From Terriglobia bacterium (lineage in GTDB: Bacteria; Acidobacteriota; Terriglobia; Bryobacterales; JACQDG01), in assembly GCA_041477005.1 (NCBI GenBank), contig JBGOUJ010000002.1, forward strand, positions 1 to 50,326: a DNA stretch of 50,326 bases, written 5' to 3'. Every line of letters starts with the position of its first letter. Positions within the stretch are counted from its first letter, which is position 1. Made by a program: the position numbers and the translations under genes. Positions 1 through 50,326 of the stretch are shown here, piece by piece. The notes below the pieces were generated by a model. It was not told the origin of the DNA. It saw only the letters and a list, made by a program, of their open reading frames with translations, and made no database searches.

Positions 1-2
1 CT

Positions 3-173
3 GGGAATGGCCGCCGAATTGAAAGTGGCGTCCTGGTTCACGACGTCGATCTGCAAGGTCCCGAAGAAGTACTTGCCCGCCCCGCAAGCGGTGCAACCTT
101 CCGGAGCTCGCAGGCCATCTCCTTAGATACCCGTGAAATCCTGCAGATCTTTCGGAGCGAACTGGAAGCTTGA
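3..173 (+). CDS. 3' end of an unknown CDS entering from the left edge (partial)
   Basis: Frame open from the window start (GNGRRIESGVLVHDVDL...LQIFRSELEA*) to TGA at 171-173, converging on ltaE. Confidence 0.4.
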   Translation, partial: GNGRRIESGVLVHDVDLQGPEEVLARPASGATFRSSQAISLDTREILQIFRSELEA

Positions 174-183
174 GCGCCTCCGA

Positions 184-1227
184 TCACTGCGCGCGCGCCG
201 CTGCCGCGATCGACTCGAGCGCCCGCTGGCAGCCGGCGCGGTCCACGTCGTGGTGTGTGACGATGCGCAACTGCCGGTCGTTGATCGGGTTGATCAGGAC
301 TCCGCCCTGCTTCAGCCGCTTGGAAAAATCACCCGCCGGCAGGCCGGTCCCCGAGACGTCGAACATTACGATGTTGGTCTGCACCTTGGCCAGATCCACT
401 TGAATCCCCGGCAGCTTGCTCAGCCCTTCGGCGAGCCATCGCGCGTTGCAGTGGTCCTCGGCGAGCTTGGCCGGGTGCTTTTCGAGCGCGATCAGCCCGG
501 CCGCCGCGAGCACTCCCGCCTGCCGCATCCCGCCGCCGAGCATCTTTCGCACCCGCACCGCCTCATTGATGAACTGGCGCGCTCCCACGACCATCGATCC
601 TACCGGCGCGCCGAGTCCCTTGGAGAGACAAAACATCACCGAGTCGAACGGCGCCGCCAGCTCGCGCACCGGGCGGCCCAGGTAAGTGGCCGCGTTGAAA
701 ATCCGCGCTCCATCCAGGTGCACCTTCAGTCCCGCCTCGTGCGCCCGGGCGCAAATTTCGAGCATTACCTCTAGCGGATACACGGCGCCACCAGCCATGT
801 TATGCGTGTTCTCGAGTGTCACCACCTGGCTGCGCGAGTAGTAATAAATGTCCGGCCGCAGCTTCTCGCGGATCTGCTCCCACCGCAGCAGCCCGTCGGC
901 GGTCGGGATCGTCCGCGCCAGGCAGCCGGAGAACGCCGCCATCATCCCCATCTCGAAATTGAAGATGTGGCACCGCTCCTCGCAGATCACCTCCGCCCCC
1001 GGCTGGGTGTGCAGCTTGATGGCGATCTGGTTGCCCATCGTCCCGGATGGTACAAACAGCGCCGCCTCTTTGCCCAGGGTCGCCGCCGCCAGCTCTTCCA
1101 GCCGGTTGACGGTCGGGTCCTCACGATACACATCGTCGCCGACGTCGGCCTCGGCCATCGCCTGCCGCATCTCGGGCGTCGGCTTGGTCACCGTATCGCT
1201 GCGCAGATCCACTACGCCATCAGTCAT
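184..1227 (-). CDS. ltaE: Low-specificity L-threonine aldolase (PLP-dependent)
   Basis: DLRSDTVT N-terminus, LENTHN, HLDGAR, PLP lysine in [20 protein letters not shown]. Confidence 0.93.
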
Positions 1228-1282
1228 AGGATAGTCGCCTCAAAGATCGTGGAACCGCAGATGAACGCGGTTCGAAATCTCT

Positions 1283-2389
1283 TCAATCGATGAACTCCTG
1301 GAAGACTAGGTTCGAAAGCAGCACTCCGCGATCGGTCAATCGCAGCCGGCTCCCTTCTCGAGCCAGCAGACCATCTTCTCCCAGCCGCCGGATCGGCTCG
1401 GCAAAGCGCCGCCACTCTTCCTCGTCCGGCTCGATCCCATCCAGCTTGCGCAGCCCCACAAAGAAATGCTCCTCCATCGCCTGCCGCGGGCTGACATCCT
1501 CGCTGTGCGCCACCGGCGAGACGCCCGCCCGGAATCGCTCGACGTATTCCCGAGGCGTCTCCACGTTCGACCAACGCCGCCGGCCGTCAAAGGAATGAGC
1601 ATCGGCTCCAAAGCCCCGATACGGCTCCCGCCGCCAGTATTTCAAGTTGTGCGCCGACTCCTGTCCCGGCCGGGCGAAATTGGAGATCTCGTACCGCTCG
1701 ATTCCGAGTTGCCGGAGCCACTCCGCGGCTTCGAGATAGAGGTCTGCGATTTGCTCCTCGCTCGGGACGGAGCCGGCGCCGTAACGGCCGCCGCCCTGGA
1801 GCAGTTCCCTGCCCAGCCGGCTGTCTTCATCCGCTTCGAGGATGTAGATCGAAACGTGCGGCGGACCGATCCGCTCGATCCAGGCCAGTGATTCCCGCCA
1901 GCTCTCTGCCGTCTGATGCGGCAGGCCGGCGATCAAGTCGACGTTGATTTTCGAGATCCCTTCCCGCCGCAATAGCCGGACCTCTTCTTGCACCTGCTGT
2001 GCCGAATGCTTTCGCCCCGTAGCGGCAATTTCGCGCGCCACAAACGATTGCACCCCCAGGCTCACGCGGTCGATCCCGAGCCCCCGCCACAAGGCGGCCC
2101 GCTCCGCGGTGACGGTTCCCGGCGCCGCCTCGATGGTCGACTCAGCCCAGGCCACCTGGGGCAGTCGCCGCAGGATTGGGCCCAGCTCCTCCGGCTCGAG
2201 CAGGCTGGGCGTGCCCCCGCCCAGATACAGCGTGTCCGGCGGCTGCGCCCACCGCTCGGCGGCGATCTCGGCATGGAGCGCCGCCAGGTAGTCCTGCACG
2301 AGATCGGCCGGAAACACCCCCGAGGCGAAATTGCAGTACGTACACTTCTGCGCGCAAAACGGAATCGAGATGTAGACGCCGCTAGACAA
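1283..2389 (-). CDS. hemW: Radical SAM heme chaperone HemW (HemN-like)
   Basis: YISIPFCAQKCTYCNF (CxxxCxxC), GGGTPS, YEISNF, HNLKYW. Confidence 0.9.
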   Translation of the reverse strand: MSSGVYISIPFCAQKCTYCNFASGVFPADLVQDYLAALHAEIAAERWAQPPDTLYLGGGTPSLLEPEELGPILRRLPQVAWAESTIEAAPGTVTAERAALWRGLGIDRVSLGVQSFVAREIAATGRKHSAQQVQEEVRLLRREGISKINVDLIAGLPHQTAESWRESLAWIERIGPPHVSIYILEADEDSRLGRELLQGGGRYGAGSVPSEEQIADLYLEAAEWLRQLGIERYEISNFARPGQESAHNLKYWRREPYRGFGADAHSFDGRRRWSNVETPREYVERFRAGVSPVAHSEDVSPRQAMEEHFFVGLRKLDGIEPDEEEWRRFAEPIRRLGEDGLLAREGSRLRLTDRGVLLSNLVFQEFID

Positions 2390-2774
2390 TCTTCACCCAC
2401 ACTTCCCGGTGACGCGGCCCGTCGAATTCACAAAAGAAGACTCCCTGCCAGGTCCCCAGCGCCAGCCGCCCGTCCTCGATGATAACCGTTTGCGAGCAGC
2501 CCGTCAGCGTGGACTTGATGTGGGAATCCGAGTTGTGCTCGTAGTGCTTGTAGTCGCCCTTTTGCGGAACCAGCTTTTCGAGGGCCGCCAGGATGTCGCG
2601 CGCCACGTCCGGATCGTCGTGCTCGTTTATGGTGATCGCGGCGGTGGTGTGCGGAGCGAAAATACACGCCAGCCCGCTCTTCACGCCCGACCGCTCCACT
2701 GCCTTCTGCACCGCGGCCGTCACATCCACCATGACGTTCCGCGCGGCGGTGTCGACTTTGAATTTTTGCAGCAT
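2382..2774 (-). CDS. yjbQ: YjbQ/UPF0047 secondary thiamine-phosphate synthase family protein
   Basis: HTTAAITINE, NSDSHIKS, LGTWQGVFFCEFDGPR; start moved to ATG 2774 (MLQKFKV). Confidence 0.88.
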   Translation of the reverse strand: MLQKFKVDTAARNVMVDVTAAVQKAVERSGVKSGLACIFAPHTTAAITINEHDDPDVARDILAALEKLVPQKGDYKHYEHNSDSHIKSTLTGCSQTVIIEDGRLALGTWQGVFFCEFDGPRHREVWVKIV

Positions 2775-2865
2775 GATTTCTGTTATTCTATCGAAGGTAA
2801 GCTCTAACTGACTCTTTTCGGGACCCTCGGGCGTCAGAGAGGTTTGGCCACTGCCCACAAGCGCT

Positions 2866-4650
2866 ATGCCCTGTAGCTGTATCCGGCACACCGATCTGCC
2901 GCACACCTCGAAGCTGTTCGCCGACCTCGTTTATCACTTCGACCGCGTCCGAGCCTTGTACCCTTATCCGCCCCTCGCCCCCGAATCCTTCACGGCCGCC
3001 GCCGAGCAGGTGCGCCTCGATAGCGCCCACCGCGTCCGGTTGGTGGAAGCTCTAGCCGAAGCGAACCGCGATGGCGGGGCGGCGGCGCTGGAAAGCCTGG
3101 ACCGCCTGTCGCGACCCGAGACACTTGTCGTCGCCAGCGGCCAGCAGGTCGGCCTGTATTCCGGGCCCGTCTTCACGATTTACAAAGCGCTCACCGCCGC
3201 TCGCCTCGCCGCCGCTCTCAACGAGCGCGGTCTGCCGTCGGTGCCGGTCTTTTGGCTAGCGACCGAAGATCACGACCTTGACGAGGTGAGCCACGCCTGG
3301 GTGTTCGACGCCGCCGGCCGCCCGGTCCGGCTGCAGGCCGCCGCTTCGCCACAGCCGAATCAGCCCGTCGGCGAAGTCCGCTTGAACGACAATGCCGCCG
3401 GCGCCCTCCAGGCGGCCCTGGCCGGGCTGCCGTTGGGCGACGAGGTTAGCCGGCTCGCAGTCAAGGCTTACGCCAACGGCGTCACCTTTGCCTCCGGATT
3501 CAAGCAGCTTCTGACCCGCCTGCTCGCCCCCTACGGCATTCTGTTGCTCGATCCGCAGTCACCGGCGATGCGGCGCCTCGCCGCGCCGATCGTCAGCCGG
3601 GCGATTCGGGAAGCCCCCGAACTCACCGCCGCATTGCTGGCCCGAGGCAAGGAGCTGGAGAGCGCCGGGTATCACATCCAGGTCCACATGGAGGAGAAGA
3701 CCTCCCTGTTTTTCCTGCTGGAGAACGGCCGCCGCACCGCGCTCCGCCGCTCCGGCGATTCCTACACGGCCAACGGCGTCGCCCATTCGAGCGCCGAGCT
3801 GCTGGCGCGGCTGGAGCGCAGCCCCGACGACTTCTCCCCCAACGCCCTGCTTCGCCCCATCGTCCAGGACCACCTGCTGCCGACCGTAGCCTATATCGGC
3901 GGCCCGGCCGAGTTGGCCTACCTGGCTCAGGCCGAGGTCCTTTATCGCCGCCTGCTAGGGCGGATGCCCGTGGCCGTGCCCCGAGCCGGCTTTACGATCC
4001 TGGATGCCCGGGCTGAGAAGCTTCTGGCGCGCTACGGGCTCACCGTCCAGGACGTTTTTGCCGGCGCACCGGCGGTCGAGCAGCGCATCGCCGCCAGCCT
4101 CATCCCGGCGGCTCTCCAAGAAACCTTCCACTCCAGTCACGGCCAGATCGAGAACAGCCTGGGCCGCCTCGATGCTCAGTTGCTGGCCTTCGATCCCACG
4201 CTGGCCGCCGCCCTCACCAAGTCCCGAAGGAAAATCGAATACCAGTTCTCCAAGGTTCAGGCCAAGACAGCGCGGGAGAGCCTCCGCCGCTCCGACCGCG
4301 CTCGCGCCGACGCCGCGTACCTCTCCGGCCTGATCTTCCCTGAAAAGACCCTTCAAGAAAGACTTTACTCCGTGCTTCCCTTCCTGGCCCGCCACGGAAT
4401 GGACCTGATCGGCCAGCTCTACGCCTCCATCCGCTTCGACTGCCCGGATCATCAAGTGCTGGCAACGAGAGGGGGAGAGGGGAGTCTCCTCCTGCCGCCA
4501 GGCAAAATCAAGGCTAATCCAGTCTCTTCCGGAAGCGCGCCACGCTCAGACCTAGTACGGCGACACCGTAAATCAGCAGGGCGACCATCTGCGGCCAGAG
4601 CACGGAGATCCCGGCGCCCTTCAGAAAGATGCCCCGCACAATTTCCATGA
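2866..4650 (+). CDS. bshC: Bacillithiol biosynthesis cysteine-adding enzyme BshC
   Basis: GQQVGLYSGP, PVFWLATEDHD, SPNALLRP, YIGGPAELAYLAQ, LQER; recognisable sequence ends near 4465 and the ORF runs on into the convergent gene. Confidence 0.88.
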   Translation: MPCSCIRHTDLPHTSKLFADLVYHFDRVRALYPYPPLAPESFTAAAEQVRLDSAHRVRLVEALAEANRDGGAAALESLDRLSRPETLVVASGQQVGLYSGPVFTIYKALTAARLAAALNERGLPSVPVFWLATEDHDLDEVSHAWVFDAAGRPVRLQAAASPQPNQPVGEVRLNDNAAGALQAALAGLPLGDEVSRLAVKAYANGVTFASGFKQLLTRLLAPYGILLLDPQSPAMRRLAAPIVSRAIREAPELTAALLARGKELESAGYHIQVHMEEKTSLFFLLENGRRTALRRSGDSYTANGVAHSSAELLARLERSPDDFSPNALLRPIVQDHLLPTVAYIGGPAELAYLAQAEVLYRRLLGRMPVAVPRAGFTILDARAEKLLARYGLTVQDVFAGAPAVEQRIAASLIPAALQETFHSSHGQIENSLGRLDAQLLAFDPTLAAALTKSRRKIEYQFSKVQAKTARESLRRSDRARADAAYLSGLIFPEKTLQERLYSVLPFLARHGMDLIGQLYASIRFDCPDHQVLATRGGEGSLLLPPGKIKANPVSSGSAPRSDLVRRHRKSAGRPSAARARRSRRPSERCPAQFP

Positions 4651-5665
4651 AGTAGCGCACCGGGTTGAGATAGGTCAAGTACTGCACCGCGAGCGGCATG
4701 TTGCGGATCGGAAAGGCGAAGCCGCTCAGCAGGAAGGCCGGCACGATGAAGAAAAATTGGGACATCATGGCCTGCTGCTGCGTCCGGGAAATGGTGGAGA
4801 GGAACAGGCCGGCGCCCAAAGTCGTCAGCAGGAACAGTACGGAGCAGAACAGGAGAAGCACCGCGCTGCCGCGCAGCGGGGTGCGGAAGATCAACAGCGC
4901 GGCCGAGGTGACCAGCACTACATCGAACAAACCGATGATAGCGAACGGCAGCGTCTTGCCGATGATCATCTCGATCGGCCGGATCGGCGTCACCATCAAC
5001 TGCTCCATCGTCCCGATTTCTTTTTCCCGCACGATCGCCTGGGCGGTGAGCGAGAGCGTGACGATCATGATGATGTTGACGACCACGCCGGGCACAAAAT
5101 AATTCCGGCTTTGCAAGTCGGGATTGAACCAGACGCGGGGGCGCGAGACCAGGTTGGGGGCGGCGAAATTCGGGGCGCTCGCGGGGGCGCGGGTCATCAC
5201 GCGCATGTTTTGCTGCTCGACCAGGACCTTGCTCGAGTAGCCGGCGATGACGCTCGACGTGTAGCCCAAAAGCAGCGAGGCGGTGTTGGAATTCGAGCCG
5301 TCGATCAGGATCTGCACCGGAGCCGGCTGCCCGCGCCGGATGTCGCGCTCGAAGTTCGGCAGCACCCGCACCACGGCCTGCACCTGGCCTTTGTCGAGCA
5401 GGCTCTGCACTTCTGCTTCGCTCGAGGGCGTCGCCACGATGGTGAACCGCGAGGAACCCTGGAAGCCGGCCAGCAGATCGCGGCTGGCCGGCGTGCGGTC
5501 CAGGTCCATCCAGGCAATGCGGCTGTTTTCGATGTCCATGTTGACGGTGTAGCCGAAGATAAGCAACTGGATCAGGGGCGGAGCGATCAGGGTGGCTCGC
5601 ATGCGGGTGTCCCGGAGCAGTTGAATGAACTCTTTCCAGACGATTTCTCGAATTCGTTCCCACAT
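4514..5665 (-). CDS. ABC-2 type transporter permease (YbhR-like)
   Basis: KEFIQLLRD, DGSNSN, REKEIGTMEQLMVTP, LSGFAFPIRNMP. Confidence 0.9.
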   Translation of the reverse strand: MWERIREIVWKEFIQLLRDTRMRATLIAPPLIQLLIFGYTVNMDIENSRIAWMDLDRTPASRDLLAGFQGSSRFTIVATPSSEAEVQSLLDKGQVQAVVRVLPNFERDIRRGQPAPVQILIDGSNSNTASLLLGYTSSVIAGYSSKVLVEQQNMRVMTRAPASAPNFAAPNLVSRPRVWFNPDLQSRNYFVPGVVVNIIMIVTLSLTAQAIVREKEIGTMEQLMVTPIRPIEMIIGKTLPFAIIGLFDVVLVTSAALLIFRTPLRGSAVLLLFCSVLFLLTTLGAGLFLSTISRTQQQAMMSQFFFIVPAFLLSGFAFPIRNMPLAVQYLTYLNPVRYFMEIVRGIFLKGAGISVLWPQMVALLIYGVAVLGLSVARFRKRLD

Positions 5666-5669
5666 GGTC

Positions 5670-6803
5670 TTAGGCCAGCTTTTGTCTCATCTTTCGCACC
5701 GCGCCCAGAAACACGGCCGTTCCGAACACACCCAGAAAAAGAATCTCAGTCCACAGAACCTGCAAGCCCACCCCTTTCAGGAAGATTCCTTTCAGGATCG
5801 TGATGAAGTAGCGGGCGGGCACTATGTAAGTGACCAGCCGGACCGGCGCCGGCATGTTTTCGATGGCGTAAATGAATCCCGAAAGCTGCATCGCGGGCAA
5901 GAACGACGTCAGCAGGCCGAGCTGGAAAGCCACCATCTGGGTCCTGGCTGCGGCCGAGACGTAGATGCCCCAAAACAGCGCGCCAAAAAGAAATATGCTG
6001 CTCGTTGCGGCCAGCAGCAGAAAGCTTCCGCGCATCGGAACATCAAATACCAGGATGCCCACCGCGACGGCGATGATCGTGTCAACCACACCCACCGCAA
6101 AGAATGCCAGCATCTTCCCCAGCACCATCTCTCCCGGCCGCACCGGCGTGGAAAGCAGTTGCTCCATGGTGCCCATGTCCCATTCGCGGGCGATCGTCAG
6201 GGAGCTCAGCATCGAGGCGATAATCATGAGGATCACCGCGATCAGGCCGGGGACGATGTAATTCTTCGATTCGAGCGAGCTGTTGTACCAGACCCGCAAC
6301 TGGGCGTCGACCGGCGAGGCCAGCGTCGCGCCGCCCTTGCGGTTCTGTCCCTGGGAGCGCAGCGCGAAGGAATAACCACGTAACACCGTGTCGGAGTAGC
6401 CCAGGGCGATGGAGGCGGTGTTGGAATCGCTGCCGTCGAGCAGCACCTGGACGCGAGCCCCCTCACCGGCCCCGATGTGCCGCGAGTAATCGCGCGGGAT
6501 GGCCACGCCCATCAGGATCCGGTTGGTGTCGATGGCCTGTTCGATGGCGTGATAGTTATCCACGAAACCCGCAATCTGGAAATACCGGGACCCGGCAAAG
6601 CGTTGAATGAGCTCGCGGCTTTCTGGGCTCTGGTCGGCGTCGTAGACAAGCGTCGGAATGCGGTCCACATCGAGGTTCAGCGCCCAGCCGAACAGCACCA
6701 GAAACAGCAGCGGCAGCGCCAGGGCCATGCCCAGGCTGCGGGTGTCGCGCACGATGTGGCGCAGCTCTTTTTGGAATATCGCCCGCAGCCGTCGCCAGCT
6801 CAT
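5670..6803 (-). CDS. ABC-2 type transporter permease (YbhS-like)
   Basis: KELRHIVRD, DGSDSNTA, AREWDMGTMEQLLSTP, LSGFIYAIENMP. Confidence 0.9.
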   Translation of the reverse strand: MSWRRLRAIFQKELRHIVRDTRSLGMALALPLLFLVLFGWALNLDVDRIPTLVYDADQSPESRELIQRFAGSRYFQIAGFVDNYHAIEQAIDTNRILMGVAIPRDYSRHIGAGEGARVQVLLDGSDSNTASIALGYSDTVLRGYSFALRSQGQNRKGGATLASPVDAQLRVWYNSSLESKNYIVPGLIAVILMIIASMLSSLTIAREWDMGTMEQLLSTPVRPGEMVLGKMLAFFAVGVVDTIIAVAVGILVFDVPMRGSFLLLAATSSIFLFGALFWGIYVSAAARTQMVAFQLGLLTSFLPAMQLSGFIYAIENMPAPVRLVTYIVPARYFITILKGIFLKGVGLQVLWTEILFLGVFGTAVFLGAVRKMRQKLA

Positions 6804-7738
6804 GCGATCTTTTGCTCCTCGGCCTCAATCAGGGCCACAAACACGTCCTCCATCGACGGCTCGATCGGCTCGAGCCGCCGGATCTCGATCTGCCTCGCTG
6901 CGAGCGCCTGCCGTATGTGGGACGACGCCGCGTCGGCGTCATCCACCGCGACATGCAATCCCGCACCGAAGACGGCTACGTCCAGAATACCGGGTAGTGC
7001 TTCGATGGCCCGCATGCTCTCCAGCAAATCGGAAGAGTCGAGCTGCAGCAACTGGTGCGAGTGCAATTCGCGCTGGAGCACGCCCGGCGGGCCGAGCGCG
7101 ATCACTTTACCGGCATACATCAGGGCCAGGCGATGACAGTACTCGGCCTCGTCCATAGAGTGCGTGGTGACGAAAACGGTGTGGCCGGCGGCGGAGAGTT
7201 GATAGATCAGATCCCAGAACTCCCGGCGGGCGATGGGGTCGACGCCGGAAGTGGGCTCGTCGAGAAACAGGACCGGAGGCTGATGCAGGATGGCGCAGCC
7301 GAGCGCCAGGCGCTGCTTCCAGCCCCCCGAGAGCAGACGGGTCAGCGAGCGTCTTCGCTCTTCCAGGCCCGCCATGCGAAGCACGTAGTCCTTGCGTTCG
7401 GCGCGCAGGCTGCGGGCGACGCCATAGACGCCGCTGAAAAAGTCGATGTTCTCCTCGACCGTCAGATCGTCGTAGAGCGAGAATTTCTGCGACATATAGC
7501 CGATGTTCTGGCGGACCTCTTCCGGGTGAACGGTCACATCGCGCCCGCCTACCAGCGCCCGCCCGGAGGTCGGCGAGAGCAGACCGCACAGGACACGAAT
7601 GGTCGTCGATTTGCCCGCGCCGTTCGGCCCCAAGAAGCCAAAGATCTCTCCCTTCTCTACTTGCAGCGAGACGTGGTCGACAGCCACGAACGCGCCGAAG
7701 CTCTTCACCAGGTTGTCGACTTCCACGGCCCAGGTCAT
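6800..7738 (-). CDS. ABC transporter ATP-binding protein
   Basis: Walker A GPNGAGKST, LSGGWKQ signature, LFLDEPT. Confidence 0.92.
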   Translation of the reverse strand: MTWAVEVDNLVKSFGAFVAVDHVSLQVEKGEIFGFLGPNGAGKSTTIRVLCGLLSPTSGRALVGGRDVTVHPEEVRQNIGYMSQKFSLYDDLTVEENIDFFSGVYGVARSLRAERKDYVLRMAGLEERRRSLTRLLSGGWKQRLALGCAILHQPPVLFLDEPTSGVDPIARREFWDLIYQLSAAGHTVFVTTHSMDEAEYCHRLALMYAGKVIALGPPGVLQRELHSHQLLQLDSSDLLESMRAIEALPGILDVAVFGAGLHVAVDDADAASSHIRQALAARQIEIRRLEPIEPSMEDVFVALIEAEEQKIA

Positions 7739-8691
7739 AGCGCAGCCCCTGGCCTGTCCGACCGCGGTTTCTCCGCTTGCGGTTTTTCCGCCTGCCGGAG
7801 CACCGCGATGAAAACATCCTCGAGCGACGGCGGGATCTGCCGGAACGTCGCCTGCGCGAGGCCTTGCCGGAGCTTTTCCAAAGAAGCGCCGGAGGGCGAA
7901 ACCAGAACATGCAACGCGGCGCCTGACACTTCGACGCTCATCACGCCCTCCTGGCGCTTCAAGTACTCCCTCGCGGCGCGCTGATCTCGAGCCTCGACCT
8001 CGTAGCAGACCTCGTTCAACTGCTGTTTCAAGGCCTCCGGCGCATCACAGCGGACGAGGCGGCCGCGGTCCATCAGGCCCACGCGGTTGCAGCGCTCGGC
8101 TTCATCCAGGTAGGCCGTGGTCACAAAAACCGTGATACCGTCCTTGACCAGTTGGTAGAGGATGGCCCAGAAGTCGCGCCTCGAAACCGGATCCACGCCG
8201 TTGGTCGGCTCGTCCAGAAACAGGATCTGCGGGCGGTGCAGCAGCGTGCACATGAGGGCCAGCTTTTGCTTCATGCCGCCGGAAAGCTGGCCGGCCTGCC
8301 GCCGGCGGAACGGCTCCATGCGGGTCATGGGAAGCAGGCGCTGCTTGAGCTCGTTTCGTTCGGCGCCGGTGATGCCGAACAGGTCGGCGTAGAAGTCCAT
8401 GTTTTCTTCCACGGTCAAGTCGGCGTAAAGACCGAAGCGCTGGGCCATGTAACCGATGCGGTCTTTCACCGCTTCAGTATCCCGCGCGACGTTGTGACCC
8501 GCCACCCAGGCTTCGCCCTCGGTCGGATCGAGCAGGCCGCAGAGCAGCCGCAGCGTGGTGGTTTTGCCGGCGCCATCGGGTCCGACCAGTCCAAATATCT
8601 CGCCGCGCGCCACTTCGAGGTTGAGGCGGTCGACGGCCGTCAGCGCGCCGAACCGGCGGGTGAGGTCGCGCGCTTGAATGATCGTGTCCAT
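7735..8691 (-). CDS. ABC transporter ATP-binding protein
   Basis: GPDGAGKTT, LSGGMKQ, LFLDEPT; start ATG 8691 (MDTIIQARD) overlaps the upstream stop. Confidence 0.9.
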   Translation of the reverse strand: MDTIIQARDLTRRFGALTAVDRLNLEVARGEIFGLVGPDGAGKTTTLRLLCGLLDPTEGEAWVAGHNVARDTEAVKDRIGYMAQRFGLYADLTVEENMDFYADLFGITGAERNELKQRLLPMTRMEPFRRRQAGQLSGGMKQKLALMCTLLHRPQILFLDEPTNGVDPVSRRDFWAILYQLVKDGITVFVTTAYLDEAERCNRVGLMDRGRLVRCDAPEALKQQLNEVCYEVEARDQRAAREYLKRQEGVMSVEVSGAALHVLVSPSGASLEKLRQGLAQATFRQIPPSLEDVFIAVLRQAEKPQAEKPRSDRPGAAL

Positions 8692-9869
8692 TACTGCTGC
8701 CCCACCAGAATCTCGGCGTCCGCCGGCATGTTGAGCTTCAGCTCGTGCTGCGGGTTGGCGACTTCGATCTTGATGCGGTAAACCAGCTTCACGCGCTCTT
8801 CCTGCGTCTGTATCTGCTTGGGCGTGAACTCGGCCTCCGAGGAGATGAAGCTCACGCGGCCCCAATAGACCTTGCCGGGGAAAGAGTCCGTGGTGATCTT
8901 CGCTTTGGCGCCCTGTTTCACCCGTCCCAGGTCGCGCTCGTTGATATATCCGCGCAGCCAGGGATGATCCATGTCCCCCACTGTGACGACCGTGGTGCCG
9001 GGCGCCAGCACCTCGCCCACATCGGCGGACTTGACCAGCGCCACGCCGTCGATCGGCGAAGTGGCGATGGTGTCGTCGAGCTGCGAATCGAGCATCGCGA
9101 TCTGCGCCCGCTCGCGCTCGATCTCCGCGCGGCGGGTGGTCACCTCCTGCTCGCGCCGCTTCACCTCCAGCTCGTTTACTTCGGCGACCTTCACGCCGGC
9201 CTGGGCGCGCTTCACCTGCGCGGCCGCGGCGTCGATCTGTTCCTGCCGCGGCCCGATGAAGACCAGGGCCGCCCGCTCTTTGGCCGATTTCAGGGCGGCG
9301 CCGGCGTTCTCAAAGTTTTTGCGGTACTGATCGTATTGGGAAGTGGAAATATCATCGTCCTTGTGAAGCGTCTGGGCGCGTTCCCAGTCTTTCTTCGAGC
9401 GGTCGTACTCCGCCTGCGCCGCTTCGATGGAGGCCTTGGCGTCCTGGATTTCCTGCGGCCGCGAGCCGTTCTTCAACTGCGCGTACTGCGCCTCATAGGC
9501 GCTCAGGTCGGCGCGGCGCTGCTCGATATCGGCCTGCAGCGTTTCACGCTGCCAGCTCACGGCGGTCTCGGCCTGGGCAAACTGCGAGCGCGCCGATTCG
9601 AGCGCCGCATTCTCGCGCTCGCGCTGCCGCAGCAACTGGTCCCGGTCGAGGCGCGCGATGAGCATGCCTTTCTTCACCGACTCCCCTTCGTCTACCGTGC
9701 GCGCGATGAGCTTGCCCGCAACCTTGAAGGCAATGTTGACCTGGGTCAGCTCGATATTCCCCGAGAGAATGATCCGGTCGCCGGGCTGGCGGTTGAAGCC
9801 GCGGAACGTGAACAGAGCGGCGATACCCAGGCCGACCACGATAAGCAACCAGAGGAATCCCTTCTTCAT
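8691..9869 (-). CDS. HlyD family periplasmic adaptor (YbhG-like)
   Basis: N-terminal TM, long coiled coil, SPIDG, AEFTPKQIQT motif. Confidence 0.9.
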   Translation of the reverse strand: MKKGFLWLLIVVGLGIAALFTFRGFNRQPGDRIILSGNIELTQVNIAFKVAGKLIARTVDEGESVKKGMLIARLDRDQLLRQRERENAALESARSQFAQAETAVSWQRETLQADIEQRRADLSAYEAQYAQLKNGSRPQEIQDAKASIEAAQAEYDRSKKDWERAQTLHKDDDISTSQYDQYRKNFENAGAALKSAKERAALVFIGPRQEQIDAAAAQVKRAQAGVKVAEVNELEVKRREQEVTTRRAEIERERAQIAMLDSQLDDTIATSPIDGVALVKSADVGEVLAPGTTVVTVGDMDHPWLRGYINERDLGRVKQGAKAKITTDSFPGKVYWGRVSFISSEAEFTPKQIQTQEERVKLVYRIKIEVANPQHELKLNMPADAEILVGQQ

Positions 9870-9883
9870 CGGCGAGCACCCCC

Positions 9884-11248
9884 TTACTGGATCAGTTGCC
9901 GAATGGCGCCGGTGGCCTGCGCCAGATCGACGCGCGCCACGTTGTAGTTGTAGAGCGCGGCGATCCGGTTGTCGCGCGCGCGCTCCAGGCGGGTCTGCGC
10001 ATCGGTGACCTCCACGCCGTTGGCCACACCGGCGGCGTAGCGGCGGCGGGCCTGGGCCAGCTCGTTCTCGGACAGACCGAGGCCTTCCTGGGCCACGTTC
10101 ACCTGGTCTTCGGCCGATTGCAGGCTGTCGAGCGCCAAGCGGATGTCGAGCTCGATCTGCTCGCGCAGGTCGTTGGTGCGGACGTGCTCCTGGCGCAACT
10201 GCGATTGGCTCTCGGCGCGGCGGGCGTCCCGCCGGCCGCCGTCGAAGACCGGCACCCGCAGCGAGACGCCGTAGGTGCGCGTGGGCAAGGCATTGTTGAT
10301 GCCGTTGCCGATCGAGCCGTAATCGCCGAAGGCGGCGAGCGAGGGAAGCCGCTCCATCCTGGTGGCGCTGCTCGATAGACGCGCATTCTCTTCCCGCTCC
10401 ACCTGCGCCTTGTAGTCGGCGCGGTGTTGGATCGCCTGCTCCTTGGCCTGCTCGAGGGGTAGGGCGTTGGAGGGCACGTAGGAGAGCTGGTCGGTGAGCT
10501 CCAGCCGTGCATCCAGCCGCAGGTTCATGGCGCGGAGCAACTGCAGGTGGGCGCGGCGGCGGTCGTTCTGCGCCACCAGTTGCCGCTGCTTCTCGTTGGA
10601 AAGCTGGACGCGCGCCCGCGTGACTTCAATCCCCGTCCCGGCGCCGGCGGCCTTCTGATCTTGAGTCTGCTTCAGAAGCGCTTCTGCAAGCGCCACGTCG
10701 GCGTTGACGGCATCCAGGGCCGCTTCGGCGCGCAGCGCGGCGACGTAGGCTTTCGCCACTTGGGCGGAGACGTCGTCGCTCGTGTACACGCGGTCCGCTT
10801 TGGCGGCCGTGACGCCTGCCCTGGTGGCCTGGAAGCGGCGGATCGTGCTGAAGTCGAAGATGTTCTGAGTGGCGGTGGCGCGGGCGTCGAAGACGTTGAA
10901 GGGGCCGACGATGGTCGGGATATAGAAGCCAGGTATGGGCGCGTTGAATTGAAGGCCGAAGGCAGCCAGGTTGCGGTTCATGTTCTGTTCGGTAACGGAG
11001 CTTTCAATGTCGGGCAGGAGCGCGGCCCGCGCTTGCGAGGAGCGCGATTGCGCCTGTTTCAAGGCTTCGTCGGCGAGCTGGATCCGGGCGCTGCCCTCGG
11101 GCGATGTGGCAAGCTCCACGGCGCGCTTCAGGCTCAGACGCAGCGGCCCGCGGTCGACCATCCCGTCCCGCTGCCCTTCCTGCTGCGCCAGGCAGGCGAC
11201 GGGAATGATGCCGAGGAGAGCCCATTTGAGGATCGGGAATCGGTTCAT
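9884..11248 (-). CDS. TolC family outer membrane efflux protein
   Basis: Signal peptide, two helical OEP repeats, PVFDGG, operon context. Confidence 0.85.
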   Translation of the reverse strand: MNRFPILKWALLGIIPVACLAQQEGQRDGMVDRGPLRLSLKRAVELATSPEGSARIQLADEALKQAQSRSSQARAALLPDIESSVTEQNMNRNLAAFGLQFNAPIPGFYIPTIVGPFNVFDARATATQNIFDFSTIRRFQATRAGVTAAKADRVYTSDDVSAQVAKAYVAALRAEAALDAVNADVALAEALLKQTQDQKAAGAGTGIEVTRARVQLSNEKQRQLVAQNDRRRAHLQLLRAMNLRLDARLELTDQLSYVPSNALPLEQAKEQAIQHRADYKAQVEREENARLSSSATRMERLPSLAAFGDYGSIGNGINNALPTRTYGVSLRVPVFDGGRRDARRAESQSQLRQEHVRTNDLREQIELDIRLALDSLQSAEDQVNVAQEGLGLSENELAQARRRYAAGVANGVEVTDAQTRLERARDNRIAALYNYNVARVDLAQATGAIRQLIQ

Positions 11249-11896
11249 TTAAGTCTCCTGGGAAACTGCCGCTCCCACGGGAGCACGGAATCCCGCGCTC
11301 ACGAAGTGGACCAGACGATCCAGCACCGCATCCGGTGGAAGAGTACTGCCAAAGCCGGGCGCCTCCGCTTCGATCTCCTGGATCCCCCGGAGCGTGTGCG
11401 CCATGGCCCCGACTGCAAAATGCATTCTTAAGACCAGCTCCTCCTCGGGAACATCCGGCAGCGCACGGCCCAGCGCGCACTTGAAGCGGGCGAGCACGTC
11501 GCCGAAATGATTGCGCAGGATCTTGGACAGTAGATCGCTTTCCGCGAGGATACGGCCCATCAACCGGGCGAAGAAGGCTCCCCCAGGGCCGGACGAGCAA
11601 ACCAAACGGAAAGGGGGAGCCAGAAAGGCCTCGAGAACCCTTTCCACGGCCGCCGGACTCTCACCGGCCTCGCGCTCGAACTGGCCAAGCATTTCCAGTC
11701 GCTCGCGATTCACCGGCCCAGCCCGCCGCAGGATGACGGCATCGAGGAGGGCCTCCTTGGAATGGAAGTGATAGTGAACCGCGGCCAGGTTTACCCCCGC
11801 TTCCGAGATGATCTTGCGCAGGGAGGTCGAGGCGTAGCCCCTCAAGGCGAACAGCCGTTCGGCGGCGTCGAGGATTCGATCTTTCGTGTCAGTCAT
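11249..11896 (-). CDS. TetR/AcrR family transcriptional regulator
   Basis: RILDAAERLFA...AGVNLAAVHYHFHSKEAL HTH. Confidence 0.92.
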   Translation of the reverse strand: MTDTKDRILDAAERLFALRGYASTSLRKIISEAGVNLAAVHYHFHSKEALLDAVILRRAGPVNRERLEMLGQFEREAGESPAAVERVLEAFLAPPFRLVCSSGPGGAFFARLMGRILAESDLLSKILRNHFGDVLARFKCALGRALPDVPEEELVLRMHFAVGAMAHTLRGIQEIEAEAPGFGSTLPPDAVLDRLVHFVSAGFRAPVGAAVSQET

Positions 11897-11904
11897 GATT
11901 CAAA

Positions 11905-11950
11905 TTCAATCGAATGATCTAATCATACGACTGATTTAGTCTTGTGTCAA
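11905..11950 (-). promoter_or_regulatory. Sigma70 promoter of the efflux operon with overlapping palindromic operator
   Basis: Minus strand TTGACA (11950-11945), 17-nt spacer, TATGAT (11927-11922); inverted repeat AATCA-N6-TGATT at 11921-11936 and a degenerate second copy toward the ATG. Confidence 0.8.
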
Positions 11951-12183
11951 AGGGTTCTTGTAAAGGGCCGCTTTCGGGGCGCGGAACGGCTTGGGGGGCT
12001 GTCATGTCGAACGCAGAGCAACTCGGCGTGTTCGACCGGAGTGCCCGTGTGTGGACTCCTGTCAGAGATGTGTCGGGCCGGGTTCGCGGACCCGGGATCC
12101 TTCCGCCTCTGTCACGCCGAGCAGCGGAGGGAGGCAGGGCGTAACCGGATCGACCGTTGCCGGAGCCATCCTCTGCCGCAGCG

Positions 12184-12208
12184 GGAACATTTCCTCATCA
12201 GTGACGTA
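12184..12208 (+). promoter_or_regulatory. Putative ECF sigma factor promoter
   Basis: GGAAC-N16-CGTA just upstream of SD GGAGGA and GTG start at 12232. Confidence 0.55.
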
Positions 12209-12231
12209 TCCTACGAGTGGAGGAATGGGAA

Positions 12232-12687
12232 GTGCCCTACTGCTCCCAGTGCGGAACGCAGTTGACCGACCGCGACTTCTTCTGCGGCAAGTGCGGCGCC
12301 CGCCAGCCGATTCCGGGAACCCCCGGCATCTACCGCCGCAGCGGCTCCGGAGCGGACGGCGTCAGCCCCCGCACGGCATCCATGCTCTGCTACATCCCGT
12401 TCGTCGGGTGGATCGCCGCCATCTTTGTTCTGGCCACCGAGCGGTTTCGCAACTCGCACGACGTGCGCTTCCATGCCTTCCAGGGGCTCTATCTGTTCGT
12501 GGCCTGGCTGCTGCTCGATTGGGCAATTTTCCCGTGGTTCCACTGGATCCCACGCCACATCTTCCCCTTCCGCCAGATCATGGAGCTGTTGATCTTCGGC
12601 CTGTCGATCTTCCTGTTCATCAAGGCCAGCCGGGAGGAGCGGTATTCCCTGCCCCTGATCGGCGAGCTGGCCGAGCGCTCGTTGTAA
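12232..12687 (+). CDS. Zinc-ribbon plus DUF4870/Tic20-like membrane protein
   Basis: CSQCG...FCGKCG ribbon, three hydrophobic helices, VRFHAFQ, YSLPLIGELA; SD GGAGGA before GTG. Confidence 0.75.
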   Translation: MPYCSQCGTQLTDRDFFCGKCGARQPIPGTPGIYRRSGSGADGVSPRTASMLCYIPFVGWIAAIFVLATERFRNSHDVRFHAFQGLYLFVAWLLLDWAIFPWFHWIPRHIFPFRQIMELLIFGLSIFLFIKASREERYSLPLIGELAERSL

Positions 12688-12736
12688 GGGCCCTTTGGGC
12701 CGGCCTTTCAGGTTACAATTGAAACCTGTCGAAGGA

Positions 12737-14434
12737 ATGACGACCGGCATCACGGCAAGCGGGGAGGTGGCCGGGCGGCAGCGCCGCTCGGCTCGACTGG
12801 CGCTGTTTAGAGCCGTCATCGCCCTCGCCTACCTTACCGCGGAGGCGGTATTCTCAGACAAGGGCCTCACCCCAATCTCCGCGATCGTTACGCTTCTGTT
12901 CATCTGCTACAGCGTTCTCCTGCTGATCTTCCAGTCGCACACCCTGGCACGGCGCTCCAGCCAGTTGATTCTTTTCCTGGATTTGAGCTTTGTGCTGTCG
13001 CTGGTTTTCTGCGGCAGCACGAGCGCCTCGGCTGCCGTGGCCGCCGCATTCTACGCCTTTCTGGTGCTGGAGAGCTGGGCCGTGCACGGGGCGCGGGAAG
13101 TGATCCTGCTGTCGACGGCCGTAATCCTGGTGATCTACGCGGCGCGCCTTAGCGGCGGATACATCAAACCTCTGGAGGTTACCGCCCACAGCGTGCTGTT
13201 CCTGCTGATCGTGGGCGGTCTGCTGGCCTTTCTGTTCTCCGACCAGCGCTATCTGGCCGAGCGGCGCATCATGGCCCTGTCGCACCAGACCACGGGCGCC
13301 TCCGAGTCGACTACCGTCGTCACAATCCAGCAAGGTCTGAAGGAGCTGGCCGGGTGGTTCCGCTGCTCCCACGCGCTTCTGGCTTTCTGGGACGAGCGCA
13401 ATGAGCATTTTTGCCTCTGCCGCTATCCACCGCTGGAGGATTCCGGCCGCGGTGATTCGTCGAAGCCGCAACTGGAGGACAGCCGCGAGTGGTCGGTCTG
13501 CCGCGGCGAGAGGCTCAGCTTTTTTGCCAACGGCATCGCCTCGCCGGACGGCGAGGCCGCGCCTACGGATCCCTCCGCCGCTCCGGCGCCCAACTACGAC
13601 CTGCACGTCCACCTGATCCGCAAGTTCCAGATATTTAACGCGGTGGGGTGCGGGCTTTACTCCGAAGGCCGCACCGTCGGCCGGCTGCTGCTGATCAACC
13701 GCGTCTCGCCGGTCGACGGGAACCTGTTGCGGCGGCTCAAGCGCGTGGCTTCGGCGTTCACGGAGCTCGCCCGCCACATCCTGGTGATCCAGTCGGTGGA
13801 GCACGCCGCTTACGAGCGCGAGCGCGCCCGCGTGGCCCAGGACTTTCACGACGGGCCGCTGCAAAGCGTCATCAGCTTTCAGATGCGCGTCCACACCATT
13901 CGAAAGCTGCTGGAGCGGGATGCGGAAGCGGCAGCGCACGAGCTGGACCAGCTCCAGGAGGTGGCTCGCAAACAGATCACCGAGATGCGCACCTTCGTCA
14001 ACAGCATGCGTCCGGTCGAAGTCGATACCACCAGCGTCACCGCGGCGGCGCGACGGCTGGTGGAGGATTTCCAAAAGGAAAGCGGCGTTCCGGTGACCTT
14101 CCTGGTCGGCAACGAGCCGGTCAGCGCGCCCGGCAAGATCGGCATCGACATCCTGCAGCTCATCCGCGAGGCGCTGCACAACATCCATAAACACGCCCAG
14201 GCCACGCAGGTGTTGTTCTCGATCGAGAAGAACGAGACCCACCTGACGATCGCCGTCAACGACAACGGCAAGGGCTTCCGCTTCGGCGGGAGGTATTCGC
14301 TCGAAGAGCTGGAGATCCTGCGGCTGGGGCCCAACAGCATCAAGCAGCGCATGCGGGCCCTGGGCGGCGACGTGCTGCTCGAATCCCAACCCGGCCATGG
14401 GACCAGCCTGCGGCTGAAGATTCCGTTGTATTGA
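12737..14434 (+). CDS. Membrane sensor histidine kinase, HisKA_3 (NarX/UhpB-type), with GAF-like segment
   Basis: Multiple N-terminal TMs, ERARVAQDFHD H-box, EALHNIHKHA N-box, DNGKGF, SQPGHGT. Confidence 0.88.
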   Translation: MTTGITASGEVAGRQRRSARLALFRAVIALAYLTAEAVFSDKGLTPISAIVTLLFICYSVLLLIFQSHTLARRSSQLILFLDLSFVLSLVFCGSTSASAAVAAAFYAFLVLESWAVHGAREVILLSTAVILVIYAARLSGGYIKPLEVTAHSVLFLLIVGGLLAFLFSDQRYLAERRIMALSHQTTGASESTTVVTIQQGLKELAGWFRCSHALLAFWDERNEHFCLCRYPPLEDSGRGDSSKPQLEDSREWSVCRGERLSFFANGIASPDGEAAPTDPSAAPAPNYDLHVHLIRKFQIFNAVGCGLYSEGRTVGRLLLINRVSPVDGNLLRRLKRVASAFTELARHILVIQSVEHAAYERERARVAQDFHDGPLQSVISFQMRVHTIRKLLERDAEAAAHELDQLQEVARKQITEMRTFVNSMRPVEVDTTSVTAAARRLVEDFQKESGVPVTFLVGNEPVSAPGKIGIDILQLIREALHNIHKHAQATQVLFSIEKNETHLTIAVNDNGKGFRFGGRYSLEELEILRLGPNSIKQRMRALGGDVLLESQPGHGTSLRLKIPLY

Positions 14435-14435
14435 A

Positions 14436-14915
14436 TCAACCCCGCCGTACCGTCGCCACGGCATGCGCTTCGGCGGCTTCGCCGGCGCCGATCGGGCCTA
14501 CCCCCTCGGCCGTCTTTGCTTTGAGCGAAATGGCGTCCGGCGCAACTCCGAGAGCGCCCGCCAGGCTCTCTCGAATGCGGGCACGATAGGGCAGGATCTT
14601 GGGCTGCTCAATCACCAGCACGATGTCCAGATTCACGATCGAGTAGCCGTTCTGCTCGAGCAGCTCGCGGGCGCGGCGCAGGAACAGCAGGCTGGGGGCG
14701 TCCTTCCATTGGGGATCGGACGGCGGGAAATGCTCACCGATGTCGCCCAACCCCGCGGCGCCGAGCAAGGCGTCGGTAGCGGCGTGGGCCACAACATCGG
14801 CATCAGAATGGCCGGCCAAGCCCTTGCTGTGGGGGATCTCAACGCCGCCCAGGACAAGCCGGCGGCCGTCCACCAGGCGGTGCAGGTCGTAGCCGATGCC
14901 GGTGCGGAAATCCAT
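14436..14915 (-). CDS. ispF: 2-C-methyl-D-erythritol 2,4-cyclodiphosphate synthase
   Basis: GIGYDLH, GHSDADV, GDIGEHFP, KAKTAEG. Confidence 0.95.
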   Translation of the reverse strand: MDFRTGIGYDLHRLVDGRRLVLGGVEIPHSKGLAGHSDADVVAHAATDALLGAAGLGDIGEHFPPSDPQWKDAPSLLFLRRARELLEQNGYSIVNLDIVLVIEQPKILPYRARIRESLAGALGVAPDAISLKAKTAEGVGPIGAGEAAEAHAVATVRRG

Positions 14916-14945
14916 TAAAAGAAAGCCTGGATGGTTTCCTGCCCT

Positions 14946-15668
14946 TCACACCGCCGCCATCTCTTCTTGCAGGAATAACCGGGCCAAAGCCATGTCGCTG
15001 GGCTTGGTGATCTTGATGTTGCGGTCGCTGCCCATCACCACCGTGACATCGACGTCCAGGTGCTCGACCAGGCTGGCCTCGTCGGTTCCGACGAAGCCGT
15101 CTCTTTCGGCCTGCTCGTAAGCGCGGCGCAGCAGGTCCACGCGAAACACCTGCGGGGTCTGCGCCAGCACGATGTGGTCGCGCGGCAGCGTGGTGCGGAT
15201 GGTGGTCCGATGCACCTGCTTGACCGTATCGACCGGTGGAATGCCCAGGATGGCGGCTCCGGCCGCGCCGGCGGCCTCCACGATCTTGCCTATCAGCTCG
15301 ACTGATACGAACGGCCGCACCGCGTCATGGACGGCCACCAGGTCCATGCCCGCGCTCACCGAGTCCAGGCCGTTTTTCACCGACTCCTGGCGGTGCTCGC
15401 CGCCCACCACCAGGTGCACGGGCTTGGAAGGATTCTGCCGCCGAAGCTGCTCGCGGAACCAATCCATATCCTCGGCTCGCAGCGCGACGACGATTTCGTG
15501 GACCGCCGGCGAGGCCAGGAACTTGCCCAGGGTGTGCACCAGGATCGGCTCGCCTTCGAGCAGCATGAACTGCTTGCGGCTGGTTCCGCTCCTTTCGGCT
15601 GCGCCCTTTTCGGCGCGGCCCATCCGCGTCCCCAAGCCGGCGGCGGGAATGATGGCGGCAACCTTCAT
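14946..15668 (-). CDS. ispD: 2-C-methyl-D-erythritol 4-phosphate cytidylyltransferase
   Basis: PAAGLGTRM, VHDAVRP, AQTPQVF, TDEASLVE, NIKITKPSD. Confidence 0.95.
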   Translation of the reverse strand: MKVAAIIPAAGLGTRMGRAEKGAAERSGTSRKQFMLLEGEPILVHTLGKFLASPAVHEIVVALRAEDMDWFREQLRRQNPSKPVHLVVGGEHRQESVKNGLDSVSAGMDLVAVHDAVRPFVSVELIGKIVEAAGAAGAAILGIPPVDTVKQVHRTTIRTTLPRDHIVLAQTPQVFRVDLLRRAYEQAERDGFVGTDEASLVEHLDVDVTVVMGSDRNIKITKPSDMALARLFLQEEMAAV

Positions 15669-15673
15669 AGAAA

Positions 15674-15854
15674 CAGCTATCAGCCGTCAGCTTTCAGCCA
15701 TCAGCAACCAAAGAGCCCCGGCATTGCCGGTCGGTTGGCGCGACTGATCGCCGATGGCTTCCGTTAGCATTCTTAATAACAGCCGTCAGCAGCCTTAGGA
15801 AAGCGCTCGTCTCGCGGATGGTTGCTGAAAGCTGATGGCTGAGAGCTGATGGCT
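15674..15854. repeat. Intergenic inverted repeat built from tandem 7-bp CAGCnnT units
   Basis: Left arm cagctat-cagccgt-cagcttt-cagccat-cagcaacca (15674-15710); right arm tggttgctgaaa-gctgatg-gctgaga-gctgatg-gct (15819-15854). Confidence 0.8.
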
Positions 15855-15858
15855 TCTG

Positions 15859-16962
15859 CTAACGTCCCACGACTTGTTCGGTGGAGCGGTCCCGGCCGCG
15901 TGATTCGGAACGCTCGGGGACTGATCCGGAACCTCGCTCCGGACCGTCCTTGGGAGGCGTGTGCTGCGCGCGCTCGTCGTAGCGGCCGAAGATCATCTTG
16001 CCCGCCGTGGTCTGCAGCACGCTGGTCACCGAGATATCCACGGTCTTCGAGATCATGCGCTTGGCGTTGTCCACCACCACCATCGTTCCATCGTCCAGGT
16101 AGGCGACCCCCTGGTTGTATTCCTTGCCCTCTTTGAGGATGAACACGCGCATGATCTCGCCCGGAAGCACCACCGGCTTGAGCGCGTTGGTGAGCTCGTT
16201 GATATTCAGCACGTCCACGCGGTGCAATTGCGCAACCTTGTTGAGGTTGAAATCGTTGGTCACGATCCTGCCGTCGTAGAGCTTGGCCAGCTCGATCAGC
16301 TTCATGTCCACTTCGCGGATGTTGGGAAAATCGTCCTCCACGATCTGCACCTCGACATTGGACATTTTTTGGATCCGCTGCAGCACATCGAGGCCGCGCC
16401 GGCCCCGGGCGCGCTTCAGCGAGTCGGCCGAATCGGCCACCAGTTGCAGCTCGCGCAGCACGAATTGCGGAATGACCAGCGTGCCGTCCACGAAGCTGGT
16501 CTCGCAGATGTCGGCGATCCGGCCGTCTATGATCACGCTGGTGTCGAGGATCTTCGAGGACTTCCGCGGGTTCGTCTCGGCGCCGAACAGGCCGCCCAGC
16601 GCGGCCAGGTTCAGCATGTCACCCTTGCTGGCGCCCACCACCAGCCCGATATAGGTCGTCAGCAACAGAACACCAAGGTGCAAGAAGGAGAGGGTCTGAT
16701 AGGGGAAGGCGCCGCTCAGGTCGAGCACCAGGCTCATCAGCAGGGCGGCCAGGATGCCCAGCAGCGAGCCGACGGCCGCCCCGATCAGCCGCTTCAAACT
16801 CGCCTTCCGCAGCCGAATCTCACAGAAGATGATGGCCGCTCCCACCAGCAGCCCAACCCCCAGAGCATGCCACCAAACCTGAATGCCGAAAGGTCTTATG
16901 AATAATGCAGTTAGGCCCACAGCCGCAATGAAAATGACTCGGATAATCAATAAGTCCAGCAC
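15859..16962 (-). CDS. PIN/TRAM domain membrane protein (YacL family)
   Basis: N-terminal TMs, [49 protein letters not shown]; upstream of ispD as in other bacteria. Confidence 0.92.
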
Positions 16963-17028
16963 AATCTCACCCCACCCTTAAGTGCCAGTTCTCGGGAGCG
17001 GCCCGAAAGGCTGCCCCAGGTCGCCAAG

Positions 17029-17057
17029 AGTATATCACTGGAGGTGCCTTGCAACAA
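17029..17057 (-). promoter_or_regulatory. Putative sigma70 promoter for the PIN/TRAM-ispD-ispF genes
   Basis: Minus strand TTGTTG, 17-nt spacer ending TGA, TATACT (extended -10 TGn). Confidence 0.5.
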
Positions 17058-17126
17058 GCATCTTGGCGCTACGATGCGCTACGATTCTGGTCCCCGCCAG
17101 GCATATGCCTCGCGCCACCCCGGGGG

Positions 17127-18281
17127 CTATTGGTAGACGCGGCTGCACCGCTTCCCAATGCCGCAAAGGATCTCGTAGGGGATGGCGCCGCAGCGCTCGG
17201 CCATCTGCAGCGCATCGAGCTTCGCATCTCCATCCTGCCCCAATAGTGTTATACAGTCGCCGGGCGCCAGCTCCGGGGCAGCGCTCAAGTCGACCAGGCA
17301 CACGTCCATACTCACCAACCCTACGATGCGGGCCGGACGGCCGGCGGCCAGCACAATCCCACCGTTGGAGAGGCGCCGGTCCAGGCCGTCGGCATAACCG
17401 GCGGCGACGACGCCGACACGCATGGGCCGGTCGGTGCGAAAGCTGGCGTTGTAGCCCAGAGGGGCTCCAGCTCCATATTCCTTGACAGTCAGGATCCGCG
17501 CTTTCCAACTGAGGATCGGATCGAGGCACGGCGGCGGCTCGACCGGCTCGCGCCCCCGCGGGGGCATCAGGTAGCCGTAAAGGGCGAGGCCCGGCCGAAC
17601 CATCGAGACTCGCGTCTGCGGCCAGTAAGCCAGAGCGGCGCTGTTGGCCATGTGGACGAAGCGGGGACGGATGCCTCGGGCCGCCAACTGCTCGGCCAGT
17701 TGCTGGAACCGCCGGATTTGGTCCTCGGTTTGGCGGCTCACCAAGTCCTCAGCGGAGGCGAAATGGGTGGCCAGCCCTTCGAGCCGCAAGTGGGGCGCCC
17801 GGGCCAGCAGGTCGGCAACCTCAGTGGCGCGCGCCTCTTCGAGCCCCAACCGCCCCATACCCGAATCGATCTCCAGGTGAAACCGCGGGCAGATTTGCCG
17901 GAGGCGCGCCCACTGCTCGAGGTCCTGGAGCTGGTCTACGCTATGGACCGTCAGGGTGAGGTCGAATTCGGCCAGCGCGTTCTTCTCATCGCGGGCGAGA
18001 TCGGCGAGCACCAGGATGCGGCCCCGGATCCCGTTTCGGCGCAGCTCGATTCCCTCGGCCACCGAGGTGACGGCAAACCAGCCGGCGCCGGCGCCTTCCA
18101 GCGCGCGGGCGACTTCGACCGCGCCGTGTCCGTAAGCATCGGCCTTGACCACGGCGACGACCTCGACACCGTCTCCGGCCGTCCGGCGAATGACCCGGTA
18201 ATTCGCGATCAGCTTTTGACGCGAGATCTCGACGAAAGTGCGTTCCACGCGCGCCGCCCGGCCCCTATTGTCCTGTCTCAC
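17127..18281 (-). CDS. alr: Alanine racemase
   Basis: AVVKADAYGHG, DSGMGRLG, HMANSA, RPGLALYG, GYADG, VSMD, IPYEI. Confidence 0.95.
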   Translation of the reverse strand: MRQDNRGRAARVERTFVEISRQKLIANYRVIRRTAGDGVEVVAVVKADAYGHGAVEVARALEGAGAGWFAVTSVAEGIELRRNGIRGRILVLADLARDEKNALAEFDLTLTVHSVDQLQDLEQWARLRQICPRFHLEIDSGMGRLGLEEARATEVADLLARAPHLRLEGLATHFASAEDLVSRQTEDQIRRFQQLAEQLAARGIRPRFVHMANSAALAYWPQTRVSMVRPGLALYGYLMPPRGREPVEPPPCLDPILSWKARILTVKEYGAGAPLGYNASFRTDRPMRVGVVAAGYADGLDRRLSNGGIVLAAGRPARIVGLVSMDVCLVDLSAAPELAPGDCITLLGQDGDAKLDALQMAERCGAIPYEILCGIGKRCSRVYQ

Positions 18282-18335
18282 GAGATGGTTTACAAGGCCT
18301 GCGAGCCGAGCCAGGGCGGTCGCGGCCTGGAAGCC

Positions 18336-19727
18336 CTATTGGACCCAGTCGGGCTCCGCCGCCTCCGGGTCGGCGCCCACGTCCTCGGCGCGGTTCTCGA
18401 ACTTGGTGTACTTGCTCAAGAACGCCAGCTCGACCTTGCCGGTGGGCCCGTTACGCTGTTTGGCGACCAGCAGCTCGGCCAAGCCGTGCAGGTCCTCGCG
18501 GTCCGGTTTGTAAACCTCCTCGCGAAAGATGAAAGCAACAATGTCGGCGTCTTGCTCGATCGCTCCCGATTCGCGAAGGTCGCTCAACTGGGGACGGTGG
18601 TCGCCGGTGCGGACTTCCGGGGCGCGGCTCAATTGGGAAAGGGCGACGACCGGGACCTTGAGCTCCTTGGCCAGTTGCTTCAAGCCGCGCGAGATGACCG
18701 AAATTTCCTGATTGCGGTTATCGAACTTGCCCTTCAAGCTCATCAACTGCAGGTAATCGAGGATCACCAGAGCGAGGCCGTGCTCGTGGCGCAGGCGGCG
18801 GCACTTGGCGTGCATCTCCATAAGGTTGGTGCTCGCGGCATCGTCGATGTAGAGCGGGCTCTGCACCAGTTGGTTCAGGGCGGCCGAGAGCCGGCGCCGC
18901 TCTTCCATGTTGAGAAAGCCGCCGCGGAAGCGGTGGCTATCGACGCGGGCCAGGGCGCTCAGCATGCGGGAGAGCAGGGATTCGGCCGACATCTCGAGCG
19001 AGAAGACGGCCACTGTCTGGCCCAGCTTCACGGCCACGTGCTGGGCGATGTTGAGGGCAAGCGCCGTCTTGCCCATGGAAGGCCGCGCCGCCAGCACGAA
19101 CAGCTCGGAGGGCTGCAGGCCGGTCGTCATCTCGTCGAACTTGGTGAAGCCGGTGGTCAGGCCGCGCAGGCGCTTGCTCGGGTCGAGGAAGGTGTTGATG
19201 CCGCCGGGAAAGCCCTCGACGATCTTCCGTGGGCTGACCAGGCCGCCGCGGATCCGCGAGTCGCCGACTTTGAGAATCATCTCCTCAGCCTTGCTGAGGA
19301 TCTCGTCGACCTCGTCGCCGGCCTCCAGGCACTGCCCGGTGATGGCCTGCGAGGTGTAGATGAGGCGCCGCAGCAGCGACCGGTCCTTGACGATGCGGAC
19401 GTAACTGTCGATGTTTTCGAGACGCGGCAGGCCCTCGGTCAGCGCCGAGAGATATGCCACGCCGTCGCAGGACTCGAGCTGGCCGTGCTTCATCAACTCG
19501 TTGGCCAGGGTGAGGTATTCTATTGGCTCCGAGCGCGAGTGCAGCTCGAGCATGCGCGCGAAGATGCGGCGGTGCTTTTCGAGCACGAAGTCGTCGGGCT
19601 CAATAACGCCGGCCACGTGGACAAACAAGGTGTCGGAAAGAACGATGGAGCCGAGGACGAACTGCTCCGCTTCGACGTTGGCGGGTAGGCCTTTCTCCAG
19701 CACGGTTCCAGTGGCAGCAGCCGGCAT
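18336..19727 (-). CDS. dnaB: Replicative DNA helicase
   Basis: AARPSMGKT, FSLEM, DYLQL, LSQLSR, DLRESGAIEQDAD, KQRNGPTG. Confidence 0.97.
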   Translation of the reverse strand: MPAAATGTVLEKGLPANVEAEQFVLGSIVLSDTLFVHVAGVIEPDDFVLEKHRRIFARMLELHSRSEPIEYLTLANELMKHGQLESCDGVAYLSALTEGLPRLENIDSYVRIVKDRSLLRRLIYTSQAITGQCLEAGDEVDEILSKAEEMILKVGDSRIRGGLVSPRKIVEGFPGGINTFLDPSKRLRGLTTGFTKFDEMTTGLQPSELFVLAARPSMGKTALALNIAQHVAVKLGQTVAVFSLEMSAESLLSRMLSALARVDSHRFRGGFLNMEERRRLSAALNQLVQSPLYIDDAASTNLMEMHAKCRRLRHEHGLALVILDYLQLMSLKGKFDNRNQEISVISRGLKQLAKELKVPVVALSQLSRAPEVRTGDHRPQLSDLRESGAIEQDADIVAFIFREEVYKPDREDLHGLAELLVAKQRNGPTGKVELAFLSKYTKFENRAEDVGADPEAAEPDWVQ

Positions 19728-20109
19728 AATCAGGGGCGCTCGATGAGCGTAAGCGATTCCGCCGGAGGCGGAACAAGAAAATATTGGCGGTTTGTTTGGA
19801 ACGGCTTACGTTGTGAATCTCTCGAAAACATCCACAAACTAGTAGGTCTTGGCAGTTTACCCATTTCGTTTCAATAACTTACCCTGTGGAGCCAGATGTG
19901 GATATTGAGCCTCCGACCGGTGTACTTTCTCGGAAAACAAGATGCACGTTTACAACATGTTACAGAATTGACCGTCCCGCCACGTTGAACCAATCCACAC
20001 CTCTTCTGTTTGTAACAATATAGCAGAGTTTCCGTAGCGAAGAAAAGGAAAATATAGAGGGAACAATTGGGGAAGACCGGGGACGGCGGAAGACCAGCGG
20101 TGGGCGCGG

Positions 20110-20138
20110 TTGACAGGCCTTGCGGCAAGGGATAGACT
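20110..20138 (+). promoter_or_regulatory. Sigma70 promoter of tRNA-Pro
   Basis: TTGACA (20110-20115), 17-nt spacer, TAGACT (20133-20138). Confidence 0.75.
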
Positions 20139-20159
20139 GGAGTTGCCGCTTGACAGCGT

Positions 20160-20237
20160 CGGGGCGTGGCTCAGCCTGGTTAGAGCGCCTGGTTCGGGAC
20201 CAGGAGGCCGGTGGTTCAAATCCACTCGCCCCGACCA
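20160..20237 (+). tRNA. tRNA-Pro (anticodon CGG)
   Basis: Acceptor stem CGGGGCG/CGCCCCG, anticodon arm CCTGG-TTCGGGA-CCAGG, T-loop GTTCAAATC, encoded CCA. Confidence 0.97.
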
Positions 20238-20373
20238 AATCTCCTTCCTCTTCCTGCTAATTCCATTGGTCGGGGCCGGGCTGGTCTATTGCGCCCAATC
20301 TGGCGGACGATGGCTTCTCCGCGATCTGGAGGTATAAGACCGGCCGGCGACGATTCCTGAGCCCCACAGGGTC

Positions 20374-20712
20374 TCATGGGATGACCTCCCAACGCGCACC
20401 ACGCCCCCGGCCCACGAGTCGAACCCGGTCGGTCTTCTTCATCCCTGCCAGCACCTTCTTAATGAGTCGTGGACTGGCCGCCGACAACTGCGCCGCCATA
20501 TCGGCCAGGGTGAAACGCTCCACCTGGGCGAGCACGGTCTGCCGAACCAGATCGCTCTTGGCGGGCCGCACCTCAACTGATTCGACCTGACGCTGGAATT
20601 CCTTGTAGGCGGTTCGCAAGAAGCCCAGAAAGTAGTTCCACCACGGAATGATCTCGTTCTTGCCTTCGTGCCACCTTTGTGAGCACGGCTTGAGAACCCG
20701 GTAGGGCTCCTG
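20374..20712 (-). pseudogene. 5'-truncated Fic-family protein (C-terminal helical/HTH part only)
   Basis: QEPYRVLKPCSQRWHEGKNEIIPWWNYFLGFLRTAYKEF...GRGRGARW resembles Fic protein C-termini (from recall); in-frame TAA upstream, no start codon, no HPFxxGNGR motif. Confidence 0.65.
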
Positions 20713-20863
20713 ACTGCCTAGCAGTAGCCTAATAATGGCTTATTGGGCGGCAGGTAGCCAATTGGGGAGTCGGCGAGCGAGCTTTCGCCCGGTTCATGAC
20801 GCCGGGTTAGGCGGTCAAGTGGGAGGTTAACAGAGGGGGGACTATACTCGCCCCGAAAACGCC

Positions 20864-21172
20864 CTACCCGAAAGAACGTCTTCTTTGGTTGGCGCTGGCG
20901 CGTCGGTTCAAGCATCGGGCGACCTGCCCTTCGCTCCCCCGCGTATACTCTCTTCGGTCCAGAGTCCTGCCGTGTCGCTGTCGAATCCGGATCAACAGCG
21001 CTTCAATATGCTTGCAGGTACCCAGGGTGTCTACGGCGAAATCGGGGCACGCGCAGTAGTTCTCGAACCGGCTTGGCCCGCGCAGGGCTACGCGGTAGTT
21101 TTTGCCGCTGGCGGACTCGACGCGATAGTCGCCACCGAGGAAACAGCGCCCTGGTTCCAGTAGCCCAACGTA
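20864..21172 (-). pseudogene. Fragment of a SWIM zinc-finger protein (N-terminus typical of SWIM-SNF2 helicases)
   Basis: Minus frame absent from the ORF track: DYRVESASGKNYRVALRGPSRFENYCACPDFAVDTLGTCKHIEALL (CxC...CxH at 21055-21008); bounded by stops, no clear start. Confidence 0.7.
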
Positions 21173-21423
21173 TCATTTCTCTCAAACCAGCGGAACTTCT
21201 CGATAGTATTAGGATATAGTTCGGGACCGGGACCCCGCGGGTTGAGATACACTTGCCATACAAATGCGCACGGAGTTTACCCCCTCGCGTCTCGTTGGCG
21301 GCCGGTGAACATGTAAAAATGTAAGGACCAATACGCCGGAGAGCGTCCAAATCTTCCTAGTCGGACTAGTCCATTTGGATGGTAGCGCGGCAATGGAAAC
21401 CGAGGTACCATTACCAAGAATCT

Positions 21424-21738
21424 ATGCAGCAACCAAAGGCGCGGGAAAGACGACGCGATTCACGCTACCCCATCACCTGTGAGCTGAGGGCCTTGGAAAT
21501 GCCCGCGATCGGCGGCGCCGGGAGCTCGAAACGGTTGATCCGAGGCCGGCTTCACGACATGAGCAAGGGCGGCTTCTGCGTGCTGACCGATAAGGCATTG
21601 AAGGTGTTGAAGGTAGTGCGGTGCGAGATCGGTCTGGCCAAAGTTCCAGCCGCGATTCCCACGGTTTCGCAGGTTCGATGGATCCAGAAGAACGCCCGCG
21701 GGCCGAGATATCGGATCGGCATGCAGTTCCTCGTTTAG
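21424..21738 (+). CDS. Stand-alone PilZ domain protein
   Basis: ERRRDSR (RxxxR), DMSKGG (DxSxxG), VRW, IGMQF; alternative start at 21379. Confidence 0.8.
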   Translation: MQQPKARERRRDSRYPITCELRALEMPAIGGAGSSKRLIRGRLHDMSKGGFCVLTDKALKVLKVVRCEIGLAKVPAAIPTVSQVRWIQKNARGPRYRIGMQFLV

Positions 21739-21984
21739 CGTCGAAACCTCCCTCTTCCTGGCCGCCAGAGTTTCGTTAGTACCAGTACGAAAGCTGCAAG
21801 TCGAGCTGCTCCCCCGATCCTACCCATTCAGGCTAATCCATTCGGAGTATTGAAAGGTAAGAGCAGATTGGCCGATCATGCCCTTACCACCACTGGGAAC
21901 GGAGAGGTGGTTCCGGTCAAGCATTTGAGCTGGAGCCGAGAGAGATTGAGTTAAAGTTGCTGCTTTTGTGGCGGATACGAATCG

Positions 21985-22036
21985 CTGGGTGGCGGGCTGA
22001 AGGGCGGAAGCTTGCGCAGCCCGGGGCGGCAGCAGA
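21985..22036 (+). promoter_or_regulatory. JUMPstart/ops-like leader element
   Basis: GGCGGAAGCTTG (22003-22014) matches 10 of 12 positions of GGCGGTAGCGTG; lies in a hairpin CTGGG..GCGGGCT/AGCTTGC..CCCGG followed by GGCGGCAGC; a NusG paralog is the second gene of the operon. Confidence 0.55.
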
Positions 22037-22049
22037 AATCCAAGGAATC

Positions 22050-23069
22050 ATGTGCACAGCTAGGATAGCATCACGGGGCGCCGGTGGACTCATCGCGCTG
22101 TTGAGTCTCGTTTGCCAGGCGGCGCAGTTGCCCGCCGGCAACGTGAGGGTGGATGTGGCGGCGCTCGAAGAAAAGACTCCCAAGGCCGTTCGGCAGCCTG
22201 TCAGTTACGTGCTCGGACCTGATGATCAGATTACGATCCGCGTTTTGCAGGTTCCCGAAATCGCCGAAAAGCCCGTGCGGATCGACCTGGACGGCAACAT
22301 CGAGCTTCCCTATCTGGGGCAGGTCCGCGCCGCGGGGCTGACCGCCGAACAACTGAAGAAGGATCTGACGGAGCGGCTGAAGACTTTCGTCCGGGAACCG
22401 CAGGTGTCGGTCGGCGTAGAGGAGTTTCGCAGCCAGCCTGTATCGGTAATTGGCGCGGTGAACACTCCGGGGGTGCAGCAAATCCGGGGGCGCAAGACGC
22501 TGGTTGAGGTTGTCTCGATGGCCGGCGGCTTGCGGCTCGATTGCGGCAACACCCTGAACATCACGCGGCACATGGAGTGGGGCAAGATTCCCCTGCCCAG
22601 CGCGGCGCTGGACGCGACGGGCCAATTCAGCGTCGCCAAGGTGGATCTGAAATCTTTGATGGAGGCCAAGAACCCCGCGGAAAACATCCTGGTGCAGCCG
22701 GACGACGTCATCTCAGTGCCTCGCGCCGAGATGGTCTACGTGGTGGGTGAAGTGCCGAAGGCGGGCGGATTCGTTTTGCAGGAGCGGGAAAAGATGTACC
22801 TGCTGGAGGCGCTGGCGCTGGCGGGCGGCGTGAACAGGACCGCGGCGCCGCAGAACACCAGGATCCTGCGCAAATCATCCTCGAACGCGGACGGCAAGAT
22901 AGAAATCCCCGTCGACTTGACTAAGGTCCTCAACGGGCAGCTCAAGGACGTTCCGTTGCAGCCGCAAGATATCGTATTCATACCCGGCAGCGCTGCCAAG
23001 CGAGCCAGTCTCCGCGCGATCGAGGCCGCCATTCAAATGGGCACCGGAGTCGCGATTTTTCACCGCTGA
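22050..23069 (+). CDS. Polysaccharide export protein (Wza/EpsE-like, Poly_export plus SLBB domains)
   Basis: YVLGPDDQI, DGNIELPYLG, VSVIGAVNTPG, VYVVGEV; signal-like N-terminus; start ATG 22050. Confidence 0.88.
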   Translation: MCTARIASRGAGGLIALLSLVCQAAQLPAGNVRVDVAALEEKTPKAVRQPVSYVLGPDDQITIRVLQVPEIAEKPVRIDLDGNIELPYLGQVRAAGLTAEQLKKDLTERLKTFVREPQVSVGVEEFRSQPVSVIGAVNTPGVQQIRGRKTLVEVVSMAGGLRLDCGNTLNITRHMEWGKIPLPSAALDATGQFSVAKVDLKSLMEAKNPAENILVQPDDVISVPRAEMVYVVGEVPKAGGFVLQEREKMYLLEALALAGGVNRTAAPQNTRILRKSSSNADGKIEIPVDLTKVLNGQLKDVPLQPQDIVFIPGSAAKRASLRAIEAAIQMGTGVAIFHR

Positions 23070-23092
23070 TGGCCGGGGCTGATGGTAGGGGC

Positions 23093-23647
23093 ATGGAAAA
23101 TTCGACCGTTCAATGGTATGCGGTCAAGACCAAGCGATACAAGGAGAACTACGTTCAGTCGCAACTGGAATACGCGCGCATCGAGACGTACTGTCCGCTC
23201 ATGAAGATTCCCAAGAAGCATCTGCGCACGGGCCACCGGCAGATCGAGCCGCTGTTTCCGGGTTACGTTTTCGCGCGCTTCGAGCCGACGACGCAGATCT
23301 TCGATCTGCGGCGCGTGCGGGATGCGGTTTCGGTGGTCTGCTTCGACGGCAAGCCGAAGTGGCTGGACCCCCGCATCATCGGCGAATTTCGCCGTCGCGA
23401 GAAGGGTCGCGGCTATATCAGCGTCCGGTTCGGGAGGAAGCCTCCCGAGGCCGGGGACGGGTCCCGGGACTCTTTGCCCGGGTATGCAGGATTATTTGCG
23501 GGTTATCTCGAGAGCGAGCAGCGCATTTACGCCCTGTTCGGCCTTCTGAGCCCCGAGGCGCCCCCCAAACAGCCGGTCGGCTCCGCGCCTGCCGTCCGGC
23601 ATGCCTCCGTAGCGTCATCCGCTTCTTATGGGCCTCCGGGAGCGTAG
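23093..23647 (+). CDS. NusG-paralog transcription antiterminator (RfaH/UpxY-like)
   Basis: WYAVKTK, IETYCP, EPLFPGYVF NGN motifs; KOW region short and divergent; alternative start at 23069. Confidence 0.82.
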   Translation: MENSTVQWYAVKTKRYKENYVQSQLEYARIETYCPLMKIPKKHLRTGHRQIEPLFPGYVFARFEPTTQIFDLRRVRDAVSVVCFDGKPKWLDPRIIGEFRRREKGRGYISVRFGRKPPEAGDGSRDSLPGYAGLFAGYLESEQRIYALFGLLSPEAPPKQPVGSAPAVRHASVASSASYGPPGA

Positions 23648-23844
23648 AACAGACGTCGGCGCGAATGTTCCGGGGCCGGATTAGAATCCCGGCTGGCAGG
23701 CGGCAGGCGAGCGCCGCGCCGGCTGTTCCGAGACCGTCGGCGATCGAGAGCCCGGTTTAGAGGAAGGGACGGGGGGATGTTGCAGCGGCGGCAAAGCGAA
23801 AACGGCCGGCAGGAGTCGTTCACGACTCCTATAGAGAGGAGATC

Positions 23845-26301
23845 GTGTCACGAAACTTTGACATCCTGAAGAAGGCAAACCGGACAGACGAGTTGTTCAG
23901 TCTCACGCCGGCCGACGGCCAGAAGACGGCTTACAGCGAGGCCCACCGGACCGCTGACAGCCAAGAAAAACTTCCGGTCAAGGATATTTTCCTGGAAGCG
24001 CCTCCCGGCCCGGCGCGCCCCATGCCCCCGCCCCGACCGGCGGAGCCCGCTCCGGAGTTCGGCGGTCTGGTCGACTATGTGCATATGCTGGGCCGGCACC
24101 AGATCTTCATTGCCGCTTCCACGCTGGGGTGCGCGCTGTTCGGTTTGCTGACGGCGCTGCCTCAGAAACCGGTGTACCGGGCGCACGCCACCATCGAGAT
24201 CCAGAATCCGAACGAAAACTTCCTGATGAAGGACCTCGATCCGGGCGCGGCTCCCTCGGTCTCCGGGTCCGACTCGTACGTGGAAACGCAAGCCCGGATT
24301 CTGCGCGACGAATCGACGGTAGAGAAGACGGTGGTGGCAGTAAACCTCGAGCAGCGGCCGGATTTGATCACCAAGACGAACGCTCTGGTCGACTTTGTCG
24401 CCGGCCTGCAGCCGGCCCGGGCAAAACAGGCGCCGCCGTCGCGAGACGAGCTGGTGCGCCTGGCTATCCAGAATCTGACCGTACAGACCAGCGCCCAGAG
24501 CCGCATCGTCGACGTTTTCTTCGACTCGACGGATGCGCAACTGGCGGCCGACTTCGCCAACAAGCTGGCCGAGAACCTTATCGAGCACAATCTGGAGGTC
24601 CGCTGGATGGCCACCAAGCGCCTGGGGGAATGGCTGAACGGCGAGCTGAAGGGCCTTCGGGAGACCTTTTTGCAGTCGTCCGGCGATCTGCAGGCCTATG
24701 CGCGCGCGACCGGCCTCATGATCATCGAAGAAAAGGGAACCACCGCCGCCGAGGAGAGGCTGCGCCAGTTACAGGAGGAGCTCTCGCGAGCCCAGGCCGA
24801 CCGCATATCCAAACAATCGCGCTATGAGGTGTCGTCGTCCCGCTCGGCGGAGGCGCTGCCCGACGTGCTCGACTATCCGACCTTGCGGGAGTCTCAATCC
24901 AAGCTGACTGAACTGCGGCGGCAACTGGCCGACCTGAACGCCGCCTTCCTGCCGACCTACCCTAAGGTGAAGAGCCTGCAGGCGCAGGTCACCGAGCTGG
25001 AGTCGATCGTTCAGAAGGAGCGGAGCAACATCGTAGATCGGGTTCACAACGAATATCTCGCCGCCAAGTCCCGCGAGCAGATGGACCGGACGGTTTACGA
25101 GCAGCAGGTGGGAATCGTCGCCGATCAGGCGGCGAAGGCCATCCAGTACAACCTGCTGAAGCACGGCGTGGACAGCAACCGGACCCTTTACGAAACTCTA
25201 TTGCAGAAGGTGAAGGAAGCCAATGTAGCCTCAGCCATTCGGGCCAGCAACATTCGCATCATCAGCGAGGCCAAGCGGCCTTGGCGTCCTTACAAGCCGA
25301 ACGCCGCCTTCAACGCGGGCATGGGGCTGCTCGCGGGGCTGTTTCTGAGCGTGGCCTTCGTGTTCGTCCGAGAGCACGCCGATCGCAGCCTGCGCTCGCC
25401 GGGCGATGCCGCCACTTTCTTGAACTTGCCGGAGTTGGCGGCGATCCCGTCGGCGGCGCTGTACGGGCGGTCGTCCTTGGGGCTGGCCGGACCGGTTCTG
25501 GACCTGGATCCGGCGGGCAGTGAAAAGCGGAGCGTGGGATTCCTGGCGCGGCATTGGAGAGGCCCGGGAGCGAATCCGCTCCAGTTGGCGGGCTGGGGCG
25601 ACCAGTACTCGATTGTGGCCGAGTCCTTTCGCGCCGCGCTGACCTCACTGTGGTTTCAAGAGCAGCAAAACGGCCGGTCCCACGTCTTCGTGGTCACCAG
25701 CCCCAGTGCGGGGGAAGGAAAGACGACCACGGCCACCAATCTGGGGATTGCGCTGGCCAGCAGCAACCGCCGCGTGTTGCTGATCGACGGGGACCTGCGC
25801 CGGCCAATGCTGGGCAAAGCCTTCGGCCTGGACCAAGTGAGCGGTCTGGCCAACATCCTGGAGGACCGGGATTCCCTGGCGCTTCGTTCCGTGGAAAGCC
25901 TGGTCATGCAAACGCAAGTGCCGGGGCTCTACGTGCTGCCGGGCGGAACCTCCGCAGTGAATATAACGAACCTGCGTTACTACGACCGCCTCATGGAACT
26001 GGTTGCGCAACTGCGTTTGGAGTTCCACACCGTGCTGGTGGATACGCCCCCGGTGCTGGCGTTCTCCGACGCCCGCATCCTGGGCCGGCTTTCCGACGGC
26101 GTCATCCTTGTGGTCCGTGCGGCGAAAACGCAGCGCGACGACGCCGCCGCCGCCTTACGCCGCTTCCAGGAGGACGGCACCCGGGTGTTGGGCACCATTT
26201 TGAATGATTGGAATCCGAAGCAGTCCGGTTACGGCAGCGGGTATCGGTCGTATGGTTACTACTCGGGCCAGGGCCGGGAACAGGCCCAGAGCGGCCGCTG
26301 A
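23845..26301 (+). CDS. wzc: Polysaccharide co-polymerase / tyrosine autokinase
   Basis: Two TMs flanking coiled coils, Walker A SPSAGEGKTT, LIDGDLRRP, VDTPP, C-terminal Tyr cluster GYGSGYRSYGYY. Confidence 0.92.
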   Translation: MSRNFDILKKANRTDELFSLTPADGQKTAYSEAHRTADSQEKLPVKDIFLEAPPGPARPMPPPRPAEPAPEFGGLVDYVHMLGRHQIFIAASTLGCALFGLLTALPQKPVYRAHATIEIQNPNENFLMKDLDPGAAPSVSGSDSYVETQARILRDESTVEKTVVAVNLEQRPDLITKTNALVDFVAGLQPARAKQAPPSRDELVRLAIQNLTVQTSAQSRIVDVFFDSTDAQLAADFANKLAENLIEHNLEVRWMATKRLGEWLNGELKGLRETFLQSSGDLQAYARATGLMIIEEKGTTAAEERLRQLQEELSRAQADRISKQSRYEVSSSRSAEALPDVLDYPTLRESQSKLTELRRQLADLNAAFLPTYPKVKSLQAQVTELESIVQKERSNIVDRVHNEYLAAKSREQMDRTVYEQQVGIVADQAAKAIQYNLLKHGVDSNRTLYETLLQKVKEANVASAIRASNIRIISEAKRPWRPYKPNAAFNAGMGLLAGLFLSVAFVFVREHADRSLRSPGDAATFLNLPELAAIPSAALYGRSSLGLAGPVLDLDPAGSEKRSVGFLARHWRGPGANPLQLAGWGDQYSIVAESFRAALTSLWFQEQQNGRSHVFVVTSPSAGEGKTTTATNLGIALASSNRRVLLIDGDLRRPMLGKAFGLDQVSGLANILEDRDSLALRSVESLVMQTQVPGLYVLPGGTSAVNITNLRYYDRLMELVAQLRLEFHTVLVDTPPVLAFSDARILGRLSDGVILVVRAAKTQRDDAAAALRRFQEDGTRVLGTILNDWNPKQSGYGSGYRSYGYYSGQGREQAQSGR

Positions 26302-26339
26302 AGGGCGAAGACGTTGAGAAAGGGTCAGGTGGAGCAAGA

Positions 26340-27782
26340 GTGAATCGGATCAACCGGGCGCAGACAAATCGCCTCGTGCAGATAGTGTTCGACCTGCTCG
26401 GGCTGCTGGCAGCCTGGTACGGCACCGTCGACCTGCGCCTGCTGTTGAACCCCTACATGAGCCTGCAGCTCAGCCGGGCCGAGCTGGTCGGATTGGCGCC
26501 GCCGCTGACGGGGATCATCCTGCTCTGGCTGGGGGCGGACCTGTGGCTCAAGGCTTCGCGCCCGAAAGGGACCCTGCGCGTCGGCGAGCGGCTGCTGGGC
26601 GTGGCCGAATCCGTGATGCTGGCCAGCACACTGACCATCGTGGTCACGTTTTTCTCGCGGGAGTTTGGCGCCACGCTATCGCGCTCCTTCGTCTTTCTGT
26701 TTGTGCCGGTGAGCTTCGCGACGCTGATGCTGGCTCGGTACGCAGCGCTGATGGTGGTCGCGGCGCTCGAGAGGAGATGGCCGGCGCCGGAGCGGGTGGC
26801 GGTCCTCGGGGAAGGCGAAGAGGCGCGGAGAATCGTGGACCGGGTGCGGAACTCCCGAGAGGCCGTCACTCTAGCCGGCGTGATTCTTCCCGAGCACGCC
26901 TCGGCGGAGGGCCTGGGCAATCCCGTCCCGGTTCTGGGGACCACACGGCAACTGGCGGAGGTCATCAACCACACCCGGCTGGATCGGATCATCGTTGTAA
27001 AGGGCTGCATCAGCGACCAGGAAGTGGATGAATGCGGCGCGATCTCGCAGCGCATGGGCGTGGTACTCAGCCATGCGATCGGCCCGGTCAGCCTCCAGGT
27101 GCGGGTGCGCGTGGCCCACCTGTGCGGCATGCCGCTGGTCGATCTCCGACCGGTGGCCTTCACGCGGCGCCAGGAGATTGTGAAGCGGGGCTTCGACATC
27201 ATCGTATCGGCGGTCGCCCTGATGTTTCTGTCTCCGGTTGCGTTGGTGGTCGCCGCGGTCATCAAGCTGACCTCCGAAGGACCCGTGCTCTTCAAGTCTC
27301 CGCGAGTGGGCCGGGGAGGCCGGTATTTCACCTTCCTGAAGTTCCGCTCCATGTATACGAACCCCAACGGGCGCCAGGCGCTGGCTGCGGTCAACGAGAA
27401 AACCGGTCACATCTTCAAGGTCCGCAACGACCCGCGGATCACCCCGTTCGGCCGCCTCATGCGCAAGTACAGCATTGATGAACTGGCGCAGTTGATCAAC
27501 GTGTTGCGGGGAGACATGAGCCTGGTGGGTCCGCGCCCGCTGCCGGCCGAGGATCTCGACCCGGACGGCCAGAGCCGGGAATTCGCCTTCTGGTCCGAGC
27601 AGAGATCCCGGGTGCTGCCGGGCATTACCGGCCTGTGGCAGATCCGGGGCCGAAGCGACATCGCCTTCGAAGAGATGATCGACCTGGATGTCGAGTACAT
27701 CCGAAACTGGTCGTTCAGTCTGGATCTGCGCATTCTGCTGGAAACGCCGCTGGTCGTCCTGACGGCCAAAGGAGCCTACTAA
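26340..27782 (+). CDS. Priming polyprenyl-phosphate sugar phosphotransferase (WcaJ/WbaP-like)
   Basis: KRGFD, KFRSM, DPRITPFG, DELAQLINVLRGDMSLVGPRP, PGITGLWQ; start GTG 26340. Confidence 0.92.
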   Translation: MNRINRAQTNRLVQIVFDLLGLLAAWYGTVDLRLLLNPYMSLQLSRAELVGLAPPLTGIILLWLGADLWLKASRPKGTLRVGERLLGVAESVMLASTLTIVVTFFSREFGATLSRSFVFLFVPVSFATLMLARYAALMVVAALERRWPAPERVAVLGEGEEARRIVDRVRNSREAVTLAGVILPEHASAEGLGNPVPVLGTTRQLAEVINHTRLDRIIVVKGCISDQEVDECGAISQRMGVVLSHAIGPVSLQVRVRVAHLCGMPLVDLRPVAFTRRQEIVKRGFDIIVSAVALMFLSPVALVVAAVIKLTSEGPVLFKSPRVGRGGRYFTFLKFRSMYTNPNGRQALAAVNEKTGHIFKVRNDPRITPFGRLMRKYSIDELAQLINVLRGDMSLVGPRPLPAEDLDPDGQSREFAFWSEQRSRVLPGITGLWQIRGRSDIAFEEMIDLDVEYIRNWSFSLDLRILLETPLVVLTAKGAY

Positions 27783-27785
27783 AGA

Positions 27786-29186
27786 GTGGCGGCAACACCT
27801 GACATCGAAATACTGGCTGGCTTGCAGGTGGAGAGCGGGGGCGCCGCCCCGGGCCATCTCGCAAGCCTAAGCGCCGGGGCCCGGCCCATGATCGCGGAAG
27901 GTCTGAAGTGGGCCAAAAAGGGGTCATTCACCCTCACCGATCAGGCGCTGTTTTCGGGTGGCAACTTTGTCATCAACATCCTGCTCGCCCGATGGCTCCC
28001 GCCGGCGGAATACGGCGCCTACTCGCTGGCCTACGTCGTGTTCCTGCTGTTCGCCGCGATTCATTCGGCGATCCTGGTGGAGCCGATGATGGTGTTCGGC
28101 GCCGGCAAGTACGCTTCCCGATTCCCAAGATATCTCCGCGCGCTGCTGTGCGGACATCTGGCGCTTATGGCTCCAGCCAGCGTGATCCTGCTGGGCGTGG
28201 CCTACGGGCTGAAGCGGCTCTATCCGCCGGAGGCGCAACACGCTTTTCTGGGGCTGGTGTTGGGAGCGACAGCCATCCTGCTTTTCTGGCTGGTGCGAAG
28301 GACCTTCTATGTGGTGCTCGATCCGGCACGGGCGGCGGTCGGAGGCGGCGTCTATTTCCTGCTCATCGTGGCGTCCGTCTGCGTGCTGCGGCTCGCCGGC
28401 ATCCTCTCCACTTTCACGGCGTTCCTGGGCATGGCCTTCGCCAGCCTGCTTGCCAGCGTGCTGATGCTGGCCTTCTTCCTGCCGGTGTGGAAGGCCGGTG
28501 GCGACAGCCCGAGCTTCTCCGCCGCCGCCCGGGACCATTGGCGATACGGACGATGGGCCATGTGTACGGCCGCCATCGGCTGGTTTCCGGGCCAGGTCTA
28601 CTACGCCCTGCTGCCGGCCCGGCTGGGCCTGGAAGGACCCGGGGCGTTGCGGGCGCTGATGAACTTCGTGATGCCGGTGCTCCAGGCTATCTCCGCGCTC
28701 ACCTTGCTCCTTCTCCCGTTGCTGGTGCGCGATCGAGACCGAGGCGGGACCAAACGCATGACCCGAACAATGTTGATCTTCCTGGCGCTGTTCCTGCTCG
28801 CCGCCGTCGCCTACGGGTCGCTGCTGTGGCTGCTGCGCAACCAGGTCTTTCAGATCTTCTACGGCGGAAAGTATAGCCAATATGCAGGCTGGCCCCTGTT
28901 TCTGGTGGCGGTGATGCCGGCGGGCACCTGTATGACCGCCGTGCTGGGCAGCGGCCTGCGGGCGCTGGAACGGCCGGACCACATGTTCTGGTGCTACGGA
29001 GTCTCCGTTATCAGCGCGGTGGCCATCGGCATCCCGCTCGCCGCCCGTCACGGACTGATCGGCGCCCTGGTGGGGCTGCTGGTCTCCTCCGTGGTCACCA
29101 TTTCGATGATGGCCTGGTTCTACGCGAGAGCGGTCTTGGCGAAAGCGCCAGACTGGCGCCAGAAGGAGGTCGTAGAACAGCTATGA
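27786..29186 (+). CDS. Wzx-like oligosaccharide flippase
   Basis: Many TM segments, DQALFSGGNF...LARWL..AEYG pattern; start could be ATG 27888. Confidence 0.78.
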   Translation: MAATPDIEILAGLQVESGGAAPGHLASLSAGARPMIAEGLKWAKKGSFTLTDQALFSGGNFVINILLARWLPPAEYGAYSLAYVVFLLFAAIHSAILVEPMMVFGAGKYASRFPRYLRALLCGHLALMAPASVILLGVAYGLKRLYPPEAQHAFLGLVLGATAILLFWLVRRTFYVVLDPARAAVGGGVYFLLIVASVCVLRLAGILSTFTAFLGMAFASLLASVLMLAFFLPVWKAGGDSPSFSAAARDHWRYGRWAMCTAAIGWFPGQVYYALLPARLGLEGPGALRALMNFVMPVLQAISALTLLLLPLLVRDRDRGGTKRMTRTMLIFLALFLLAAVAYGSLLWLLRNQVFQIFYGGKYSQYAGWPLFLVAVMPAGTCMTAVLGSGLRALERPDHMFWCYGVSVISAVAIGIPLAARHGLIGALVGLLVSSVVTISMMAWFYARAVLAKAPDWRQKEVVEQL

Positions 29187-29956
29187 GAGTTGTCATTTTG
29201 GCCGGCGGGTTGGGCACCCGGCTGGCCGAAGAAACTTCCGTAAAACCCAAACCCATGGTCGAGATCGGCGGACATCCGATTCTCTGGCATATCATGCACA
29301 TCTACGCCCACCACGGCCTCAGGCAGTTTATGGTGGCCCTGGGCTATAAGGGCGAGGTCGTCAAGGATTACTTCCTGCGCTACCACCCCACCAACAGCGA
29401 CATTACGGTGAATCTATGCACCGGCGCAGTGGAGTATCACAGCCGGCCGGCGATGGACTGGGAGGTCCGGCTGATCGACACCGGACACAACACGCTGACG
29501 GGCGGCCGGATCCTGCGCCTGGAGCCGCACCTGCGCCCCGAGGGGACCTTCTTGGTGACCTACGGCGACGGGGTGGCGGACGTCAATATCTCCGATTTGC
29601 TCGATTTTCATCGCAGCCAGGGAAGAATCGCGACGGTCACAGCGGTGCGTCCGCCCGCCCGCTTCGGAACCATGGTCTTCGACGGCGACCGGGTGAAGGA
29701 ATTCAAGGAAAAGCCGCAAACGGAAGAAGGCTGGATCAACGGCGGCTTCTTCGTCTTCGAGCCGGAAGTGTTCGATTACCTGAGAGACGATGACACCATC
29801 CTGGAGGCGGATCCGCTGGAGCGCCTGGCGCGGGACGGGGAATTGATCGCCTACCGGCATGAGGGCTTCTGGCAGTGCATGGACACCCTTCGCGACAAAA
29901 ACCGGCTGCAGTCGCTGTGGGAGTCCGGTACGGCGCCGTGGAAAGTCTGGCAGTAA
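29183..29956 (+). CDS. rfbF: Glucose-1-phosphate cytidylyltransferase
   Basis: ILAGGLGTRLAEET..KPKPMVEIG, TGGR, TYGDG, WINGGFF, FWQCMDTLRD. Confidence 0.93.
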   Translation: MRVVILAGGLGTRLAEETSVKPKPMVEIGGHPILWHIMHIYAHHGLRQFMVALGYKGEVVKDYFLRYHPTNSDITVNLCTGAVEYHSRPAMDWEVRLIDTGHNTLTGGRILRLEPHLRPEGTFLVTYGDGVADVNISDLLDFHRSQGRIATVTAVRPPARFGTMVFDGDRVKEFKEKPQTEEGWINGGFFVFEPEVFDYLRDDDTILEADPLERLARDGELIAYRHEGFWQCMDTLRDKNRLQSLWESGTAPWKVWQ

Positions 29957-29987
29957 TTCTAATGGGGAAAGAAAGAGGACAACGATA

Positions 29988-31037
29988 ATGCGGGTGTTGG
30001 TTACAGGAAGTGAAGGATATATCGGCTCGGTGCTGGTTCCGCTGCTGGTGGAGCGCGGACATGACGTGGCAGGTTTTGACACCGGCTATTTCGCCGAGGC
30101 CCGGTTCCTGCCGCTGGCGGCCAGCGAGTTGACGCGGCGCGGCGACTTGCGGGAGATCGAGGCGAAAGACCTGAAGGGATTCGACGCTATCATCCATCTG
30201 GGGGCGCTTTCCAACGATCCTTGGGGCCAGTTGAATCCGGAGCTGACCCAGCAAATCAACTACGAGTGCAGCGTTCGCCTGGCCAAGCTGGCCAAGCAAG
30301 CCGGGGTGGCGCGGTTTCTGTTTTCCTCATCGTGCAGCACGTACGGCGCGGCGTCGCAGGGGGGCGTGGTCGAAACCGACGAGCTGAACCCTCTGAGCGC
30401 CTATGCGGTGGCAAAGGTGATGGCCGAACGGGACATCACGCCGCTGGCCGATGACCGCTTCGCTCCGACGTTCCTGCGCAACGCCACGGTCTACGGCGTT
30501 TCGCCCCGCATGCGCTTCGACCTGGTGCTGAACAATCTGGCCGGCTGGGCTTTCACGACGGGAAAGATCGTCATCCAGAGTGACGGCACCCCGTGGCGGC
30601 CGCTGGTGCACGTCCGGGACGTGTCGGCGGCGTTCCTGGCCATCATGGAAGCTCCGCGGGAGGTGGTGGCGAACCAGGTGTTCAACATCGGTCAGGAGAG
30701 CGAGAACTATCAGGTCCGGGATCTCGCGGCGGCGACGGAGAAGGAGTTCCCAGGCAGCACGGTGGTTTATGCCGACCAGGCGTCGACGGGCGATCCCCGG
30801 TCCTATCGCGTCTCGTTCCGAAAGTTCTGGTCGGCTTTTCCGAACCTGCGGTTTGAATGGAACGCCGAGAAGGGGCTGCGGGAGCTGCACGAAGTTTTCG
30901 ACCGCGTGGGCTTCACCGGCGACCATTTTCAGCACCGCGACTTTATCCGGCTGAAGCAGATCGAGCACCTGCTGGAGACCGGCGCTCTGGACCACGAACT
31001 GCGATGGACCTGCGCGCTGGCGGCGCGGGAGGCGTAA
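29988..31037 (+). CDS. NAD-dependent NDP-sugar epimerase/oxidoreductase (extended SDR)
   Basis: GSEGYIG, SSSCS, YAVAK, RMRFDLVLN, SDGTPWRP. Confidence 0.88.
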   Translation: MRVLVTGSEGYIGSVLVPLLVERGHDVAGFDTGYFAEARFLPLAASELTRRGDLREIEAKDLKGFDAIIHLGALSNDPWGQLNPELTQQINYECSVRLAKLAKQAGVARFLFSSSCSTYGAASQGGVVETDELNPLSAYAVAKVMAERDITPLADDRFAPTFLRNATVYGVSPRMRFDLVLNNLAGWAFTTGKIVIQSDGTPWRPLVHVRDVSAAFLAIMEAPREVVANQVFNIGQESENYQVRDLAAATEKEFPGSTVVYADQASTGDPRSYRVSFRKFWSAFPNLRFEWNAEKGLRELHEVFDRVGFTGDHFQHRDFIRLKQIEHLLETGALDHELRWTCALAAREA

Positions 31038-31040
31038 GCG

Positions 31041-31490
31041 ATGATTGACGGCGTCAAGGTCATTCCGTTGAGGCGCATTCCCGACGAGCGCGGGACCATC
31101 TACCACGTCCTGCGCGCCGACGCGCCGCACTTCGCCGGCTTCGGCGAAGCGTACGTGTCCAAGATCTACCCGGACATCATCAAGGGCTGGCACATCCACA
31201 AAACGATGTGTCTGAACTACGCCGTGATCTCGGGCATGGTGAAGCTGGTGCTCTACGATTCCCGGCCCAATTCCTCCACCAAGGGGGAGCTGATGGAGCT
31301 ATTTATTGGTGATGACAACTATTGTCTGGTACAGATTCCTCCGGGCGTGGTCAACGGCCAGAAAGGCATGCCCCCCGAGCCCGCCTTGTTGATCAATGTC
31401 GCAACCCAGGCCCACACCCCCGGGGAGATGCAACGGATAGATCCGTTTTCGCCCGATATCCCGTACAAGTGGGATGTCGTGCATAGTTGA
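31041..31490 (+). CDS. RmlC-like cupin NDP-sugar epimerase family protein
   Basis: MIDGV, DERG, IKGWHIH, LYDSR..SST, IPPGV. Confidence 0.85.
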   Translation: MIDGVKVIPLRRIPDERGTIYHVLRADAPHFAGFGEAYVSKIYPDIIKGWHIHKTMCLNYAVISGMVKLVLYDSRPNSSTKGELMELFIGDDNYCLVQIPPGVVNGQKGMPPEPALLINVATQAHTPGEMQRIDPFSPDIPYKWDVVHS

Positions 31491-31583
31491 AAAACCGCTT
31501 CGACCCGGCACTCCCCCACGGAGATCGAACGCCTCGATCTTCTCTCGCCGCCGCACGAAGCAGAACGATTCCTTTCGAGGTGA
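31491..31583 (+). pseudogene. Relic 3' end of a homologous cupin gene
   Basis: ASTRHSPTEIERLDLLSP vs upstream ATQAHTPGEMQRIDPFSP (8/18 identical, ungapped). Confidence 0.55.
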
Positions 31584-31590
31584 GCCACGA

Positions 31591-32724
31591 ATGCTGACAC
31601 GCGAAAAAGTGCGTTTATCGAAATCGACCGTGGGCGACTGCGAGATGCAAGCGGTGGCCGAGGTGATCCGCGACGGCCGTCTGGGGATGGGGCCGCTGGT
31701 GGAAAAGTTCGAGCGCGAGCTGGCCGATTTCATCGGCGGCGATCGGGCCGTGATGTGCGTCAATACCGGCACGTCGGCGCTGCATCTGGGCCTGCAGGCC
31801 TGCGGCGTGAGCGCGGGGGACGAGGTGCTCGTGCCCACGCTCACCTATGTCGCTTCCTTCCAGGCGATCTCGGCCACCGGCGCCAGGCCGGTCGCCTGCG
31901 AAATGCGGGCCGAGGACTGCACGCTGGACGTGGAGGACGCCGCCCGGCGCGTCACGCCGCGCACCAAGGCCATCATGCCGGTACACTACGCGAGCGGTCA
32001 GGGAGACCTGGAGGGCGTCTACGATCTGGCGCGGCGCCAGGGCCTGCGCGTGGTCGAGGACGCGGCCCACGCCTTCGGCGGCTTCTGGAACGGCCAGCGC
32101 GTGGGCGCCTACGGCGATGTGGTCTGTTTCAGTTTCGACGGCATCAAGAACATCACCTGTGGGGAGGGCGGCGCCGTCGTGACCGCCGATCCGGTGGTCG
32201 CCGATCGCGTCCGCGACGCCCGGCTGCTGGGCGTGGAGAAGGATACCGGCAAGCGCTACGCCGGCCAGCGGAGCTGGGAGTTCGACGTCACCGGGCAAGG
32301 CTGGCGCTATCACATGAGCAATCTCAACGCGGCGATCGGCCGCGCGCAGCTCCGCCGGCTCGACGTGGAATTCGCGCCCCGCCGGATCGCCCTGGCCAGG
32401 CGCTACGTGGAACTACTCGCGGGCGCGACCAATGTGCGGCACCTCAAGCTGGATTACGGCCTGGTGGTCCCTCACATTTTCCCTGTCCTGATCGGCGAGG
32501 GGAAGCGGGACGAGGCCCGGCAGCGGCTGCTGGCCGAAGACGTCGAGTGCGGCATTCACTACAAGCCGAATCATCTGCTGTCGTACTACGGCGGCGGACG
32601 GGTTTCGCTGCCGGTGGCGGAGCAGCTTTATGCAGAGCTGCTGACGCTGCCGCTGCACGTGGACCTGATGGAGGAGGATCAAGACCGCGCCGTCGAAATC
32701 CTAAAGGACTGCATGAGGGGCTGA
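31591..32724 (+). CDS. DegT/DnrJ/EryC1/StrS sugar aminotransferase
   Basis: NTGTSALHL, PVHYAS, EDAAHA, SFDGIKNITCGEGG. Confidence 0.92.
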   Translation: MLTREKVRLSKSTVGDCEMQAVAEVIRDGRLGMGPLVEKFERELADFIGGDRAVMCVNTGTSALHLGLQACGVSAGDEVLVPTLTYVASFQAISATGARPVACEMRAEDCTLDVEDAARRVTPRTKAIMPVHYASGQGDLEGVYDLARRQGLRVVEDAAHAFGGFWNGQRVGAYGDVVCFSFDGIKNITCGEGGAVVTADPVVADRVRDARLLGVEKDTGKRYAGQRSWEFDVTGQGWRYHMSNLNAAIGRAQLRRLDVEFAPRRIALARRYVELLAGATNVRHLKLDYGLVVPHIFPVLIGEGKRDEARQRLLAEDVECGIHYKPNHLLSYYGGGRVSLPVAEQLYAELLTLPLHVDLMEEDQDRAVEILKDCMRG

Positions 32725-32738
32725 TGGGAGAAAAATAC

Positions 32739-33689
32739 ATGCAGGACAAGCAACCACTTATTTCGGTGCTCATGTCGGTGAAGAACGGGCTGCCGTACGT
32801 CCGCGGGACCGTGGAGAGCATCCTGGCCCAGACCGCGACCGACTGGGAGTTTGTGATTGTAGACAACGCCAGCACGGACGGCAGCGCCGAGCTCATCGAG
32901 CGAATCGCCAGGAACGAGCCGCGCATCCGCCTGTTCCGCAATCCGGCGGATCTCGGTCACAGCGGCGGCTTGAACCGCGGCTTGGCCGAGTGCCGCGGCG
33001 TGTGGGTGGCGCGCCTCGACGCCGATGACATCGCGATGCCGGACCGCTTCGAGCGGCAGTTGGAATTCCTTCGCGAGAATTCCGACGTAAAAGTGACCAG
33101 TTGCCTGGCGTTGTACATCAACACGCAGGGCGAGACGGTGGGGAAAACATACAGCGAGCCGGCCACGCGGGAGACCTTCCAGAGGTACCTGAGAGAAAAC
33201 CTCGCCTTCGGTCTGCTGCACCCGGGGGCGATGGTGGACCGGGAGCTGTTCGTCAAGATCGGAGGCTACCGGGCTGCTTACGACCCGGCTAACGATACGG
33301 ACCTGTGGGGCCGGCTGGCCGACGCGGGCGGCGTGATCCTGGTGCAGCAGGAATACCTGATGAAATACCGGGTCCACGGCGGCTCGATCACCTCGCAGTC
33401 GTTCGAGCGCCTGCGGACGAAGTACCAATGGGCGCGGGACTGCATGCGAGCGCGCCGGAAGGGCCTGCCGGAGCCCACCTGGGAAGACTACGTGGCCGCG
33501 CGGCGCAACGCCCCGTGGTGGAAGCGGCTGAACCGGTGGCGCAAGACCAACGCCAGGAAGTTTTACCGGCAGTCAGCCCAGGACCTGATCTCCAACCACA
33601 CCTTCCGCGCGGCTTTCGAGGTTTTCCTGGCCATGCTACTGCAGCCGTCTTACGCGGCTCCCCGTTTGCTGGGACAAATTCACCGATGA
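32739..33689 (+). CDS. GT2 family glycosyltransferase
   Basis: ISVLMSV, IVDNASTD, ARLDADD; SD GGAG before ATG 32739. Confidence 0.9.
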   Translation: MQDKQPLISVLMSVKNGLPYVRGTVESILAQTATDWEFVIVDNASTDGSAELIERIARNEPRIRLFRNPADLGHSGGLNRGLAECRGVWVARLDADDIAMPDRFERQLEFLRENSDVKVTSCLALYINTQGETVGKTYSEPATRETFQRYLRENLAFGLLHPGAMVDRELFVKIGGYRAAYDPANDTDLWGRLADAGGVILVQQEYLMKYRVHGGSITSQSFERLRTKYQWARDCMRARRKGLPEPTWEDYVAARRNAPWWKRLNRWRKTNARKFYRQSAQDLISNHTFRAAFEVFLAMLLQPSYAAPRLLGQIHR

Positions 33690-33799
33690 CCACATCCCAT
33701 CCACAAATCGGACTGCAAGCGACGGGGGATCCTGCTGTGCCGCACGATGGACAAGCTAAAGGACGGCATGAGACTTTGCCTCCCGGCGAGGAGTCCAAA

Positions 33800-34645
33800 A
33801 TGGAAATCCTAGAGAAGACCATGCCAGTCAAGGAATGTCCTCCCAAGCGAGCCGTCCTGGGAGTCGGCATCAGCACGACGAGTTATGCCGAGGTCGCCCG
33901 ATACTGCAAGCAGTGGATTGAGGCGCGCCACAACTGGACGGAGAAAACCCCCGGGCTCCCACCCTCGCCCGCCGGGCGCTACATCTGTGTCACGTCGGTT
34001 CACGGCACGGTCACTGCGACCATGGATCCCCTTTTTCGAGCAATCCTGAACGACGCCGATATCGCCACTCCTGACGGCATGCCCGTGGTATGGGCGTTGC
34101 GTTCTTTCCAGGTGACCGGGCAACAGAGGGTGTACGGGCCCGAATTGATGCTCGTGATCTGCGAGCAAGCGGCGCAACTGGGGCACCGCCTCTTTCTCTA
34201 CGGCGGGCGCGAGGCAGCGCTGCAAGACCTGCGCCGGCGGCTGCTGGAGCGGTTTCCCCGCCTAACGATAGCAGGGACCTATTCCCCGCCGTTTCGGGCG
34301 CTCACTCCCGAAGAGGACGCCGCCGTCTCAGAAACAATCACCCGGTCGAACGCCGACATCATCTTCGTGGGTCTCAGCACGCCAAAGCAGGAAAAGTGGA
34401 TGTCTCAACACCGGGATCGGTTCCCCGGCGTCGTCCTGGTGGGGGTCGGCGCGGCGTTTGACTTTCATGCCGGGCGCGTCCGGCAGGCCCCGCCGTGGAT
34501 GCAGCGTGCGGGGCTCGAATGGTTGTTCCGGCTGCTGATGGAGCCGCGAAGGCTCTGGAAGCGTTACTTGCTGGTCACGCCGTTGTTTCTTCCGTTGTGG
34601 GCGATGCAGAAAGTGGGAATTCTCAAGTATCGCGACGTACCTTGA
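33800..34645 (+). CDS. WecB/TagA/CpsF (GT26) glycosyltransferase
   Basis: PDGMPVVW, RVYGPEL, YSPPF, GLSTPKQE, VGAAFDF, GLEWLFRL..EPRRLWKRY. Confidence 0.9.
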   Translation: MEILEKTMPVKECPPKRAVLGVGISTTSYAEVARYCKQWIEARHNWTEKTPGLPPSPAGRYICVTSVHGTVTATMDPLFRAILNDADIATPDGMPVVWALRSFQVTGQQRVYGPELMLVICEQAAQLGHRLFLYGGREAALQDLRRRLLERFPRLTIAGTYSPPFRALTPEEDAAVSETITRSNADIIFVGLSTPKQEKWMSQHRDRFPGVVLVGVGAAFDFHAGRVRQAPPWMQRAGLEWLFRLLMEPRRLWKRYLLVTPLFLPLWAMQKVGILKYRDVP

Positions 34646-34671
34646 AATCGAAAAGGAGATCGAAAGCGCGT

Positions 34672-35700
34672 ATGTCAGAACAAACAAAGGTTCTAGTTAC
34701 TGGAGCGGGTGGTTTCATCGGACATCATTTGGCGAAGTACCTGGTGGCCCGTGGTTACTGGGTCCGTGGTGTCGATATCAAACTGCCGGAGTATGAGCCG
34801 ACTGCGGCGCACGAGTTCCAGGTCCTGGATCTTCATCTGTGGGAGCAGTGCCTTCAGGCCACGCACGGCATGGACGAAGTGTACGGTCTGGCCGCCAACA
34901 TGGGCGGCATCGGCTTTATCGAGAACAACAAGGCCGTGATCGTGCGCGACAATACGCTGATCAATCTGCATTCGATCGAGGCGGCGCGCTTGAACGGCGT
35001 CAAACGATACCTCTACACTTCGAGCGCCTGTATCTATCCGGGCTACCTGCAGAAGGGCGTGGACGTGATCCCGTTGAAGGAAGAGGACGCCTACCCAGCC
35101 GACGCGGAAGACGGCTACGGTTGGGAGAAGCTCTACATGGAGCGGGCCTGCCGCCACTACCGCGAAGATTTCGGCCTGGAGACCAGGATCGTCCGATTCC
35201 ACAACATCTTCGGCCCCCTGGGAACCTACGACGGAGGCCGCGAAAAGTCACCTGCGGCCATGTGCCGCAAGATTGCCCTGGCGAATGACGGGGATGAGAT
35301 CGAGGTTTGGGGGGACGGCGAGCAGACGAGATCCTATTGCTACGTTGATGATTGCGTCGAGGGTATCTATCGACTCATGCGGTCAGACTACGCCGAGCCG
35401 CTGAACCTCGGACAGGACCGCTTGATATCGGTCAACGAGCTGGTTGACATGGTGGCCCACGTTGCCGGCAAGCGGATCGGGAAGCGGTACGATCGGAGCA
35501 AGCCGCAAGGCGTCCGCGGGCGGAACAGCGACAACACCCGGCTGCGCCAGGTGCTGGGCTGGGAGCCTTCGATCTCTCTCGAAGAAGGCCTCGATAAGAC
35601 CTATGATTGGATATCGTGCGAGCTGCGCAAAGCCGGCCGGATGCTGCCGGCAACAGCGTCCGTCGGGCCCTTCGTCCCAACGTTCACGGGAAAGTCATGA
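34672..35700 (+). CDS. GDP-mannose 3,5-epimerase-like SDR
   Basis: GAGGFIG, AANMGGIGFI, SSACIYP, YGWEKL, REKSPAAMCRK, PQGVRGRNSDNT, as in plant GME. Confidence 0.82.
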   Translation: MSEQTKVLVTGAGGFIGHHLAKYLVARGYWVRGVDIKLPEYEPTAAHEFQVLDLHLWEQCLQATHGMDEVYGLAANMGGIGFIENNKAVIVRDNTLINLHSIEAARLNGVKRYLYTSSACIYPGYLQKGVDVIPLKEEDAYPADAEDGYGWEKLYMERACRHYREDFGLETRIVRFHNIFGPLGTYDGGREKSPAAMCRKIALANDGDEIEVWGDGEQTRSYCYVDDCVEGIYRLMRSDYAEPLNLGQDRLISVNELVDMVAHVAGKRIGKRYDRSKPQGVRGRNSDNTRLRQVLGWEPSISLEEGLDKTYDWISCELRKAGRMLPATASVGPFVPTFTGKS

Positions 35701-35967
35701 CGCCTCCCCAGATCGGCGGTCACGACCCGACGGCGAGGGAGGCCAGTGTGGCCCGTCTGTTTCGGGAACTCGGGCAACGGGAGGCGCGTTACGCCGTGCC
35801 CGGTAACTACGAATGCCTGCCCGCGTTGCGCCGCCGCGTCCGCGCCGCGTTTGAAGTGGCGGCGGCCGGGGCGCGCCAGACTGCTCGCGCGGCTCCGGCT
35901 ATTCCGGGCAGATACATCTATGATGGAGACAAGGGTCCTTGAGGAACTCTTCGCGACGGGGGGGTAG
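35697..35967 (+). pseudogene. Internally deleted third paralog of the two downstream nucleotidyltransferase-like genes
   Basis: MTPPQIGGHDPTAREASVARLFRELGQREARYAVPGNYECLPALRR matches the paralog N-termini, then similarity stops abruptly near 35838. Confidence 0.75.
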
Positions 35968-35970
35968 GCC

Positions 35971-37077
35971 ATGACACATCCTCAGATCGACCGTTACGAC
36001 CCGACCGCAATGGAGGCCAGTGTGGCCCGCCTGTTCCGGGAACTCGAGCAACGCAAGGTGCGCTACGCCATGCTCCGGAACTACGAGTGCCTGCCCGAGC
36101 TGCGCCGCGACACCCACGCCGATCAGCCCACGGACATCGATCTGGTGGTCGATTCCCGGGACATGAGGATCTGGCGCGAGGCAGTCACAGAGGTCGCCGA
36201 ACAGGGCGGCTGGGACACGCTGGTGGAGTGCGATCACTGGACGCAGTCGCAGGTGCGGCACCACCACATCGAGGCCTTTCATTTTTACCGGCTCTCACCG
36301 CCCCAGTTTCTTCAGATCGACCTGTTTCACTCCTACCTGGTTTGCGGGCTGCCGCTGGTCGATGAACGGGAAATGCTGGAAGGCCGGATCTACGATGCCG
36401 ACCGTAACCTCACCCGGATCGATCCGTTGAAGGAGAACCTGCATCGACTGTCGCTGCTCTACACGGTGCTTTGCGACAATCCCAAGGCTGTCAAGGTCTC
36501 CCGGGATGGGGAAAAGCTGGTGCGGTTCTGGAAGTCGGAGCAAGAGAGATTCGGCCGGGTGGTGCGGGCGCACTTCTCGGTTCTGGGTGTACAAGCCATC
36601 CAGGCGCTGGAGCAGGGCGACCTGCCGCGGTTCCTGAGGAAAATGCGCTGGGCCAGAGTCTACTTTTTGATGAAGTTCGCGCTTTCGCATCCCCTTCGGA
36701 CGCCCTGGTACGGGCTCTGCCGAACGCGGGAAAACCGGTTGCGGTTTTTAACCCGGCAATGCGGACGAGTGGTGCGAGTCTACGCGCCGAAAGGGGAGCA
36801 CCGGCGGCTGCTGCGCGAGGTGATGGATGATCTGGCGCGGAATAACTTCGTGGACGAATGGAAGGAAAGGGCCGCCGGATCGTGGAAGCTCGGTCCGGAC
36901 GAGCGCGCGGTGATGGAGCAGGGCGGCCTGGTAATCCAGTGGAGCGACCGAGAAAAAGCTCACATCGACGTAGCGAGCAACTGCAGCGCCGAGGCGTTGC
37001 GTGCGCGCGTGGTCCGCGTATTGGTCGAGCGCCACGAGATTCTGTCGGTTCGCCCGGCGGCAGCGGCGACCGCCTGA
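35971..37077 (+). CDS. Uncharacterised protein with nucleotidyltransferase-like N-terminal domain (paralog 1, 368 aa)
   Basis: LRNYECLP...TDIDLVVD and downstream QIDLF, consistent with a DxD...D carboxylate triad. Confidence 0.65.
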   Translation: MTHPQIDRYDPTAMEASVARLFRELEQRKVRYAMLRNYECLPELRRDTHADQPTDIDLVVDSRDMRIWREAVTEVAEQGGWDTLVECDHWTQSQVRHHHIEAFHFYRLSPPQFLQIDLFHSYLVCGLPLVDEREMLEGRIYDADRNLTRIDPLKENLHRLSLLYTVLCDNPKAVKVSRDGEKLVRFWKSEQERFGRVVRAHFSVLGVQAIQALEQGDLPRFLRKMRWARVYFLMKFALSHPLRTPWYGLCRTRENRLRFLTRQCGRVVRVYAPKGEHRRLLREVMDDLARNNFVDEWKERAAGSWKLGPDERAVMEQGGLVIQWSDREKAHIDVASNCSAEALRARVVRVLVERHEILSVRPAAAATA

Positions 37078-37096
37078 CAGGCGAAGATCACAGATG

Positions 37097-38203
37097 ATGA
37101 CACATTCTCAGATCAGCAGTTACGAGCCGACAGCGGTGGAGGCCAGCGTGGCCCGTCTGTTCCGGGAACTGGAGCAACGCAAGGTGCGCTACGCCGTGCT
37201 GCGCAATTACGAGCTGCTGCCCTCGCTGCGCCGCGAAGACGGCTCCGCGCAGCGCACGGACATCGACCTGGTGGTCGATTCCCGGGACCTCCCCTCCTGG
37301 CGCGAAGTCGCCAAGGATGTCGCGGAACAGAACGGCTGGGATGCTCTGACCGAATGCGATCACTGGATGCAATCGCCGGCCCAGCACCACAACGCCGAGG
37401 TCTTTCGCTTTAACCGGTTTTCACCGCCGGAGTTCCTTCATGTCGATGTGTTCCACGGCTACCTCATCTCCGGGCTGCCCCTGGTGGACGAGGCAGGGAT
37501 GCTGGCGGGAAGGATCAAAGATCCCGGGGGCCGCTTTACCCGCATCGACCCGGTGACCGAGAACCTCTACCGGCTGATGCAGGTCTACTCTCACTATTGC
37601 GAGAATCCGGCCTCTGCCAAAGTAACCCGCTATCGAAAGAGACTGCTGCAGTTCTGGGAAACGGATCGGGAACGATTCCGACGACGCCTCCGCTCCAAGT
37701 TCTTCCTTTTCGGCGAGCAGGCGGTCGAGGCGTTGCAGCAAGAGGACATGAATCGGTTCGCGCGAAAGATGCGGTGGGCGAGGTTGTATTTTACGGTGAA
37801 ATTCTCCCTGGCCCATCCTGTTCGGACACCGTGGTATTGGTTTTGCCGGAAGCGCGAGAACCGGGTCCGCTTCTTTACCCGGCCGTGCGGGCGGGTGGTT
37901 CCGACCTGCGCGGCGGAAGAGAAGCGCCAGACTTTGCGCGACGTTTTGGATGAGCTGTCGTATAAGAATTTCATGGACCGATGGGCGGAGAGGACCGCGC
38001 CGGCGCAAGATATCAGCAAGATCGAGCGCTCCGTGATGGAACAGGGGGGGTTGGTGATCGAGTGGTCCAGCCCCGAGGCCTCCGAGCTTGTCATCACGGC
38101 AGCGGACGACCGGGAAAGCATCGCCAGAAAGGTCATCGAGATCCTCCTGGTCCGCCATCCTTGCTTGTTCCGTCGGGCCGAGAAGAAAGGCATTGCGGGT
38201 TGA
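37097..38203 (+). CDS. Uncharacterised protein with nucleotidyltransferase-like N-terminal domain (paralog 2, 368 aa)
   Basis: LRNYELLP...TDIDLVVD, HVDVF; collinear with paralog 1 and the same length from ATG 37097. Confidence 0.65.
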   Translation: MTHSQISSYEPTAVEASVARLFRELEQRKVRYAVLRNYELLPSLRREDGSAQRTDIDLVVDSRDLPSWREVAKDVAEQNGWDALTECDHWMQSPAQHHNAEVFRFNRFSPPEFLHVDVFHGYLISGLPLVDEAGMLAGRIKDPGGRFTRIDPVTENLYRLMQVYSHYCENPASAKVTRYRKRLLQFWETDRERFRRRLRSKFFLFGEQAVEALQQEDMNRFARKMRWARLYFTVKFSLAHPVRTPWYWFCRKRENRVRFFTRPCGRVVPTCAAEEKRQTLRDVLDELSYKNFMDRWAERTAPAQDISKIERSVMEQGGLVIEWSSPEASELVITAADDRESIARKVIEILLVRHPCLFRRAEKKGIAG

Positions 38204-38210
38204 TACGAGA

Positions 38211-40226
38211 ATGAGCAAACTGGCAGAACAGATGGACATCGAAAACGACGCCGACCTGGACCCCGTCCCGGTCGGGCCCGCTGACGCCGCCATCGCCAAG
38301 CGAGTCGCCTGGCTGGCAAGCCTGGGGAGGCCGCGGGGCATTTGCGTGGCCTTGGCCGGGCCTGACGGCGTCGGCAAGTCCACCGCCGTTGACGCCGTCC
38401 GGGAATGGTTCGAGCGCGAGCTGCCGTTCGTCAAAATCGAGCTGAGACGATGGCGACCCGGGCTGCTCCCGGATCTGGGGTCGTTCGTGGGCAGACCCAA
38501 CGAGGCGGGCGCACCCCGGAAAACGCCGGGCCGCTTTCAGTTCGTCCGGCTGTTTTATTACCTCTTTGATTTCTGGTTAGGTACGTTGTGGAAGGACAGA
38601 CGACGCTCCTCGTTCCCCAAAGTGATCATTTACGACCGCTGCGCCCTGGATATGCGGGTGCACCCGGTCCGTTTTGGGCTGCGCTCCGCACGGGGAACAA
38701 AGCTGCTGTGGCGGGTCACCCGCAAGCCGGATCTGGTAATTTTCCTTTCTGACAGTCCAGCACGGATCCTGGAACGCAAGCGCGAGCTCGAGAAGCACGA
38801 AGTGGAAGAGCAGCTCGAAACGTGGCTCCAACTGGCCCAGGAGGGCAAGGTCCGCGCCATCATCCGCATAGACGCCGGGGCCGAGGAAATTGGGGCGCGA
38901 GTCCGGGATCTGCTGTTGGAGACTTTGGTTCGCGAGAATGAAGCAGAGGCGGCCGGCGCCGGCGCCCCCGAGCAGGGCCTGCGACGGATCGGCTCGATCC
39001 TGACGGGGAACGCCGATAGCGCGGAGCTTTCGACGACGGGAGAGAAAGCGGGTTGGGAAGAGACGGCTCGATTTGCCGTTTTGCCGACAAGCTCCAGCCC
39101 GCGATTTCTCGTTCCGCTCGAACCGCGGCAAGCCGCGGGCCGCTCGCTTGATGTTTATAACGCTCAGAAACCGTTTGCCCGGTTGTGCAAACAGTTACTG
39201 CGGGCCGGACTGAGGGCGGGGGTCGCTCAGCCCTTGCTGCGCGACCGGGCATCCCTACTAGTTCGCTCCGATATCGCAAAGGAAAGCCGGGACCTGGTGC
39301 TGCTCCGGGAACACCTGGGCAAGGTACTCGGACGCGATGACATTGCGGTTAGTGTTTCGCTTGGCACTCCCGGGGTCTATCAAAAACCGGCTCTGCAAGT
39401 AATGGATGGAGCGGGAACAATCCTGGGATACGCCAAAGTCGGCTGGAACCCCGATACCATCGGGCTGGTGCAGAACGAAGAGTCTACGTTGAAAACGCTG
39501 CAAAACGCAGCCCTCGGCGCCGCGATCGTGCCCCGGGTCTTGCACGCGGGGTGGTGGAATGGCTTCTATTTGCTGGTGCAGGAGCCCGCGGTCGGGTCGT
39601 CGCGAAAGCCTCCGGTGGAGATCGACAGCCGTCACATCCGCTTTTTAGTGGAGCTGCTCGGCGCTTTTCCCACTCAGGGAGCACTCCCCTGGAGCGAGAT
39701 CACCCCGCAGATCCATCGGCGGTTGGAGCAATTGAAGGCCGGCGGCTTCCATTACTATGCCCACACCTTGGAGACCGCCGTGAAGTATTGCCGGGGACGC
39801 GTGGGATCGGCATCGGTTCCGTGCGGCCTGGGGCACCGGGACTTTGCCCCGTGGAACACCCGCGTGAGGGACAGCAGGCTCATCGTGTTCGATTGGGAAT
39901 ACGCCGACAGTGCCACTCCGGCCGGCTGGGATCTGTTTCATTTCCTGGTCGAGGCGGCCGTGGAGCTGCAGGGCAAGTCGGCGGCGGAGATTTACCGAAG
40001 CATCCTGGGCCCGGGCGCAGTGCGTAGCCGCGTGGAGGGGTATTTCCAGAGCCTCGGCCTGTCGCAGGACTGGATCGAGCCGTTGTTCGTCTCGTACCTG
40101 GCCGAAGCTCTCAACCGAAATCTCGACCTCGAGGAGCGGACCCTCGGCAGCAAAGATGGGCTGTTGCGAAGGACCTATGGAACGCTGCTGGCGCTCGTCT
40201 GCCGCACCGGAGCAGGCGCGAGATGA
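38211..40226 (+). CDS. Fusion of thymidylate-kinase-like P-loop domain and APH/choline-kinase-like phosphotransferase
   Basis: GPDGVGKST, IIYDR, KPDLVIFL in the N-half; YAKVG, HRDFAPWN, FDWEYA, WDLFHF in the C-half. Confidence 0.78.
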   Translation: MSKLAEQMDIENDADLDPVPVGPADAAIAKRVAWLASLGRPRGICVALAGPDGVGKSTAVDAVREWFERELPFVKIELRRWRPGLLPDLGSFVGRPNEAGAPRKTPGRFQFVRLFYYLFDFWLGTLWKDRRRSSFPKVIIYDRCALDMRVHPVRFGLRSARGTKLLWRVTRKPDLVIFLSDSPARILERKRELEKHEVEEQLETWLQLAQEGKVRAIIRIDAGAEEIGARVRDLLLETLVRENEAEAAGAGAPEQGLRRIGSILTGNADSAELSTTGEKAGWEETARFAVLPTSSSPRFLVPLEPRQAAGRSLDVYNAQKPFARLCKQLLRAGLRAGVAQPLLRDRASLLVRSDIAKESRDLVLLREHLGKVLGRDDIAVSVSLGTPGVYQKPALQVMDGAGTILGYAKVGWNPDTIGLVQNEESTLKTLQNAALGAAIVPRVLHAGWWNGFYLLVQEPAVGSSRKPPVEIDSRHIRFLVELLGAFPTQGALPWSEITPQIHRRLEQLKAGGFHYYAHTLETAVKYCRGRVGSASVPCGLGHRDFAPWNTRVRDSRLIVFDWEYADSATPAGWDLFHFLVEAAVELQGKSAAEIYRSILGPGAVRSRVEGYFQSLGLSQDWIEPLFVSYLAEALNRNLDLEERTLGSKDGLLRRTYGTLLALVCRTGAGAR

Positions 40227-41506
40227 AGCAACGGCTGAGAGTCTTGGTTTCCGCTTATGCCTGCGAGCCCGACCGGGGATCCGAGCCCGGAACGGGCTGG
40301 AACTGGGTGCGGCAGATTGCGCGTTACAACGACGCCTGGGTGATCACCCGGGTGAACAATCGCCGGGTGATCGAGGCGGCTTTGGCCAAAGATCCCCTGC
40401 CCAACGCGCACTTCATCTACTTCGATCTGCCGCGCTGGGCGCGCTTTTGGAAGCGGCGCAGGCGCGGGTTGCATCTCTATTACTACCTGTGGCAGATCGG
40501 GGCTTACGTATTAGGGAAGCGGTTACATCGGCAAGTGCGCTTCGATCTGGTCCATCACGTCACTTTCGCGATGTACTGGATACCCAGCTTCCTCTCTCTG
40601 CTGCCGGCGCCGTTGCTGTGGGGGCCGGTGGGCGGCGGCGAGACGGCGCCGGCCAGCTTCCGGCGCGCCCTCGGTCTGAGAGGCAGGCTTTTCGAGATCC
40701 TGCGTAACGTGGCGCAGGCCGTGGGGCACCTGGATCCATTCGTCCGCACGACGGCTCGTCGGGCCGCCCTGGCTCTGGCCACTACCGACCAGACCGTGGA
40801 GCGCCTGAAACGACTGGGTTCCCGCAGAGTCCAGGTCTGCTCTGCCATGGGGATGCCTTCGGATGAGATCGAGTCCCTCGGCAGGCTGGAACGGGCCAAG
40901 GACGGCGTTTTCCGGCTGCTAAGCGTCGGCGAACTGCTTCACTTGAAAGGCTTCGATATGGGGATACGCGCCTTTGCGAAGCTGAAGGGCGTCCTCCCCA
41001 ACGCCGAGTACTGGCTGATCGGGGCGGGACCGGAGCGGCAGCGGCTGGAAGACCTGGCACGCGAGCTGGGAGTGGCCCAGAAGGTCCGATTCTGGGGCGC
41101 GTTGCCCAGGCCCCAGGTGCTGGAGCGGCTCGGGCAGTGCGACGTGCTCGTTCACCCCGTTCTTCACGACTCAGGGGGCTGTGTCTGCACGGAAGCGATG
41201 GCGGCAGGGCGCCCCGTGGTCTGCCTGGATCTGGGGGGGCCGGCCCTCCAGGTGACTCCGGAAACCGGGTTCAAGATCACTCCTCTTTGCCCGGAGCAGG
41301 CCGTTCGCGACCTGGCCGAGGTTATCCACCTGCTGGCGGAGGAGCCGGCGCTGCGCGCCCGCATGGGCGAGGCAGCTCGCCGCCGCGTGCGCGAGAGCTT
41401 TGCCTGGGACACCAAAGGAGACCAGCTCCGAGACATATATGCATCGATCTTGAGACCGGCGGCTACAGTCTCCAATCAGAGGGCGTCTGCGGAGCTGGTG
41501 GTGTGA
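40223..41506 (+). CDS. GT4 family glycosyltransferase
   Basis: SAYACEP..GSEPG.GW, KGFD, IGAGPE, HDSGG..CTEAMAAGRPVV. Confidence 0.9.
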   Translation: MKQRLRVLVSAYACEPDRGSEPGTGWNWVRQIARYNDAWVITRVNNRRVIEAALAKDPLPNAHFIYFDLPRWARFWKRRRRGLHLYYYLWQIGAYVLGKRLHRQVRFDLVHHVTFAMYWIPSFLSLLPAPLLWGPVGGGETAPASFRRALGLRGRLFEILRNVAQAVGHLDPFVRTTARRAALALATTDQTVERLKRLGSRRVQVCSAMGMPSDEIESLGRLERAKDGVFRLLSVGELLHLKGFDMGIRAFAKLKGVLPNAEYWLIGAGPERQRLEDLARELGVAQKVRFWGALPRPQVLERLGQCDVLVHPVLHDSGGCVCTEAMAAGRPVVCLDLGGPALQVTPETGFKITPLCPEQAVRDLAEVIHLLAEEPALRARMGEAARRRVRESFAWDTKGDQLRDIYASILRPAATVSNQRASAELVV

Positions 41507-41515
41507 GCGGGATGA

Positions 41516-41584
41516 GTCAATCCTCAGTCTTTCACCTGGGATAAGAAAATGGAATGCCTGCCGGAAGCGTATTCGAAGGCGTGA
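41516..41584 (+). pseudogene. Relic 3' end of a homologous GT4 gene
   Basis: SFTWDKKMECLPEAY vs upstream SFAWDTKGDQLRDIY (7/15 identical). Confidence 0.5.
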
Positions 41585-41710
41585 GACGACCATGACGAGC
41601 CACGCTCTCCCATCCGCTTCCGCCTCGACGGCTGGACCCTCCACGCAGACACGGTTAGGTATACAATGCCCTTGATCAAACTGAGCTCAATACTGAGCTT
41701 GGAACCGAAG

Positions 41711-42532
41711 ATGACCCAAAAAGCACCATGGGAGACGGAAACGGCTTGCGGCAGCTCAATGACCTGCTGCCCGCTGTGCGAAAGCAGCGATATCGGCGCG
41801 CTGTTCCCGAGCATATGGGTGTGGAAATGCGCGAAGTGCGGTATGATATTCCGAAATCCCCAACCCACCGAGGAGGAGTTAAGCAATTTTTACAATAAAG
41901 CCTTCCGCCCGGAAAACGTGGCTGCACACACCACGGGAATGGCGGGCACGACCCACTCGCTGGCAAGGCAGTATGTCTCTTACCTATCCCGCAAGATCGG
42001 CGTCAAGCGAAAAAGAGTCCTGGAATTCGGAGCAGGATTGGGAAACACCTGCCGGGCGCTGCGCGAGTGTGGAGCGGATGTCACCGCCATCGAACCGTTC
42101 GCCTGGAAGGAGTGTCGTAACGCCGGCATCACTACGTGCCGTTCGCTGGACGAACTGCCGGAAAGCTCCAAGTTTGATGTTATCATAGCTCTGGAGGTTA
42201 TCGAGCACCTACGCTCCCCCTGGCTGAACTTGCGGCAGCTCCAAAGCCGTTTGCAGCCGGGCGGGTGGCTTTACGCGGCGACCCCAAACGCGGGCGGCCT
42301 GCGGGCGCGCCTGCACGGAGCGCAGTGGGGGGAGCTTACCAAGTACGGACACCTGCTGTTTTACACCTCCGGTACCCTGGAGCTCGCCTTGAAAAAGGCC
42401 GGGTTTGCGCGGTGCGCCCGCGTGAGAAGTCACGTGCGGCATTCCAGGCATCCCGGCAAGGTCCTGGCGCATTACGCTCTGCAGTCGGCTGGGCTGGACG
42501 GTGATCTGAGGTACTTGGCCCAAACGGCCTAG
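41711..42532 (+). CDS. Class I SAM-dependent methyltransferase with N-terminal Cys4 motif
   Basis: CPLC...CAKCG, VLEFGAGLG, FDVIIALEVIEH, LQPGG..TPN; start uncertain (41666, 41711 or 41759). Confidence 0.85.
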   Translation: MTQKAPWETETACGSSMTCCPLCESSDIGALFPSIWVWKCAKCGMIFRNPQPTEEELSNFYNKAFRPENVAAHTTGMAGTTHSLARQYVSYLSRKIGVKRKRVLEFGAGLGNTCRALRECGADVTAIEPFAWKECRNAGITTCRSLDELPESSKFDVIIALEVIEHLRSPWLNLRQLQSRLQPGGWLYAATPNAGGLRARLHGAQWGELTKYGHLLFYTSGTLELALKKAGFARCARVRSHVRHSRHPGKVLAHYALQSAGLDGDLRYLAQTA

Positions 42533-42533
42533 G

Positions 42534-43892
42534 ATGCAAAGGATGCAGAGAGCGCCGCAAGTGTACCCAGAGCGCCCGCGAGAGCGGGTTGAGCCGCCGC
42601 TGGGTATGGTCAGTCCCGAACTCCCTTATCCAGGCAAGTCAGCCGTGCGCGCGCCTGGCCTGGGCTTGTTCCTACTTGTGTGCTGGATTCTCTCCCTGGC
42701 CGGTCTCTCGGCGCCGGGGCGCAGCGGGCCGCTGACCGTGGGAGCCCTGGACTCGATCGCGGTGGTCAAACTGGCGACGCGTGGCATTGCTTTCGTGGTG
42801 CTCGCGCTGATTCTGCTGCGATACATCCAAACCAGAAGGTCGCGGGTGCTACTGCAGCGGCTTTTTCCGCTCATGTTGTTCGCCGGCTGGACGGTTGCCT
42901 CCATCTATTGGTCGGCTCTTCGGACGGTGACCATCGGCCATGCCGGCGAGGTGGTTCTGCTTGTAATGCTGTCCACCGCCGCCGGCTTTCTTTCCCTGGA
43001 GGAAGCGGACCACAAGAGAATTTGCTGTCACCTGACCATAATTACGGTGCTGATGAGCCTGTTGTTGATCGTTCTCAACTTCGGCCAAATCCTGGCAGGC
43101 GACCGTCCGGTGGGATATATGCATCCCAATGACCTAGCCAAGACCGCCGGGGCCGGCCTGATGATGTTGACGTGCTGCCATTTGCTCTGGAGATGGCAAT
43201 GGACGCGCAGGCTTCTCGTGCCCGCGGCCGGCATTCTGTCGTTCGCGATCTTCGCCGCACGATCCCGCACGGCGTCGACTCTGACGCCTCTCATGCTGCT
43301 GCTGATCTGCTGGCTGCTCCGAAAAAGCCGCACCCTGGTTGTCGTGTGTGCTTTGTGCGGTCTGCTGGCGGCGGTGATTGCCTATAACCAGACGGCCGAG
43401 CCCTTGCAGGATTCCGTCGTAGCCTATATGGCACGCGGCCAGAGGAGCGACGAATTGGTGGGCCTGAGCGGCCGGACCGAGCTGTGGACGATCGCCTTAC
43501 AATCATTCCAGGCCTCACCGATTTTCGGCAGCGGCTACTACGTGATGACCGAGACAGGGTTCTTTGACGTGTGGGGAAAGCGCCAGTGGCAGACAGCTCA
43601 CAACGCGTTTCTGCATGTTTTGACCGGCCTGGGCCTGGTCGGCCTCTTTTTCTTTCTCTGGGGGCTGGTCGCCGCCATGCGACCGTCTCTAGTGGCTCTG
43701 AAGGACCTGGGCCGTAGCCGAAAGGCTGAGTGCCTGGCCGCCGTGATGGTGATATGGTACTGCGCCATGGGAATGTTTGAGCTGTCCTTTTTCGGGCCGG
43801 TCGACACAGCGGTGGTGATTTTCTTCGTGACACTGGGAATTTCTGCGGGCAGGCCCCCAGCCCCTGGTCCGGATCGCCTTTATCAACCATGA
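42534..43892 (+). CDS. Wzy polymerase / O-antigen ligase family protein
   Basis: Multiple TMs, HPN, SRTA, SGRTELW, PIFGSG, HNAFL. Confidence 0.82.
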   Translation: MQRMQRAPQVYPERPRERVEPPLGMVSPELPYPGKSAVRAPGLGLFLLVCWILSLAGLSAPGRSGPLTVGALDSIAVVKLATRGIAFVVLALILLRYIQTRRSRVLLQRLFPLMLFAGWTVASIYWSALRTVTIGHAGEVVLLVMLSTAAGFLSLEEADHKRICCHLTIITVLMSLLLIVLNFGQILAGDRPVGYMHPNDLAKTAGAGLMMLTCCHLLWRWQWTRRLLVPAAGILSFAIFAARSRTASTLTPLMLLLICWLLRKSRTLVVVCALCGLLAAVIAYNQTAEPLQDSVVAYMARGQRSDELVGLSGRTELWTIALQSFQASPIFGSGYYVMTETGFFDVWGKRQWQTAHNAFLHVLTGLGLVGLFFFLWGLVAAMRPSLVALKDLGRSRKAECLAAVMVIWYCAMGMFELSFFGPVDTAVVIFFVTLGISAGRPPAPGPDRLYQP

Positions 43893-44024
43893 TGGAGCGT
43901 CCCGCGTCTGTTGGGGATGCCGATCGGGTGTTACCGGGGCCTCGGCGGCGCGGAACTGTCCTTCGGCGGCGGCATCGACCCGGCGATTGCCCTCTTCTAT
44001 GTCACCCTGGAATAGCAGCGGGCC
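43893..44024 (+). pseudogene. Relic 3' end of a homologous wzy-like gene
   Basis: ELSFGGGIDPAIALFYVTL vs upstream ELSFFGPVDTAVVIFFVTL (11/19); restoring one G gives LGIAAG vs LGISAG. Confidence 0.7.
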
Positions 44025-44061
44025 AACTGTAGCTGTCACGGGTCGCGGCTGACCGGCGGTC

Positions 44062-45318
44062 ATGAGAGTGCTGATTCTCCACAACCGATACCGCTATGCC
44101 GGGGGTGAGGACACGGCGGTCGAGGGTGAAGTCCGCCTTCTGCAGAAACGGGGCGTGGAGGTGCTGTTTCACGAGGCGCACAATCCATCGCCGGATGCTT
44201 TCCCCCTCTCCGCCAAAGTGAAGTTCGCCGTGTCGTCGGGCTGGTCGAAGCAGTCCTATCGACAGGTGCGGCAATTGTGCCTCGACTACCGGCCCGACGT
44301 GGCTCACGTTCACAATTTCTGGTTCTCCCTGACGCCTTCGGTCCACGCCGCCAGCCACGACGCCGGTGTGGCGACCATCCAGACTCTGCACAATTTTCGG
44401 TTACTGTGCGCCAATTCGCTGTTTCTGCGCCAGGGCCAGATTTGTGAGGACTGTCTGGGGAAGGTCCCCTGGAGGGGAGTCGCCCGGCGCTGCTATCACG
44501 GTTCCTTTGTGGCGTCCGCAGCCGTCGGGACCATGATGGTGACCAACCGGGCCCGCGACACCTGGAACCGCCACGTCGACGCCTTCCTCACTCCCAGCGA
44601 ATTCGCCCGATCGAAATTCATAGCCGGAAACCTGCCGGCGGACCGCGTCTTCGTGAAACCAAACGTGGTGGAAGACTTCGGGCGCGCCCCACTGCCGGCT
44701 TCGGCGTCCAACCGGGTGGTCTACGTCGGCCGGCTCTCGGAGGAGAAGGGCGTTTCGCTGCTGCTGTCGAGCTGGGCGGCTTCGGGACTGGGAAGCTTCG
44801 GGCGGCTGCTGATCGTGGGGGACGGTCCGGCGGCGTCCTCCTGCCGCCTCCAGGCGCAGTCGCTGGGCCTGGAGCCTCCGAGCGTGGTGTTTGCCGGCAA
44901 GACGAGTCCCGAGGAAGTGCGCCGGCACATCGCCGAGTCCCGCGCGGTCGTGCTGCCCTCGCTGTGTTATGAGAGCTTCGGCCTCGCCGTTGTGGAAGCG
45001 TTCTGCGCCGGACGCCCGGCGGTGGTTTCCGGCATCGGCGCTCTGGCCGACATCGTGGCCGACGGCCGCACCGGCCTGAAGTTCCAGCCGGGAGATGGCC
45101 CAGCTCTGGCGGGTGCGCTCTCCCAAATCCTGCGCGACGACGCCCTGGCCGACCGGCTGGGCGACCGTGCCAGAAGCGAGTACACGGAGCGCTACACGAC
45201 CGAGCGCAACTACGAAATGCTGATGCGAGCCTACCGATTCGCAATCGAGCGCCGAGGAACCGAGCTGCCGGAAACCCTGCGGGCGCCCGAGCCGGCGGCG
45301 GATCGCAAACTGCCATGA
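44062..45318 (+). CDS. GT4 family glycosyltransferase
   Basis: HNRY...GGED, HVHN, TLHNFRLLC, VGRLSEEKG, PSLCYESFG...EAF. Confidence 0.92.
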   Translation: MRVLILHNRYRYAGGEDTAVEGEVRLLQKRGVEVLFHEAHNPSPDAFPLSAKVKFAVSSGWSKQSYRQVRQLCLDYRPDVAHVHNFWFSLTPSVHAASHDAGVATIQTLHNFRLLCANSLFLRQGQICEDCLGKVPWRGVARRCYHGSFVASAAVGTMMVTNRARDTWNRHVDAFLTPSEFARSKFIAGNLPADRVFVKPNVVEDFGRAPLPASASNRVVYVGRLSEEKGVSLLLSSWAASGLGSFGRLLIVGDGPAASSCRLQAQSLGLEPPSVVFAGKTSPEEVRRHIAESRAVVLPSLCYESFGLAVVEAFCAGRPAVVSGIGALADIVADGRTGLKFQPGDGPALAGALSQILRDDALADRLGDRARSEYTERYTTERNYEMLMRAYRFAIERRGTELPETLRAPEPAADRKLP

Positions 45319-46097
45319 GCCGCCCGCCCCGCACCCCCGCCGTGGTGACCACCAGTTGGGACGACGGACACCCGCTGGATGTTCGGGCGGCCGAGTTGCT
45401 GGCTTCCTACGGGCTGCGCGGCACCTTCTACGTGCCGGTTACCTATTCTGAGTACCCTAGACTCGACAATCAGCAGATCCTGGCGCTGCGCCGCCTGGGG
45501 ATGGAGGTCGGCTCCCACACCATGACCCACGCCGAACTGACCCGTCTCGACGACGCGGCCTTGCGCCGGGAGTTGGTCGACAGCAAGCACTACCTGGAAG
45601 ACCTGCTGGGCGAGCCGGTCCCCGCCTTCTGTTATCCCAGGGGCCACTTCAATCGCCGGCTGTGCGCTCTGGTCGCCGAGGCGGGCTACCAGTTGGGCCG
45701 TACCACGGTCGCTTTTCGGACCGACTACGAGTTTGATCCCATCCGCATGCCCGTAGGCTTTCAGTTTGTTCCCCACTCCTATCAGATTCACGTGCGCCAC
45801 GCGCTGAAAGAGGGGAACGTCAAGGGACTGATCGATTGGCACCGGCTCTGGGGCAGAGAGCGGGACTTGGTGCGGCTCTCCACGCGAATGCTGGAGCACG
45901 TTCTGGAGTCCGGCGGAATCCTGCACATTTGGGCGCATTCCTGGGAAATCGAGGAGGCCGGACTCTGGCAGAGCCTGGAAGAAACATGCAAGTTCGTAGC
46001 CGGCTGTCGAGGAATCACCCCCTGCACGAACTCGCAGGTCCTGGCGAGCCGGCCGGCGGTGGGTTCCGAGCCGTGCGCGGCAGCAAACGGCCGCTAA
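45315..46097 (+). CDS. Polysaccharide deacetylase (CE4/NodB)
   Basis: TSWDDG, GTFYV, GSHTMTH, FCYPRG, HIWAHSWE. Confidence 0.88.
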   Translation: MSRPPRTPAVVTTSWDDGHPLDVRAAELLASYGLRGTFYVPVTYSEYPRLDNQQILALRRLGMEVGSHTMTHAELTRLDDAALRRELVDSKHYLEDLLGEPVPAFCYPRGHFNRRLCALVAEAGYQLGRTTVAFRTDYEFDPIRMPVGFQFVPHSYQIHVRHALKEGNVKGLIDWHRLWGRERDLVRLSTRMLEHVLESGGILHIWAHSWEIEEAGLWQSLEETCKFVAGCRGITPCTNSQVLASRPAVGSEPCAAANGR

Positions 46098-46161
46098 CGC
46101 GAGAACTCCATGCCCCACCCCAGTGCAGGCGAAAACGACGGTAGTCCGACTGGCCGGTGAA

Positions 46162-47862
46162 ATGGCCCGCAAGCAGAAGCTCCTGCTGGTCGCCACGGCG
46201 TTGCTGTTGGCAGTCGATTGGTCGTGCGGGCAGAGGCCCGCCCGCCGGTCCTCGCCGGAAGACTCCTCGGTTCCCGAACCGCCGGAGGTCCAGGTTCGCC
46301 GGATTCCGGAGGAGACGGCAACCACGGTTCTTTACGTCGACGGCCAGTCAGCGGCGGCGTCGGATGAAAACCCCGGCGCCGCACGGCTCCCGTTTCGGAC
46401 CATTTCCCGGGCGGCGCAAAGGGCCCACGAGAACAAGAGGCGCGGCATCGGGACCAAGGTCTTGATCCGCCCCGGCGTCTACCGCGAGCAGGTCATTCTC
46501 CCGATCAAAGAGGGAGAAACGACCGCGCCGCTCATTTTCGAGGCAGCCGTTGGCGGAAAGGTCATCTTATCCGGCTCCGATGTCTGGACGGGCTGGCAAC
46601 GAGTTGAGGGAAACGTCTACCGGCACGCCTGGCCGTACCACTGGGGGATGGCGCCCTACCCACGAGGCTGGGAGGGCGAGGTAATCCTGCCGCCCGTGGT
46701 CCGAAGGCGGGAGATGGTATTCTTGAACGGCACTCTGCTCGAGCAGGCGCTCGCCTACCGCGACCTGAAAGACAACAGCTTCTACGTCTCGGAGCAGGAT
46801 TCAACGCTCTATCTCAGGGCCGCCCCAGGTCTCGACGTGGAGAAAGCGGCCATTGAGGTTTCCACCCGCTCGCCCTTATTCCGCGCCCAGAGCCAGCACA
46901 ATCTCGTCTTGCGAGGCATGCAGTTCGTGCAGGGAAACACGCCGCTCAGCGAAGGGGCGGTCGCCATCACCGACTCCTCGGATGTACTGATCGCAAACTG
47001 CGACTTCTCATGGAACAGTTCGATAGGCCTGTTGGCGTCGGGGGTTTCGAACCTGACCTTGCGCCACAACTCCGCCAATCACAATGGAGCCGCGGGCATC
47101 GACGGCTACCAATGGAAGCGCGCCTTTCTCGAAGGAAACGAGACCTCGTATAACAACTGGCGGGGGGCCTGGGGCGGATTCACCGGGTGGGCCCCGGCCG
47201 GGACCAAAGTGGCGCTGCTGCATGAGGGCACGATCCGTGACCACCGCTCCTTCGGCAATCAGTGCCGCGGCTTCTGGCTGGATTCCGACAACTCCCACGT
47301 GACCGTTGAAGGGGCGCTCTGGTGCCGGAATCTGAGAGACGGGGTCTTTGTCGAAGCCAACGCGGGCCCCATCCTGATCCGGAACAGCGTCATCGCCGGA
47401 AACCAGAACGGGTCCGGCATCGCGGGAGCCAACTCCGCCGGCGTGAGCCTGGTGAGAAACCTGATCTATGGTAATGCCCGCTCCCAGATCGAGATCACGG
47501 GAGTATTGGACCGCACAGTGACCGATTGGGAAACCGGCGCTACGCGGAATGTCCAGGCAAGTCACTGGACGCTGCGGGAAAACCTGGTGGCCAGCTCGGA
47601 GCCGGCGCAGCCGCTGCTGCTGACACCCAACTGGAAGCCGTTCCGGGCCACGCTAAACTCGGAGGGCAACCCCTGGGAGCATCCCGGCGGCGGGCGGCCT
47701 TTTCGGGTGGGGCCGTTCTCTCTCACGCTGGCCCAGTGGCAGTTCCTCACGGGCAGCGAGGCTCACTCGGTATTGACCAACACACTAGCCGAGGACGCTG
47801 ATCTCAGGCGATTGTTATCCCCAGAACCGGCAGAAGGGGCGGGAGTCAGTGAGCGCCAGTAA
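46162..47862 (+). CDS. Secreted right-handed beta-helix (pectin-lyase-like) protein
   Basis: Hydrophobic signal segment, LYVD....ASDENPG....PFRTISRA, PGVYRE, Asn/Gly-rich PbH1-like repeats. Confidence 0.78.
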   Translation: MARKQKLLLVATALLLAVDWSCGQRPARRSSPEDSSVPEPPEVQVRRIPEETATTVLYVDGQSAAASDENPGAARLPFRTISRAAQRAHENKRRGIGTKVLIRPGVYREQVILPIKEGETTAPLIFEAAVGGKVILSGSDVWTGWQRVEGNVYRHAWPYHWGMAPYPRGWEGEVILPPVVRRREMVFLNGTLLEQALAYRDLKDNSFYVSEQDSTLYLRAAPGLDVEKAAIEVSTRSPLFRAQSQHNLVLRGMQFVQGNTPLSEGAVAITDSSDVLIANCDFSWNSSIGLLASGVSNLTLRHNSANHNGAAGIDGYQWKRAFLEGNETSYNNWRGAWGGFTGWAPAGTKVALLHEGTIRDHRSFGNQCRGFWLDSDNSHVTVEGALWCRNLRDGVFVEANAGPILIRNSVIAGNQNGSGIAGANSAGVSLVRNLIYGNARSQIEITGVLDRTVTDWETGATRNVQASHWTLRENLVASSEPAQPLLLTPNWKPFRATLNSEGNPWEHPGGGRPFRVGPFSLTLAQWQFLTGSEAHSVLTNTLAEDADLRRLLSPEPAEGAGVSERQ

Positions 47863-48302
47863 CCGGCTCCTGACCGGCCGGCGCCGCCCGCACCGCGGGG
47901 GCAGGTGCGCCTTGCCTGTATTCGCCTCGCGTTTGGGATCGGCCGGCCGTGCCGTTGAACGGCGGATCTCACCGGAACCAGCAGTGCTCGTGCGCCCGGG
48001 CGGCCGTGCGCCCGGCAGAAGGATACCTGCACCCTGTATAGATCGTACTATGAATTCGTACTAGCATGTACGCTACCTGCTCTTATTTCGTACTACGTCT
48101 TTTTGCCTAGCCTAACGGGACTAAGCCTCGGGGTGAATACGAAAAAATTGCACGGGAGATTGAGCAGAAAAGGGGTGATTGTCGATAGGACGGATGGCGG
48201 CAGGGTTTGCCAGTCCCGCTTATTCGTACTGGCCATGGTTTGGCGAGCCGATTGCATCGTCTTAGAGCCCGTCGGAAGCGCGGCCGCCAAACTTCTAGCC
48301 CG

Positions 48303-50326
48303 ATGGCGTGGCCGAAGCACCTCCGCCCAAATACCCCCGTGCATACATCAACGTCGTCCCCCTCGTTGCGAATTGCTTTCTTATCGGTATTTCTGATCTG
48401 TGGCGCCCGCTCCGCCGAAGCGGGCACGACCTATTACGTGGATTCCGCCGGCGGAAACGACGCCAACAGCGGGACGTCGACCGCCGCCCCCTGGCGGACC
48501 ATCGGCAAGGTGAAGAACGCCGCCTTGGGCCCTGGTGATACCGTCCTGCTCAAGCGCGGCGGAGTGTGGCGAGAGCAGCTCACAGTCAACCACTCGGGCG
48601 CGGCGGGAAATCCGATCACCTACGCCGATTACGGCTCCGGCAACAAGCCCCTGCTCATCGGCGCCGATGTTCTCAGCTCCGGCTGGACGCTCGGCGGAAC
48701 CAACCAATGGGGCGTTGCTGTGTCCCAGCAGCCGAACCAGGTCTTTTTCAACGGGGTGCGTGGCACTCCCGTCACTTCCCTGGCCGGCGTCACCAGCCCC
48801 AACACCTGGTATTGGGACTCGACCTCCAAACTTCTCCGGGTCTACTCCGCATCCAATCCGGCCACCGCCTACACGAATCCAGGAGTGGAAGCGCAGGCGG
48901 GCCGCAGCGGCGTGGACGTTTTCAACCAGGGCTTTATCACCCTTCGCAATATCGCCGTCACCCGGAACGATTACGGCCTGGTGTTGCACGGCGGCGCACC
49001 GAATAATCTCCTGGATTCGGTGGAGGCAAGCTACAGCTTTTACGACGGCATCGGCATCCAGGACGCCGGCTCGGTCAACAACTCGGTGATCAATTGCATC
49101 GCCCACGACACTTTGCGGGACGGGGTGCTGTTCTGGGACGGCGCCGACAAGGGGACCATCAGCGGCGGAACCTACTATAACAATCCGGAATCCGGCGCCG
49201 AGCAGGGCCTGTCGGCCGGTGGCACTATCTCCCAGGTGACCGCCTACAACAATACATACGGCGTGAAGGCCTACGGCGGCGCGGGAGCGGAGTCCACGAC
49301 GGCCAATATCACCATTCAAAATAATACGGCCTACGGCAATTCCTCCTTCGGGATTGATGTCGATTACGCGGGCCCGGGCATTATCGTTCAGAACAACACG
49401 TCTTATTCCAATGCCTCGCACGGCATCGCCATCGAAGGCACCACGGCGGGCGCGATTGTGAGGTACAACATCACTCACGGCAACGGCGGCGGCCAAGGGA
49501 GCGTAGCGGGAATCATATTGGACGGGACGACGAGCGTCCAGGTCTATTACAACATTCTCTACGCAGAGTCCATTGGAGTCTGGACCCTTGGCTCGAAGAA
49601 TCCGGTGATTTATAACAACACCGTATACAACAGCGATACCTGTGTCGGCATCGAGAACGCCACCACGGGCGCTGCGGTGAAGAACAACATTGGCGCCGGC
49701 TGCCGGACGTACATCGTCCTGCTGGACACCGACTCGCAGTCGGGAATGGTTTTCAACAACAACGATTGGGTGGTGAGCGGCGCAGCGGTGCTGCAACGGC
49801 AGAACACATCCTACAACCTGGCCGGGTGGAAGAGCGCCACCGGCCAGGACCAGAACTCTATTTCGATCGACCCCCGCTTTGTGAACCCGTCGGGAAACGA
49901 CTTTCACCTGCAGTCGTCTTCTCCGGCGATCAACGTCGGGACCAATGTCGGCTTGACGGCCGACTTCGGCGGCGCGGCAGTGCCCCAGGGCGCGGGCGTC
50001 GACCTCGGCGCCTATGAATACAGCGGCGGCGTCACACCGCCGCCCGGGGTGAGCGGCCTCAGTTGCAGTCCGGGATCGATCGTGACGCCAAGTACGACGA
50101 GCTGCACCATCACGCTGAGCGGGGCGGCGCCCGGCAGCGCGGTGGCCGTTACGGTTACGAGCGGCAGTGGGAGCGCGACGTTCTCTTCGCCGGTGACGGT
50201 GCCCTCAGGGCAAACCAGCGCCGGCTTCACGGTGACGGGAACGGCGGTGGGAGCCGACACGACGGCCCTTCTGACCGCCAGCGCTAACGGAACCTCGGCT
50301 CAGTTTTCGCTGGGACTGTTGGCGCC
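48303..50326 (+). CDS. Secreted right-handed beta-helix protein with choice-of-anchor-Q-like motif and Ig-like repeat (partial, runs off the window)
   Basis: Not in the ORF track. Signal ...AFLSVFLICGARSAEA/GTTYYVDSAGGNDANSG, PGDTVLLKRGGVWRE, Asn-rich repeats, DPRFV...DFHLQSSSPAI...DLGAYEY, then Ser/Thr-rich beta domain. Confidence 0.85.
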   Translation, partial: MAWPKHLRPNTPVHTSTSSPSLRIAFLSVFLICGARSAEAGTTYYVDSAGGNDANSGTSTAAPWRTIGKVKNAALGPGDTVLLKRGGVWREQLTVNHSGAAGNPITYADYGSGNKPLLIGADVLSSGWTLGGTNQWGVAVSQQPNQVFFNGVRGTPVTSLAGVTSPNTWYWDSTSKLLRVYSASNPATAYTNPGVEAQAGRSGVDVFNQGFITLRNIAVTRNDYGLVLHGGAPNNLLDSVEASYSFYDGIGIQDAGSVNNSVINCIAHDTLRDGVLFWDGADKGTISGGTYYNNPESGAEQGLSAGGTISQVTAYNNTYGVKAYGGAGAESTTANITIQNNTAYGNSSFGIDVDYAGPGIIVQNNTSYSNASHGIAIEGTTAGAIVRYNITHGNGGGQGSVAGIILDGTTSVQVYYNILYAESIGVWTLGSKNPVIYNNTVYNSDTCVGIENATTGAAVKNNIGAGCRTYIVLLDTDSQSGMVFNNNDWVVSGAAVLQRQNTSYNLAGWKSATGQDQNSISIDPRFVNPSGNDFHLQSSSPAINVGTNVGLTADFGGAAVPQGAGVDLGAYEYSGGVTPPPGVSGLSCSPGSIVTPSTTSCTITLSGAAPGSAVAVTVTSGSGSATFSSPVTVPSGQTSAGFTVTGTAVGADTTALLTASANGTSAQFSLGLLA

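Follow-up and report, generated by a model that had tools for sequence, protein, structure and literature searches.

Short gene-end fragments in the large gaps of a Terriglobia EPS operon: probable scars of gene replacement at module seams

Results

The window analysed here is the whole stretch of 50,326 nt at positions 1 to 50,326 of contig JBGOUJ010000002.1 (assembly GCA_041477005.1) from a Terriglobia bacterium. It contains an EPS operon of 16 co-directional genes, and all features described below lie on the forward strand. The operon is built of modules in the order RfbF-SDR-cupin, DegT, GT2, WecG-SDR, unkA-unkB-kinase-GT4a, methyltransferase-Wzy and GT4b onwards. Ten of its 15 junctions measure between -4 and 31 nt, and the other five are gaps of at least 100 nt (100, 110, 270, 159 and 169 nt) that fall at the module seams cupin/DegT, GT2/WecG, SDR/unkA, GT4a/methyltransferase and Wzy/GT4b; the DegT/GT2 seam is tight. 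Each of these five large gaps (5/5) holds a fragment of a gene end, 11–47 codons long with the rest of the gene missing, four being 3' tails that immediately follow a live homologue or neighbour and the fifth a 5' piece.

Every gap was compared in six frames with all 16 proteins of the locus against a null of shuffled gaps (200 or 1000), and echo scores were also set against a targeted genome-wide control of 16725 comparisons. None of the five gap peptides matched a Pfam family (0/5), and the four gaps with a 3' echo contained no promoter-like site, terminator-like site or Rfam family. These echo gaps recur in Logan contigs from other sediment runs, with contig X1 covering all four, X3 covering two, and X2 covering three together with the GT4a/methyltransferase gap minus its first 4 nt, and so do not stem from an error of this assembly.

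The resident cupin gene (31041..31490), of the dTDP_sugar_isom family (Pfam PF00908, E 8e-10), ends in TGA and is followed by a relic of 28 codons with a TGA of its own (31497..31583). The best six-frame match of the gap is the cupin C-terminus, with a score of 46 that was reached by 4/200 and 18/1000 shuffles, while 25 of the 16725 genome-wide comparisons score at least 45; on this alignment, the relic is probably a genuine gene-end fragment. Cupins of relatives score 31–39 against it and the resident cupin 46. The relic's stop reaches into the Shine-Dalgarno region and lies 7 nt ahead of the DegT ATG (31591). Relatives L022 and L023 both keep the SDR-cupin pair, with another gene downstream, and GC content passes from 0.57–0.60 to 0.68–0.71 across the gap.

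The echo that had been assigned to DegT, in the GT2/WecG gap, is a 33-nt direct repeat, of which the left copy is formed by the last 11 codons of DegT (32685..32717) and the right copy (33740..33772) ends 27 nt short of the ATG of WecG (33800). The copies are identical at 25/33 nt, with 16/18 in a core that 0/300 shuffles reached, and they bracket the whole GT2 gene. Read as protein, the echo matches at just 6/11 residues, and its three frames give similar scores. The best protein match of this gap is a rival reading, a stretch of 26 amino acids (33696..33773) resembling internal residues 143–169 of the methyltransferase (score 52, attained in 0/200 and 2/1000 shuffles), with a nucleotide identity of 47%. 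The DegT reading of the repeat is weak and ambiguous.

A fragment absent from the first-pass annotation lies in the fifth gap, between SDR and unkA. It represents some 47 codons from the 5' end of an unkA/unkB paralogue, the third (35705..35847), begins just past the SDR stop and has a score of 160, with 82% nucleotide identity to 35979–36121 and 79% to 37109–37234.

The C-terminus of the resident GT4a gene (40223..41506; Pfam PF00534) is native to its own family; in 118/120 homologues the end is closer to the resident-type tail than to the echo. The GT4 tail that follows, of 19 codons and TGA (41525..41584), scores 40 against GT4a, a score reached by 72/200 and 370/1000 shuffles and not significant in this broad test. 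The same segment matches a GT4 gene on another contig of this genome, C220, at that gene's live 3' end, with 82% identity over 51 nt (E 2.7e-7); it agrees with that gene at 44/57 nt and 14/19 amino acids, as against 27/57 nt and 7/19 amino acids for GT4a. The GT4a and C220 proteins are about 57% identical, evenly along their full length, with no hybrid breakpoint. Judged by these alignments, the tail is real and belongs to another, already diverged GT4 subfamily, so that it does not copy the end of the resident GT4a gene. Slippage duplication was considered as its origin and does not account for it, the tail grouping with the other subfamily. As this bin has 6% contamination, contig C220 could derive from a different organism within it. 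A metagenome relative, L016, has a live GT4 gene whose echo-type end runs over the start of the methyltransferase, unlike the present locus, in which 81 nt separate the tail from the annotated methyltransferase start; as far as gene order can tell, the echo-type subfamily is thereby shown to precede the methyltransferase natively.

The methyltransferase-Wzy module (41666..43892) is followed by a Wzy-tail relic (43932..44032) consisting of 27 in-frame codons (43932–44012), a 1-nt deletion and then GIAAGQL and a stop, which ends 29 nt before the ATG of the GT4b gene (44062..45318). Its score of 66 was reached by 0/200 shuffles, and none of the 16725 genome-wide controls scored 55 or more, so that by alignment score it is clearly significant as a real gene-end fragment. 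The nucleotide alignment contains one gap, i.e. a 1-nt frameshift relative to the Wzy family; over 81 nt there are 34 differences, with no indel inside the 27 codons and a GC3 of 0.85. The tail agrees with the resident Wzy gene at 45/78 nt and with four relatives at 40–42/78 nt, which places it marginally nearest the resident, and it has an unusual ‘VTL’ in common with the resident protein. In relative L012 just 1 nt separates the Wzy stop and the GT4b start, and this junction has neither gap nor echo. Identity to L012 is 67% for the methyltransferase, 69% for Wzy and 53% for GT4b, and divergence from L012 therefore changes at the Wzy/GT4b seam. The spacer after the Wzy stop showed no similarity to the GT4b 5' region, whether that of this locus (P=0.73) or of L012 (P=0.15).

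The first-pass annotation had described C-terminal copies of nearby upstream genes in four gaps. Such a copy is upheld for Wzy and, with probability, for the cupin, but the GT4 tail is of another subfamily and DegT provides only the 33-nt repeat; likewise, the shuffled null separates Wzy and the cupin from chance but not GT4 when set against its resident. The synonymous pairs cited as a sign of divergence under coding (gag/gaa, ttt/ttc, aca/acc and agc/tct) were all present in the alignments. An echo surviving elsewhere as a live 3' end could be found for the GT4 type (C220, L016), whereas the L012 Wzy/GT4b junction lacks the echo. In simulations of neutral decay, amino-acid similarity beyond expectation appeared robust for the GT4 tail (P≤0.02 in every setting), moderate for Wzy (P 0.001–0.024 with up to 10 synonymous changes on the resident branch, 0.125 with 15) and weak for the cupin (P=0.19 with 10 such changes, 0.80 with 15).

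All four echoes listed earlier share the frame of the stop before them, the three self-echoes being offset from their genes by 96, 132 and 174 nt. In three of the four gaps frame 0 runs open from the resident stop to that of the tail; in the GT4a gap another stop follows two codons past the first. All six stops checked in the locus are TGA (6/6), those before the echoes included, and GT2, with which the DegT-like repeat shares its frame, is an unrelated gene. Across the genome, echoes fall in the three frames 11/8/6, with no preference. The in-frame arrangement noticed before thus holds (4/4), but not the meaning given to frame and TGA: the former is most likely chance, although its nominal probability is 1/81 and the junction-scar model leaves the pattern without explanation, and the latter is simply the usual stop here.

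Gene-end echoes are found at about 1% of the genes of this genome. Echoes of a gene's own tail with a score of at least 50 number 25 against 1.4 expected (3345 gaps), and own-head echoes 30 against 2.4 expected (3478 gaps); the 5' type is as common as the 3' type, and both occur beside genes of any kind, housekeeping genes included, so that an effect peculiar to 3' ends or to EPS genes is not supported. The spacer is repeated after the echo in at least five of 11 recent cases inspected (C340, C655, C166, C83 and, partly, C212), which suggests that these recent echoes are mostly plain tandem duplications. Against this background the EPS locus is enriched, with 3/5 large gaps scoring at least 40 compared with 57/3345 genome-wide. 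The proposal that displaced tails are a systematic feature of polysaccharide loci found no support in a survey of 40 Wzy_C-centred loci of relatives, in which 3/335 gaps scored at least 45, all of them small tandem paralogues or repeats and none a convincing tail; the corresponding figure for 40 control loci was 1/360.

Discussion

We interpret the fragments in the large gaps as non-functional scars of homologues that were replaced or deleted at module seams, a reading to which we give a probability of about 0.62 on the strength of sequence comparison. A homologous gene would formerly have stood at the seam and been replaced by, or deleted beside, the present gene; the join at that end would have been made without homology, leaving the last 11–30 codons on the downstream gene or, at the unkA seam, the first 47 codons on the upstream side. 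We infer the order of events, the source of each tail (displaced resident end or incoming block) and the mechanism, which may have been illegitimate integration by one-sided homology or an insertion with a later deletion. The fragments themselves, the tight echo-free junctions in relatives and the divergence step at Wzy/GT4b are observed. Evidence for different histories on the two sides of a seam comes from GT4a/methyltransferase, Wzy/GT4b and cupin/DegT, the earlier state being absent among the relatives searched: 14 of 30 related genomes matched any part of the locus, in scattered parts only, and none showed the ‘before’ state of any seam.

Local tandem duplication of a gene's own 3' end, followed by decay of the downstream copy, is an unlikely but the next best account, and would apply to Wzy, the cupin and the DegT-like repeat but not to GT4. 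A tandem duplication across a gene boundary places a copy of the 3' end behind the gene, or one of the 5' end ahead of it, and leaves the gene itself unharmed. This is the genome's general source of echoes, as the excess of own-tail and own-head echoes and the repeated spacers attest, and it would suit the marginal proximity of the Wzy echo to its resident and the ‘VTL’ that they have in common; the conservative simulation is compatible with it for Wzy (P=0.125) and the cupin (P=0.80). However, copies made in this way are identical at birth and repeat the spacer. The GT4 tail fails this expectation by grouping with another subfamily (27/57 versus 44/57 nt), and for the other EPS tails divergence has gone too far to apply it; a repeated spacer was not detectable at the EPS seams, possibly for the same reason. 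Also against duplication are the dissimilarity between the Wzy spacer and the GT4b 5' region, the accumulation of 34 differences in 81 nt of the Wzy echo without an indel in 27 codons and with GC3 at 0.85, and the fall in identity to L012 from 69% to 53% across the seam. The earlier view that the echoes are diverged homologue ends and not slippage products is accordingly borne out for GT4, whereas Wzy and the cupin are compatible with old duplications of their own ends.

The mechanism put forward in the first-pass annotation, in which recurrent recombination anchored in a resident gene pushes the old 3' end downstream throughout polysaccharide loci, sometimes with cargo, seems to us more doubtful still. 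A live gene, a stop, a short spacer and an old tail are the expected product of integration by one-sided homology; the enrichment of the locus agrees with this, and the enclosure of the entire GT2 gene by the DegT-like repeat fits the idea of cargo. On the other hand, no anchor homology is retained at the tails, which comprise 11–27 codons and start 6–39 nt after the resident stop, GT4a is coherent within its own family from end to end, echoes accompany every kind of gene across the genome, and the 335 gaps in relatives yielded no convincing case. The GT4 tail, moreover, may have been carried in as a hitch-hiker with the methyltransferase-Wzy block, in which case it would be no displaced resident end and the polarity would be the opposite one. 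Displacement of the anchored, rhs-like kind at this one operon is possible; that a single repeated, directional process of body swapping left the tails, kept in frame by rare read-through that preserved termination-reinitiation coupling, is decidedly improbable. Functional in-frame extension, whereby read-through of TGA gives an extended protein or maintains translational coupling, would suit the shared frame, the open frame 0 in three of four gaps and the cupin-tail stop just 7 nt before the DegT ATG, but is hardly credible given the second stop in the GT4a gap, the frameshifted Wzy tail, the lack of conservation (the L012 Wzy stop abuts GT4b and the L016 GT4 stop overlaps the methyltransferase start), the general use of TGA (6/6), the genome-wide frames of 11/8/6 and a DegT-like repeat in frame with the unrelated GT2.

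C-terminal displacement in rhs loci is said to have been described by Jackson and colleagues in 2009. The EPS tails resemble rhs, cdi and type VI secretion (T6SS) loci in that a homologue's displaced 3' end stands behind a live gene. The orphans of those loci, however, are toxin tips, long and variable and accompanied by immunity genes; they keep a stretch of conserved core and are under selection, whereas the EPS tails carry conserved C-terminal motifs of biosynthetic enzymes, without cargo or core of their own, and show signs of decay; the genes that follow them are ordinary biosynthetic genes and not immunity cargo. The mechanism proposed for such loci is homology-facilitated illegitimate recombination, in which homology acts on one side and the far join is illegitimate; a model of one-sided-homology integration is described for T6SS effector-immunity arrays and rhs (PMC5361080; Kirchberger et al. 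2017).

The first-pass annotation knew of no description of such echoes as a systematic feature of polysaccharide loci; gene remnants in polysaccharide clusters are already in the literature. Examples are remnants of wzy in Salmonella groups B1 and D1, located between wbaV and wbaU (PMC3715488), and a truncated galE2 remnant adjoining the meningococcal cps island (PMC5349592). Like those of O-antigen and capsule clusters, the fragments described here are dead pieces of polysaccharide genes, wzy included, that lie between live genes, probably mark junctions of blocks with different histories and may serve as footprints of cluster assembly. They differ in being very short (11–47 codons), in occupying all five large gaps of one operon and in that 4/5 are 3' tails right behind a live homologue or neighbour; nor was any fragment of an IS or H-repeat noticed next to them. 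The tails are best read as ordinary scars of gene swapping and not as a new general rule for polysaccharide clusters. Directional tail displacement, if true, would tie polysaccharide diversification to polymorphic toxin loci, a connection that the present data do not require.

The genome-wide control is a more general result than the single locus: an own-end echo rate of about 1%, at either end and in any frame, is the base rate that any claim of displaced tails must beat. As scars, the fragments would form a readable history of the module-wise assembly of an EPS operon in a soil or sediment bacterium, and would show the methyltransferase-Wzy pair, conserved in metagenome relatives (L012, L013, L014/L018 and L016), travelling as a unit.

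Gaps and gene-end fragments in the polysaccharide locus

The window, contig C2 in its full length, comes from a metagenome-assembled genome (MAG; 7.55 Mb, 792 contigs, 64% GC, completeness 94%, contamination 6%) and carries a Wzy-type polysaccharide locus of 16 co-directional genes at 29.2 to 47.9 kb. These encode, in order, a nucleotidyltransferase, an SDR and a cupin of the dTDP_sugar_isom family; a DegT aminotransferase and GT2; a WecG-family transferase and a second SDR; the paralogous UnkA and UnkB, which fall in no Pfam family, a kinase-like protein and GT4a; a Methyltransf_23 methyltransferase (MT) and Wzy_C; and finally GT4b, a polysaccharide deacetylase and a beta-helix protein. Of the 15 junctions, ten are tight, at -4 to 31 nt, and five are gaps of 100, 110, 270, 159 and 169 nt. 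We read these five gaps as seams between the modules of a mosaic operon, each holding a dead gene-end fragment, and turnover of homologous genes is the best-supported history of the seams. In such a history, a homologous gene would have been replaced through joins that were illegitimate at one or both ends, or a second copy would have been inserted and the redundant one later deleted, which would leave tails joined to the downstream gene and, once, a head joined to the gene upstream.

Six-frame translations of each large gap were aligned with every one of the 16 locus proteins, against a null of shuffled gaps. The first-pass annotation had described diverged C-terminal copies ('echoes') of the cupin, DegT, GT4 and Wzy genes in four of the gaps, a description that held clearly for Wzy and probably for the cupin. 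The Wzy C terminus was the best match of the Wzy|GT4b gap (score 66, reached by 0/200 shuffles) and the cupin C terminus that of the cupin|DegT gap (score 46; 4/200 and 18/1000). The GT4a|MT gap matched the GT4a C terminus with a score of 40, which was not significant (72/200 and 370/1000), and the best match of the GT2|WecG gap was not DegT but an internal stretch of MT (score 52; 0/200 and 2/1000). The three self-echoes lie 96, 132 and 174 nt from the corresponding gene positions. The 'DegT echo' shares 6/11 residues with the protein and, because all three frames score alike, it is a nucleotide match and not a protein match: 25/33 bases are identical between 32685-32717 and 33740-33772, the two copies bracket the GT2 gene, and in a comparison of the gap with the final 100 nt of the five upstream genes, no shuffle out of 300 reached the 16/18 core of the repeat. 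A reading of the sequence also finds in this repeat a 14-codon open frame (33765-33812) that overlaps the WecG start, with an AAGGA box 6 nt upstream.

The fifth gap, SDR|unkA, absent from the first-pass annotation, had the unkA N terminus as its best match (score 160; 0/200 shuffles). It contains, at 35705-35847 and beginning a few bases past the SDR stop, a 5' fragment of about 47 codons from a third member of the unkA/unkB family (DNA identity 82% to unkA and 79% to unkB), which looks like the deletion scar of a third tandem paralogue. The tandem pair itself (368-369 aa) and the 671-aa protein that follows it occupy 35971-40226; the thymidylate-kinase-like and APH-like matches of the latter are weak, both lying under the Pfam cut-offs.

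When the gaps were compared with the whole MAG by tblastx and blastn, partners were found only for the GT4 tail and the unkA fragment. A search for the locus DNA in 30 relatives gave scattered gene matches and no syntenic 'before' state; a Wzy-alignment search of genome contigs yielded one distant locus only, and the useful short contigs came from a scan of metagenomes.

Origin of the GT4, Wzy and cupin tails

Sequence comparison assigns the GT4 tail to a different gene lineage, as the end of a gene of that lineage and not a copy of the resident GT4a end. Another contig of the same MAG, C220, has at positions 6432-6482 the live 3' end of a GT4 gene, to which 41525-41575 is 82% identical (E 2.7e-7). 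Across 19 codons, 44/57 bases and 14/19 residues of the echo agree with this C220 gene, as against 27/57 and 7/19 with GT4a. The GT4a and C220 proteins are evenly about 57% identical over their full length, and GT4a is therefore without a hybrid breakpoint; among the 120 database homologues that match GT4a best, 118 agree better with the resident-type tail (W..KG...IY) than with the echo. The pattern W(D/E)KK(M/L)..L.E.Y is common to the echo, C220 and L016, a metagenome contig of a relative with the same MT-Wzy pair, which opens with the end of a live GT4 gene (...NTFVWEKKLDCLQEVYEN, stop), the stop overlapping the start of MT. The suggested check, whether an echo forms the live end of a gene elsewhere, thus gave a positive answer for this tail. 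The tail may equally be a hitch-hiker that came with an incoming MT-Wzy block or a remnant of the displaced resident gene.

The Wzy tail resembles a C-terminal segment that is near-invariant in 15 members of the Wzy family (36-100% identical): 14 of them agree with it at 10-13 of 26 residues, and the most distant one at 6/26. Past 'VTL' the DNA alignment contains a 1-nt gap, and the shifted frame reads GIAAGQL and a stop (compare the family's 'LGIAAGR'); the Wzy tail is therefore a frameshifted relic that reaches to within 29 nt of the GT4b start. L012, a metagenome contig of a relative whose Wzy is 69% identical, keeps the order MT-Wzy-GT4b; there the GT4b ATG follows the Wzy stop at 1 nt, and both gap and echo are absent. 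MT and Wzy are 67% and 69% identical to their L012 counterparts and GT4b is 53% identical, from which a step in divergence appears to sit exactly at the Wzy|GT4b seam. A separate proposal, that the spacer past the Wzy stop is a decayed 5' fragment of GT4b, was not supported (P=0.73 and 0.15).

A live rival to turnover, for the Wzy and cupin tails and for the DegT-like repeat, is that the resident's own end was duplicated long ago. At the DNA level the Wzy echo shares 45/78 bases with the resident and 40-42/78 with four relatives, and those relatives share 60-62/78 with the resident. A comparison of the cupin tail with cupin homologues of the order, which were matched in 279/301 genomes and of which the four closest were inspected, found no partner better than the resident; L025 and L027 were left out because they had been read in the wrong orientation, and the tally includes one unpublished genome on which nothing here depends. 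The cupin echo retains the family-conserved residues H.P.E..R.D..SP, and its stop comes 24 codons after the His (25 in the gene), within the Shine-Dalgarno region and 7 nt upstream of the DegT ATG, as would the end of a native upstream gene. The SDR-cupin pair is kept in two relatives (cupins 57% identical) with a different downstream gene, and GC rises across the gap from 0.57-0.60 to 0.68-0.71; the cupin|DegT junction, too, is probably a module boundary.

It had also been proposed that the copies diverged while still coding, and the synonymous codon pairs quoted for this are indeed present. We examined the proposal by simulating random substitution conditioned on the observed number of base differences, with the amino-acid score as outcome, a model that presupposes a homologous alignment. 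It gave P values of 0.0001 for Wzy, 0.003 for the cupin (18 codons), <0.0001 for GT4 against the resident, 0.002 for GT4 against C220 and 0.06 for the unkA fragment. In a conservative model, transition bias was included and 0-15 synonymous changes were placed on the resident branch. Under this model, divergence while coding would be robust for the GT4 tail (P <=0.0023 at 0-10 synonymous changes, 0.022 at 15), moderately supported for the Wzy tail (0.001-0.024, and 0.125 at 15) and weak for the cupin tail (0.005-0.19, and 0.80 at 15).

Gene-end echoes across the genome

A simple GC3-based caller gave 5343 genes and 77% coding in the MAG; it was also applied to the relatives, and since it overlooks small genes and some others, such as unkB, counts are approximate. 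For each gene, the last 70 residues were matched to the three-frame translation of the gap that follows it, with the tails of five randomly chosen other genes as control. Among 3345 gaps, 35 scored at least 45 (5.0 expected), 25 at least 50 (1.4 expected) and 21 at least 55 (0/16725 controls); the Wzy (66) and cupin (46) echoes are both in this list, and the GT4a value of 40 was reached by 95/16725 controls. In the mirror test, with the first 90 residues and the upstream gap, 30 of 3478 gaps scored at least 50 (2.4 expected), and the 25 downstream echoes at this threshold were distributed 11/8/6 over the frames. Because of this excess at both gene ends and these frame counts, gene-end echoes are a general feature that affects roughly 1% of genes, on either side and regardless of frame.

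Sixteen of 19 echo-bearing genes had a Pfam family match, and these were of many kinds, including a GFO/IDH/MocA oxidoreductase, carbamoyl-phosphate synthase, PQQ dehydrogenase, a histidine kinase, RtcB, glucose-6-phosphate dehydrogenase and APS kinase. Part of the top matches are small tandem paralogues or heptamer-repeat elements. In 11 recent cases studied at the DNA level the copy mostly extends to the stop codon, and in at least five of them (C340, C655, C166, C83 and partly C212) the spacer is repeated past the echo; the latter are read as plain tandem duplications across the gene end. In the assembled contigs C212, C340, C486, C16, C83 and others, near-identical (96-98%) tandem 3'-end copies of 26-129 nt lie downstream of housekeeping genes, an enolase-superfamily gene and a GFO/IDH/MocA oxidoreductase among them. 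On C78, C86, C60, C166 and C613, tandem repeats of a heptanucleotide lie between genes, touching or overlapping their ends, and translate into repeated 'QPSA.S'-like or 'HDPRSTI'-like peptides.

The feature in the polysaccharide operon is thus real but of an ordinary kind, and unusually dense in this one operon: three of its five large gaps score at least 40, as against 57/3345 genome-wide, a post hoc comparison since the locus was picked for this pattern.

Reading frame and generality

All four 3'-type matches do lie in the frame of the preceding stop, as had been noted (nominal chance 1/81, or 1/27 for the three firm tails). The importance attached to this frame and to TGA did not survive. 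The TGA carries no information because 6/6 locus stops checked are TGA; the gene with which the DegT-like repeat shares its frame, GT2, is unrelated to it; and the GT4a gap has another stop two codons past the first. None of the models tried predicts the 4/4 pattern, L012 and L016 have no extension and the genome-wide echoes show no frame bias. We treat the shared frame as a coincidence, for which we offer no explanation.

The suggestion that echoes are a systematic feature of polysaccharide loci fared no better. The survey covered 40 Wzy_C matches in complete or near-complete genomes of a related family, each at the centre of a 20-kb region, and 40 control regions, most of them taken from the same contigs at a distance of 300 kb. 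Own-tail echoes scoring at least 45 occurred in 3/335 gaps of the Wzy regions (0.4 expected) and 1/360 of the controls (1.8 expected), the sensitivity being limited to the tail of the immediately upstream gene, at scores that GT4 here barely reaches. The three cases were a small paralogous gene pair, a repeat element and a TPR protein, with no glycosyltransferase or polymerase tail among them. Neither the general rule nor a meaning of the frame is supported.

Relation to known systems

Displacement of 3' ends in rhs was reportedly described by Jackson et al. 2009. Gene remnants are already established as footprints of cluster evolution. Excerpts of earlier work report that Salmonella groups B1 and D1 carry, between wbaV and wbaU, wzy remnants that different deletions have degraded, that part of wzy is duplicated in group D3 (PMC3715488), and that a truncated galE remnant adjoins the meningococcal cps island (PMC5349592). 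One-sided homology displacing 3' ends is, in a further excerpt, proposed for T6SS effector arrays and rhs (PMC5361080). Among the matches listed for 'C-terminal displacement', the papers concern toxin loci or unrelated proteins. Our narrow literature search found no work that describes displaced tails as a rule of polysaccharide loci, and nothing that treats gene remnants, capsule, glycosyltransferase and recombination jointly.

Integrity of the gaps and minor observations

A diversity-generating retroelement with template and variable repeats was set aside, there being no reverse transcriptase among the 16 locus proteins and an identity of only 44-58%. Assembly artefact as the source of the gaps was ruled out by contigs of other runs that bridge them. 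Indeed, the gaps are not artefacts of the present assembly because Logan contigs of other sediment metagenome runs (X1, X2 and X3) reproduce those that bear echoes: X1 contigs cover 31000-35930 with 3 differences and 39670-44200 with 13, X2 contigs cross three gaps, one contig stopping 4 nt into the GT4a|MT gap, and X3 crosses two. One contig in each of four runs skips 32227-33493, with 22 other letters at the joint and a shorter flank of 24 letters. Joints in other runs' contigs, this one included, were discarded as unreliable, all flanks being under 30 letters, and this joint likely represents related genes of another organism.

The five gap peptides had no Pfam match at E<=10, and promoter, terminator and Rfam scans gave no site within the four echo gaps. 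Where the beta-helix gene starts (46124-46206), Rfam gives a match to IRES_Bip that stays below threshold (34.2 bits, gathering score 40) and is, in a bacterium, almost certainly spurious. The Wzy|GT4b gap varies between runs, with T>G at 43911 (X2 and X4) and a C inserted after 44025 (X4, one low-depth contig), variants that are compatible with a non-coding relic.

Follow-up and report, generated by a model that had tools for sequence, protein, structure and literature searches.

The window analysed here, i.e., the whole stretch of 50,326 nucleotides from a contig of a Terriglobia bacterium (JBGOUJ010000002.1), carries an exopolysaccharide (EPS) locus of the Wzx/Wzy type in which two nucleotidyltransferase (NTase)-like paralogs, A and B, and a double kinase lie on the same strand (Table 1). 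Wza, Wzc, an initiating transferase, a Wzx-like protein and Wzy_C are encoded on this strand as well, which bears out the operon setting proposed by an earlier sequence-only reading of this DNA, and every sequence feature named by that reading is found where it had been placed. The junctions between the stump described below and A, between A and B, between B and the kinase and between the kinase and the glycosyltransferase GT4a are spanned without indels by contigs from two public metagenome runs, one of which may be the sample of origin.

Table 1. Features of the EPS locus in the window (nucleotide positions; a single number marks the position given for a gene).
Feature	Position (nt)	Strand	Size or residues	Remarks
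Wza	21957			EPS locus
Wzc	23845			EPS locus
Initiating transferase	26208			EPS locus
Wzx-like	27786		10 segments	Pfam Polysacc_synt only E 0.0026
RfbF	28991-29956			EPS locus
GDP-mannose 3,5-epimerase	34675..35700	+		directly 5' of stump
Stump of a third NTase-like copy	35697..35942	+	81-aa ORF	ATG at 35697
Paralog A	35971..37077	+	368 aa	
A, NTase (Pol-beta-type)	36004-36420		~residues 12-150	predicted fold
A, helical bundle	36421-36753		residues 151-261	predicted fold
A, degenerate P-loop-kinase-like stub	36757-37035		residues 263-355	predicted fold; without Walker A
Paralog B	37097..38203	+	368 aa	369 aa if ATG at 37094 used
Double kinase	38211..40226	+	671 aa	P-loop/APH-type
Kinase, dTMP-kinase-like (TMK-like) P-loop domain	38331-38939		residues 41-243	predicted fold
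Kinase, choline-kinase/APH-like domain	38988-40226		residues 260-671	predicted fold
GT4a (GT4 glycosyltransferase)	40223..41506	+		Pfam Glycos_transf_1, E 5.7e-30
Methyltransferase	41666-42532			EPS locus; two genes 3' of kinase
Wzy_C	42534			EPS locus

The epimerase, which matches Arabidopsis GME 2c59 with a phmmer E of 3e-106 and 359 bits, against 109 bits for the family that comes next, has homologs with 61-65% identity in five of 30 related loci and is context rather than a fixed partner. Its stop codon is overlapped by the ATG of a short ORF that reads as the 5' remnant of a third NTase copy, absent from the earlier description: over its first 50 residues it shares 70% identity with paralog A (80.6% identity over 160 nt of DNA) and the A1 profile matches it with an E of 5e-6, while the ORF diverges beyond residue 50, then ends ahead of the DxD motif, and its DNA shows nothing resembling the 3' portion of the complete copies. 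On the other side of the module, the ATG of GT4a overlaps the stop codon of the kinase. Transmembrane-like segments are found in none of A, B, the kinase and GT4a.

Architecture of the NTase-like paralogs

Paralogs A and B share 56% identity over 358 residues (E 2e-147) and, as had been noticed from the sequence, both carry the motif R36-N37-Y-E-x-L-P42, then D55-I-D57-L and a third Asp, D117. The R36/N37...P42, D55, D57 and D117 positions are invariant in 33/33 aligned homologs, paralog B retains the 14 family-invariant residues out of 14 checked, and A and B are two diverged, apparently active NTase copies. The hG[GS] element, which in canonical NTases precedes DxD, is not present in A or B, where L-R36-N37-Y-E, with its invariant R36 and N37, occupies that position; distant relatives have H-S, H-G or Q-R there.

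According to the AF2 model of paralog A (pLDDT 92.2), whose domain architecture is shared by B, these proteins are not plain NTases; they are predicted to consist of a Pol-beta NTase, a helical bundle and a dead P-loop-kinase stub. With VIA, the best five matches of paralog A are all NTases, and residues 8-220 match JHP933, MenT1 and ANT(2'') (4ok0, Z 8.5, rmsd 4.3, 169 residues aligned in the wide comparison; 8an4, Z 8.3; 4xje, Z 8.0), matches which are only moderate, Z values of 7-8 being possible between proteins without kinship and 8.0-8.5 being a frequent zone for unrelated best matches. Foldseek likewise returned mostly NTases among its best rows, with a best E of only 1.0e-3 and zero matches at E<=0.001. 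Regarding the stub, it resembles MobB, APS kinase and a designed P-loop ATPase with Z values of 5.9-6.0 (VIA).

No Pfam NTase or APH model is matched by the window's own proteins. PF14907 (NTP_transf_5), which does not match A or B at E<=10, is matched by 6/33 paralog homologs (best E 1.8e-5), and such a match is on record for homolog P0011. The NTase part has 716 relatives at E<=0.001, counted as representatives of 50%-identity clusters, none of which has an assigned function.

A TMK-like and an APH-like domain in one kinase

Although the kinase ORF is open from a TTG at 38088 (712 aa), its start is likely the ATG at 38211, 8 nt past the stop of B. In its AF2 model (pLDDT 82.6), the TMK-like domain matches dTMP kinases (2plr, Z 14.0; 5x7j, Z 13.4) and the APH-like domain matches the choline kinase 6yxs (Z 17.1, 280 aligned), 3tyk (Z 16.6) and LicA (4r77, Z 15.6) in VIA, so that here, as for the NTase domain with its Z of 8.0-8.5, the folds guessed from sequence were recovered. 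Foldseek gave 233 matches for the kinase at E<=0.001, led by kinases of aminoglycosides and other small molecules, and a profile of the TMK-like domain alone retrieved thymidylate kinases first from the PDB (E 1.7e-9), with another TMK at E 2.5e-8 over nearly the full length. The motifs GPDGVGKST, DR (within Y-D-R), HRDFAPWN and DWE, reported earlier, are indeed present and invariant among 33 homologs; the invariant residues comprise GPDGxGKST, D142-R143 (YDR) and R189-K190 (RK) in the TMK-like domain, and K392, E423, H542, D544, N549 and D561-W-E in the APH-like domain.

The TMK-like domain shares with Tmk (PF02223, TIGR00041) a fold (Z 13.4-14.0), a P-loop, a DR motif and a lid, but it differs by occurring always in EPS loci, fused to NTase and/or APH domains, and by aligning R-P-G where TMK has E-P-G. 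We rejected a housekeeping TMK, since the kinase scores 23.1 bits against PF02223 (cut-off 27) and 18 bits against TIGR00041 (cut-off 83.25), and since the true tmk of this genome, scoring 95.6 bits, lies on another contig. As to PF01636, it does not match the window kinase at E<=10; it is on record for many kinase homologs and was matched at E<=0.01 by nine of the 14 that were rescanned, one of them below the cut-off.

Fused and split forms in other genomes

Elsewhere, the same three domains occur as a single protein of ~850 aa or as an NTase-TMK protein accompanied by a separate APH protein. In the ~850-aa homologs, the N-terminal region aligns with columns 8-272 of the paralogs and leads directly into a live P-loop (hhalign probability 90% and E 1.5e-6 for P0055, 63% and 6.9e-5 for P0120). 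As the paralogs' stub is thus aligned with the live P-loop of the fused forms, the window genes are, on these alignments, a split form of a module that is fused elsewhere as a single protein, which had not been recognized before. It follows from the predicted NTase, bundle and dead stub of A and B that the three genes would represent a widespread module that has been split and no local invention. The NTase fold suggested by the sequence-only reading stands, while plain, locally invented NTases give way to the stub and the fused forms. Moreover, the functional tie it proposed between NTase and kinases is upheld by their fusion in one polypeptide elsewhere.

Among the 30 related loci surveyed, which span more than 10 phyla, six combine TMK and APH in a single ORF that is extended N-terminally by at least 220 aa, and 11 have an NTase-TMK ORF adjoining an APH ORF on the same strand. 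L006 has TMK-APH in one ORF, like the window, and in L016, TMK and APH occupy an ORF each, accompanied by a 380-aa NTase-stub ORF. In a same-order relative (G282), the cassette is syntenic with that of the window and consists of one NTase-stub ORF, then a TMK-APH ORF. Three loci (L014, L019, L023) hold only a lone TMK-like protein, from which it appears that this domain can act without the other two.

The P-loop and [D/E/H]R are each retained in 31/31 TMK-like ORFs, APH HxD..N and D[WF][ED] in 23 of 24 complete APH ORFs, and NTase DxD in 19 of 21 aligned ORFs from other phyla. The two DxD exceptions are second tandem copies, in L015 and L022, both of which retain the P-loop, while the first copies in these loci retain DxD and show no P-loop match; as far as motifs tell, this complementary decay mirrors the split in the window.

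Seven of the eight annotated neighbourhoods are EPS loci (Poly_export, GNVR, Bac_transf, GT4 or Wzy_C present), which, with the syntenic cassette of the same-order relative, supports the proposed linkage of the homologs to glycan loci; L013 is flanked by NRPS genes. A conserved partner overlooked by the sequence-only reading is GT4a. Judged by its homologs, it is a companion of the module: they occur with 37-60% identity in 14/30 related loci, with 61% identity in the same-order relative, and, where the flank reaches at least 4 kb, in 13 of 20 three-domain loci. As a clear homolog is absent from the other seven of these 20, the GT4 link is frequent and not obligatory. The partners named earlier fared less well: RfbF homologs are confined to two of the 30 loci and the same-order relative, and the methyltransferase, correctly located two genes downstream of the kinase, is no fixed partner, with a homolog in 1/30 loci (L018, 33% identity) and only one other match (L006), covering 40% of the query. 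Overall, the earlier interpretation is hence partly supported.

Comparison with characterized systems

PsmN, from the pseudomycoidin lasso-peptide cluster, is the nearest studied relative of the module. This member of an "uncharacterised nucleotidyltransferase" family is reported to be needed to put a hexose on the phosphate that PsmK, a kinase, installs; a double mutant of its DxD is inactive, and its authors allow that it possibly only makes a substrate for a host enzyme (PMC6993621); according to a later paper, it has shown no in vitro activity so far (PMC11912497). The likeness lies in the order of events, a kinase acting first and then an NTase-fold protein with an essential DxD (PMC6993621), in the modelling of PsmN on ANT(2'') (5cfs, 4xje), i.e., structures matching paralog A, and in PF14907, touched by the six paralog homologs mentioned above. 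In contrast, the substrate of PsmK/PsmN is a peptide Ser, the kinase is HPr-kinase-like and neither APH nor TMK, the helical-bundle/P-loop-stub architecture is not on record for PsmN, and the window's own paralogs have no PF14907 match. In one phosphonate gene-cluster family, a thymidylate kinase and PF14907 pair is reported to flank PEP mutase (PMC8942020). Such a pair, if related to the window module, would fit a role in activating phosph(on)ates.

With the LicA/LicC/LicD pathway, the module has in common an APH-fold small-molecule kinase (the LicA match reaching a profile E of 0.0016) and the pairing of that kinase, within a locus for a surface glycan, with a transferase of NTase fold; it differs in being without a LicC-type cytidylyltransferase and in having a TMK-like kinase in the middle position. 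LicD itself has an NTase fold, and the paralogs had been likened to it. We rejected this assignment for lack of sequence support: PF04991 matches neither A nor B at E<=10 nor anything in the whole, 94%-complete genome. Among the matches listed by Foldseek and VIA, there is no LicD/fukutin-type phosphotransferase.

Proposed function and alternatives

We propose, with a probability of about one half, that the window encodes a split cytoplasmic three-domain module, composed of an NTP_transf_5-like NTase, a TMK-like and a choline-kinase/APH-like domain, which in Wzx/Wzy EPS loci would make a phosphodiester decoration or an activated donor. By analogy with the systems above, from which we infer all its chemical steps, this module probably serves to attach a phosphate-linked group either to the polymer or to its building blocks. 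The APH-like domain would phosphorylate a hydroxyl, borne either by a small alcohol or sugar or by the lipid-linked repeat unit. The TMK-like domain would then put a second phosphate on this phosphomonoester, as dTMP kinase does on dTMP, or would instead handle a nucleotide. Finally, the NTase-fold protein would use its DxD...D metal site to join the phosphorylated compound to the last partner of the relay. What results would be either a substituent attached to the polymer through a phosphodiester or an activated donor of an unusual kind, to be used by the neighbouring GT4. The fused forms suggest that the dead stub may dock the NTase proteins onto the kinase.

The adjacency of GT4a, with overlapping stop and start codons, and its recurrence in 14 loci could also reflect a donor-supply (salvage) pathway for this enzyme, leaving no phosphate on the polymer, which we regard as unlikely. 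The APH-like domain would here phosphorylate a sugar at its anomeric position, like NahK and AmgK, the NTase would make an NDP-sugar from a sugar-1-phosphate, and the TMK-like domain would recycle the nucleotide. A fixed sugar donor would fit the better conservation of GT4a, 52-53% identical in L018, L024 and L033 vs ~30% for the kinase, and N-acetylhexosamine 1-kinase (4ocj, Z 13.8) is an APH-fold match in VIA. Nevertheless, choline, aminoglycoside, homoserine and sugar kinases overlap at Z 13.3-17.1, the best ten rows lying within 1.5, so that nothing in the fold speaks for a sugar kinase in particular. Moreover, the module NTase has a predicted Pol-beta fold, while sugar-1-phosphate nucleotidylyltransferases adopt, to our knowledge, a Rossmann-like NTP_transferase fold and never that of Pol-beta. 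PsmN does offer a parallel, its authors allowing that it may make a glycosyltransferase substrate (PMC6993621). Since GT4 reactions release NDP, an NMP kinase is however not obviously required, and seven well-flanked three-domain loci have no clear GT4a.

A nucleotide-sparing route, in which relay kinases would produce an alcohol or sugar diphosphate donor to be linked by the NTase or GT4, the dead stub docking a hetero-oligomer, appears to us quite doubtful. It would amount to a Kennedy/Lic-type decoration dispensing with the cytidylyltransferase: a non-nucleotide diphosphate would be the donor, the bond made in the polysaccharide would be of the phosphodiester or glycosidic kind, and the hetero-oligomer would contain a single active site of each type, NTase and kinase.

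It is rather improbable that the module modifies the glycan directly for length or export control, in the manner of WbdD, a kinase/methyltransferase that caps its glycan, or of the sugar kinases WaaP and KdkA, with the NTase adding a nucleotide cap. Like WbdD of O9a, the window combines a kinase-fold enzyme, which would act on a surface glycan, with a methyltransferase gene in the same operon, and Wzy_C lies at most three genes 3' of the module in the window and in L007, L009, L015, L017 and L018 (upstream of it in L006). WbdD is nevertheless one kinase-methyltransferase protein serving ABC-transporter-dependent O-antigen synthesis, whereas the locus in the window, with Wzx-like, Wzy, Wza and Wzc genes, is of the Wzx/Wzy/Wzc type, brings a chain-length system of its own and has a separate methyltransferase gene, conserved in a single surveyed locus. 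With that separate gene and no ABC-type pathway, we do not class the module as a WbdD-type terminator. Furthermore, its proteins are cytoplasmic, while Wzy polymerisation is periplasmic.

Lastly, a regulatory or protein-directed system, whose kinase and NTase would act on some protein of the assembly machinery or produce a signalling nucleotide, or a toxin-like/defence module merely residing in this locus, to which the toxins MenT1, MenT4 and TglT and an alarmone synthetase among the best NTase fold matches (Foldseek, VIA) and a patchy distribution (2/151 sampled genomes of the class, 4/151 of the phylum) might point, is very improbable given that A, B, the kinase and GT4a have no PADLOC match, that the genes keep a fixed, same-strand place with stop/start codon overlaps in EPS operons and a syntenic cassette in a relative, that small-molecule kinases lead the APH-fold matches, and that patchiness is usual for variable surface-polysaccharide loci.

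Implications

Because the split form puts the NTase and the two kinase activities in different proteins, these can be produced, mutated and assayed independently of each other, and the dead-stub architecture provides a concrete hypothesis, open to testing, on the way in which the parts may assemble. If our reading of the module as a phosphodiester-decorating or donor-making enzyme set holds, bacteria of more than 10 phyla, among them those of soil and sediment, would share an unnamed, recurring set of EPS enzymes whose product, predicted by no current annotation, would be either a phosphate-based modification or an activated donor of an unusual kind. Phosphate-based groups alter the charge, metal binding and adhesiveness of the biofilm matrix as well as phage recognition, all of which such a module would then affect in its hosts.

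Gene organisation of the module

The window is, from 21957 on, an exopolysaccharide (EPS) locus, in which the genes of the module form part of a same-strand run from a GDP-mannose 3,5-epimerase gene to GT4a, a GT4 glycosyltransferase gene (see the table). The two tandem nucleotidyltransferase (NTase)-like paralogs, A and B, are 56% identical as proteins and 70% identical as DNA, and are preceded by an 81-aa ORF whose residues 1-50 share 70% identity with paralog A. At the DNA level, this stump is 80.6% identical to the paralog A gene over 160 nt, then the similarity stops, and DNA comparison found no vestige of the 3' region of A or B. A full copy with an internal deletion is ruled out by this absence of likeness to the 3' part, and the stump is, judged by its sequence, the 5' remnant of a third NTase copy devoid of catalytic motifs. 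All junctions from the epimerase to GT4a are bridged, without insertions or deletions, by contigs from two public sediment-metagenome runs, one of which may be the sample of origin. A scan of 33000-42800 for promoters and terminators gave counts not above those of shuffled sequence.

Features of the window and their coordinates
Feature	Position	Strand	Remarks
BshC (bacillithiol biosynthesis) homolog	2866-4650	+	Adjoins ABC-2/HlyD/OEP efflux set and TetR regulator; unrelated to module
536-aa ORF	12854-14464	-	No Pfam/NCBIfam match
Wza-type exporter			EPS locus
215-aa ORF	23113-23760	+	Between Wza and Wzc; no Pfam/NCBIfam match
Wzc-type chain-length/tyrosine kinase protein			EPS locus
Initiating polyprenyl glycosylphosphotransferase			EPS locus; TIGR03025, above cut-off
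Wzx-like protein, 10 segments			EPS locus; weak Pfam support, E 0.0026
RfbF (glucose-1-phosphate cytidylyltransferase), SDR enzyme, dTDP-sugar-isomerase-like protein, DegT aminotransferase	28991-32724	+	EPS locus; RfbF: TIGR02623, 385 bits vs cut-off 300; set suggests CDP-linked amino-deoxy sugar in EPS
WecG/TagA-type transferase			5' of module, followed by epimerase
GDP-mannose 3,5-epimerase	ORF 34495-35700, from 34675	+	phmmer vs Arabidopsis GME 2c59: E 3e-106, 359 bits (next-best family 109 bits); directly 5' of module, EPS may contain L-galactose or L-gulose
Stump, 81-aa ORF	35697-35942	+	ATG overlaps epimerase stop
Paralog A	35971-37077	+	368 aa
Paralog B	37097-38203, or one codon more from 37094	+	368 aa
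Double kinase	open from TTG 38088; ATG 38211	+	671-aa product from ATG
GT4a glycosyltransferase	40223-41506	+	ATG overlaps kinase stop codon
Methyltransferase; Wzy_C protein (7 hydrophobic segments); second GT4			3' of GT4a
Polysaccharide deacetylase			3' end of EPS locus
First large right-handed beta-helix protein	46123-47862	+	3' end of EPS locus; homologs (35-48% identity) recur in related cassettes
Second large right-handed beta-helix protein	48207-50324	+	3' end of EPS locus; choice-of-anchor Q domain; extends past window edge

Predicted folds of the three domains

Neither paralog matched any Pfam or NCBIfam model. The AlphaFold model of the paralog, built with 33 homologs (pLDDT 92.2, pTM 0.89), bears out the NTase fold anticipated by the sequence-only reading: residues ~12-220 match Pol-beta-type NTases, namely JHP933 (4ok0, Z 8.5), MenT1 (8an4, Z 8.3) and ANT(2'') (4xje, Z 8.0), then TglT and TM1012. 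These fold scores are moderate, and the NTase assignment draws both on them and on the invariance of D55-x-D57 and D117. Foldseek returned nothing for this model at E<=0.001 (best E 1.0e-3, the top rows being mostly the same NTase families), and a full-length paralog profile searched against PDB sequences gave only chance-level matches to ribosomal proteins (best E 0.036). A and B each retain 14/14 checked invariant residues. The canonical NTase motif is G[GS], which the module NTase lacks, and PF14907 is matched by 6 of the 33 paralog homologs (best E 1.8e-5). In the model, residues 151-261 form a helical bundle and residues 263-355 a small alpha/beta domain, a stub that matches P-loop proteins (MobB, APS kinase, dephospho-CoA kinase, adenylate kinase and designed P-loop proteins; Z 5.5-6.0) and is devoid of a Walker A motif.

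Regarding the double kinase, both folds foreseen for it, TMK and APH/choline kinase, are present in the predicted structure (pLDDT 82.6). For residues 41-243 the structural matches are dTMP kinases (2plr, Z 14.0; 5x7j, Z 13.4), and for residues 260-671 choline and aminoglycoside/small-molecule kinases (6yxs, Z 17.1; 3tyk, Z 16.6; LicA, Z 15.6). Generic P-loop matches (ABC transporters) dominated the search of PDB sequences with the full-length profile, and identity was settled by a profile restricted to the P-loop domain (27 sequences from many phyla), for which the best PDB matches are thymidylate kinases (top E 1.7e-9). Among these, 3lv8 aligns over almost the entire domain (E 2.5e-8), with the R-P-G of the family on the E-P-G of TMK, DR on DR and lid on lid. 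The TMK-like domain is not the housekeeping TMK, as it scores under both curated cut-offs; the true tmk (95.6 bits) sits on another contig of the same genome. A separate cluster of TMK-like genes is found elsewhere in this genome (contig C98, 4631-8345), with three dTMP-kinase matches within 4 kb, one of the three above the TIGR00041 cut-off. A complex prediction for paralog A (10-368) with the kinase (38-671) scored 0.00 against a mark of 0.32, a result uninformative on binding either way.

A split form of one module

Kinase homologs of ~850 aa carry 220-240 additional N-terminal residues without Pfam match. In profile comparisons, this extension aligns with paralog columns 8-272 (probability 90%, E 1.5e-6 for homolog P0055; probability 63%, E 6.9e-5 for homolog P0120), and the alignment continues so that the paralog sequence 'RQCGRVVRVYAPKGEHRR' falls on the strand-plus-Walker-A sequence of the homolog. 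From this alignment onto the Walker A region, the C-terminal stub of the paralogs is a TMK-like domain in decayed form, and the three window genes are, by the same comparisons, a split version of one three-domain module. A different N-terminal segment, Cys-rich (GCRTC) and ~70 aa long, is conserved in homologs P0056, P0057, P0065-P0068, P0071 and P0072 (columns 1-100 of the kinase alignment A2); as a paralog remnant it was rejected (hhalign probability 1.2%).

Domain arrangements were compared in 30 related loci; the genome records that contain them bear the labels Acidobacteriota, Binatia, Gemmatimonadota, Calditrichia, Actinomycetes, Verrucomicrobia, Thermodesulfobacteriota, Phycisphaerae/Tepidisphaeraceae, Myxococcales, Lentisphaeria, KSB1, Paceibacteria and Nanoarchaeota. 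In eleven, an APH ORF comes immediately after an NTase-TMK ORF and shares its strand, and six have a single TMK+APH ORF with the long N-terminal extension. One locus (L006) has a single TMK-APH ORF like that of the window, and another (L016) TMK, APH and NTase-stub as separate ORFs. The 415-aa ORF upstream in L006 was rejected as a divergent NTase-stub, the match being weak (probability 23%, over 46 columns where helix and stub meet). Lone TMK-like ORFs of 253-255 aa occur in three loci (L014, L019, L023); these lie in EPS loci and share the P-loop/DR/RK signature, and no NTase or APH partner was detected within 10 kb. Proteins of 720-736 aa with NTase DxD and TMK-like P-loop are encoded under Paceibacteria (L012, 8127-10334) and Nanoarchaeota (L025, 4651-6813) labels, the APH-like ORF near the latter having lost its HxD..N residues.

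Across the related loci, the P-loop and [D/E/H]R are each kept in 31/31 TMK-like ORFs, the APH motifs HxD..N and D[WF][ED] in 23/24 complete domains, and the NTase DxD in 19/21. Both DxD exceptions are second copies of tandem NTase-TMK paralogs (L015, 7781-9226 / 9248-10675; L022, 7799-9226 / 9248-10675), in which the first copies have the DxD and no P-loop match, and the second copies have the P-loop, with A..E or E..D replacing DxD. Judged by the motifs retained, the tandem copies decay in a complementary way and divide the work as the window genes do, in which the division has become permanent.

Distribution and genomic context

The NTase-plus-stub profile found 716 cluster representatives among 1.84 billion at E<=0.001 (197 at 1e-10, 101 at 1e-30), and the best 150 matches are mostly stand-alone proteins of ~320-370 aa. 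Word-indexed searches gave 46 paralog and 108 kinase homologs, every one of metagenome or MAG origin and without a functional name; seven homolog pairs share the same 'longest contig' value, which hints at linkage. The NTase part is present in 2/151 sampled genomes of the window's class and the kinase in at least 4/151 genomes of the phylum (E<=1e-15; a lower bound, 8 candidates being scored per genome), and the module is thus patchy. Such a distribution is usual for variable surface-polysaccharide loci.

A single same-order relative (genome G282) carries the module, in a syntenic cassette. Identities to the window are 53% for Wzc, 58% for Wzx, 75% for RfbF, 57% for WecG, 48% for the kinase, 61% for GT4a, 40% for Wzy, 50% for the second GT4, 57% for the deacetylase, 48% for the beta-helix protein and 38-41% for NTase-stub. 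Since this relative holds only one NTase-stub copy, the duplication and the stump are particular to the window's lineage. Phylogeny did not resolve the branching of A, B and homolog P0006 (support 84/66), nor, hence, the date of the A/B split.

The proposed tie of the homologs to glycan loci is borne out, EPS genes flanking the module in 7/8 Pfam-scanned neighbourhoods (76 ORFs). In the exception, L013 from an Acidobacteriaceae MAG (2979-15578), NRPS genes (AMP-binding, condensation, P450, thioesterase) lie on both sides of NTase-TMK + APH, with a GT4a homolog 9 kb downstream. WecG-type transferase homologs occur in 17/30 loci and GDP-mannose epimerase homologs (61-65% identity) in 5/30 (L005, L009, L015, L031, L033); a search for literature on GDP-mannose 3,5-epimerase with EPS returned nothing relevant. 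Two partners suggested from the sequence alone fall away: homologs of the methyltransferase occur in 1/30 loci, and those of RfbF in 2/30, plus the same-order relative.

Proposed working of the module

The module thus comprises three domains that use nucleotides and whose active sites are intact; in many lineages they are fused. It is cytoplasmic, with no transmembrane-like segments found in A, B, the kinase or GT4a, and resides in Wzx/Wzy EPS operons beside a conserved GT4. We infer its chemistry as a relay. The APH-like kinase would make a phosph(on)ate ester, the TMK-like domain would act on the phosphate of that ester, and the NTase-fold protein would couple the activated group, the product being either a substituent joined to the repeat unit by a phosphodiester or an atypical donor that GT4a would use. 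Given its TMK-type DR motif and its R-P-G element, the TMK-like domain would more probably take a phosphate than a hydroxyl as acceptor. We put the probability of this general reading at about 0.5, any single step being much less secure.

Among relatives of the NTase part, PsmN alone has been approached by experiment. PMC6993621 describes it as needed to place one or two hexoses on the phosphate(s) set by the kinase PsmK, the target being the C-terminal Ser of a lasso peptide, and its D134A/D136A mutant as dead; in vitro activity of PsmN is lacking according to PMC11912497. A thymidylate kinase/PF14907 pair, which may be homologous to the module, is reported to lie beside PEP mutase in one family of phosphonate gene clusters (PMC8942020). 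Both are consistent with the three-step scheme.

GT4a homologs (37-60% identity, coverage >=64%) are found in 14/30 loci and, among the 20 loci that have all three domains and flanks of 4 kb or more, in 13 and not in 7, a frequent but not constant pairing; in L018, L024 and L033 they are 52-53% identical to that of the window, the kinase being about 30% identical. A donor-supply or salvage role for GT4a is an unlikely alternative to the relay, and direct capping or chain control a distinctly less probable one, WbdD differing from the module in pathway type and gene organisation. A regulatory or conflict function is very improbable, no PADLOC match having been found.

In its working, the module is likest PsmK/PsmN and, more loosely, LicA/LicC/LicD, and belongs to neither. 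No sequence likeness of the paralogs to LicD was found, PF04991 having no match in A, B or anywhere in the genome. Targeted full-text searches, in which subscription journals are thinly covered, found no paper on the module. To the known side, kinase-plus-NTase-fold glycan tailoring, the window adds a naturally split form in which the NTase stands apart, the evidence of the dead stub, which points to a common origin and possible docking, and a lineage-specific duplication with its stump.
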